DNA of 64,000 nt from Macrostomum lignano. Lineage: Eukaryota. Within the stretch, counting starts at the first letter, position 1, and each line of letters begins with the position of its first letter. The notes below the pieces were generated by a model. That model was not told where the DNA came from. It was given only the letters and a program-made list of their open reading frames with translations, and searched no databases. The DNA lies in NCBI GenBank assembly GCA_002269645.1, contig NIVC01000110.1, forward strand, positions 868,001 through 932,000, in the 5' to 3' direction. This document shows positions 1 to 64,000 of the stretch, in pieces. A program made the position numbers and the translations under genes.

Positions 1-1460
1 GGGTGTCATGCACCACAAGGCCCGCGGCGGGAAGCTCTCGGTTGACTGCTAGCAGTCCTTTCCGGAGCTCGTCAGCAGAGGTAACAACGCTCCTGGCCGG
101 GACCCAGATTCGATGCCTCTTGGTCCGGGGGCGCTCGTCCTCTCTGCAGAAGGCTAGGTTGAGGTCCCAGCTCTGCTCGGGCAGCAGCTCAAGGAGCCGC
201 CGACCCGAGTCAGCATCACTGGGCCAAATGAGAAGGCACGAGTCCCTCGTCGCATTCGAATGAATGTTCAGAGGCGTGCCCTTCAGAGTAAGCTTCCACA
301 GGAGGCCATCAACGGCACCTCTCACCTGCTTCAGCTGATCGGGAGACAGGCGCGCGTCCTTTCCCAGGATGACAACCGCCGGTTGCCTCTTTGCCGCATC
401 AGCGTAGGAGGCCCGGGGGTCAGTGGAGCTTTCTTCAGGTGGGCTGTCCACCCTCCCGGCTGCATCGGCCTCCCTATCCTGGGCAGGGGCTTCCGTGGGC
501 TCGAGGCCCTCTTCCGCCACCGCCCCAGACTGGGAAGCTTCCGCTGCCGCGGGCCGTTGGCCCCTGGCACCGGTTTGGCTTCCGCCCTCCTTGGCCCGCC
601 TCGCCTTGTTAAGTCGACGGCGGGCAGCTCCAGAGGTGGTGCTGCGTTGCTTAGCAGCTGGAGTAGCAGGTGTCTTCTCGGAGGCACCGCTCAGAGTTGG
701 CTCCACGGGTCTCGCCGAGGCGTCCCCGATGGTAGCAGGTGGTATGGCCGAGGAGTCCACGGCCCCAGCCGAGGCCGGAGGCACTGTGTCATCCACAGCC
801 GGTTTGTTACTTCGGTTAGAAGCCATTGGCTGGAAGTAAAAAGGTGGGACTTCCTGCAGAACACAGGCAAAGAGCCGCAAGGCCGCAACCCCAAACCAAT
901 CGGCAGGCCCCCAAAAAGCAAAATACCACCCTGCGGGGGGACCCAAAAGCGCAAGGGGAACCGTTAGCGACCAGACTACTCCCTGGCCAAGCGTCCATCA
1001 GCACGGAGTTACACTGGGACATTAGAGGGTGCGTTTATGGTCACACCAGGACCCGGCGCCAACGAATCAGCTCGGCAGGGCCCAAAGGGGCCTGCCTTAA
1101 CACCCACGGGACGAGTACCCTTCGAAGTGCGCCTTGCAAGGTGAAAATCAGGAGACAGAGTCTCTTGAGCTATCGGCCCGCCAGGGGAGGCAGGTGTGAG
1201 CATCGCTGGCTGGGATAAAGGCCATACCAGTCTCATACTGCACAGATAGTTCACCACGCCATTACGTGCAGGACCCGGGGTCCTGGGGGCAACAGCCCCG
1301 GCATGCGCTCCCTTTCTCCAATTAACACTGTAGGAATACCAAGCCATTTTTCCGCCCGTCGAACTACCAAGAGGGGGGGAAATTCCCCCCCCAGACAATT
1401 TTTTTTGTTGCGCCGTATTGGAGCAACGTAGGCACACGAAATTCAAGAACACGGGCTAAC
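1..1460 (-). mobile_element. 5' end (5' UTR plus ORF1) of a non-LTR retrotransposon, R1/Waldo-like; continues off the left edge
   Basis: GC-rich block holding a gag-like ORF1 (next feature) and a ~600-nt leader with several hairpins. The 5' boundary is approximate. Confidence 0.7.
2..826 (-). CDS. Retrotransposon ORF1 (gag-like, DUF4780/R1-type), 3'-partial
   Basis: Hand translation from ATG at 826-824 is open to the window edge: MASNRSNKPAV...SGAARRRLNKARRAK...SYADAAKRQPAVVILG...RPRTKRHRIWVPARS...LRKGLLAVNRELPAAGLVVHDT. The SGAxRRxL, SYAxAAK and RxWVP...NxxLP motifs resemble R1-clade ORF1. Missing from the ORF track, probably because it has no stop in the window. Confidence 0.75.
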   Translation of the reverse strand, partial: MASNRSNKPAVDDTVPPASAGAVDSSAIPPATIGDASARPVEPTLSGASEKTPATPAAKQRSTTSGAARRRLNKARRAKEGGSQTGARGQRPAAAEASQSGAVAEEGLEPTEAPAQDREADAAGRVDSPPEESSTDPRASYADAAKRQPAVVILGKDARLSPDQLKQVRGAVDGLLWKLTLKGTPLNIHSNATRDSCLLIWPSDADSGRRLLELLPEQSWDLNLAFCREDERPRTKRHRIWVPARSVVTSADELRKGLLAVNRELPAAGLVVHDT

Positions 1461-1639
1461 TTTTTGTTGCGCACCCTCTCAAACACAAATCAAGTCGCCA
1501 GCCCTCCGGACCGTCGAGATATTCAACGATTCTGCCAGAAGGTCGGATTTTTCCCATAAGTGCTAGTGTATTCAGTTCACCCCTGTGCGCCAATCAGCAC
1601 TGCGCCTCAGTGCAGCCTTCCAATGCCTCCAAATTTCAT

Positions 1640-2483
1640 CAGCACGTCGACCACATGTGTCTGCATCAGCTCTGACAACGTTGGTCACTAGCCTTCACCC
1701 AGGCGGAGCTTTCTGGACCTTCAAAAGGTGGTACCAAGTGACTATGGACACCCTGATACGAATTTCTCGAGTTTCGCTGATCAAGCCTCGACAGTGGGCA
1801 AACCTCAACTGCTAGGTCTCCTCAGCTAGTCTCTCGGGCATTCCGTTATCACCCCGACGCCGTCGGCACCTTCAACAGGTGGCATCAGATGACTATGGAC
1901 ATCCTTTTGCATCTATGTTAAGTTTTTCTTATGAAGCTTCAATAATGGACAATCTGTAACGCCTGGTTATTCTCAGCAAGAGTCTCAAACAGTCTATAAT
2001 CACCCGACGTGATTATATAAACAGGATTAGGTAATTTTTTAACTAAACTAAATTTGACCGAATATTCACGAAGAGAAAAAAGCACTAGGCCTAAAAATTA
2101 CCAAATTTTCTGTGTAATGAAGATCAAGTCAAAATATACTAAATATCCAAGTTTTCTGTCTTAAAAGTTACCAATTTTTAAAAAACTTAAATAAAATCAT
2201 ACGTCTGGGTGTCCATGGTCATGATTTCGTCCCCTTGAAGGTGACGATGACGGCTAAATGACGACGTCCGGGTGATAACGGAATGCCCGAGAGACTAGCT
2301 GAGGAGACCTAGCAGTTGAGGTTTGCCCACTGTCGAGGCTTGATCAGCGAAACTCGAGAAATTCGTATCAGGGTGTCCATAGTCACTTGGTACCACCTGT
2401 TGAAGGTCCAGAAGCTCCGCCTGGGTGAAGGCCAGTGACCAACGAAGTCAGAGCTGATGCAGACACATGTGGTCGACGTGCTG
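1640..2483. mobile_element. Foldback/MITE-like element with ~225-bp inverted arms
   Basis: 1640-1864 is the near-perfect reverse complement of 2259-2483 (CAGCACGTCGACC...GGTCGACGTGCTG). AT-rich core; no ORF and no clear TSD. Confidence 0.75.
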
Positions 2484-3212
2484 CTGTTATTTAAACAAAT
2501 TTCTCTTTGCCACTGCTGATCCTGTTGCAAAAATGTCTTTAGTTTACCAATATAAATTACTTTTTGTTTAACTATTCAAAATCAAAATAAATCCCAATCG
2601 ACTCCTTTCCAAATGCGTCTCAGCCATGCAGAATCTTCAAAGCCAGTTTTTATATTTTCGTTAAACAAATAAGATTAATAATTATCTGGATTATGGGCTG
2701 ATCTGTTTCTGTCAACTAAACTCAGTAATATAATCATACTAATGAGCTCACCAGAATTCTAGATTTGAGATCACGGACAGTGGGTGCTCACATCACCTGC
2801 ACAAAACAAGAATCCGTTGAGTAAGAAGCCTGAGACACTGGGAGTTGCACTGATGCAGCTGCAGCATCATCTTAACTGCAGTCTCTGGCAAAAGCCTGTA
2901 TTTTCGTTAGGGTCCGAGAGAGCCACCGAATTCATTTTGTCTTTGAGTCTGTTTTGAAGCCTTTTTGAAGCTTTAGGCGTCTCAACATATGTTTTAGTCA
3001 GAGACAGGGGGTTGTGTGCACCCTGGCGCACTTTAAGCGACATTGTCACACAACCGGCGAGAGGCATTACTGCTCAAATACTTCAGAAGTTTATGTTCAA
3101 CTACTTTAAGAAGTTTAAACCAACAGGGCAGGATTTCACTCCTCAGTATAACAAAGACTACTAGAAGAACGTGGCCCCCAAAAGGGCCGTTTTATATATG
3201 CATCGCAAAAAT

Positions 3213-3372
3213 TCTGCAAGCTGAGGATGAAGCTGAGAGTCTGTAAGCGTAGGATGAAGCTAATGAGAGTCTGCAATCTGAGGATGAAACTGAGAGTTCG
3301 TAAGCTGAGGATGAAGCTGAGAGTCTGCAAGCTGAGGATGAAGCTGAGAGTTTCAGAAGAGAGAAGCTGAGA
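3213..3372. repeat. 27-bp minisatellite (CTGCAAGCTGAGGATGAAGCTGAGAGT), ~6 degenerate copies
   Basis: Read directly. Flanked by a duplicated GTGGCCCCCAAAAGGGCCGTTTTAT segment at ~3171 and ~3459. Confidence 0.8.
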
Positions 3373-4132
3373 GCTTCCTCGGCTGCAGAAGAGCCTATAG
3401 ATTGGCCTCTCACACTACGTGTCATTAACTTTTACTCATTCTTATTCTACCAGAGAAGTGTGGCCCCCAAAAAGGGCCGTTTTATGTATACATCGCAAAA
3501 ATGAAAGCAAATATTTTGTCAATTTTCTGCTTAGAACTCTCAGTTAAAATGAGCTAATTTCTTAGAAACCAACGCGAACATGAGTTTATTTTTGTAATTT
3601 GTTAAAATCAGTATCGTGAACGGAATTCATGTTTGCCGAAGGCAGCCAACCAAGCGCACATCCAGTTTAAACAAAAACTCAGAAAACGGAATTAAGAATA
3701 TAATTATATCTACCTGTATATTGAATCCGAAATTTAAACAGTAAGTTCATAACTTATAATTTTACAGTTGAATTGGTCAAAGTAAAATGCGAAGCTTCAA
3801 TAAAACTGGACAGGTACCAAAGTACTTTCAATAAATATTACTAAACTATATGCACAGCATATAGGTTATTAATGAGAGGTTTGATTCAAGTCAATTTAGT
3901 ACGGAAGTCAATTTTTGTTAATAATAATAGCAACAATTTTATTACGATTGAAATCAAAATTACGAAGAATTTGATAAATTGCACAATGTCCAAAATGGCA
4001 CTCTGCTCAGAACTGAAATGGCACTCTACTCAGACCCAAATCTCTACTTTTAGTTCAATACATAGCGCTGTACATCTAGAAGGCAGTTCACAGTCAGAAG
4101 TACACAAGACATGAAGTCACGTGATGCCACAG

Positions 4133-7100
4133 TCACACAGCTCCAGTGGTGGACCGGGGTCGGTAGGTGCTCTTTCCAGGAAACTGGATGCCTCTGCCGC
4201 CGCTGTCTCCGCCGCCGCCGTCGCCTTGGAGCAGCTTGCAGAACTCTTTGAACGTGACGCCGCCGCCGGTTCCGACATCCGTGGCCGACATCACCAGCTC
4301 GACATCGGCATCGGCTGAGTCCTCTTCCAGCAGCTCCAGAGCGACTTGAATCTCCTGACGACTCAGAAGTCCGTCGCCGTCTTTGTCGAACAAGTCAAAC
4401 GCCGCTCGAAGCTCCAGCAGCTCCTCGGTGTTCAAAGCGGCGTCGTCTTCGCTCTGGTGGCAGCACTGCCGGTGCCTGCGGCCTCCGAGCTGCTGCTGCT
4501 GCTGCTGTTGCTGCTGAGCTGTCGGGTGCAGCGCCGATGCTGGTGTGAGCCAGCACCGAGAGCTGTTCATGAGGCTGGTGAATTCCAGCAGAGTCAGACC
4601 GCCTTTGCGACCGGAGTCCCACTGGTTGAGTAGCAGCTGAGGGAGTCGTGTTGGGGGAGAGGATCTGCGGTTTATGAGGCTGTTGGAGACACTGCTCACA
4701 TTTGGCACTCTGCTCAGGTACTCAATTGACACTCTGCTCAGGTACTCATTTGGCACTCTGCTCAGGTACTCAATTGGCACTCTGCTCAGGTACTCAATTG
4801 GCACTCTGCTCAGGTACTCAATTGGCACTCTGCTCAGGTACTCAATTGGCACTCTGCTCAGGTACTCAATTGGCACTCTGCTCAGGTACTCAATTGGCAC
4901 CCTCCTCAGGTACTCAATTGGCACTCTGCTCAGGTACTCAGTTGGCACTTTGCTCAGGTACTCATTTGGCACTCTGCTCAGGTACTCAATTGGCACTCTG
5001 CTCAGGTACTCAGTTGGCACTCTACACAAATCAGAAGTCTCGTCTACACCATTGCATAGAAATACGGGTTTTAATTAAAAAAGTTGCGAAACTTCACATT
5101 AGAAATTCTGTTGCTATAAATAGCTCCCCAAACCAGACGAAGCTGTTTTGAGCACAGAAAAACCGCATTGAGCATATGGGGCTCCCTGCTACTTATTCAA
5201 GGCCATATTTCTGAGCAGTTCGTGCTTCACATAATTCTAAATGAAAATGGTGTCGTATTCTTTGCTAGCACAATGCAGAGATGTCTGACTTGCCCTGTTA
5301 TTCACACCATCTTGTTTTTACTGGAATGAAAATATGCAGACGAAACTGTTCACTCGTAAATAAGTACTCAGAATTATTTTCCACAGTCAGGCCAAGAAAC
5401 TCAAAGCATTTTATCTGCCTAGAAAGCGTTGGACTTAAGCTTTGTGTTGTTTGTAAACTTAAGGACATTGTGTTCGCTTTTGTTTTAGCATGGATTTTGA
5501 GTCTGCCTGTTTATGCAAGTATGACTGTTTATGCAAGCCTGAACTGTCTGTTTATGCAAGTCTGAACTGTCTGTTTATTCAAGTCTGAACTGTCTGTTTA
5601 TGCAAGCCTGAACTGTCTGTTTATGCAAGCCTGAACTGTCTGTTTATGCCAGTCTGAACTGTCTGTTTATGCCAGTCTGAACTGTCTGTTTATGCCAGTC
5701 TGAACTGTCTGTTTATGCCAGTCTGAACTGTCTGTTTATGCAAGCTTAAACTGTCTGTTTATGCAAGCCTCAACTGTCTGTTTATGTCAGTCTGAACTGT
5801 CTGTTTATGCCAGTCTGAACTGTCTGTTTATGCAAGCCTGAACTGTCTGTTTATGCCAGCTTAAACTGTCTGTTTATGCCAGTTTAAATTGTCTGTTTAT
5901 GCCAGCTTAAACTGTCTGTTTATGCCAGCCTGAACTGTCTGTTTATGTCAGTCTGAACTGTCTGTTTATGCCAGTCTGAACTATCTGTTTATGCCAGTCT
6001 GAACTGTCTGTTTATGCCAGTCTGAACTATCTGTTTATGCCAGTCTGAACTGTCTGTTTATGCCAGTCTGAACTGTCTGTTTATGCCAGTCTGAACTATC
6101 TGTTTATGCCAGTCTGAACTGTCTGTTTATGCCAGTCTGAACTGTCTGTTTATGCCAGTCTCAACTGTGTGTTTATGCCAGTCTGAACTGTCTGTTTATG
6201 CCAGTCTGAACTGTCTGTTTATGCCAGTCTCAACTGTGTGTTTATGCCAGTCTGAACTGTCTGTTTATGCCAGTCTGAACTGTCTGTTTATGCCAGTCTG
6301 AACTGTCTGTTTATGCCAGTCTGAACTGTCTGTTTATGCCAGTCTGAACTGTCTGTTTATGCCAGCCTGAACTGTGTGTTTATGCCAGCCTGAACTGTCT
6401 GTTTATGCAAGCCTGAACTGTCTGTTTATGCCAGTTTAAACTGCCTGTTTATGCCAGCTTAAACTGTCTGTTTATGTCAGTCTGAACTGTCTGTTTATGC
6501 CAGTCTGAACTATCTGTTTATGCCAGTCTCAACTGTCTGTTTATGCCAGTCTGAACTGTCTGTTTATGCCAGTCTGAACTGTCTGTTTATGCCAGTCTGA
6601 ACTGTCTGTTTATGCCAGTCTGAACTGTCTGTTTATGCCAGTCTGAACTGTCTGTTTATGCCAGTCTCAACTGTCTGTTTATGCCAGTCTGAACTGTCTG
6701 TTTATGCCAGTCTGAACTGTCTGTTTATGCCAGTCTGAACTGTCTGTTTATGCCAGTCTGAACTGTCTGTTTATGCCAGTCTGAACTGTCTGTTTATGCC
6801 AGTCTGAACTGTCTGTTTATGCCAGTCTCAACTGTCTGTTTATGCAAGCCTGGATTGTCTGTTTATGTCTAAAATATCTAAGAAAGATCCTAAAGTGTCT
6901 GTTTTTTAGTGAAAACAGTCTCACCTGAACCTCCCGCTCCGCAACCGGCATGCCGAGTCTCTCCATCACGCTCGCCAGCTCAGCCCCGCCCATCCTGCCA
7001 TCGTTGTCCTTGTCGAACAGGCCGAAGGCCTCCTTCCACTTGCCAGCAAAGTCGGCTACATTGAGGCTGAGCGATCGACCAATCATAGCGCGACGCTGCT

Positions 7101-7278
7101 TAACCTTTCGATCTCCAGTTGAACTTGAGCTTGAGTCATCTGCAGCAGCCTTCATCAAAGGTTTCATTGATGCTTTGGCTGGCAGAAGCATAGCGAGTTT
7201 GGCTTTCAAATGATTGTTGGGCTGTTCAGTTGGTTGGGGCTTGATGAGACCGCTGTTAGCACTGCTGCATACAGACAT
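4133..7278 (-). CDS. Calmodulin-like / EF-hand calcium-binding protein, ~285 aa; exons 7278-6925 and 4636-4133
   Basis: Exon 1 ends ...FDKDNDGRMGGAELASVMERLGMPVAEREVQ|GTGAGA. Exon 2 starts after CCTCAG| with LLLNQWDSGRKGGLTLLEFTSLM...FDKDGDGLLSRQEI...TDVGTGGGVTFKEFCKLL. The phase-0 join restores calmodulin helix spacing; four EF-hand motifs. An upstream exon cannot be excluded. Confidence 0.88.
4690..5025. repeat. 24-bp intronic minisatellite (GGCACTCTGCTCAGGTACTCAATT), ~14 copies
   Basis: Read directly; explains the repetitive GTLLRYSI and ALCSGTQL pseudo-ORFs. Confidence 0.95.
5505..6870. repeat. 23-bp intronic minisatellite (GCCAGTCTGAACTGTCTGTTTAT), ~59 copies
   Basis: Read directly. 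Confidence 0.95.
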
Positions 7279-8049
7279 GGCTGTTTGCTGTGATAAGAAA
7301 GTTGGGTGTTGCAAGAGAATCAATGTTAAGGTCTTGCAGGAGCCTCTGCTCTGCTACAGATTGCCTGTATTTATAAACAGTTGCTTTTGGCATGGGAGGG
7401 TAGAGGGTGGTTTATCTTTCTAACCCCCCCGCTGTTTCAAGCCATGCAGAGCCAGTTCTTGACAAACAAAAAGCAAGAGGTCCACTCACTTACTCACCCC
7501 ATTAGCGTGCAGCACACGGGTAAATAAGTTAATAATAAACCGATGTACATTTTTAGTTCAATGTGAAAATTGTCGCTGAAAGAGTCATGTCATTCATTCT
7601 ATAGAGTTTGAATAATACTGTGACATTGGAATTTTCCATGGACGCCAATGAAAAGGTTTTTAAACAAGGTTGGGTGGGTTAGAACGAAGCTTTTCAAGAA
7701 ATTGTTTGGGTCCATTCCTAACAAAGAATGTATGGAAAGTATAGATATAGATGAGTGCTGTATTTCCAAACCAATTCAATTTTAATGCTGAGTTTTTTGT
7801 ACTCTCAGTAGTATACACCATCTGTTTGCTGGAGTTGGTTCAGCAAGTACAAGGAGGATTGATTGCTCCCACAGAACCCCTTTTGGGCCATAGACAATTT
7901 AAAGGCAAGTCTTCGCTAGCTTGATTCCCTCCACTGCAGAGGATTAAATGGCTTGCTCCTGCGCTCAATTAGCTTAGAAAAGGCTATATTATGGGTCTGC
8001 AACAGCTGACTGCCAAGAATTGACTGCCGAAACCAAACCGGGCAAACCC

Positions 8050-8260
8050 TCTCCTAAACCCTAATTCTAAACCCAACTGAAACACTTTAACTTAACCTGA
8101 TTCCTAAACCGAAACATAAACCTAAACCTAAACCCTAACTCTAACCTCCATTCTTGAACCCTAACCTAAACCTTAACCATACCCTAACCCTAACCCTAAA
8201 CTAAACCTTAACCTAAACCCTAGCCCAAACCTCAGTAAACCTCAACCTACCTAAGCCTAA
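8050..8260. repeat. Degenerate telomere-like (CCCTAA/CCTAAA) interstitial tract
   Basis: Includes ACCCTAACCCTAACCCTAAAC at ~8181 among many variant hexamers. Confidence 0.7.
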
Positions 8261-8342
8261 ACGAACTCATGCCATAAGATTCCTGTCAAGTCATCGTAAG
8301 TACCATCACCTTTTCGCAGAAAATCGTTCGAGCCATTATTGG

Positions 8343-9103
8343 CCATAGACGTGTTACAAGTCTATCTAAATCATGGATGAAGGAACACACTGGATTGCTC
8401 ATCTGAAATAGTCTATGGTCGAGTCCTTTCCTCCAAACTTGGAATTTACCCCCCCCCCCCCCTAGGAATCTATTGGCTGATGAAAGTTAAAAATAATCCC
8501 CCGTAGGACTTGATTGGCTGCTGAATCAGTCTATCAAATACATCTTTGGATTTCCCTCAAATTTTCAGCAGCTAGACATGCTCGTAGGTAGAAAAGCCTT
8601 AATGAAGCATCACGCTGTTGCCTGCGGACGTCTCACCGGTCTTGGATTTGCAGTCCAAGGCAGCGCAGGGGCGCTTTGCCATTACCAGTGAACGCTGACG
8701 GAACAAAACGACGAAGGCAGAATAGAATAAATTAATGACACACAGCTCTCATTTAAAAGGAAACTTTCTTATATGCACCCTTCTCTCTGCAGCTCGTCTG
8801 CTTTGATACATACTGCTACAATATTCTATGAAAACACTCAAAGTCAAACTCACAACCCGATCTTCGAATTCCCCCTGACTGATTCAGCAGCCAGTCAAGT
8901 CCTATGGGGGATTATTTTTAACTTTCATCAGCCAATAGATTCCTAGGGGGGTAAATTCCAAGTTTGGAGGAAAGAACTCGACCATAGACTATTTCAGATG
9001 AGCAATCCAGTGTATTCCTTCATCCACATGGTCTAAATGATTGGCAAAACTTTGTCAATTACCATATAGCTTCAGCTTCATTCAAGAATAAAATAGTCTA
9101 TGG
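8343..9103. mobile_element. Non-autonomous DNA element with CCATAGAC...GTCTATGG ends and ~150-bp internal inverted arms
   Basis: 8374-8531 is the reverse complement of 8877-9026. The terminal octamers are complementary. Superfamily not assigned. Confidence 0.6.
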
Positions 9104-9464
9104 TCAAACCCCTATTGGTAGTGTGTCTTCGGCTCAATTGTCTGCGATACTAATTAAGTTTTGACACAGACAACAAAACGCTTTCATTTTATTTCGGTTG
9201 ATCAAGAAAGCTTTATAATCACTCCACAAATTTCTGTACATTATCGACAGCGTATCGTCATTGCCTTCTGCCGTGAATTGTCGATGAAGAATGTGTCGGT
9301 GGTGTTCGGACTATCAAAAACTTTTGTTCACCTCATTCGGCCAACATTACTGTTCATTCCGCCGACTCCCCTGAGCAGGCACACAAGCGCGCGGATATGT
9401 ACGCAGTCATACGCACAGGCACACACTCACACAGGTGTGTACAGCGGCCCCTACTTTATTTATC

Positions 9465-9644
9465 GTTAGGCATGTACACTTCACTGTACCTTGGGGGTTG
9501 GGCCCCAAGCTGGGCGTTAATTGCACTAGCAGAGCCAAGCCAAGATTCCAATATAGTCTAAAAAATTAATGTGACTGCACTTGGAATCGAGCCTGGGCCG
9601 CTGGCGCATAAGAGCGCCGTGCTAGATCACTGGGCTACGGCTCC
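9465..9644 (-). mobile_element. tRNA-derived SINE-like element
   Basis: The minus strand of 9644-9572 reads GGAGCCGTAGCCCAGTGATCTAGCAC-GGCGC TCTTAT GCGCC-AGCGGCCCAGGCTCGATTCCAAGTGCAGTC. It has A-box and B-box-like motifs and an anticodon-like stem with only a 6-nt loop, followed by a body ending in ATAAATAAA. Confidence 0.6.
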
Positions 9645-10904
9645 TTGCTGGCTATCCAGGAGGTTTGGCCATAGACAGTTCATTCTGCAATATTTCCAGC
9701 TAGCAGGGTGATATACACGGTAAGTATAGTCCTTCCCTAGAAGACATCTATCTTCTTTGGGTTGCTGCGCGAGTACTTGCAAGAACGTGCAAGATCTTTG
9801 CTATAATAATACTTAGGTAAACTTACCAGATCTGGGCGACTTGCTACATCGTACAAGATCTTAGCTTTTATATCTTTTTATAGCTTCGAATCGCATCTTT
9901 TCTTTATTTTTTTGTCCCATTTTGTCATAAAATAAAATATAGTTCAGCTAGAACACTTTAGCTAAATGAATAACAAAAAAATGTACCTCCCATCTTAGAA
10001 GATCCTGCAAGAACCGAGCAGATTGAGAAGATCTGCTAAGTTTGAGAAGCAGAATTTCCTCTAGGGTTGCAAAGCAAAATGCAAATGGTCAGAAAGAACA
10101 GACAGTAAACACGCGGCCCACGTGCGGGTTAATGAATTGTAACCTTAGGCACGTCATTTATCAAACAATCCAACAGGTGATTAAACTCAAATTTCACTAT
10201 TGCGAAATCAAACCGAAATTTATATAACTAAAAGTACGCATAAGTTTTTACGTAATTGAATAATATTAAGAAAGAGTTTTGTGAGAAAACTTCAAATTTT
10301 GGCGACATTGCGAGACGTTCTTCTGTGACGTTCCTGCAGGCGAATTGCACTGCTGCACATTGCTGCCGGAGTGTCTTTAGTAAAATAAAAAAAATTCATT
10401 TCTAATAAAAAATTAACACAACGGTTTTAGAAAAATTCGAAACCTCAGCGAATTTAAATTCAAACAAAACATAGTACCTTCAACACATTGTAAAAAGTAA
10501 TTAAATTAAGACTCAAACGGATCAAGCTGATGTACGAGCGTACAACTAATATTCTAGGTATTACAATATTTTAAGCCGTTCGGGAACATGCAACCGCCGT
10601 TATAATTCGCTCTGGGCCGTGAAAATGTGAGATAAGAAGATAATCCAGCGCGTGTAACACAAATAAAATAAAAGTCACTTCAGCGATGTACATCAAAAGT
10701 ACAATTGCAGCCCTCCAGATTTTACTAGAACACAGTTTGCAGTCATAAAAACTATTATTATACACTGCGCAGCTTCCGTGCACAGCGTCGAAATCCAACT
10801 CACAGCACTAAGTATTTCTTTAATTCACTTGAAGTTTAAGTCGATTCTTACGTCTTGACTATTTAAAGTAGATATTCCGGTGTGCTAAATATTTTTATTG
10901 GATC

Positions 10905-13900
10905 CATCATCTCGGGTCTCGGTGTACATCAAGGCCGTGATTTCTTATCTGCCCTCACCCCAGTTCTTTAACCATCATCTCGGGTCGCTAGCAATATACA
11001 TCAAGGCCCTGACTTCTTATCTGCCCTCACCCCAAAATTCTTAAACAATCGGGTCGCTAGCAATGTGCATCAAGGCCCTGACTTCTTATCTGCCCTTACC
11101 CAGTTCTTAAACAATCGGGTCGCTAGCAATGTACATCAAGGCCCTGACTTCTTATCTGTCCTCACCCCAGTTCTTAAACAATCGGGTCGCTAGCAATGTA
11201 CATCAAGGCCCTGACTTCTTATCTGTCCTCACCCCAGTTCTTAAACAATCGGATCGCTAGCAATGTACATCAAGGCCCTGACTTCTTATCTGTCCTCACC
11301 CAGTTCTTAAACAATCGGATCGCTAGCAATGTACATCAAGGCCCTGACTTCTTATCTGCCCTCACCCCAAAATTCTTAAACAATCGGGTCGCTAGCAATG
11401 TGCATCAAGGCCCTGACTTCTTATCTGTCCTTACCCAGTTCTTAAACAATCGGGTCGCTAGCAATGTACATCAAGGCCCTGACTTCTTATCTGCCCTCAC
11501 CCCAGTTCTTTAACCATCATCTCGGGTCGCTAGCAATATACATCAAGGCCCTGACTTCTTATCTGCCCTCACCCCAAAATTCTTAAACAATCGGGTCGCT
11601 AGCAATGTGCATCAAGGCCCTGACTTCTTATCTGCCCTCACCCCAGTTCTTAAACAATCGGATCGCTAGCAATGTACATCAAGGCCCTGACTTCTTATCT
11701 GTCCTCACCCCAGTTCTTAAACAATCGGGTCGCTAGCAATGTACATCAAGGCCCTGACTTCTTATCTGTCCTCACCCCAGTTCTTAAACAATCGGATCGC
11801 TAGCAATGTACATCAAGGCCCTGACTTCTTATCTGTCCTCACCCAGTTCTTAAACAATCGGATCGCTAGCAATGTACATCAAGGCCCTGACTTCTTATCT
11901 GCCCTCACCCCAGTTCTTAAACAATCGGGTCGCTAGCAATGTACATCAAGGCCCTGACTTCTTATCTGTCCTTACCCAGTTCTTAAACAATCGGGTCGCT
12001 AGCAATGTACATCAAGGCCCTGACTTCTTATCTGCCCTCACCCCAGTTCTTTAACCATCATCTCGGGTCGCTAGCAATATACATCAAGGCCCTGACTTCT
12101 TATCTGCCCTCACCCCAAAATTCTTAAACAATCGGGTCGCTAGCAATGTGCATCAAGGCCCTGACTTCTTATCTGTCCTCACCCCAGTTCTTAAACAATC
12201 GGATCGCTAGCAATGTACATCAAGGCCCTGACTTCTTATCTGTCCTCACCCCAGTTCTTAAACAATCGGGTCGCTAGCAATGTACATCAAGGCCCTGACT
12301 TCTTATCTGTCCTCACCCCAGTTCTTAAACAATCGGATCGCTAGCAATGTACATCAAGGCCCTGACTTCTTATCTGTCCTCACCCCAGTTCTTAAACAAT
12401 CGGGTCGCTAGCAATGTACATCAAGGCCCTGACTTCTTATCTGTCCTCACCCAGTTCTTAAACAATCGGATCGCTAGCAATGTACATCAAGGCCCTGACT
12501 TCTTATCTGTCCTCACCCAGTTCTTAAACAATCGGGTCGCTAGCAATGTACATCAAGGCCCTGACTTCTTATCTGCCCTCACCCCAGTTCTTAAACAATC
12601 GGGTCGCTAGCAATGTACATCAAGGCCCTGACTTCTTATCTGTCCTCACCCCAGTTCTTAAACAATCGGATCGCTAGCAATGTACATCAAGGCCCTGACT
12701 TCTTATCTGCCCTCACCCCAGTTCTTAAACAATCGGGTCGCTAGCAATGTACATCAAGGCCCTGACTTCTTATCTGTCCTTACCCAGTTCTTAAACAATC
12801 GGGTCGCTAGCAATGTACATCAAGGCCCTGACTTCTTATCTGTCCTCACCCCAGTTCTTAAACAATCGGGTCGCTAGCAATGTACATCAAGGCCCTGACT
12901 TCTTATCTGTCCTCACCCCAGTTCTTAAACAATCGGATCGCTAGCAATGTACATCAAGGCCCTGACTTCTTATCTGTCCTCACCCCAGTTCTTAAACAAT
13001 CGGATCGCTAGCAATGTACATCAAGGCCCTGACTTCTTATCTGTCCTTACCCAGTTCTTAAACAATCGGGTCGCTAGCAATGTACATCAAGGCCCTGACT
13101 TCTTATCTGTCCTCACCCCAGTTCTTAAACAATCGGGTCGCTAGCAATGTACATCAAGGCCCTGACTTCTTATCTGTCCTTACCCAGTTCTTAAACAATC
13201 GGGTCGCTAGCAATGTACATCAAGGCCCTGACTTCTTACCTGTCCTCACCCCAGTTCTTAAACAATCGGGTCGCTAGCAATGTACATCAAGGCCCTGATT
13301 TCTTATCTGTCCTCACCCCAGTTCTTAAACAATCGGATCGCTAGCAATGTACATCAAGGCCCTGACTTCTTATCTGTCCTCACCCAGTTCTTAAACAATC
13401 GGATCGCTAGCAATGTACATCAAGGCCCTGACTTCTTATCTGTCCTCACCCAGTTCTTAAACAATCGGATCGCTAGCAATGTACATCAAGGCCCTGACTT
13501 CTTATCTGCCCTCACCCAGTTCTTAAACAATCGGATCGCTAGCAATGTACATCAAGGCCCTGACTTCTTATCTGTCCTCACCCAGTTCTTAAACAATCGG
13601 ATCGCTAGCAATGTACATCAAGGCCCTGACTTCTTATCTGTCCTCACCCAGTTCTTAAACAATCGGATCGCTAGCAATGTACATCAAGGCCCTGACTTCT
13701 TATCTGCCCTCACCCCAAAATTCTTAAACAATCGGGTCGCTAGCAATGTGCATCAAGGCCCTGACTTCTTATCTGTCCTTACCCAGTTCTTAAACAATCG
13801 GGTCGCTAGCAATGTACATCAAGGCCCTGACTTCTTATCTGCCCTCACCCCAGTTCTTTAACCATCATCTCGGGTCGCTAGCAATATACATCAAGGCCCT

Positions 13901-14260
13901 GACTTCTTATCTGCCCTCACCCCAAAATTCTTAAACAATCGGGTCGCTAGCAATGTGCATCAAGGCCCTGACTTCTTATCTGCCCTCACCCCAGTTCTTA
14001 AACAATCGGATCGCTAGCAATGTACATCAAGGCCCTGACTTCTTATCTGTCCTCACCCCAGTTCTTAAACAATCGGGTCGCTAGCAATGTACATCAAGGC
14101 CCTGACTTCTTATCTGCCCTCACCCCAGTTCTTAAACAATCGGATCGCTAGCAATGTACATCAAGGCCCTGATTTTTTATCTGCCCTTCTTATCTGGCCC
14201 TGATTTCTTAAGCCATCATCTCGGGTAGCTAGCAGTGTACATCGAAATCCTGATTTCTTA
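10905..14260. repeat. ~67-bp tandem satellite (CCCCAGTTCTTAAACAATCGGGTCGCTAGCAATGTACATCAAGGCCCTGACTTCTTATCTGTCCTCA), ~50 copies
   Basis: Read directly; units vary by 1-2 bp, with a recurring slightly longer variant. Confidence 0.95.
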
Positions 14261-15004
14261 TCTGGCAGAAAAGCATAATGTATGCAGGTATTGTGTACAC
14301 TCAGCAGCATGTTAAAGTTTTCACCTTAACTGTGGGGCTGTAGGTGATGCAATTTGCGTCACAAGGCTAATATGTTGCTAAAGTGTTTTTCATCAGAGTT
14401 ATTTCTATTGATAAGCTTCTATTCTTTTAGCTTATCCCTCATTCCCAGCGCCTCGCTGGATGTTGTTGCGGTTTCCATGAGAACAATAACCAACATAGCA
14501 GCTGGGAGTCTATTAATTCCTCTTCTCCTATTAATATTCCCGAAATTGCGCCCCTCAATCCCTGCTACTTTCACCTATCTACAAAATAATCAGCTCGAGT
14601 CTGTTGATAAAAGTACAAAACCAGCCCTGTAGAGTACAGCCTGCAGTCCTAACTTATGCGCGGTTCCTCACTTTCCTCACTTTATCTCACATCCTATTGT
14701 GATTCTATCATTGGATTTGAGAAGCACATACTCTGCACCCGCTTGCACTTCGCAGCGGCAACTCTCACTATTCAACTAGAAACCAATAATATGCTCAATA
14801 ATCAGTTTTTTCTGCAAGTTGCAATCGCGTGGGCAGAAGGTAGAGCAATAAAATATCGAGAATGCGGCTCCTTAGCTTTTTTTATTAATCGCGCTCAACT
14901 TAATTGTTTGCTATTTGTTTTACTGAATTCGTCAGCTTGGCCTTCATTGGTTAAGGCTCTAATTACTCAACTTATTGGGTAAACATTTTAGACTGACTAC
15001 CTTC

Positions 15005-15250
15005 CCGCAGTCTGCTCACCTGGTTCCAAAGAGTGACATGAGCACACTGCCTCACCTGGTTCCAAAGAGTGACATAAGCACACTACCTCACCTGGTTCCA
15101 AAGAGTGACATGAGCACACTGCCTCACCTGGTTCCAAAGAGTGACATGAGCACACTGCCTCACCTGGTTCCAAAGAGTGACATGAGCACACTGCCTCACC
15201 TGGTTCCAAAGAGTGACATGAGCACACTGCCTCACCTGGTTCCAAGAGTG
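15005..15250. repeat. 36-bp minisatellite (TGCCTCACCTGGTTCCAAAGAGTGACATGAGCACAC), ~7 copies, followed by (GA)n
   Basis: Read directly; sits just upstream of the SSUH2-like gene. Confidence 0.9.
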
Positions 15251-15401
15251 ACACATGAGGCTCATCCTTCAAATCAGAGAGAGCGAGAGAGAGAGAGAGA
15301 GAGTACCTGATTGGTCAGAGCAAACTATATAGACAGCAATCAGTCCACAGGTTCTCAGCTAAAGACACCGCCTCTGTATTGTCGGCAGAAAAAGCGAAGA
15401 A

Positions 15402-26228
<10,827 letters not shown>

Positions 26229-27044
26229 CTTGAAGAAATATTTTAACCTTGAGCCGATGGATCTGAGCTTGCTTCTCCCCACCTTCCTTCTCTATTTTAA
26301 TTAATCTGTCTATCTGCGCTAATCTGACGCGCTTTACACAACATATCGGTAGGTAAAGAGAGCCACAATTCTATAATATGTTATAATTTAGTTTCATCAG
26401 TGAATAAAATTTGATTTTGATTTGAATAGTTAAATTATTCTCTTCTATCAAATTATGCTATCAAATGCGACTGAATGTCTGATTTAAACTGGTAAAATAA
26501 AAATTTCTCATTTCGATATAAATACTTTTAGATACATTTATTCGTATTGGCTACTTAAAGTAGGAAAGTAGTACATAAAAATGTGGGCAGGTTTAAAATT
26601 CTTCTTTTCTTTCGGGAGTCTGTGTGATTGCACTGCTGCTAAATTGATTGTCCCTCATCGACCTGCAGATAATTTCTCAGAAAACCAGAGTGTCGAGTCC
26701 CTGTACTGCAGTTGTCCATGTGCGCTACTGTGAGCAGAATCATTTCAGCGTTGGTTTGTGAGAGACGATGTCGCCAAAGGTCCACAGCAGAGTCAGGTTG
26801 ACTCCAAATTAACTGCTTTGAATAATATGCTAATTAAAATTGATTCTAAGCTTGATAAATAATAAATAGTATGCAAAGAAAAATCCAGAAACAAAAATTA
26901 ATAACAAGGACACAACAGTAATAACACACAATAAAATTACTTATATTTAATGCAGTTGTTATCACAAACCAGAAAAAAAGGCTTACTTATAGTAGTACCT
27001 GTGAGTTTATAAAATACTTAATTTTTTATTCAGTTACATTGGAG

Positions 27045-27737
27045 CAGGGGTCGCCAAACTCCGGCCTGCGAAGTCTTTAAAGGATGGAAAGTCCTTTGAA
27101 ACTTTACAATATCTGGCCCACCAAGATTTGTGTCTGTTCTCTCCCCTTTCTCCTCTCTCTTCTCTCTTCGCTCTATCCTCTCTCCCCTCTTCCCTTCTTC
27201 TCTCCCCTCTTCCCTTCTCTTCCCTCTTCCCTTCTCTCCCCTCTTCCCTTCTCTTCCCTTCTCTCCTCTCTCCCCTCTTCCCTTCTCTTCCCTCTCTCCC
27301 CTCTTCCCTTCTCTTCCCTCTCTCCCCTCTTCCCTTCTCTTCCCTTCTCTCCTCTCTCCCCTCTCTCCCCTCTTCCCTTCTCTTCTCTCTCTCCCCTCTT
27401 CCCTTCTCTTCCCTTCTCTCCTCTCTCCCCTCTCTCCCCTCTTCCCTTCTCTTCTCTCTCCCCTCTTCTCTTCTCTCTTCTCTCCGCTCTTCCCTTCTCT
27501 CCTCTCTCCCCTCTTCTCTTCTCTCTTCTCTCCCCTTTTCCCTTCTCTCCTCTCTCCCCTCTTCTCTTCTCTCTTCTCTCCCCTCTTCCTTTCTCCCCTC
27601 TCTACCTTTTCTCGTCTCTCCCCTCTTTTCTCCTCTTGTCTTCTTACTTATATCTTCTCTTTCATCTCTCATTTTCTATTCCCTCTCCATTCCTCTCTAA
27701 TCTGGCCCCAGAGGTAATAAAGTTTGCCGACCCCTAA
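27045..27737 (+). mobile_element. hAT-type MITE with an internal CT-rich tract
   Basis: TIRs CAGGGGTCGCCAAACT and AGTTTGCCGACCCCTA. Flanks CATTGGAG and AATTGGAG match at 7 of 8 positions, consistent with an 8-bp TSD. CT tract at 27130-27700. Confidence 0.8.
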
Positions 27738-28149
27738 ATTGGAGAATATTATCAGTCAAAATATTGGCTTACACAGCAAGTCACCAAAAACCAAATATAG
27801 AAATGGGAAGATCCGGAATCCAGAAAGGTTTGGAAGAAAATGTTATAAAAATAGCCAACAAGCTAGAAAAAAGGCCTTCAAAAAATCGTACATTATCGAG
27901 CGGTCACCAGCAAGTTTGTGTAAATAATACGGGAAAGTAAAACAAAAAGCATTTGAAAATATATAAAGTTTTGTAAAATAATTTGTCAATAATCTTGTGA
28001 CAGAATTTTTCAACGCGACACCAGAATGCAGGAGAGAGAGACGATCTGTAAGCAATGCTATGGAATGAAAAACTTGACTTTTAACAAGACATGCGCAGGG
28101 ATAACTCGCGAGGCCTGTCTGCCTGCATGCAGACATCCCCATCATCAAT

Positions 28150-29640
28150 ATGGGCAGGGAATTCCCATTAAAAAATTTTGAACAAGGGAATCCCGCTTAA
28201 AAATCAGGACAGGGGAATCCAACTTGCAAATTAAGACAGGGGAATCCACTTCAAAAATCAGGACAGGGGAATCCCACTTAAAAATCGGGACAGGGGAATC
28301 CCACTTGCAAATTGGGAGAGGGGAATTTCCTTCAAAAATCGGGATAGAGGAATCCCGCTTGCAAATTAGGACAGGGGAATCCAGCCTGAAAATTGGAATA
28401 GGGAATCCCGATTGAAAATTGAGAGCGGGAAATCCCATTCATCGATAAGGACAAGGGAATTTCTTCAAAAATCGGGACAGGGGAATCCCGCTTGCAAATT
28501 GAGACAGGGGAATTCCCTTCAAAAATCGGGACAGGGGAATCCCACTTGCAAATTGGGAGAGGGGAATTTCCTTCAAAAATCGGGATAGAGGAATCCCGCT
28601 TGCAAATTAGGACAGGGGAATCCAGCCTGAAAATTGGAATAGGGAATCCCGATTGAAAATTGAGAGCGGGAAATCCCATTCATCGATAAGGACAAGGGAA
28701 TTTCTTCAAAAATCGGGACAGGGGAATCCCGCTTGCAAATTGAGACAGGGGAATTCCCTTCAAAAATCGGAACAGGGGAATCCCGCTTGCAAATTGGGCC
28801 AGGGGAATCTCACTTAAAAATCAGGACAGGAGAATCCCGCTTGCAGATCGAGACAGGGGAATCCCCTTCAAAAATCGGGACAGGGGAATCCCGCTTGCAA
28901 ATTGAGACAGGGGAATTCCCTTCAAAAATTGGAACAGGGGAATCCCGCTTGCAAATTGGGCCAGGGGAATCTCACTTAAAAATCAGGACAGGAGAATCCC
29001 GCTTGCAAATCGAGACAAGGGAATCCCACTTAAAAATCAGGACAGGGGAATCCCGCTTGCAAATTGGGACAAGGGAATCCCAATTAAAAACCAGGATAGG
29101 GAAATCCTGTTTGAAAATTGAGACAGGGGAATCCAGCCTGAAAATTGGGATAGGGAATCCCGATTGAAAATTGAGAGCGGGAAATCCCCTTCATCGATAA
29201 GGACAAGGGAATCACTTCAAAAATCGGGACAGGGGAATCCCACTTGCAAATTGAGACAGGGGAATTCCCTTCAAAAATCGGAACAGGGGAATCCCGCTTG
29301 CAAATTGGGCCAGGGGAATCTCACTTAAAAATCAGGACAGGAGAATCCCGCTTGCAAATCGAGACAAGGGAATCCCACTTAAAAATCAGGACAGGGGAAT
29401 CCCGCTTGCAAATTGAGACAGGGGAATTCCCTTCAAAAATCGGAACAGGGGAATCCCGCTTGCAAATTGAGAGCGGGGAATCCCCTTCATCAATAAGGAC
29501 GAGGGAAACCGCTTCAAAAATTGGGACACGAGAATTCCCAGCTTTAAAAGAAACCCGACAAGAAAAATACCCAGCCTGAGAAATTAGAAATGGAGAATCC
29601 CCCGGAAAGATTTTCAAAGGGGAATTCCCAATACCGCGAA
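28150..29640. repeat. ~21-bp-subunit satellite with GGG(G)AAT(T)CCC cores and ~240-bp higher-order units
   Basis: Read directly; the marker CATCGATAAGGACAAGGG recurs at ~28440, ~28681 and ~29192. Confidence 0.9.
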
Positions 29641-29676
29641 TTGAACTACACCAGACAGACAGACAGCTGACCGGTT

Positions 29677-32600
29677 TCAAATGTACAGCAGGTCGTTGGT
29701 AGAGAAGATCTGCACAAACAGCTTGGCAGCCAGGCGAACTCTCTCGGTCTTATTCGGCCGCATGGGAGACCCGGCGCCGGAGACCTGCCGGTGGCCGTAC
29801 AACTGCAGCTCCTGCACGCCGTCCCCGCCTTTGAACCACTCGTCCTGGTCGATTTGGCCGTGCGCCAAAAACGCGTCGACCACAGCTCGTTCGGACCGGA
29901 TTTCGAATGAGATCACTCGCTGGTCTGTGCGGCGGTAGAACACTAGCGGCTCGTTCCATTCCGGATCTGAGGTGTTGGCGAGGGCCCGGGTTCGAGCCTT
30001 GGACCCGCCGCCTTCGAAAAACACCTGACAATAAGGGTTGGCGCCAAGGACGAGGCGGGGCAGGCCGCGAGCGCTGAGCACGAGAACTCTGGTGCCGACT
30101 TCCGGGTAGGCGGTGAATGCGAAGCACAGAGAGGCCAGTGGCTGATCAGCGACCAGCTCGCTGAGGATAGAGAGAGATGGTGGGGTAGAGTGTCTGACAG
30201 AGTGATGGTAGAGTGTCTGACAGAGTGATGGTAGTGTCTGACAGAGTGATGGTAGTGTCTGACAGAGTGATGGTAGACTGTCTGACAGAGTGATGGTAGA
30301 GTGTCTGTCAGAGTGATGGTAGAGTGTCTGACAGAGTGATGGTAAAGTGTCTGACAGAGTGATGGTAGTGTCTGACAGAGTGATGGTAGTGTCTGACAGA
30401 GTGATGGTAGAGTGTCTGACAGAGTGATGGTAGAGTGTCTGACAGAGTGATGGTAGAGTGTCTGACAGAGTGATGGTAGAGTGTCTATCAGAGTGATGGT
30501 AGAGTGTCTATCAGAGTGATGGTAGAGTGTCTGTCAGAGTGATGGTAGAGTGTCTGACAGAGTGATGGTAGAGTGTCTGACAGATTGATGGTATAGTGTC
30601 TCACAGAGTGATGGTAGAGTGTCTGACAGATTGATGGTAGAGTGTCTGACAGATTGATGGTAGAGTGTCTGACAGAGTGATGGTATAGTGTCTCACAGAG
30701 TGATGGTAGAGTGTCTGACAGAGTGATGGTAGAGTGTCAGACTGTCAGACTCACCGAGCATTGCACGAGGCGCCCCTAGAATAGATTCGCAGGGTGAAGA
30801 AGGCCTCCTGGCTGGCTATTTCGGTGCAGGGCAGCAGGATGTACCTGCCCGGCTCCAGGTGCAGTCCCAGAGTGATTCGCTGCGCACTCGAGCATGCTGT
30901 GTGGTGCACAACCTGGCAGAAGTCCAACCGGTGAGCTCTGTACTCTCTGTTGGACTCCACCTTGACCAGCAGCAGGCCCATGGATACCAGATCGTGCGGA
31001 GTGGCCTCGAACCGCTGGCTCAAGCTGATGTCCAACTCCAGGTTCGGGTTCGTCACATCGAGCATGTACTGCGGATATTGGTAGGGCATAGCGATGCTCT
31101 TGTTACAGGCACACCTACAGGCTCCGGTGAAGTCTTTACACACCCTTACAGACACTCAAGTAGATACTCACGGACACACTAAAAGACCCTTACAGCACAC
31201 TGACAGGCCCTTAAAGACACACTAACAGACCCTTACAGACACACTGACAGGCCCTTAGAGACACACTAACAGACCCTTACAGACACACTAACAGACCCTT
31301 ACAGACACATTAACAGACCCTTACAGACACACTAACAGGCCCTTACAGAGGCACTAACAGGCCCTTACAGACACACTAAAAGGCCCTTACAGAGGCACTA
31401 ACAGGCCCTTACAGACACACTAACAGACCCTTACAGACACACTAACAGACCCTTACAGACACACTAACAGGCCCTTACAGAGGCACTAACAGGCCCTTAC
31501 AGACACACTAACAGGCCCTTACAGAGGCACTAACAGGCCCTTACAGACACACTAACAGGCCCTTACAGACACACTAACAGGCCCTTACAGACACACTAAC
31601 AGACCCTTACAGACACACTAACAGACCCTTACAGACACACTAACAGGCCCTTACAGAAACACTAACAGACTCTTACAGACACACTAACAGACCCTTACAG
31701 ACACACTAACAGACCCTTACAGACACACTAACAGACCCTTACAGACACACTAACAGACCCTTACAGACACACTAACAGACCCTTACAGACACACTAACAG
31801 ACCCTTACAGACACACTAACAGGCCCTTACAGACACACTAACAGACCCTTACAGACACACTAACAGACCCTTACAGATGCACTAACAGGCCCTTACAGAC
31901 ACACTAACAGGCGCTTACAGACACATTAACAGGCCCTTACAGACACACTAACAGATCCTTACAGACCTTTGAAGACACACTAACAGAACTATAAAAAGAT
32001 ACACTAACAGACTCTAACAAACACTACGTACAGAATCTTACAGACACGTTTACAGACTTTTACAGACTCCCAGATCCCTCTCTCTCCCCCTCTCACCTGC
32101 GGATTAGTCAAAGGCCGACCGCCCTTCTCCAGACAGCCGCCAGACAGCCACTCAGTCCAGGAGCCTCTGAACACGGTCTCATGCCAGGTGTTCCTCATGG
32201 ACAGCACCGACAGGTTGTGCACCCGGCACACAATCAGCTCGGAGAAGTTCTCAAACAGGTCAGCTAAGGACATCCACGAGTCCGAGTCGTCATCGTAGGC
32301 GAAGCCGTAGCGATCGAGCTCGGCATCCGACAGGCTGGCCATCTCGGAGGAGCCCTCGCTCCACGGGCCGCGCCAGGCTCCGCGGCGCTGGCCCGCCGGG
32401 TTGCGCACCCGCACGAAGCGGTGCCGGCGCCGCGGGTCGCCGCGCTGCTGGGCCATCTGCACCAGGTCCTGGAAGCGCAGCGGGTCCGCGGCCACGCAGT
32501 GGGTTCCCGTGACCAGGTAGGCGTGACAGGGGACCAGACCGTGCTTGGTCTCCGAGTGGGGGTCCGAGCTGGCGGGCTGGGTGAGGCGTGGGTGGTGAGA

Positions 32601-32823
32601 CAGACAGTAAGACAGACACAGACAGTAAGACATGCACAGACAGTAAGACAGACAGACAGTAAGACAGACAGACAGTAAGACATGCACAGACAGTAAGACA
32701 GACAGACAGTACGACATGCACAGACAGTAAGACATGCACAGACAGTAGGACAGACACAGACAGTAGGACAGACACAGACAGTAAGACAGACACAGACACA
32801 GACAGTAGGACAGACAGACAGAC

Positions 32824-32862
<39 letters not shown>

Positions 32863-32895
32863 GGCAGACAGACAGGCAGACAGCCACACAGACAC

Positions 32896-32950
<55 letters not shown>

Positions 32951-32951
32951 C

Positions 32952-32982
<31 letters not shown>

Positions 32983-32997
32983 CAGACACACAGACAC

Positions 32998-33060
<63 letters not shown>

Positions 33061-35254
33061 CCACCTTGCAGAGTTTTGCAGCACTACTGAAATGGAAAAC
33101 AGACAGAGGCAGAGAGCAGTAGAAATAATAAATGCTCAAAAGCTCAAACCGCGGCAAAACACGCGATCGGCCAGCCAGAACCGGACTGTGCAATCGAGTC
33201 AAAGCTCAATCAATCAATTTTGCAGTGCACTCTCCTGAGTCTCCAACCCACACCGCCTCTCAGATAGCACTGAAACACTGCAATTTTGAACAAATAGCCG
33301 CTGCGGCAGTTCCCTAGCTGCAAGCTCTGGCACTTTGTAGCCGGGGCACATTAAATACAGAAGTACTTTTTGTGTTGGTTAAAATAAAGTTGCGCTATAT
33401 ATGTCAGTCAGTATCAGTACTGGGTCTGAATCCAAAACTTCAATTTCAGAACCGAAAATCCCTTATTTCAGAACTGGAAATTCCCATATTTTCGAACTGA
33501 AAATCCCAATGATATTCCGATTTCAAAATTCAAATATTACTTTACAAGCCAAAAAACAGAACTTAAAAAGTTAAGTACTTAAAAGAACAACATGCACTTC
33601 AGCTTCATCGTCACTCACGCTCTCCGCCGCATCAACCGAGGCCGGCGCCACTTTCAGCAGCAGCAGCGACCGCTGCTCCAGCTCTGTCTGCAACCGCTCG
33701 AACACCGACACCCGAGTCTTCTCCATCGCAGCGCCGCCGGACCCGCTGTTAGCAACCAGATCAGGAGAAGCTGACAGCGGCACCGAATGGCACAGACCGC
33801 CTGTGGCGCACTCCAGACCCTGCTCAAGTGTCAGCGACTCCAAAGCCCTGTAGGAGCCGAACAACTTAGCTATAGCCTTCTCCAGTAGAGGAGCGAAGTA
33901 CTCACCGGAGTCTGGCGAGTGTGCGAACAGCATTGAGGATGATGGTGATGAGGAGGAGGCTGACCGAGGCAGCCGGTCGTCGATCACGACTCGATACGGT
34001 TCGTCATTAAAGTGCAACCGGAAATGGAATGCGCCAGTGAAACGGACCGGGTCCAGCAGCTCCTGCTCCTGGGAGCGAAGATCCGGCATGGCCTGGATGG
34101 CATGGGGACGTATATCGGCTGATTTTGTTTTTTAAACTTTCGGTTCTGTCTCTCACGTACCTTCTCGGCATACTCCGGCCAGATCAGCAGCGCCGCGGCA
34201 ACTGCCGGCACCCAGCAGGTGCCGAGAGAACCGTGGCAGAGCTCCCGGCTTCGTTTCTCTCGGATGAGCAGGCAGGGCGACTCAGAGATCGTCTGTATAC
34301 GAGTGCGAGGATTGGGGATTGTGTTTTAGATGGGATAATATTGGCAAGTTCAGCAACTCAAATTCGGTAATCAAACTCGGTATTTGAAGGATTTAATGCA
34401 ATGAGGAACAATGGGGATGAGGATATGCAGATATTTAGGATCTAAATCCCATGGTTAAGAATGAGGATCTATAGATTTTTTTATCTAAATCCCATGGTTA
34501 AGAATGAGGATCTACAGATTTTGGGATCTAAATCCCTTGGTTAAGAATGAGGGTCTGCAGGTTTTGGGATCTAAATCCCATGGTTAAGAATGAGGATCTG
34601 CAGGTTTTGGGATCTAAATCCCATGGTTAAGAATGAGGATCTGCAGGTTTTGGGATCTAAATCTCATGGTTAAGAATGAGGATCTGCAGGTTTTGGGATC
34701 TAAATCCCATGGTTAAGAATGAGGATCTGCAGGTTTTGGGATCTAAATCCCATGGTTAAGAATGAGGATCTGCAGATTTTTGGGATCTAAATCCATTGGT
34801 TAAGAATGAGGATCTGCAGGTTTTGGGATCTAAATCCCATGGTTAAGAATGAGGATCTGCAGATTTTGGGATCTAAATCCCATGGTTAAGAATGAGGATC
34901 TGCAGATTTTTGGGATCTAAATCCCATGGTAAAGAATGAGGATCTGCAGATTTTTGGGATCTATATACCAAGGTTAAGAATAAGGATTTGTATACTGATG
35001 GGATCTAAATTTTACAATTTCAATGTAATTTACTAAAAACTAATCTTAAAACAACAATGAAACTATATTACCTTAATCCGATCCCACCGAATCGAGTCGT
35101 CAGGAACATCAACAGAGAACAGTGACTGAGCATTGGCTGGAAATTTGGCATCCTCAAAAACTGTGCCAGAATTTTGGCACTGCTTCTGAATATCCTTGAA
35201 GCGTTGATTTTGAAAATCTGTTGGTGACTCAAGAAGCTTCAGAAATGCCTCCAT
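29677..35254 (-). CDS. CAPN5: Calpain-5/TRA-3-type calpain (CysPc, C2-like domain III, C2), ~695 aa; exons 35254-35072, 34292-34161, 34092-33598, 32576-32097, 31068-30755, 30160-29677
   Basis: Phase-consistent GT-AG junctions. Motifs: FEDAKFPA, ELCHGSLGTCW, VVIDDRLP, LLEKAIAKLFGSY, GLVPCHAY, VRNPAG, WRGPWS, NPQ|Y, LEPGRYILLPCT, and C2 GANPYC...DPEWNE. No penta-EF-hand. The symbol denotes the family; orthology is not proven. Confidence 0.88.
30180..30745. repeat. 23-bp minisatellite (TCTGACAGAGTGATGGTAGAGTG) filling calpain intron 5
   Basis: Read directly. Confidence 0.95.
31140..32070. repeat. 22-bp minisatellite (CCCTTACAGACACACTAACAGA) filling calpain intron 4
   Basis: Read directly. Confidence 0.95.
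32598..33060. repeat. Compound GACA-based microsatellite in calpain intron 3
   Basis: Read directly. Confidence 0.95.
34430..35010. repeat. 43-bp minisatellite (GGATCTAAATCCCATGGTTAAGAATGAGGATCTGCAGGTTTTG), ~13 copies, calpain intron 1
   Basis: Read directly. Confidence 0.93.
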
Positions 35255-38200
35255 TATAATTCAGCATTAATAAATTAGAAGAAAAGCTGCAATGAAATAT
35301 TAGTATACAAGAATTGATTGTATAAAAGTTCAACACTGTTTACTTCGATTATTCCTAGATTGTTAGGTAATTGCTTAATATTAATTTCAATTTGACTTTT
35401 TGTATTTCCCTATTCACTTTATTTTCATCTTTTACATATGTACTGAAGTAGGCCTAGGCCTAGTTAATGCTATAAAATCTAAATTATAATTTTACTCTCA
35501 GTAAAACCAACCAACATATGCTATTTAATTTGTGATAAGTGCGATTTTAGTTTTTGTTTTATTTAATAAGTAGGGCATTAAAATTTATAATATTAAAATG
35601 TAAAGAGATTTGAGATGCTCGTGGTTTTTTAAATACTATTATATGAGTTAATTAAAGGTAATTAATTTTATCCCACAAAACTATTTACTAGATAGATATA
35701 GATAACAATGCAGCTACTTATAGAAAAAAATTCATTAATTTTTTTCAAAATTTCATCTAACTTGCATAAATAAACAGACTTAGTCTATAAGTATTTGTAA
35801 AGAAAGAACAAATAAGCAATAGCATGGAATGGAATAATTCTGAGTAAACCTAGAAATTAAATACCTTAAATCGGCACTGAAACATATAATTTGCTAGACT
35901 ATAGGTGGTTATGTAAGCATTTTTGTTTTTTGGCTTTGGTAATGCCCCAGGTAGGGAATATCAAAGCCACAAACTAAAAGGGGCAATAGAGCTCACCTTG
36001 TTTGCATAAAAAATCTACAAAAGTTATGAAGTTGAATTCTGATCCTCACGGAAATTCTAAACAACATCGTTAGCAACGAGTTTAACAGAATCATATGCCA
36101 AACTAAAAGCAGCTAATACTAATACTTTTACATGACATGCTAGAACTAACTAAGGCTAAGAGAAAATATAATATCTATATTTTTTAATTAGAACAATGCT
36201 TGGATTGCTTTGAGCTTGGACTGTGCTACGATTATTAACGGGACCTTTTGCACCAAAATCTTCGGTCAGTGGGGTAAAAAAACATTCCGCATTCTGTCAG
36301 AACGTATTTACTCCCCCTTATTAACGCGGTTATATATTGAATGCAATACAGTGCTAAGCCACCCATGCACTGTATTATATTTTATAACGCACGGAAGAAA
36401 CGACAAGTGCTTTCGCGGCGGAGCGAATCGACTACGCTTAATTTAGAAAACGTGAGCTGAGGTGACTAACGAGAGAAAGCCTCATTCACAAAATTACAAA
36501 TTTAGAGCCAAGAGGTGTAGAATAACGGATTGGAGTTTGCCATCCTTGTCAAGAATTAATTGTTTAGATTCTTTTTTAAAAGAGGACACTCAGAGTTGTC
36601 TTTATCTGTCGACTCGATATAGCGTAGACAAACGAACTCGCGCGATCAATAAAGGTCAAAGATAATTGATACGCTGGTAATAATGAATATTGAATAATAA
36701 GTTTTGTTCTGATTCACTGAAGCTTTATCAATAATATGACAATGAAATTTATTTTTATCATTTTTATTGATCGAACGAAACGAATAGATGGCACAATCCA
36801 CAATGGGCATGCACACATCAACAAGCTTTGCCTCCCCGGCTCCGCCTTCAACCTCAAATGCCACATCCTCTTCATCTTCACTCTTCACAATCATTTTAGT
36901 TTGGAGTCTGGACTGTACCGCCATTAGCGGATTCACACTACGAGAAAATGCATGTGATGCGATGATATGATTATGATTTATGAACTTATGAACTTATATA
37001 GTACAACAGGGGTTTAGATAGATCCAGATTCCAGAACAAGGTTTAGGACCAGAAGTTCAGGAGACCCGGACCAGGTTCATTCAGGGTGCAGCCAAGGACT
37101 TAGGACTTAGTTAGTTCTTACGGAAGAACTAGAACTTAGAAGAACTTAGTTAGTCTAGAAGTCCAGCTTGGGTGCAGCCGACACGAGTACAGCAGTGACA
37201 CGAGGCCAAATGCCAATGCCATGCCAAAACGTTTCACAATTTCCCATTCAAATCAACTTGCATATTGGATTGGAATTTGGAATTGCATTGCATCACCCAG
37301 GCGGCCCAGCCCAAATACAGGCCCGCGAATTTGCGATACCCTTTCATTTGAAAAAAGTTAAGACTTGGACTGGGGCTAACGTGATCGTGGATGGAAAGAA
37401 AGGATTGATAAAATAGAGGGGGGGTTTCGCTAGTTCTGTCTAACTAAAAGGCCCAGTAGGAGGCCTTCACTTTGGAGTTAAAGGATTTTCGTTCTCTCCG
37501 TCCCAGTCAAGACCAATGATTCAGACTGGGGAGCGGGGCCCGCGGGTCGAAATGTACATTTCTGCCTGCCGGGCCCGAGCGGTTTGTGCCTTCGCACAGA
37601 CCCCACCCCCCTCAGCCAACCACCCCACCACCGCCAAATCCCTCCCCCCCTTTCCTTACAGTCTGAAAACTTTGCTATATAGCGCCCGCGAAGGCCTCCC
37701 TCACGCTTGTGGCCTTCGCTTTCCCTCTCCAGTCTCTCCCTCTCTTGGCGTATCTGCCAGTGCCACTGCCAGGCTCCTCTCTAGTAAGTCTGTCCCTTCC
37801 CTTCGCATAGCGTATCCAATCTATATATCTGATATTTTAAACCTACACCATCCTTTTCGTTTCCACCAAGCCCGCTATATGCGCAATTTATATTATAAGT
37901 AAGTTCTTGTTAAACAGTTGAACTTTACCCTAACAACTGCAACTGAGTCTGAACTGAAGTGCCTAAGAAGCCTGCTATAATATGACTTCAGAATTGAGAA
38001 ACGCGCAAGCAATTGGCTTTGCTTCATCGAGTTAGCTCTGTCTGTCTTACACCACGGGACCATGCTTTTTTGCATTCGCATGCCGCTGTTATGTAAAAAC
38101 TTACATCGACATAACCATGGAATGTAAAGAAGTATGTTCTTCGGAGACATTAATCGACAATTTACCCTGTTTCTGTATTCTGACCCGTTACGTCCTTCGT

Positions 38201-39699
38201 TTAGTTTAAATATGCGCTCTCGTAGAGGAGAGGCCCGCCTACCCTACCTCGTCAAGCTAATCAAGATTGTATTCTAAATTCCAGCAGTAATAATTAATAA
38301 ATACCGATGCAATGAATTATAATTTCCTCGTTTTACGAGCTAAGCTGTTGTGTTTCCTTGTATCATTTTACATTCGATCAATGTTCGCTTCAAAGTTCAG
38401 AGCTATCCGTTTAAGAAATCGGGAACATTAGAGTCAGAGACTACTAAAAATGTAACTTCACAATTCCCACGCATCAAGGTGGGCACGGTCAGGCCTCTGA
38501 GGGAGGGGATCCTTTGAAAAATGGCAATCCTTAAGCTTAAGCTCTTCTTCAGCTCTCTCTAATCTACTCTCCTCTGCTCTTTCCTTTCTTCTCTCTTCTC
38601 CATGCCTTCATTCCCTCTCTTCTTTACTCTTCTCTCCTCTCTCTTCTCACCTTTTTCCCTCTTCTATTATCTCTCCTCTCCTCTCTGCCTCATATTCTCC
38701 CTAGCGCCAAGATGATCTGACCCTTGTGGTAAAAAAAAAGTTTTGAAAAAAAGCATGCACGAATCCTGCTTTGCACCATTTGGCTTTAGAAAATAATTTT
38801 TAGTATAGTGGAATAGATCGAATCGAATATTGCTCTGCGCTGCACTAGCCATGCTCTGCTGCAGTCAATCAATAACCTAAAGCCCCGAGGTCCCAGACTC
38901 CCTCAGCTCTCTTTAGCTCTATTATGCCTAGCACTCCACTATGCCACATATTTACAAGCAATAGTGTGGCTCGCTAGATCCCTATGAAGTTTTACGAACG
39001 AGCATTTTCCCCACTGCCACATCCCCCAAGCGCCTTCCCATGCCCACATCCCGTCCCTATTATAAAATTTTCCCAAATGCGGTATATACATGTAAGTCAT
39101 ATAAAGTAATATAAGTCAAACCATATTCCAGCTGGGATGCGGAACTGCAAACGGGATTTGGGAATTGGGATATTCTAGCTAGTGGGTAACTACTGCAATA
39201 TCTTTAGATTAAATAATAATTTACATGTAAACTTAACTGCTATAAGGTCACAGCCCTATCTATATACTGTACTGTACATGTATACAGGCGTTAACAGTAC
39301 TCGCACTCGGATGATGTACATAGATATACTCGTAGGTCGGTAGTTCCGGATTTACTAAGGTACATGTTCACATTTACCTACCCCTACCAGTATATATTTG
39401 CACTTATATTGCACACATGAACGCTTGTACATCTTCTATGTTCTCGGAAATCGGGAAAATGGAGACAGACAGTAATTGCCTGCAAACTTGTGGTGTATGC
39501 AGAGGGGGTATTGGAGCCCCGTGCCCCTTCTCATGCAATTGCCCCGGCCCCCAACAAAATAAATATTGCGCTGCTCTAAAAACTGAAATAAAAGAGGACA
39601 AAACAAGCTCGACGAAATCACGGAGCTCAAATTAAGATGTTGCCTCTTTCATGCACCGGATAGGGTAGGGCGTGACAACTAAGATAGGATTGCCCACCA

Positions 39700-40215
39700 A
39701 AAGAGACAGGGGCGCCCACCAAGAGACAGGAGCGCCCGCCAAGAGACAGGGGCGCCCACCAGGAGACAGGGGCGACTACCAAGAGACAGGAGCACCCACT
39801 AACAGACAGGAGCGCCCACCAAGAGACAGGGGCGCCCACTAAGAAACAGACAGGAGCGCCCAACAAGAGACAGGGGCGCCCACTAAAGGACAGGGGGCGC
39901 CCACCAAGAGACAGAGGCGCCAACCAAGAGACAGGGGGCACCCACCAAGAGACAGGGGCGCCCACCAAGAGACAGGGGCGCCCACCAAAAGACAGGAGCT
40001 CCCACCAAGAGACAGGGGCGCCCACCAAGAGACAGACGGGGGCGCCCACCAAGAGACAGGGACACCCACCAAGAGACAGGGGCGCCCACCAAGAGACAGA
40101 CGGGGGCGCCCACCAAGAGACGGGGGCACCCACCAAGAGACGGGGGCACCCACCAAGAGACAGGGGGCGCCCACCAAGAGACGGGGGCACCCACCAAGAG
40201 ACGGGGGCGCCCACC
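39700..40215. repeat. ~21-bp minisatellite (AGAGACAGGGGCGCCCACCA)
   Basis: Read directly; reverse-complement relative of the 21625-21990 array. Confidence 0.9.
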
Positions 40216-41426
40216 AAGTGACGTGCGCCAACCAAAGCACGAAATATCGGCGCCCCTTAGGTTTGGGAACTTTGGGGCCTTTAAAATTGATCAGCTTTAC
40301 TCTTCTTACTGCCCGTGCCCACCACTGTGCCTTACATTCACCTTTTTACAGTGCAAGAAACCCAGTGGTTTAAAACCTAGCTTATCTGTGACTAACAGGC
40401 CCTATAAAAGAAGCAAACAGACTACAGAGCAGACTCCTTATCAGTGAAACAAAATATAGTTTAGCCTAGATCTCGTATATAACTTAACACTATATATTAG
40501 ACTTGGTAAGTATAGTTTAGTAATTTACTGTATAACAATATGCATTATAAATTAACGGACCGTGTTTGCGATTACTATATTAATTAACTTTGGAAATTAA
40601 TAGGAAGTCGTGAAATCCCAAGAATCCCAAATATTTTTTAAACTAAAACGAAAATGACTGTTAATTTTTCATGGCACACATTTTTTTAATTTCTTGAGTA
40701 GCTGCAGCCTCCCAGAGACCCAGACAAGACAAGAGTCTGGCAAACTTTAAAACTGCCTCGCTGCATGCTTTGTTTTAAATTGATACCAAAATAAAAAACT
40801 GCACGTCGCTTTCTAGTGAGCCTACTGTAAGTAAGTTATATAGAGTTTTTTTTAAACCTGTAGCATGCGAATTGCATTCTATTGCATTCTATACACAATG
40901 ACCATGGACCCCCACACCAAACTCAGACAAACAAAGAGGAAAGGAAATATGAAACAGAAGATGACTCATAGCTCTTTATTTTGACATCCTAAAATTTCTA
41001 AAAACTACGCATGATTAAAGCATGTCTGGATTTAGCAACCATAATTAAAACAACCATAAGTAGCATAATTAAAATAATTTCTCTGTACACCTATATTATA
41101 GTAACAAGAGCATCTAAACTTGAGAATTACATTCGGAACCCATGTTTGTTCACGTATTAAAATTGATAATAAGGTACACATGCACGAAGTCAATTCTTTT
41201 AAAAACTTTTAGGAACACGTGACCTGATCGACTTTTATGCCCCAGAAAAAAATCACAACATCAAAATGCACCATGGTATTTATAAGTATAATCAATAATT
41301 CGAAAGTAATTTGAAGCTTAAACGCATCAGGAAATTGCATAGCGTATAGTAGTTTCTCAGGAGTTACATGCATTTTGAAGGGGTAACCATTTAATTTCAT
41401 ATAGCGTTGGCGTCAGCAATCGGAAA

Positions 41427-41685
41427 GCGCCAGCACCGGAGGCGTCAGCACCGGGGGCGCCAGCACCGGGGGCGCCAGCACCGGGGGCGCCAGCACCGGG
41501 GGCGCCAGCACCGGGGGCGCCAGCACCGGGGGCGCCAGCACCGGGGGCGCCAGCACCGGGGGCGCCAGCACCGGGGGCGCCAGCACCGGGGGCGCCAGCA
41601 CCGGGGGCGCCAGCACCGGGAGCGCCAGCACCGGGGGCGCCAGCACCGGGGGCGCCAGCACTGGGGGCGCGGCGGCGCCAGCACC
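41427..41685. repeat. 15-bp GC-rich minisatellite (CAGCACCGGGGGCGC), ~16 copies
   Basis: Read directly; nearly perfect copies. Confidence 0.95.
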
Positions 41686-42217
41686 CTAATTATATTGAGT
41701 ACTATAGTAACCATAAATCTGCACAGAAACTTGAAAATCCACCTTAGAGATTAAATTGTGCGCGACCATCAAACTTCGAAGTTCGAAGCAATTCGAAGCT
41801 GCATGCATATGCACACACATGTCATGCTGTACCACATGCATATCTTCACTGGCTCAATCCATCTTACAGGTAAATAGGAGCGGATGTTTACAGTATACAG
41901 CAGGCGCGGCACAGCAAACTGTTTACTGCAATTTCAAAATGTAGAGGATAAGCATTGAGCATCCATTCACACAGCTGGGCTATTCATAGCTGATAATGAT
42001 CTTAACTTAGCTGGCAACGGCCTATTCGCTTTACCAAGAATTAATATCATCATGCCAAGCTTGCAAGCGAAGCTGAAACCCAATTGACACAGGAAGTAAA
42101 AGCGTGATACTCGTAGATCCGTATATTTATCCTTACAGCCACTGTACCATCGATAACGCGTTAACTTGTTAAGCTTTCTTCAACGTTTTAAACTGAACTT
42201 CCATAATTGTTCCAGAT

Positions 42218-42730
42218 CGGGGCTCGGCAAGCATTTTTAACTTAAGGGCCAGATTATAGAATCTAGCGCATGGCTGCAGGTCAGAGAAAGAACAGAGGAG
42301 AGAGGGAGAGGAGAGATGAGAGAGGAGGGGAGAGAAGAGATGAGAGAGAAGGGGAGAGGAAGGGATGAGAGGAACGGAGAGAGGAGAGATGAGGGAGAAG
42401 GGGGAGAGAAGGGGAGAGAGGAGATATGACAGAGTTGATGAGAGGAATGGAGAGAGGAGAGATGAGGGAGCAGGGGAGGGGGTGGGAGAGGAGAGGGGAG
42501 AGGGGTGAGAGAGAAGAGGGGGAGGAGGGAAAAGAGTAGGAGATGAGAGTGGAATGGAGAGGAGATATGAGGGAGGAAAGAGAAGAGGGGAGATGAAAGA
42601 GAGGAAAGAGAAAAGAGACCTGAAATGAGACAAACCTTAAACGGGCCGGATTGCTGCTATCGTGAAGTTTCAAAGGTCCCGAGGGCCGGATGGAGAGGTT
42701 GCTTCGCGGGCCGCCATGTTGTATCAAGTT
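42218..42730 (-). mobile_element. Degenerate copy of the hAT MITE family with an internal GA/CT tract
   Basis: GGGGCTCGGCAAGC...AAGGGCCAGATT resembles the reverse complement of the 27045 element's right end. GAAGTTTCAAAGG resembles the reverse complement of its CCTTTGAAACTT motif. Confidence 0.55.
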
Positions 42731-44004
42731 CTGTACAGAGCACAGTATACAACATGAGCCATGCAGGTATGCCCCAACCACCCCTGTGCAAGAGATACTG
42801 GCCAATGGGAATCACGTTGGCTTGGGGCCGGGTCTGCACAGAGAGTTCGTGAACCCAATAAAGGGGACCCAGCAGCCCGGCTCTCAGAATACCTCAGAAC
42901 AACACCACTACAAGAAACTTTCAAGCACCAGGAAACTACATAGATAGGGGTAAGTTGCACATATCGAACTCAAAACAAGAGTACCCCAGAATCTGCTAAA
43001 CTGGTTCAAGGCCGGTCCATAAGGGCTGTCTGTTTTACTAATAACTTTTGGTCCCCTTAAACCAGTTGAGCAGTATGGAGCATTTCACCATTGACTTTAT
43101 TTATCACCTAATTGTAACGCTTTTTCAATGCATCCTACTGTTCAGTTGTCAGAAAATAAAATCGACATAGACAATAAATAAAATAGCGCTTATTAGTGAG
43201 CAATGACAAGTTTGATACAAGTAGAATGCGTTGCTGTGTATTTTGTGTATTTTTTCATTCGATTATAGGACTGATTTATATATATTCAATCTGCGACATG
43301 GATCGTACGATATTGAAGTAAATTTATAATGATAACTGGGGAGGCGGGGTTCACATTCTTTGTACAAGAGAAGGGACATTTATTACAATCGCAATAAGTA
43401 AAATTTTAATTAGCAAAGTTGAAGCTTTTATTAAGCTGAGCTGCCGCCTCTGCGCGTTAGGCATAATTACGTAGATAAGAAATCAGTTAATTGGTTGTTG
43501 ACCACCTTTCAATACTATCAATTAAGTCACTGCTAATGAGTAAGCTGGAGTTTAGCGGCTGTTGTGTTGAAAAATAGAAATAAATTGCAGAAAGCATAGA
43601 TAGCAGCGGCCTGACTAAAAAACAGCACAAATATACTAATTACGCTACTGCAAGTAAGCTACTCGTGGATGCACAAATTCAAATCTCTTTTATAGCAGTT
43701 ATAAAAAATTATCGACACTTCCAACGTAGCGGAGAGTCTGTGTATTTTAACGCACAATCAGCAGTAGCAAGTAATAATGATGATGATTATTATTATTTCT
43801 ATGACAAACAAAGCTTTAAAGCTTAACGAACGCTTTGTATGACGGGATTAGGAAGCGATAGAAACTGATATAAAAAAGGTGCAAAATTAGGGACTTCAGG
43901 TGAGAACCGCGATAATTGAGGCAAAAATGATTATGACTGATGTATGAGGAATAAAAAAACAATTGCTTTAACTGAGGGCTGAACACAATTATATGGAAGG
44001 GAAG

Positions 44005-44500
44005 GAATGTACATTCAGTGAGTTAGGAGTCGGATAGGACCCAATGTGCATTCTATGGTAGGGAAGGAATGTACATTCAGTGAGTTAGGAGTTGGATAGG
44101 ACCCCATGTACATTCTATGGTAGGGAAAGAATGTACATTCAGTGAGTTAGGAGTTGGATAGGACCCAATGTGCATTCTATGGTAGGGAAAGAATGTACAT
44201 TCAGTGAGTTAGGAGTTGGATAGGACCCAATGTGCATTCTATGGTAGGGAAAGAATGTACATTCAGTGGGTTAGGAGTTGGAAAGGACCCAATGTGCATT
44301 CTATGGTAGGGAAAGAATGTACATTCAGTGGGTTAGGAGTTGGATAGGACCCAATGTGCATTCTATGGTAGGGAAATAATGTACATTTCAGTGGGTTAGG
44401 AGTTGGATAGGACCCAATTTGCATTCTATGGTAGGAAAATAATGTACATTCAGTGGGTTATAAAGCGGAAAAGACCCAATGTACATTTTTTGGTTGGTAG
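44005..44500. repeat. 62-bp tandem repeat (GGTAGGGAAAGAATGTACATTCAGTGAGTTAGGAGTTGGATAGGACCCAATGTGCATTCTAT), ~8 copies
   Basis: Read directly. Confidence 0.92.
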
Positions 44501-45194
44501 GACAGAATAGGGTAGAATGTAATTTTAAACAATCAACGTACATCCGAGGGCTGGTTTAAGGGAAACGAACGTACACCGATGTTTGATCGGGAAATGACAG
44601 CTAAATAAAGAATTTAGTGGCCTATAATAGTGGAGAAACAACCGAGACAATTTTTAAAGACAGCCAAGCCTCACGTTTAAAATGGTAAATCAGATGAAAA
44701 ATGACATGCCTCTAAATTGAATAAGCTAAGAATGATTAGCTACTTTATTAATAATCCCACAAGCATCGCACGCAGGACATACAGGACTAAGAGCGGCAGC
44801 AGCACAAGGACAATAAAATTGCGAAGTTTAACAAAATATTCGAAACAAATTTTGGTGCTGACAGAAAAGTTTTAAGCAGATGATGAGAAGAAATATTAAC
44901 CTAAAAGTGGCAATGTGGGCAAGTTATTAGTTTTTTATTAAAAATTTCTGACTTGCTGAAAATATTAGAAAATAAAGCAATGGTACTGATACATAATTTG
45001 AGAATTGCATCCTCTGACAGACAGCACAATCAGAGATTTTTTTACTTTTCTTTCTAGCAGTGACTACGCGTAAATTATACTACTGACAAACAGTCATAGA
45101 AGTAGTAAGCCCTTAGCTTCGATACCTAAATTAATGAATTAATTGAATAAGAATACTAAGGCACCGCTTGAATATCTCGCGTGGACGAATTGAA

Positions 45195-45400
45195 ACAACT
45201 GAGAGAGAGGGGGAGAGAGGAAGAGGGAAAAAGAGGGGAGAGAGTGAAGGGAAAGGGATAGGGGAAAAGAGGGAGAGTGAGAGAGGGGTAGAGAGGGGAA
45301 GAGAGTGGGAGAGTGGAAGTGGGATAAGGGAAGAGAGGGAGAGGGATAGGGGAAGAGCGAGGGAATGGCGGAGAAGGGGAGAGAATTCAGCAAGAACGAA
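45195..45400. repeat. GA-rich low-complexity tract
   Basis: Read directly; downstream of TAF4. Confidence 0.85.
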
Positions 45401-45585
45401 ATGACACATTTAGAAGCCATTGGAAGCAAGCACACGCATCAGATTAATTTTAATAATAGGACGCACAGTTAATATATAGAGTGGCGGAAAGACTGAACAG
45501 GTGAGAACAGGAAACTTGGAAATCAGCACAAGGGGATCAGGCTACAAATAAAATAAACATAAATTTAAAGCAGGCGTGAGGGTCA

Positions 45586-47346
45586 TCAGCTCGCAGCCTT
45601 GTACAGCAGCCGCTTGGGCGCCCTGGAGTCGGACTGCAGCGCCATCAGTAGGTCCCGCATGCCCACCCGGGTGTGCTTCGGCCGTTTCGAACCGAGAGAG
45701 CCCAGGCCTCCGCCGATGCCGCCGCTGCTGCCGCCACCACCGCTGCCGCCGCCGCCGCCAGGCCCGGCGCCGAAGAACGGCCGCTTCCGGCTGCTGCCGA
45801 AGATGGCCAGAGCGGCGGTCTCGTTTGCCTTGTCCTGCTTGTCCTGCTCGTACTCGGCTTCTTGCAGTTCTCGCGCCTTCTGCTTCAACTTCTGCTGCTC
45901 CGGGTCGTCCATTTTAGCTCGCGACTTCGCCGCCCTAAGCAGCCGTTCGCGCTCCTCCTCGTCTTTGCGCTGCTTCTCCTGCGCGTCGAGGCCGGCCAGG
46001 AATTTCAATCGCCTTGCCGCGTCGTCGGTGCGGGCCAAATAGGGACAGGCGGCCGCCAGCGGCTCAGACCTGTGCTCAGCAGCGGCCGCCGCATGTTCTA
46101 AAATGTCGGTAAGTCGACGCTCAACAGCAGCTGATAGAAAAGCGACGGCGCTGTCGGAGACTTCCAGAAGACCGTCGGATCGGACGAGGTTGATGAGGCG
46201 ACGCTGGAGCGAGCCGGAGCCGAAGAGGACGCCCTGGTCGGGGCACTGGCGAGCTGCTCCCGCGGCAGTTGCAGGCGTCACCGCCGTGGCCGCGGCAGCA
46301 GCCGGTGCAGACGAAGATGAAACCGCAGTGACAGAAGCTGAGCTGACAGCAATTGCTGTAAAGGATGCCTCATTCTCATTCTTGATATTTGCTCCGACAA
46401 ATGATTTGGTATCTGCCAGATTATCGTCTGAAGGGACAGACTGCTTCTGCTGGATAGCTGAACTTGTTGCTGCATGCATAACAGGCACAGCGGAAGAAGT
46501 CGCTGAAGACACCGCAGTAGCAGTTGAGGGCAACGGCGCAGCGGTTGAGGCAGCGACAAGAACAGTGGAGGCCATGGGGCGGCTGTGCTGCATCATTGGC
46601 TGCATGGCTGCTCGAACTACAGTTGGGGCTGGCATTCGCATGAGCTGCTGCTGCTGTTGTTGCGACTGCTGCTGCTGAGGCATTGGCGAGTCCAACCTGA
46701 CCAGGCCCTGTCGATATGCCCGTCGATAATTGGGCAGGTGCAAATTGAGAAAGCCCAGCAACTGATCCGAATTAGTGCTAGAGCCTAGCGCCTCTTTCAA
46801 CTGATTGACAAAGTCTGGCACTGGCAGGCGTTCCTCCACAACATCCCGGATCAGCTGGGTGACCCTCTGCGGTCTCGTGTTGTCTTCGCTATTCTCTCTG
46901 GACAGGCGCTGCAATACGCTGAGAAAGTTTGAGCACTTTGCTATGCTCTCATTGCTGACCCCACCGGCGCTGACTTGAGTAGGCGCTCCGCCAACTGGCA
47001 CGCCGGGACTGGCAGCTACGCCGCAGACGGCAACGTGAGACACCGGCGGTCGAGCCTGCATAGCCGCCTGCGGCATGGAGGCCGCGGCCGCCGGCCTAGC
47101 AATAATCTGTTGGCCGCCATTGCCATGGAACAGCACATACTGCGGCATGCTCGGATGCCTGAGCACAATATTCGGCCCCATGGCCAGCTGTTGCCCGCTG
47201 GGCATTCGAATCACCGAGGCGGCACTGCTAGAAACGCTACCAGCTGCTGACGGCTCCGACGGTCGGACTGACTGAGGCGGAGCCATGTGCACCAGGCGAA
47301 GCTGCGCGGCGCCATTTGGAGCCTGAAAGGCCCGACTGTCGCCCAT
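45586..47346 (-). CDS. TAF4: TFIID subunit TAF4, 586 aa, uninterrupted CDS
   Basis: TAFH/NHR1-like segment (KCSNFLSVLQRL...VTQLIRDVVEERLPVPDFVNQLKEAL), histone fold (LQRRLINLV...AVAFLSAAVERRLTDILE), KQKARELQ...ANETAALAI, and the conserved C-terminus TRVGMRDLLMALQ...LLYKA. First ATG is at 47346; the track ORF starts at a TTG. Confidence 0.92.
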   Translation of the reverse strand: MGDSRAFQAPNGAAQLRLVHMAPPQSVRPSEPSAAGSVSSSAASVIRMPSGQQLAMGPNIVLRHPSMPQYVLFHGNGGQQIIARPAAAASMPQAAMQARPPVSHVAVCGVAASPGVPVGGAPTQVSAGGVSNESIAKCSNFLSVLQRLSRENSEDNTRPQRVTQLIRDVVEERLPVPDFVNQLKEALGSSTNSDQLLGFLNLHLPNYRRAYRQGLVRLDSPMPQQQQSQQQQQQLMRMPAPTVVRAAMQPMMQHSRPMASTVLVAASTAAPLPSTATAVSSATSSAVPVMHAATSSAIQQKQSVPSDDNLADTKSFVGANIKNENEASFTAIAVSSASVTAVSSSSAPAAAAATAVTPATAAGAARQCPDQGVLFGSGSLQRRLINLVRSDGLLEVSDSAVAFLSAAVERRLTDILEHAAAAAEHRSEPLAAACPYLARTDDAARRLKFLAGLDAQEKQRKDEEERERLLRAAKSRAKMDDPEQQKLKQKARELQEAEYEQDKQDKANETAALAIFGSSRKRPFFGAGPGGGGGSGGGGSSGGIGGGLGSLGSKRPKHTRVGMRDLLMALQSDSRAPKRLLYKAAS

Positions 47347-48190
47347 GGTCTGAGAAACCTGCTTGCTGCTCTGTCCGAGTTTCTGTCCTCTGCTGTGCCT
47401 AGCCAAGCTCAACTGTCAGTTGCATTGTTTGTTTTTAAGCAGATGAAAATGGAAAAGATAATTTTAGATGAACTTTGCTTTATTTCACTAATGCATTGAC
47501 TTACCCAAAATGCTTATATATTGAAAACTTTAAACAAAAAGTAAAAATGCAAGCATATATTTCAGATTTACACCTGCTTTGTTTTTTGGTAACACACTTT
47601 GAATTTTATGCATCTATAAGTTCAATTTTTCTTATCCCTAATGACTCAATTTAGGTTTCTTAAGCACTAGATTCAGCATGATTTAGCATCTTAGGTATCA
47701 ATTTAGGATGTCAAATAAAAAGTAGGATCTTATCTAGCAATGGTTATATGTTTAAAAAAGAAAAAGATAACAACTATTATAATCCTCTAGTTTTAATAGA
47801 CAGTTATTAAATTTAAACTACTTTAATGAAATCACACTTCAATGGAAACTTTTATAGAAATTATTGCATCTAAGATAATGTAAGAAAAATCATTTACAAC
47901 TTAGATTTTTTATTGGCAGACACTTTTATATCTGAATACTATAATTAATAAAGTTTGTTTATCATTTGCATAATTATATAATATAGTTATCACAAATTTA
48001 ATATTAGCCATTATCAAAATAATATAAAGCCAACAAAATTATATAATTTAGATGATTAACTTGAATAATTCAAACCTATCTATTATTATCTATAAATTAG
48101 CTTTCACCTTGGCATTCCTATCACAATACTGTGTCAATTTCAATTGTCGTGTTGTTGGTGGCATTTGGTCTATCATATAAAATTGTCGGC

Positions 48191-48875
48191 TATCCTTTAG
48201 TAGAATCATTCGTTAAATTAATTTTTGTTTGAATTCGATTTCTTTCTATTTTTAGAGTCCAAAAATATGAAACAAGTGAACAATCTAACAGTTTACAATT
48301 AAATATACTGGCAGCTAAATTGTTTGTTATAGTCAATTGCCACATCACGACACGAGGGTACTATTTTAACGTTGGGTAATAGGGGTAATAGTGTCACTGG
48401 GTAATTTTATCCAGGACACATTTTTCCACAATTTTTGAATTTGTGCATTGATGTCAGGAATTCTTAAAATAGTATAAGTTTTGCGCGCACAAAGCATTAA
48501 TATGTCTATGGTCAAAGTCGGTGACAGTGCGGAGCTGGGGGACTTTTAAAGGGAGATGCATTTGAGATTGAAAAATTAGCTACCGAGCTGCCATACTGGG
48601 ATTCAAGTCAAGCCACTGCTTACTTTGCTGATTTTGGACTATTACTCTCTGGATGGCTGGATCTGGATGACCAGTGGCCTCAAGTTGGATTGTGTCACTG
48701 TTTAACTTTCAGTAGTACCCTCGTGTCGTGATTTGGAAATTAACTATAACAAACAATTTAGCTGCCAGTACATGTTAAACTGTTGGATCGTTCACTTGTT
48801 TACATTTTTACTCTAAAATTAGAAATGAATTAAATTCAAGCGAAAAAATAATTTAACAAACGATTCTATAGGATA
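48191..48875. mobile_element. Old MITE-like element with ~170-bp degenerate inverted arms
   Basis: 48191-48362 versus 48712-48875, e.g. TACTGGCAGCTAAATTGTTTGTTATAG and CTATAACAAACAATTTAGCTGCCAGTA. Confidence 0.65.
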
Positions 48876-48914
48876 CCAAATTGTCATTTATAGCCTCAAT
48901 TTGTTGTGCATTTT

Positions 48915-48979
48915 TTTGGCCCGCCACCTCAGCCAGTCGTCCAATCCGGCCCGCACTGAAAAAAGTTTGCCGACCCCTG
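48915..48979 (+). mobile_element. Right end of a hAT-type MITE
   Basis: GGCCCGC...AATCCGGCCCGCACTGAAAAAAGTTTGCCGACCCCTG matches the TIR of the 27045 family. Confidence 0.6.
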
Positions 48980-49689
48980 ATCTATAATGATAAATTTTTA
49001 ATTTATATAGCGATATAGCAAAAGTTGCCTAGTTGAGTTATTTATTTAAAACCAAAAAAACTTTTTTTTATTTATAAAGAGAAAAAAGTTGAATATTTTC
49101 TATCATATAATCATGTTTTAATATTTGAAGTTTTTTTTATTTCTTTGACTAGAATCATCTTGGTAGGTATAAGCAATTTATAAAACTTTTTAATTTTTAT
49201 AGAAACAAACCAGAGCTAATTTGTTAGGCTAACCAAAATAACTGATTAGTCTTAGCTTTAGCTCCAATGTTAAGTTCAACCTTAGTCTCAACTCTTAGGT
49301 AAAGTGGTTTAGCCTTAGCCTTAGCTCCTAGGTAAACTACTTTCATTTCAGTCTTGTTCCTAAATAAATTATATATGATGCTTCCTTTAAGGCCTTAGCC
49401 TAATCAGCCTTAGCTTTTAGCTAATGCATAGGAGCTTTATACTAATGTTTGTCCCTTTGAAGTTCTGCCAACAATTGCAGAAGAGTCACTTAAATTACAT
49501 TTGAGCTAGAGTAACCTATTCGATATAAAAAAAATATTGTTGATATAGGAAAATATGCTTGTTTAAGAATGGCAATATAAACTAATGATAGTTTTTAGAA
49601 TAGAATGCCATATGGCTACATCATTATTTATTACAAATCTTTTATAATCAGGTTATCTAGTTCCATTCAATTAGAGGGTCTTACTTAAG

Positions 49690-50280
49690 CTTATAGATTT
49701 TGGCAATAGTGCAGTTTTGTTTGTGAAATTATTTTTCATTTAAATTTGAAAGTTTGAAACCAGAAAACAATAACAACGATGTTTTAAACCATTATAGCGA
49801 CTGTGCCAGAGCTCACTGGTCACGGAACTTTAAAGCAAATGGGCGCTCTATTAATATACTTTTTTTCATTAAATCTGTGCCACACTCGAATGCTACTTGA
49901 AATGCAAGTTGTCTATAGAAAAAATAGTTTAAAAAAATCGAAAGGGGCTCAAGTGGGGAGGGGGCTTGAACTGTTTCCCTTTAGCTAAGAAGCTGCTAAT
50001 ATCTGCTTTTTCTTTTGGACAACATATTGCATCATGGCTGGACGACCACCAAGACCCTCGTGGATAATTCTGCCAAATGAAGTGCTGCCAGCGAATGCTC
50101 TACCGCAACTAGAGCTAAATGCACGCGATCTGATGGCTGCCACGGTCTCTGCCACAAATTGTTAGAATGGTTTAAAACATCATTTTTATTGTTGTTATTG
50201 TTTTTTTGGTTTTGAACTTTCAAATCCAAACGAAAAATAATTTCACAAACAAAACTGCACTATTGCCTAGATTTTATATG
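49690..50280. mobile_element. MITE-like element with ~130-bp degenerate inverted arms
   Basis: GGCAATAGTGCAGTTTTGTTTGTGAAATTATTTTTC (~49701) is the reverse complement of GAAAAATAATTTCACAAACAAAACTGCACTATTGCC (~50232). Confidence 0.6.
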
Positions 50281-50982
50281 CTAGCAATAAATTTGTTAAC
50301 AATTGATAGTATTATAATTGCTACCTACAAATCATATAGATATTTGATTCTAAGAAGCAGTAAATATGACCTAATACAAGCTTATAATGCTACTTGCTTG
50401 GCCAATAATGGCAATGTAGCATAGGGCCTACTTAGCATTTTCTATCTAGAAGGAATATTGGGAGTTGTTCAAAAGATTTGCTACTTTTAGAATTTATTGT
50501 TACAAGATAGATTATGAATTATATTTTCAATATTATCATAATTATTTCACTGACTGACTAACTTAATAGTTGGTCAAAGGTACCTAGTATATAGACTAAC
50601 AAAAGATAGAACAAAAAGGTAAAGTATTTAGTCTAATGGTTACTATACTATAGACTTCTATTATATCCCATTGCATATATCATAGTTGGCTAATATTTTA
50701 AAGCAATATGGCTAGAACTACAACTAGGCTAATATCAATTTGTTTTAGTCAAAAGTTTAAACTAATAATGATTAGAAAAAAGGCATAAAAATTAAAGAGC
50801 AAAGCTAGATATAAATAGCTAGCTTCTTTTTTATATACATATATATTGCTTTACTTGCTAAACAAAGAGGCACAGAATCAGATAGTTATTCTCTAGGCTA
50901 AGCTAGTATGTACTACCTATAAAAAGTCATTATCATTGGCCTAATAAATATAAATAGCTGCAAAAACAACTCAAAGATCAAA

Positions 50983-52530
50983 CAGGGTGACCGCGCTCCA
51001 GTAACTTTTTTCTTCCCTGACTAAACTAAATTTTCCCTGACACACTAAAAGTAATAGAAGAAGCTCAGTGATAGTTGTGCACAATAATTTTATTGCAACA
51101 AACTGTTGCGCATTAAAAAGTCAGCAATGTTGAGATTAATTTAATTTGAATTGAAGTTGAAACAGCGCATGTATTGGCAATAATTTGTTTGAATTAATAA
51201 TGAAAAATTAATGCACCGGAAACTGACCACAAAAAAACGTAGTGTTTGATAAAAAATTGCATGAAAAATATCAAGTACTAACTTTTATTGTATGTGGCGC
51301 ACAGTAAAACAAAGTTAAGAGATGTAGCACTGTAGTTAAAATTGAGTTCAATGAGGAATCGTACCTTCAAGTGCTACAATCTCTTTCTCTACCTTCTCCA
51401 CTTCTTCCTTTTTCTGTTGTGCAGCACGACGCAGTGCATTTGACTTCACGAGTAGGCTCATGTTTGAATCCGTCTCACATTGGTACACGAGGCTATCCGC
51501 ATCTTTGGTGAGAACTGCAACATCAAGCAGGAGCTTCTTTTGCTTCGACTGGAGCTCCAGCACCGTTGCATCCTTCCTTTTCCTTGATTCCTCGTATTTC
51601 CGATGAGATGCTTCTGCTCGCTGCTGCTCCAACATGGCCCTGTACCTACTCCTGGCACTTCTCACACTCTTCAACATCTCCTCGGTAACTTTCGCGATGA
51701 TTTCAGCGGCAGTCTTTCCCTTTTGCCACTCGTACACAAGTCGGAGAGAACGAATGCTCAATCCCTGAAGATTTGGTTCTAGGCACTCTTTGTTGACACT
51801 GAAGCCGCGCTCAACAGCAGCATTCCCATGGAAGGTTGTCAGAACCATCTTCACAATGATCTGCAAATTATTGGTACTCGTTGAATCAGTGAAGAGGGAA
51901 GCAAAGAGGACATCAAGTCGGTCTGACTTATAGTCGAATTGAGACAGCTGAAATCGATGCTCACGAACTGTAACAGTTCGAAACTGGGTGAACTCGGACT
52001 TTGCAGCGTCAGCTTCCTGTGCAGTGATGCGTCCCTTAGTGTAGGCTTCCAGGACAAGCGCATCAAAATCTGCTTGAGCCGGTGATGAGGATGGTGGGTC
52101 ACTATCCAATTCTGCCACCAGCACAGAAAAACAAAATATACACCTTTCTATTAATGGCCTGGTTAATATATTATCATAGTATGGACTATATATTTTACTG
52201 TCAGTGTGATTAGCACAGCAATTATAGATTAGCAATATGTAGGCCTACAAGCCCATAAATTATTCATTTAAGAACAAGTATCTGCCAATTTCAAATAAAT
52301 ACCAGCTTTTAAAAACAAAAATACATGGAACAAACAAAACAGATTTACTATTCGAGCTACTTAGTGCTATCGATTAGCCGCTTTCTTGTCTCACAATTTT
52401 TTTCTTCAATTTTCTAATTTACTTTCAAATTTTCCCTGACTTCCTAAGAATTTCCCTGACTTTCCCTGACTTTCCAGACCACATTTTTTTCCCTGACTTT
52501 CCCTGACTTTCCCTGACCGCGGTCACCCTG
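50983..52530 (-). mobile_element. Internally deleted hAT-superfamily DNA transposon with a 5-bp TSD
   Basis: TIRs CAGGGTGACCGCG and CGCGGTCACCCTG. TCAAA lies immediately on both sides. Subterminal TTCCCTGAC repeats; carries a transposase 3' fragment. Confidence 0.8.
51348..52120 (-). pseudogene. hAT-like transposase C-terminal exon (dimerisation/catalytic Glu region)
   Basis: ...IIVKMVLTTFHGNAAVERGFSVNKECL...RLVYEW...MLKSVRSARSRY... The HGxAxVERGFS motif carries the third catalytic residue. A candidate acceptor GTGGCAG lies near 52113. No N-terminal part is present. Confidence 0.75.
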
Positions 52531-53157
52531 TCAAAGAACAACTCTATTCTATCTATAAGCAACTTGTAACGAAGCTAAAAGACTTAGCATCAATTGATTT
52601 CTTTTATTTTGCTTTTAATTAAAATACAATAAATATAATACAAAGGAATTTGACATTATATAAAGTTAATATACTTATATTGTATATTGTAATAACCAAT
52701 TCATGTAATGCTTATTTATTTTTATCAATTAATTCTAGGCCTATCTACCTATGCAGGCTATGCTACATTTGGTTTAAAACTTATTTATAGGCCCCTATTG
52801 CTAGCAGAATTGTAGATTATTTGCTTTTGTCTTTTTTCTGGGTCTAGTTTATAACTCTATGTATAGGCCTAATGTATGTCTATGGCATGGATCTGGCCCC
52901 AAGGTAAACCTGCAACTTTAAATAAATGTTTTTTTGCAAAATGACACCATGGGTATGGCAACCTGGCTTAAGTGCGATTTTTTTAGTGTAGTGGGTCATA
53001 TATTTTAAAATATAAAAACTAGGCCTTGGCCTAACTTAACCTACTCAACAGGCAACAGCCAACAAATAACTTTATCTAATCTTCTGTTTTCGACAGTCGA
53101 CAGTCGACAGACGACAGGCGCCACACACACTGTGGTCTGTGCCTGTTGTTGACTCAC

Positions 53158-53280
53158 TCATGGCATCGCCTGTTACAATGTGGGTAGCACCTAATTACTC
53201 CGCCTTCAGCTTCTGACCGCCGCCATACTGGCCCTCGCCCCAGACACTCCCACAGTGCCCGGTTGTCACACACTGAAGTT
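53158..53280 (-). promoter_or_regulatory. Candidate promoter-proximal 5' non-coding exon, possibly of TAF4
   Basis: GC-rich island in AT-rich flanks with a YY1-like ATGGCGGCGG (minus strand) and the donor GA|GTGAGT at 53158. A matching acceptor CTGACAG| lies at 47412, just before the TAF4 frame. Inference only. Confidence 0.35.
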
Positions 53281-53379
53281 AATTAAAAGTAGTAGTAGTA
53301 GTAGGCCTAAGTTAAACGTATCTGTTTCCCCATAGATATTCGTATTGATATTCAATTTCTAACAAATGCAACAAAATAA

Positions 53380-54995
53380 ACCTACTTGTACAGCTCGGAT
53401 TTGCATGAAAATTTACAGAAAAATTATTACACACAAAACAAACACCTCTGTGAAACTTCAAGTCCATCAGACCACGCAAAGCGGAATGGCAAGAGTTTTA
53501 AAGGTGCTCGTATTTATAATGCATTGTATATGCGCACAGTGTATAACATGTATGCCCATTTGCAACACTTGTACAGCTCGGATTTGCATGAAAATTTACA
53601 GAAAAATTATTACACACAAAACAAACACCTCTGTGAAACTTCAAGTCCATCAGACCACGCAAAGCGGAATGGCAAGAGTTTTAAAGGTGCTCGTATTTAT
53701 AATGCATTGTATATGCGCACAGTGTATAACATGTATGCCCATTTGCAACACTTGTACAGCTCGGATTTGCATGAAAATTTACAGAAAAATTATTACACAC
53801 AAAACAAACACCTCTGTGAAACTTCAAGTCCATCAGACCACGCAAAGCGGAATGGCAAGAGTTTTAAAGGTGCTCGTATTTATAATGCATTGTATATGCG
53901 CACAGTGTATAACATGTATGCCCATTTGCAACACTTGTACAGCTCGGATTTGCATGAAAATTTACAGAAAAATTATTACACACAAAACAAACACCTCTGT
54001 GAAACTTCAAGTCCATCAGACCACGCAAAGCGGAATGGCAAGAGTTTTAAAGGTGCTCGTATTTATAATGCATTGTATATGCGCACAGTGTATAACATGT
54101 ATGCCCATTTGCAACACTTGTACAGCTCGGATTTGCATGAAAATTTACAGAAAAATTATTACACACAAAACAAACACCTCTGTGAAACTTCAAGTCCATC
54201 AGACCACGCAAAGCGGAATGGCAAGAGTTTTAAAGGTGCTCGTATTTATAATGCATTGTATATGCGCACAGTGTATAACATGTATGCTCATTTGCAACAC
54301 TTGTACAGCTCGGATTTGCATGAAAATTTACAGAAAAATTATTACACACAAAACAAACATCTTTGTGAAACTTCAAGTCCATCAGACCACGCAAAGCGGA
54401 ATGGCAAGAGTTTTAAAGGTGCTCGTATTTATAATGCATTGTATATGCGCACAGTGTATAACATGTATGCTCATTTGCAACACTTGTACAGCTCGGATTT
54501 GCATGAAAATTTACAGAAAAATTATTACACACAAAACAAACACCTCTGTGAAACTTCAAGTCCATCAGACCACGCAAAGCGGAATGGCAAGAGTTTTAAA
54601 GGTGCTCGTATTTATAATGCATTGTATATGCGCACAGTGTATAACATGTATGCCCATTTGCAACACTTGTACAGCTCGGATTTGCATGAAAATTTACAGA
54701 AAAATTATTACACACAAAACAAACACCTCTGTGAAACTTCAAGTCCATCAGACCACGCAAAGCGGAATGGCAAGAGTTTTAAAGGTGCTCGTATTTATAA
54801 TGCATTGTATATGCGCACAGTGTATAACATGTATGCCCATTTGCAACACTTGTACAGCTCGGATTTGCATGAAAATTTACAGAAAAATTATTACACACAA
54901 AACAAACACCTCTGTGAAACTTCAAGTCCATCAGACCACGCAAAGCGGAATGGCAAGAGTTTTAAAGGTGCTCGTATTTATAATGCATTGTATAT
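53380..54995 (+). repeat. Left arm: 183-bp tandem unit, ~8.8 copies
   Basis: GTACAGCTCGG recurs at 53388, 53571, 53754 and so on, every 183 bp. Confidence 0.97.
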
Positions 54996-55201
54996 GAATT
55001 CCAATCCCAGCCGGAACTACTTTTGCTTGTGTTCCAGAATATGAAGTTATACTCAAACACAGAACTTGTTAATAATTATAGGATAGAGTTAAAAATAAAA
55101 GTGGAGTATAAGTTCGTATAAAATTAGAATTTGAGGCAAGCATTAATCACATGTTGGCTTGTGGTGTTGCCCAAGAATGTCAGGCAATGTCTGTCTTAAA
55201 A

Positions 55202-56298
55202 CAAGTATTGGCAAACTCCGGCCTCTGTCCCTGCGCCTCCCTACGTCCCTAGATTCCTTTGAAACTTCAGTCAATTCTCTACTGTTTCCTCTCTTCTCTA
55301 TCGTCTCTCATCCTTTCCCTCCCATCTCATCTCATCTCTTTTTTCCTCTCTCCTTTATTTCTTCCTTCTCCCCGATCTTTTCTTGTCTCTCCTTATCTTT
55401 CTTTGGTTTTTCTACTCTCTTCTCTCTCATTGCTTTATCATCTCTCCTTTCTCTTCTTATTTTCTGCTCTCTTATCTCTTCTTATTTATCTCTGCTCTCT
55501 ACTCTCTATTCTCTCTCCCCTCTGTATAAATTCTCACTCCTCACTCTCCCCTCTTTCTTGACACTTCCCACTTCTCTCCTCTCTCCGATCTCTTCTCTCT
55601 ACTCTCCCCCGATCTGCTCTCGTCTCTCATCTCTTCTATCATCTCTTTACTCTCTCCTCTCTCGTCTCAATCCTCTGTAATATATCTTTCCTGCCTCATA
55701 CTCTCTCTCATTATCTGATCTGTAGTCTCCTTTTATCATCTCTCCTCTCTCAACTTCCTCCACTACTCTCACCTCTCCTCTCCATCTCTCTCTCCCTCGC
55801 TCTTATCTCTCCACTCATCTCTCTGTTCTCTGCTCTCCCATCTCTCATCTCCTTACTATATTCTCTCCCCTCTCCGTTCTTCTCTTTCCTCTCCTCTCCC
55901 CTGTCTCTCCCTTTCCCCTCTCTCCCTTTTGCTCTCGATTCTCTCCCATCTTTTCTCCTCTTTCCTCACTCCACTTCTCTCTCTCCCTTTGTCTCTCCTC
56001 TCTGCTTTCGTGTCTGTAATAGATTCTCTCTTATCACTTCTATCTCCGCTGTTCTCTATTCTACCATCTGTCGTCTGTTCACTCTCGTATCTGCTCTCTC
56101 GATCATCTCTACTCTCTATTCTGTTATCTTTACTCTTATATGTTCTCAAATCTCTCCTCTGTACTATTTTCTTTCCCCTCTTATGACTCCTCTCTTCCAA
56201 TCTCTTCTCTCCTCTCTCTCCACTCTCTAATCTCTAATCTCTTCTCTCTCATCTCTACTTTCTCCTCTTCCCTCTCTCTCCCATCTCATCTATCTCCT

Positions 56299-56353
<55 letters not shown>

Positions 56354-56470
56354 CTCTCTCTGTCTCATCTCATCTCTCTCATCTCTACTTTCTACTCTCT
56401 CTTCTCCTCATTTCATCTCTCTTCTTTCTCCTCCAATTTGCAGCCCTGAGAGGAATTTGTGTATCTCCAG
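55202..56470 (+). mobile_element. hAT-MITE-family copy with a ~1.2-kb CT tract, nested inside the Mutator element
   Basis: Starts CAAGTATTGGCAAACTCCGGCC...TCCTTTGAAACTT, compared with CAGGGGTCGCCAAACTCCGGCC...TCCTTTGAAACTT at 27045. CT-rich from 55270 to 56440; the right end is degenerate. Confidence 0.6.
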
Positions 56471-57168
56471 CTCCACTGCACTCCAGCAGTCTAACAACCT
56501 ATATTGCGTAGCTACTTTCTTATATCTATCTTCAGTTCATGTGCACTCGTCCTGTTTACTGTTTTTTGCCTCTCTGTCCAGCTATCTCTCTCCCTTGCTG
56601 CATTCTGATTGGCTATTTATTATCGTCTCTTTCTTTAGTCGCGCACCCACCCCTATTTTTCTATCAGCACACTCCCCACCCCTCTCTTTTAGTTTAATCT
56701 CTGATAAATGTAGACCTGCACGCTTGGTCCCTGCGTCCCACTTACTAGTTGCTTCTTTAATTTCAATTCTAAGTAAATTTTCTCATTTTCTCTTGAACGA
56801 ATACTAGATTCTATATAAGCAATAACTTAACTGACCATTGAATTTTTCAAATATGTGGACTCGTGGACTCGTATTTTTCTTCGTAGTACTGACCACAATT
56901 CTAGTAACTTTCTGTTTTGGACTGCCATCAAAAGAGCAGGTATTTGCAGTTTCATAACTTTCTGAATGCATGCAATGTCGAAACTGGATCTTTATCCGTA
57001 ATTTTAAATGGGTTATTCCTATTTTAGGCTCAATCTAAAGTCAGTACAGCCAGTAGAATTTATCCTCCTCCAACTGGCTTTCGTCACTCTACACCACTTT
57101 ATGTGTTCTTATGTCGGGCACTCAAAATTCGAAACCGACTGCGATCGCGGGTATATCTTTGGGGTCTA

Positions 57169-58203
57169 ATGAATAGGTCGCTACATGTACCCCAGTCAAC
57201 TGAGACGACTGATGCTGCAGGACGTTCCAACAGTGCATGTAGCCAGAAGAGCAAGAAAAATAAACCGACTGGAAAAGTCCAAGGAAAGAAAGCTCAGAGA
57301 TCGAAAAATAGACGTGCATATAATACAGCTGGCCAAAAACATTCAACGTTAAACGGGAGACGTCAGGCTGATAAAACGATTTATGAACCCAGCGACCCTA
57401 TAGTAGAAAACGACGATGGACAGAAAAGCGAAGATTTTTGCAACGCAGAGAATAGAGAAGAGAGAACAACGCGTGTACAAGTAGATTTGAATGCTACAAG
57501 CTCATCACAATCGACGTCAAACGAACAACCACCAGAAGTTGAGGAAAGTTCTGATGAAACTGGGGAGAATCGGATCGAACTATCGGAGAGTGATATCTGC
57601 AAAATTAACCTATCGGTGGAAGATAGTCAATCTGGACCAAAGTATACGTTTTCAAAAAGTTTTCTTAATGAAGCAGTTTGCCGTGCTATGCGACAAGTCG
57701 CTACGTGCTGTTTGAGGATGACGGGCTATAATCACATTCGAAAGCAGAATTCAAGAAAAAGTAAGCAGAATTTTTGGACAATTAGAGCGGAATGCAAAAT
57801 TGAAGGATGCAGAAGAAATTACGCTTTAATAATGAGAAGACCACCACGTGTTGACGGAACAACATGGTCTTGGGAGGTTATTATCACGGGAAGGTTAAAC
57901 CATCAAGATGCTACGGCTAGTTGTTTTCGTAGAACGACCGAATCAGAAAAACGTGAAATTTACGACGATATAAAAGAGGCCGGTGCCGTTGAAGCATTCA
58001 GAAGACGCTTTCTTGCGATCGAAAATTTACCATTCATTCTGTCGTGCAACTTTGATGCGTGCAAAACCAAAACTGTGATGTATAATTTAAAAAGTAAAAT
58101 GGAGAAAGACGAGAGGTTACACTCTGTTCTTTTTGTTGAGCTTGGAGGTCTACAAGACATTTTTAACTTCGATATCCGCATCCGATTTTTCCTGGAGTCA
58201 TAA
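57169..58203 (+). CDS. Mutator transposase N-terminal part (acidic linker plus putative WRKY/GCM1/FAR1-like DNA-binding domain)
   Basis: ATG at 57169 is in frame with the track ORF. The segment ...FWTIRAECKIEGCRRNY...WEVIITGRLNHQD... shows the Cx4C...H pattern of MULE DNA-binding domains. Confidence 0.7.
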   Translation: MNRSLHVPQSTETTDAAGRSNSACSQKSKKNKPTGKVQGKKAQRSKNRRAYNTAGQKHSTLNGRRQADKTIYEPSDPIVENDDGQKSEDFCNAENREERTTRVQVDLNATSSSQSTSNEQPPEVEESSDETGENRIELSESDICKINLSVEDSQSGPKYTFSKSFLNEAVCRAMRQVATCCLRMTGYNHIRKQNSRKSKQNFWTIRAECKIEGCRRNYALIMRRPPRVDGTTWSWEVIITGRLNHQDATASCFRRTTESEKREIYDDIKEAGAVEAFRRRFLAIENLPFILSCNFDACKTKTVMYNLKSKMEKDERLHSVLFVELGGLQDIFNFDIRIRFFLES

Positions 58204-59771
58204 TGGAGCGTAGTTTAGATCCACTACGTGTTGTATTATTGTCCAACCTTGAAATACAGCTTCTTAGAGCAATTATGTCAGCTCGTACTCCAACAGTGCT
58301 GCATATCGACGCTACTGGCTCGTTAATAGAAAAAAACTGTTCACCTCATCCTGTTCTACTCTATTCTGTCATCACAACTGCTACTGATTCTGTTCCATCG
58401 TCGCCAGTTGGGAATATGATTACAGACTCCCATAACGTTGCATCCATTTCTCACTTTCTAAAACTCCTCCGCCATAGAATTCTGCACTGTGTAAACTCAC
58501 CTTTTTCTGTTGACCTAAATATTCTTTTTATTTCCGACTTTTCATGGGCGCAAATTCATTCATGCTTAGACTTCCACCACACGGACGTGACAACGTACAT
58601 CCAAATGCATTACAATTACTTTATTACGGACACCCCTAGCGAGATTCAATATGGCGTTTTTCTGTGTAGCAATCATATTATAAAGTCAATTTCGGACCAC
58701 TGCAAAAAACACTCCTTGAACCAGCGAAGCCGTCAGCTATTTTTGAAGTTATTTTCTTTAATTCAGTATTCCAGTACGCAAAAACTATCCGTCAACTTCA
58801 TCATGGACACGCTTATTATATTTGGATCTCCGTATGCCGAGCAAACCGTTGCTGCTAGAACTAGGGTAGCAAATTTTCTGAGAGATGGCCATGTTCCAGA
58901 GTATTCCGAATCAATCAACAAAGACTCATTTATACTTCAAGACAAGGATCATGCAAGTATGAACGCGGAAGGTGACGCGATACTGAAAAATTCTCCATAC
59001 TACGAATACTTTAAAAAGGAATTTACCACAATTCAAAATACTCTCGCGCATAAAACCGGTCATTCGCATCTGACAGATAATGAATTCTACAACCCTCGAT
59101 TGATAAACTTTTTCTTGCTTAGATACCTGTCCATCCTCCCTCTATGGGCTATATTTACATGGAATCATTTGATTGCTAAAAATTCAAAGTCTTTTTACTC
59201 AAATGCTCATGTGGAGAGTTGGTTTTCTTCTGTGAAAAGTCGATTTAACACCAAGTCCAGGCTGAGTACCTTCGTAGAGAATTATGTACCCTTTGTACTT
59301 CGTAGAGTTTCAGAGTGCACCATCTCGAGCAAAGTACCTGCTCCAAGTTTTTGCAGAAAAAGGAAGTCATCAATCTCAGAAGAAGCTGCAACTGAAGGTT
59401 GGCAAAAAAGGTCGAGAAATAGCAAGCGTTCAAGATACTCAGATACTAGTAGCAATCAGTATTTTGCTAATGTCGCCGATCCTGACGAAACGGAAAAGAG
59501 TAGCAGTCAGTCCCAACAGAGCAACCCAAAATCAAAACTTCCGGGATGCACAGCTGGTAGGAACAGACCCAATAAAAATTCCAGTCAAAATGGAACCGCA
59601 GATAACAGTAGAAGCAGGTGGCAAAGCAAGAGGAGCACGCGGCAGAAAGGAAGAACGGTGCAAAGCGATAATAGCCAGATTCTCTTCACCCTTCCTGGCT
59701 CTGGAACGGATATTCCCGTAACGCAAGAGCATCGTCAAAGTTTGTTGGGAAGCAACCTGTTAGACTACACG
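58203..59771 (+). CDS. Mutator DDE transposase core; coding segment ends at a splice donor
   Basis: VLHIDATGS (D1), FISDFSWAQIHS (D2), FLCSNH (CxxH), SNAHVESWFSSVK (E). Ends LLDYT|GTAAGT. Confidence 0.85.
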
Positions 59772-59913
59772 GTAAGTATTTTCATAAATACTTACTTACT
59801 TACAATAAATACTTAAGTAAGTATACGTAAATACTTACAATAGAAAATTCAGTTGACTTATGACCTATTTTCACCATTATCTTTTCCTGTCCCTCTTGCA
59901 TTACTCGCGATAG

Positions 59914-60780
59914 ATTTTATTGGCCTATTGCACTGCTATCACATCGAACAACGCCCAAAGGATTGTAATAAGTGAGGGCGACTTTTACTACATATTGAAT
60001 CTATCAGGAGATGAGTTCAACGATGGAGTCCAGAACTTGCTGAGAAGAACTCTCGGATGGAAGGCAAGTTCTGTTAATGAAACAATAATGTCGTTTTTGA
60101 TGCAAAATAAATTTGTACACTTGTAGTGAATTCTCAATGAAAATCTTACGCATGCACCAATTTGAGGTATAAAATTATTTGCTCTCTTGATGTTGCAGGG
60201 CCTGAATCAAATAATCGTGCCTATTTTAAACAGCGGGCATTTTTACTTGATCGTTATTTGCGGCGTTGAACGAAAGGTCTTTGTGCTGGATTCGATTCGG
60301 CGTAATGCGCAAGAGAAGCAAGAGTTTCATGTTCTAATTCGCAAATGGAAGTGAGTACAATAGTTTGTGTACATGTCCAGAGAATAAATAAAAGTGAACT
60401 TAAGTACTGATGTGGCAAATCTGTAAAATTTCTGTTAACTTTCTAGCCGCATATTGGCTTCCGATGGAATAATGGCATTTGTTGACCAAAGCGCTCCGGT
60501 ATTCACCAGCAGCACATCGAAGCCATATGAGCTGGCCACAATGTCGAGAACAATGCAATCTGATGGTCATAGTTGCGGAGTGTTTGTATGCCTGTACGCT
60601 AGGGCATTAGCTCTTGGTTCTGGTCTCCGGTTCAAGAACAATCCGACGGCTCTCGGAAGATACAGACAGTATATCTGGAATGTGATCCAGGCCTACAGCT
60701 ATGGAGGAACGCAGGAAGAGTGCTCAGCCTGTAGCAACACAGAACCTGACGCTTCGGGCGTTAGTCGTCGCATAAATTGG
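59914..60780 (+). CDS. Ulp1/SENP (C48) cysteine protease domain of the transposase gene; exons 59914-60063, 60199-60350, 60447-60780
   Basis: LLDYT|ILLAYC...GWK|GLNQIIVPILNSGHFYLIVI...VFVLDS...QSDGHSCGVFVCLYA contains His, Asp, the oxyanion Gln and Cys. Junctions are phase-consistent; the second intron has a GC donor (AAG|GCAAGT). Confidence 0.85.
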
Positions 60781-60962
60781 GTAAAATACGAGTAATTTTC
60801 CTTTTTTTATTTTTTTAACTACGAATTTCACTTTTGCCAAGCAGATTGCTTAAAGCAGTCATACAGATTGAACTCCAGCTTAAGATGCAGTCGATCGAAT
60901 ATGCAGTCGAGTTGTGCTTACAGCATAATGCGGTTAATTTTCGCTCACCCCTTCATTTCTAG

Positions 60963-61067
60963 ATTGAATGTCCCTCCTGTCTTCGTTGGTATCACACAGA
61001 ATGCGTCGAAGGGTCGACCGATCCAGGTTTTTGTTGCGCAACGTGCAAAGACATGTTTTCGCATTAG
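60963..61067 (+). CDS. Terminal exon completing a PHD finger
   Basis: CSAC...RINW|IECPSCLRWYHTECVEGSTDPGFCCATCKDMFSH* is a C4-H-C3 PHD pattern. Acceptor CATTTCTAG; not shown in the ORF track. Confidence 0.85.
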   Translation: MECPSCLRWYHTECVEGSTDPGFCCATCKDMFSH

Positions 61068-62469
61068 TTACTTGATTTTTACACAACTGTACATGTACGT
61101 GAATGTCGCCATTACTCGTAAATGGATCTCTCCAGTTCCTTATTTTTGGAGCAAGAGGTTCTCTAGATCTGGTTCTGAGTGCACCTGTGGCAGTCGCGAC
61201 GGCCAATCTTCCATGTACAGAAGGGTCGTGAGGCTGCTGCTTTTTGCTGCTAATTTTCTGACTAGAAAAATATGTATGGCCGCCCTCCCATCCCGTTGTT
61301 TTTGTTTGTTCGCCCGCTTTTTTCATCCCCCTATGCAGATGTTCGATTACGAGCCATGGAATGCAATATAATCAATTTATGCTAAGGACCACTCGAATTG
61401 GGGATCGACCGACATGGACATGAACAGGCGAACAACCATCCCACTCGAACAAAACAGGGGGCTCTAACCGCGGCCCATGCAGGTGTTCGATATTCTTTCA
61501 GAGAGTGGAGCAGCGCTCATTTAAATAGTTCAGTTTGCAACTTTCATGGGACTTCTCAGGGTTTTCAATCGGGCCTCTTCTACACTAAAAGTAGGACCTC
61601 TCGCCACAGTGGATCTTTGTGGCTCCGATTTAATCGAGAGCTTGACAACAGCGTGATGACTACTAAGAGTAATATTATTAGGGAACACATGCTCGATCTA
61701 ATGGTTGGTATAGAGCGATTATGAGCCGAACTGTTCAGTACATTTTGTATGTAAATCTATTTAAGTATTCATCTTTGTTGTAATTTAAATTCCTGTTATA
61801 ACCTTTTTATTGGTTACATGCATTTCATCAAAACTGTCCACGCTTTTATTGATGTTATTAGAAGTACCACGCGTGCATATACATAAATGCACATGTACGT
61901 AACATGTAATACTAAATACATCAAAAGTTCTCAGCGACTGTCACTTTGAAAATTTCGAAACAAGTTTGTATTTTTAACCCAAGCTGCATATCCCAACGGT
62001 TGCATAGAGTGGTGTAGAAATTAGGCCAAATGTTGCGTTATTTTTGTGCTAGGCTTGCGTGCCAAGCCAAGAGGAGTCTACAATTGGCACCTGCGCTTCA
62101 CAGGGCTGGCTTATACATGTACATGCAATATTTGGCTCGCGTTAGTAATTCAGACTTATGACTTATTACGCAGCTACGATCAGAGACTGAATTGGTATAG
62201 GGTTAACAACAGAAATGTTTGTGGACAATAGCTATTTGCATTAATAGCAATGAAAATTACATTCTGCTAATTGAATTTTACATTTGCAACGTGAGTGGAA
62301 TACTCACCAAAACAGTGCCGACATAATTCGCAGTCACGCATGCATGAGCTGGGTACATGTAACATGTATAATATACGGGCCTATATGCAGGTATTGCACT
62401 TCGCGTTGCATCGCGCTTACGAGCTAGCAAGCTATATGTGCATCATATAAATATACGATATACGAGCAC

Positions 62470-63140
62470 ATTAAAAAAACTCTTGCCATTCCGCTTTGCG
62501 TGGTCTGATGGACTTGAAGTTTCACAAAGATGTTTGTTTTGTGTGTAATAATTTTTCTGTAAATTTTCATGCAAATCCGAGCTGTACAAGTATTGCAAAT
62601 GAGCATACATGTTATACACTGTGCGCATATACAATGCATTATAAATACGAGCACCTTTAAAACTCTTGCCATTCCGCTTTGCGTGGTCTGATGGACTTGA
62701 AGTTTCACAAAGATGTTTGTTTTGTGTGTAATAATTTTTCTGTAAATTTTCATGCAAATCCGAGCTGTACAAGTATTGCAAATGAGCATACATGTTATAC
62801 ACTGTGCGCATATACAATGCATTATAAATACGAGCACCTTTAAAACTCTTGCCATTCCGCTTTGCGTGGTCTGATGGACTTGAAGTTTCACAGAGGTGTT
62901 TGTTTTGTGTGTAATAATTTTTCTGTAAATTTTCATGCAAATCCGAGCTGTACAAGTATTGCAAATGAGCATACATGTTATACACTGTGCGCATATACAA
63001 TGCATTATAAATACGAGCACCTTTAAAACTCTTGCCATTCCGCTTTGCGTGGTCTGATGGACTTGAAGTTTCACAGAGGTGTTTGTTTTGTGTGTAATAA
63101 TTTTTCTGTAAATTTTCAAGCAAATCCGAGCTGTACAAGT
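62470..63140 (-). repeat. Right arm: 183-bp tandem unit, ~3.6 copies, inverted relative to the left arm
   Basis: CCGAGCTGTAC recurs every 183 bp; reverse complement of the left-arm unit. Confidence 0.97.
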
Positions 63141-64000
63141 AGGTTTATTTTGTTGCATTTGTTAGAAATTGAATATCAATACGAATATCTATGGGGAAAC
63201 AGATACGTCTAAGTTAAGTTTAGTAGTAAAAAAACTAGTTAGAAAAAGATCTTTAAATTTCTGTCGGAAATCATATTGCTAAAACAAATAAAAAAATCTA
63301 TTAATTAGTTTGAAATCCTAAATGAGATTATTTTATCTGAAAAATAGCAGAAAGATTTCTTTCTAAATTTAACCTTTATTAAACATAAAATTATGGCTTA
63401 AAGTAAATTACAAAAAATTTGAAAAACATTTTCAGTCTGGTCGCGGGCCGCAGGGTTGCCAGTGCGCCAGGCAGTGAGTGTCATGTCACGGGCTGCCCAT
63501 GCCGACCAGCGCGCGAGCTGCTGCTGGTGCAACTATGAGACAACTAGATTATCCTAATGTTACAATGACTGAAGGCAGTGATCGGTGTGGCATGGTGTGT
63601 TCGCGTGGTTTTTGCTTAATTTCATCGAGTTATATGGGTATCATGAATTATGTCCTGTCTCCTGTCGAGTGTTGACTGTTGACCACAGGCGTAGAGCAGA
63701 AAATATAGTCAAATTTGCACATATTCTGACTTATTTATTGACAATGATGCTTAATACTGTCAACTGATGGCCTTATGCCCCTATTCAATTTAACAACAAC
63801 TTAGGGCCTAGGCTAGGCCAAAGTGTAATTTCTTTTTTTCTTATTTTAAGACTTTGAGCCTCTTCATATCGCCGATTCGAAAAACGGAACCGATTCCGAA
63901 CCGGTTCGATGCTCTTCATATCGATGGTTCGAAAAACAGAATCAGTTCCAGAACATGGTTCTAGTTCTAGAATATGGTTCGAGAAATTTTCTCAAACCAT

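What the first reader, a model, noticed from the sequence alone, without database searches (positions are those of the whole stretch)
53316..63208. Nearly intact 9.9-kb Mutator/foldback transposon encoding transposase, SUMO-type protease and PHD finger: candidate anti-silencing module
Seen in sequence: a perfect 9-bp TSD, inverted arms of 183-bp tandem units, and a 5-segment spliced gene. The gene reads putative DNA-binding domain, MULE DDE core (D, D, CxxH, E present), Ulp1/C48 protease (H, D, Q, C intact), then a C4HC3 PHD finger. The last exon and one protease exon are invisible in the ORF track. Established: 9-bp TSDs typify Mutator; metazoan Rehavkus/FB-NOF elements have repeat-built TIRs and Ulp1/PHD cargo; plant KAONASHI MULEs carry Ulp1; SUMOylation is needed for piRNA-guided heterochromatin silencing in Drosophila; PHD fingers read H3 tails. 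Inference: one polypeptide could bind its own arm arrays, read chromatin and remove SUMO locally. The architecture class is known, but this family and such a function may be undescribed.
Basis: partly seen in the sequence, partly recalled or inferred. Interest (0 to 1): 0.85.

Follow-up and report, generated by a model that had tools for sequence, protein, structure and literature searches.

The report
Rehavkus-type foldback transposon in flatworm
This is a recently inserted 9.9-kb jumping gene of the known Rehavkus (Mutator-related) kind in the flatworm Macrostomum lignano; its transposase is fused to a SUMO-type protease and a PHD finger, a known layout, and this copy's reading frame is broken by one base.

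Summary
The structural observation holds. A 9,893-bp element (53316-63208) is flanked by a perfect 9-bp duplication, CTAAGTTAA. Each end has a 68-bp terminal sequence followed by inverted arrays of a 183-bp unit (8.8 and 3.7 copies).

One multi-exon gene encodes four parts: an N-terminal CCCH zinc-finger-like domain, a DDE transposase, a Ulp1/SENP-like C48 protease and a C-terminal PHD finger.

There is one correction. The large first coding segment is not one open frame. One base is missing at 58180-58181, and a TAA follows at 58201-58203. The two closest relatives read straight through this point. This copy is therefore disabled, unless the missing base is an assembly error.

The host is Macrostomum lignano. 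The transposase core aligns end to end with Repbase Rehavkus transposases (E 1e-18). Its modelled fold best matches an IS256-family transposase. No Pfam MULE model hits it.

The protease-PHD tail is conserved in many relatives. Other relatives carry an OTU or UCH protease instead. Ulp1+PHD in animal Mutator transposases was published in 2010.

Verdict: a new member of a known kind. The anti-silencing idea is untested; plant VANDAL elements whose VANC gene carries a captured Ulp1 domain offer a precedent. In this copy, Leu and Phe replace the two tryptophans of the SUMO-protease tunnel.

The parts
53307..53315 (.). Left target-site duplication CTAAGTTAA
53316..53383 (+). Left terminal unique sequence (68 bp); exact inverted copy of 63141-63208
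53384..54996 (+). Left subterminal array of the 183-bp unit: 8 full units plus 149 nt
54997..56852 (+). Internal 5' non-coding region. It includes a CT-rich low-complexity tract (about 55270-56440) that resembles other CT/GA tracts of the window. No Pfam hit in its ORFs.
56853..56939 (+). Possible short 5' exon (ATG, 29 codons, GT donor; acceptor at 57027). Low confidence: no homolog or transcript support.
57169..58179 (+). Coding segment 1a (frame 1; first ATG at 57169, frame open from 57028). It holds a low-complexity N-terminus and a CCCH zinc-finger-like domain from about 57595. The family-invariant residues are C 57709, C 57793, C 57808 and H 57901. This is the putative DNA-binding domain.
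58180..58181 (+). Frameshift site: two bases where relatives have one codon (Asp in P0001). The upstream frame then ends at TAA 58201-58203.
58182..59771 (+). Coding segment 1b (frame 0). It holds the DDE transposase core (D 58308, D 58536, C 58665, H 58674, E 59214), a basic disordered linker, and the start of the C48 domain (Leu 59757 at the first Trp position).
59914..60063 (+). C48 protease exon, followed by a GC-AG intron
60199..60350 (+). C48 protease exon with catalytic His 60238 (followed by Phe, not Trp) and Asp 60289
60447..60780 (+). C48 protease exon with Gln 60556 and catalytic Cys 60574, plus the first Cys pair of the PHD finger (60721, 60730)
60963..61067 (+). Last exon: the rest of the PHD finger (C 60969, C 60978, H 60993, C 61002, C 61035, C 61044) and the TAG stop
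61068..62459 (+). Internal 3' non-coding region; no recognisable gene on either strand
62460..63140 (-). Right subterminal array of the 183-bp unit: 3 full units plus about 116 nt, inverted relative to the left array
63141..63208 (-). Right terminal unique sequence (68 bp)
63209..63217 (.). Right target-site duplication CTAAGTTAA

Best explanation
This is a young, structurally complete, autonomous-type DNA transposon of the Rehavkus group (Mutator superfamily in the wide sense). It is inserted in the genome of the flatworm Macrostomum lignano.

Shown:
- Cut-and-paste insertion left a 9-bp duplication.
- Each end has a 68-bp terminal sequence followed by an array of nearly identical 183-bp units.
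- One gene encodes a single long protein with a CCCH zinc-finger-like N-terminal domain, a DDE catalytic core with an all-helical insertion, a disordered basic linker, a Ulp1/SENP-like cysteine protease and a PHD finger.
- The protease-PHD tail is conserved in many distant relatives of the transposase.
- In this copy one base is missing at 58180-58181, so the full protein cannot be made.

Inferred:
- The N-terminal domain binds sites in the ends, and the arrays provide many such sites.
- In intact family members the tail acts as a chromatin-tethered isopeptidase that removes SUMO (or a related modifier) near the element or the transpososome, and this helps the element.
- Which step it helps (escape from SUMO-dependent silencing, control of repair, or choice of target) is open.
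- This copy could still be moved in trans by an intact copy, if one exists.
For: - Element boundaries: duplication, inverted ends and arrays.
- Host identity: the neighbouring TAF4-like ORF is 99% identical to a M. lignano protein.
- Transposase family size: 624 relatives at E<=1e-3 in 1.84 billion representative proteins.
- Rehavkus homology: end-to-end alignment to Repbase Rehavkus-1_HR, -1_TC and -3_TC DDE domains at E 1e-18 to 1e-15.
- Published Rehavkus traits: 9-bp duplication, 5.9-18.5 kb length, PHD finger and subterminal tandem repeats.
- Catalytic columns: D/D/C..H/E are invariant or nearly so in 43 relatives.
- Fold: the AlphaFold model has pTM 0.71, places the D, D and E on the expected strands and helix, and best matches the IS256-family transposase ISCth4 (family link from PMC7780238).
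- C48: above the Pfam cut-off in the window protein. The family profile hits SENP1 at E 4e-31 over its full length.
- PHD: the family profile hits solved PHD fingers at E 4e-13.
- Tail distribution: found in 12 of the 18 representatives long enough to hold one (more than 650 aa after the first catalytic Asp) and in 32 of the retrieved sequences, some of which belong to the same cluster. Of 43 long relatives, Pfam detects PHD in 12, C48 in 10, OTU in 6 and UCH in 1. This argues for removal of ubiquitin-like modifiers as the selected activity.
Against: - No Pfam MULE or Transposase_mut hit for the window protein or for 43 relatives.
- The Foldseek match is modest: E 1e-4, TM 0.2-0.3 on a query that is one-third disordered.
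- The frameshift breaks the gene, and no other copy was found in the window or in the protein collections. Current activity of the family in this genome is therefore unknown.
- This copy has Leu and Phe at the two tunnel Trp positions of SENPs. Four close relatives keep the first Trp.
- No transcript evidence for any splice junction.
- The DNA-binding role of the N-terminal domain rests on a conserved Cys/His pattern only; there is no PDB or Pfam match.
Confidence: 0.85

Rival explanations
1. Anti-silencing module. The PHD finger docks the protein on histone H3 tails at the element. The protease then strips SUMO from local silencing factors and blocks piRNA- or heterochromatin-based repression of the element.
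For: - The tail is conserved across the family and is closest to SUMO-specific SENP1/2/5 and Ulp1.
- The PHD is genuine at profile level.
- Plant precedent: VANDAL elements whose VANC gene carries a captured Ulp1 domain induce hypomethylation of related elements and so escape silencing, though the function of the Ulp1 domain itself is unknown (PMC13317346).
- M. lignano has a piRNA pathway that silences transposons (PMC4604429).
- That SUMO is needed for piRNA-guided silencing in Drosophila comes from my own knowledge and was not checked here.
Against: - There is no functional data of any kind.
- SUMO dependence of silencing in flatworms is unknown.
- This copy is frameshifted and lacks both tunnel tryptophans.
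- Only two aromatic positions of a possible histone-binding cage are visible, so the histone mark read, if any, cannot be inferred.
- Relatives that carry OTU or UCH instead suggest that ubiquitin, not only SUMO, can be the target.
Confidence: 0.2
2. The protease tail supports the transposition reaction itself. It removes SUMO or ubiquitin from the transposase or from host repair and replication factors at the excision and insertion sites. The PHD finger guides insertion to particular chromatin.
For: - Proposed for Ulp1/OTU tails of Ginger1 and Mutator transposases by Bao et al. 2010.
- C48, OTU and UCH domains are interchangeable among relatives.
- The tail is covalently fused to the transposase, so it travels with the transpososome.
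Against: - There is no direct evidence.
- With only one insertion site available, nothing can be said about target preference.
Confidence: 0.3
3. The C48 domain is a self-processing protease. It cuts the long precursor to release the transposase from the tail, as adenain-type and some viral OTU proteases do for their polyproteins.
For: - C48 is in the same clan as adenain, which the family profile hits weakly (E 3e-4).
- A long disordered linker (pLDDT below 50 from residue 415 of the DDE exon) separates the core from the tail and could hold a cleavage site.
Against: - The profile is far closer to SENP1/2 and Ulp1 (E 1e-25 to 4e-31) than to adenain.
- I did not look for a Gly-Gly-type cleavage motif.
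- Self-processing does not explain the fused PHD finger.
Confidence: 0.08
4. The copy is simply a dead relic. The frameshift and the Trp-to-Leu change are decay, and nothing in this locus functions today.
For: - Frameshift at 58180-58181 followed by a stop at 58201.
- Leu at a position where close relatives keep Trp.
- No near-identical protein in 15 billion collected proteins.
Against: - The duplication is perfect and the arms are 98-99% identical.
- There are no other stops in about 3.3 kb of coding sequence, and every other catalytic residue is intact.
- A single-base deletion is also a typical long-read assembly error. That is my general knowledge; I could not check how this assembly was made.
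Confidence: 0.4

Closest known systems
Rehavkus group of DNA transposons (Repbase: Rehavkus-1_HR, -1_TC, -3_TC, -2_NVi, -1_DY, Rehavkus1_AP)
   Same: - 9-bp target-site duplication and length in the 5.9-18.5 kb range.
- Inverted ends holding subterminal tandem repeats.
- A single transposase gene with a C-terminal PHD finger.
- The DDE core aligns end to end: 24-25% identity over about 320 aa, E 1e-18 to 1e-15.
   Different: - The host is a flatworm. Dupeyron et al. 2019 list only arthropods and annelids.
- The papers I could read mention the PHD finger and the minisatellite but not a C48 protease in Rehavkus.
- Identity to the described members is low, so this is a separate family within the group.
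Mutator transposases with Ulp1 and PHD domains from Hydra and lancelet (Bao, Kapitonov and Jurka 2010, Fig. 1e)
   Same: Animal Mutator-type transposases carrying a Ulp1 protease domain, with a PHD finger, at the C-terminus.
Canonical MULEs (MuDR, Jittery, Phantom and others) and bacterial IS256
   Same: - D..D..C(2)H..E signature.
- 8-11 bp duplications.
- RNase H-like core with a helical insertion.
- The best structural match is the IS256-family transposase ISCth4.
   Different: - No Pfam MULE or Transposase_mut hit.
- Rehavkus is used as the outgroup to MULEs in published trees.
Plant KAONASHI / VANDAL elements whose VANC gene carries a captured Ulp1 domain
   Same: Mutator-superfamily elements that carry a Ulp1-type protease domain. 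These VANDALs induce hypomethylation of related elements and so escape silencing.
   Different: - In plants the Ulp1 domain was captured from a host gene and sits in a separate accessory gene, VANC. The elements lack terminal inverted repeats and act on DNA methylation.
- Here the protease is fused to the transposase and followed by a PHD finger, and the element has long foldback ends.
Ginger1 transposons
   Same: The transposase has a C-terminal Ulp1 or OTU protease, one member also has a PHD finger, and the genes hold introns including a GC-AG one.
   Different: The Ginger1 catalytic core is a Gypsy-type integrase. Pfam gave no integrase-type hit for the window protein.
Foldback elements with tandem repeats in the arms (Drosophila FB, Tetris, Galileo)
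   Same: - Long inverted arms built of tandem units.
- 8-10 bp duplications in Tetris.
- Repeats proposed as extra transposase-binding sites.
   Different: [quoted passage not shown]
- FB-NOF sequences were not compared here.

Membership tests
Rehavkus group | 9-bp target-site duplication | tested here: met
   CTAAGTTAA on both sides, abutting the inverted ends
Rehavkus group | Long inverted termini containing subterminal tandem (minisatellite) repeats | tested here: met
   183-bp units, 8.8 copies on the left and 3.7 on the right, inverted
Rehavkus group | Transposase DDE domain homologous to Repbase Rehavkus transposases | tested here: met
   blastp against six Rehavkus DDE domains taken from the supplement of PMC6446971: E 1e-18 (1_HR), 1e-15 (1_TC, 3_TC) and 5e-11 (1_DY), near full length. 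The matches to 1_AP and 2_NVi are weak.
Rehavkus group | PHD finger in the transposase | tested here: met
   C4HC3 pattern present. The family profile hits solved PHD fingers at E 4e-13. The window protein alone is below the Pfam cut-off: 14.3 against 24 bits.
Rehavkus group | Placement inside the Rehavkus clade in a phylogeny that includes canonical MULEs | not tested
   No tree was built. Support is limited to pairwise and profile similarity and the absence of MULE profile hits.
Mutator superfamily (MULE / IS256) | DDE triad with a C/D(2)H motif after the second D | tested here: met
   D43, D119, C162, H165 and E345 of the DDE exon, in columns invariant or nearly invariant in 43 relatives
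Mutator superfamily (MULE / IS256) | Match to Pfam MULE (PF10551) or Transposase_mut (PF00872) | tested here: not met
   No hit for the window protein at E<=10 nor for 43 relatives at E<=0.01
Mutator superfamily (MULE / IS256) | Fold of the catalytic core closest to an IS256/MULE-type transposase | tested here: inconclusive
   The top five Foldseek PDB hits are ISCth4 (IS256 family) at E 1e-4 to 6e-4 and probability 0.99-1.0. TM-scores are only 0.2-0.3, and Hermes and RAG1 follow closely.
Peptidase C48 (Ulp1/SENP) | Profile match above the curated threshold | tested here: met
   PF02902 at 34.8 bits against a cut-off of 20.7. The family profile hits SENP1 at E 4e-31 and Ulp1 at 1e-25.
Peptidase C48 (Ulp1/SENP) | Catalytic His, Asp and Cys, and the oxyanion Gln | tested here: met
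   H 60238, D 60289, Q 60556 and C 60574, aligned to the SENP2 residues
Peptidase C48 (Ulp1/SENP) | Two tryptophans forming the Gly-Gly tunnel (their role is from my own knowledge of SENP structures) | tested here: not met
   Leu at 59757 and Phe at 60241. Most relatives have Trp at both positions; the closest clade has Trp at the first and Phe at the second.
Peptidase C48 (Ulp1/SENP) | SUMO isopeptidase activity | not testable with these tools
   Needs a biochemical assay
PHD finger | Binding of a histone H3 tail | not testable with these tools
   Only the zinc ligands and two aromatic positions (Trp before the third Cys, Trp before the His) can be read from the sequence
Ginger1 | Gypsy-integrase-type catalytic core | tested here: not met
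   No integrase-type Pfam hit. The core is Rehavkus-like.
Drosophila FB-NOF | Homology of the encoded protein to NOF | not tested
No NOF sequence was at hand.

The most novel reading that the evidence does not exclude
Rehavkus-type transposases of animals carry, as an ancestral and selected part of the enzyme, a histone-docked SUMO or ubiquitin isopeptidase. It acts at the element's own chromatin to undo modifier-dependent silencing. This would be an animal counterpart, arrived at independently, of the plant VANDAL elements that escape silencing and carry a Ulp1 domain. The swapping of C48, OTU and UCH domains among relatives would then reflect an arms race with host silencing. Macrostomum lignano, where transgenesis and RNAi exist, could serve to test this.
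Probability: 0.15. Interest if true: 0.8.

Novelty: new member of a known kind. Interest (0 to 1): 0.35.

Why it matters
As an annotation it is useful but ordinary. It appears to add a flatworm host to a little-studied transposon group that one review lists only from arthropods and annelids. It also gives a clean, complete reference copy with exact ends.

The wider point comes from the relatives rather than from this copy. Protease tails that remove ubiquitin-like modifiers (C48, OTU, UCH), usually with a PHD finger, are a recurrent and conserved part of these transposases, and nobody knows what they do.

If an intact copy exists in M. lignano, the species' transgenesis and RNAi tools would allow a direct test of whether such a tail counters silencing, assists repair or guides insertion.

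Tried and rejected
- A 71-nt intron (58148-58218) to bridge the two frames. Rejected because P0001, P0002 and L003 conserve the residues it would remove.
- An upstream 29-codon exon (56853-56939) with a hydrophobic peptide. Kept only as a low-confidence possibility, because no homolog covers it.
- A word-indexed search of 5.8 billion proteins with the spliced protein found nothing. The exhaustive HMMER search with the DDE exon then found 624 relatives.
- An exact-sequence look-up of the 537-aa ORF found no contig.
- Sequence search of the PDB with the whole protein gave only a marginal SENP2 hit at E 0.15. Family profiles were needed.
- A profile of the N-terminal domain found nothing in the PDB, and Pfam found nothing either.
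- A motif shared between the 68-bp end and the 183-bp unit: only 7-mers are shared, and a 14-of-18 match seen by eye is expected by chance.
- A constrained array period (183 bp here, 186 bp in L001, with unrelated sequences). Probably coincidence, since a Tribolium Rehavkus satellite works out at about 154 bp.
- A second gene inside the element: none found.
- The CT-rich tract as a functional part of the element. Rejected as generic low-complexity sequence that also occurs at 19.3, 27.1 and 42.3 kb.

Full report
**1. What is in the sequence**

The element runs from 53316 to 63208 (9,893 bp). The nonamer CTAAGTTAA lies immediately outside both ends, at 53307-53315 and 63209-63217. The first 89 nt of the two ends are perfectly complementary. 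For a fixed pair of sites a 9-bp match has a probability of about 4e-6.

Each end has a 68-bp terminal sequence followed by an array of a 183-bp unit:
- The left array runs 53384-54996, with 8 full units plus 149 nt.
- The right array runs 62460-63140, with 3 full units plus about 116 nt, in inverted orientation.
- Full units differ from the consensus at 0-4 positions.

Neither the terminal sequence nor the unit occurs elsewhere in the 64-kb window. The perfect duplication and near-identical arms point to a recent insertion.

**2. The gene**

Four small exons follow the large coding segment: 59914-60063, 60199-60350, 60447-60780 and 60963-61067. Their splice sites are canonical, except that the intron after 60063 is GC-AG. 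The resulting protein aligns in a single piece with a 1,212-aa relative, P0002, from residue 159 to 1101. It aligns likewise with P0004. This supports every junction, although no transcript data were available.

The large first segment is not one open frame:
- Frame 1 is open to 58179.
- Two bases (58180-58181) stand where relatives have one codon.
- The homologous reading continues in frame 0 from 58182.
- In frame 1 a TAA follows at 58201-58203.

The nearest relative, P0001, is 51% identical. Its contig L003 reads 417 aa in one frame across this point. An intron I first drew here would delete residues that the family conserves, so I rejected it.

This copy therefore carries a one-base deletion. 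It could be a real mutation or an assembly error, and I cannot tell which. No other in-frame stop occurs in the coding sequence. The start codon is uncertain. The first ATG of the open frame is at 57169, and a possible short upstream exon at 56853-56939 has no support.

**3. Domains**

*Transposase.* An exhaustive HMMER search with the DDE exon found 624 relatives at E<=1e-3. In an alignment with 43 long relatives the columns T45, G46, D119, C162, H165, N300 and E345 are invariant, and D43 is nearly so. This is the D..D..C(2)H..E pattern.

The AlphaFold model has mean pLDDT 74 and pTM 0.71. It places D43 on the first strand, D119 just after the fourth strand and E345 on a helix, with an all-helical insertion between them. 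Its best PDB matches are the ISCth4 transposase structures (E 1e-4, probability 1.0), followed by Hermes and RAG1. ISCth4 belongs to the IS256 family, whose transposases resemble those of eukaryotic Mutator-like elements (PMC7780238). The TM-scores are low (0.2-0.3), so this is supportive rather than decisive. No Pfam MULE or Transposase_mut model hits the window protein or any of the 43 relatives.

*Rehavkus.* The supplement of Dupeyron et al. 2019 holds the DDE domains of six Repbase Rehavkus elements. The window's DDE exon aligns with them nearly end to end:

| Rehavkus element | E-value | Detail |
|---|---|---|
| Rehavkus-1_HR | 1e-18 | 24.5% identity over 322 aa |
| Rehavkus-1_TC | 1e-15 | |
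| Rehavkus-3_TC | 1e-15 | |
| Rehavkus-1_DY | 5e-11 | |

(All.)

[quoted passage not shown] All fit this element.

*N-terminal domain.* Thirteen family members share an invariant C...C-x4-C...H pattern and an SRK motif. In the window the pattern falls at 57709, 57793, 57808 and 57901. It has no Pfam or PDB match. A DNA-binding role is inference from the pattern and position only.

*Protease.* Pfam Peptidase_C48 scores 34.8 bits against a cut-off of 20.7. His, Asp, Gln and Cys align with the catalytic residues of SENP2. A profile of 15 family tails gives these PDB hits:

| Target | E-value |
|---|---|
| SENP1 | 4e-31 (full length) |
| SENP2 | 4e-27 |
| Ulp1 | 1e-25 |
| ChlaDub2 | 4e-10 |
| SENP8 | 2e-8 |
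| adenain | 3e-4 |

'SUMO-type' is therefore justified for the family. However, most relatives keep two tryptophans that, from my knowledge of SENP structures, form the tunnel for the Gly-Gly tail. The window copy has Leu (59757) at the first position and Phe (60241) at the second. Its closest clade keeps Trp at the first.

*PHD.* The window protein alone is below the Pfam cut-off (14.3 against 24 bits). The C4HC3 ligands are nevertheless invariant in 13 family members. Their profile hits 167 solved PHD sequences, the best being DPF3 at E 4e-13. Which histone state it reads cannot be told from the sequence.

**4. The tail across the family**

- A local iterative search found the homologous C48(-PHD) tail in 32 of the retrieved sequences, some of which belong to the same cluster.
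- It is present in 12 of the 18 representatives long enough to hold one, meaning more than 650 aa after the first catalytic Asp.
- Among 43 long relatives, Pfam sees PHD in 12, C48 in 10, OTU in 6 and UCH in 1.
- Six relatives have OTU at the C-terminus in place of C48.
- Two relatives (P0073, P0094) have OTU at the N-terminus as well as C48-PHD at the C-terminus.

The recurrent presence of one or another protease for ubiquitin-like modifiers argues that removing such modifiers is the selected activity. It argues against cleavage of the element's own protein as the main role.

**5. Host and context**

The neighbouring ORF at 45589-47412 (minus strand) is 99% identical to a Macrostomum lignano TAF4-like protein. 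The window also holds calpain and EF-hand exons and is crowded with minisatellites.

The element contains no second recognisable gene. Its CT-rich tract (about 55270-56440) is generic low-complexity sequence also found at three other places in the window.

I found no paper describing Rehavkus or MULEs in M. lignano. I could not search Repbase or Dfam.

**6. How it most likely works**

Shown: a cut-and-paste element of the Rehavkus group, with exact ends and a single fused gene that is broken in this copy.

Inferred:
- The N-terminal zinc-finger-like domain binds the ends.
- The 183-bp arrays multiply binding sites, as proposed for other foldback elements.
- In intact relatives the tail works as a chromatin-docked isopeptidase.

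I rate the benefit it brings as follows:

| Proposed role of the tail | Probability |
|---|---|
| Support of the transposition or repair reaction, or target choice | about 0.3 |
| Countering silencing | about 0.2 |
| Self-processing of the precursor protein | below 0.1 |
| Unknown | remainder |

The plant VANDAL case shows that anti-silencing by a Ulp1-bearing Mutator relative is not far-fetched. Nothing here tests it.

**7. Novelty and score**

The architecture class is known. Rehavkus has been in Repbase since 2008, and Ulp1 plus PHD in animal Mutator transposases was published in 2010.

Three things may be new:
- the flatworm host;
- a divergent family, about 25% identical to the described cores;
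- the observation that C48, OTU and UCH tails alternate, and sometimes co-occur, among Rehavkus-like transposases.

I file this as a new member of a known kind, with interest 0.35.

Noticed in passing
window 1-53300: The window comes from Macrostomum lignano and is unusually rich in minisatellites, with 35 TRF rows scoring 150 or more. Examples: 10923-14187 (67 bp x 48), 15675-18774 (23 bp x 136) and 22502-25252 (25 bp x 112). Several arrays create long spurious ORFs.
   Followed up: partly
window 45586-47412 (-): Single-exon TAF4-like gene (TAFH and TAF4 domains), 99% identical to M. lignano BOX15_Mlig031439g1. This identifies the host.
   Followed up: yes
window 32007-34089 (-); 4136-5029 (-); 6820-7323 (-): Host gene pieces: calpain (Peptidase_C2) exons and two EF-hand ORFs. 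The ORF at 4136-5029 runs in frame into a 24-bp minisatellite (4702-5023).
   Followed up: partly
window 51348-52235 (-): A 295-aa ORF 1 kb left of the insertion, in an AT-rich stretch (GC 0.33-0.37). It has no Pfam hit and may be the remnant of another mobile element.
   Followed up: partly
window 8103-8262: Interstitial tract of telomere-like CCCTAA / CCTAAA repeats.
   Followed up: no
relatives P0024, P0021, P0025, P0017, P0140, P0101; P0073, P0094: Among Rehavkus-like transposases, six have an OTU protease at the C-terminus in place of C48. Two have OTU at the N-terminus together with C48-PHD at the C-terminus. This differs from Ginger1, where OTU and Ulp1 are reported never to co-occur.
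   Followed up: partly
L001 14208-17143: The locus of relative P0002 (31% identical over the transposase exon) has about 15 units of a 186-bp tandem repeat just 3' of the gene, all in one orientation. No inverted copy lies within 10 kb upstream. The unit is unrelated in sequence to the 183-bp unit here. The similar period is probably coincidence, since a Tribolium Rehavkus satellite is about 154 bp.
   Followed up: partly
L002 (Logan SRR23617196, 3,784 nt): Relative P0004 (995 aa, same four-domain layout) is encoded without introns on a short contig that ends in a simple (TAGG)n run. It could be a transcript, which would mean such fused proteins are expressed somewhere. The organism is unknown.
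   Followed up: no
window 60064-60198: The intron after the exon 59914-60063 has a GC donor (AAG|GCAAGT). No GT alternative keeps the frame. A GC-AG intron was also reported in a Ginger1 transposase gene.
   Followed up: partly
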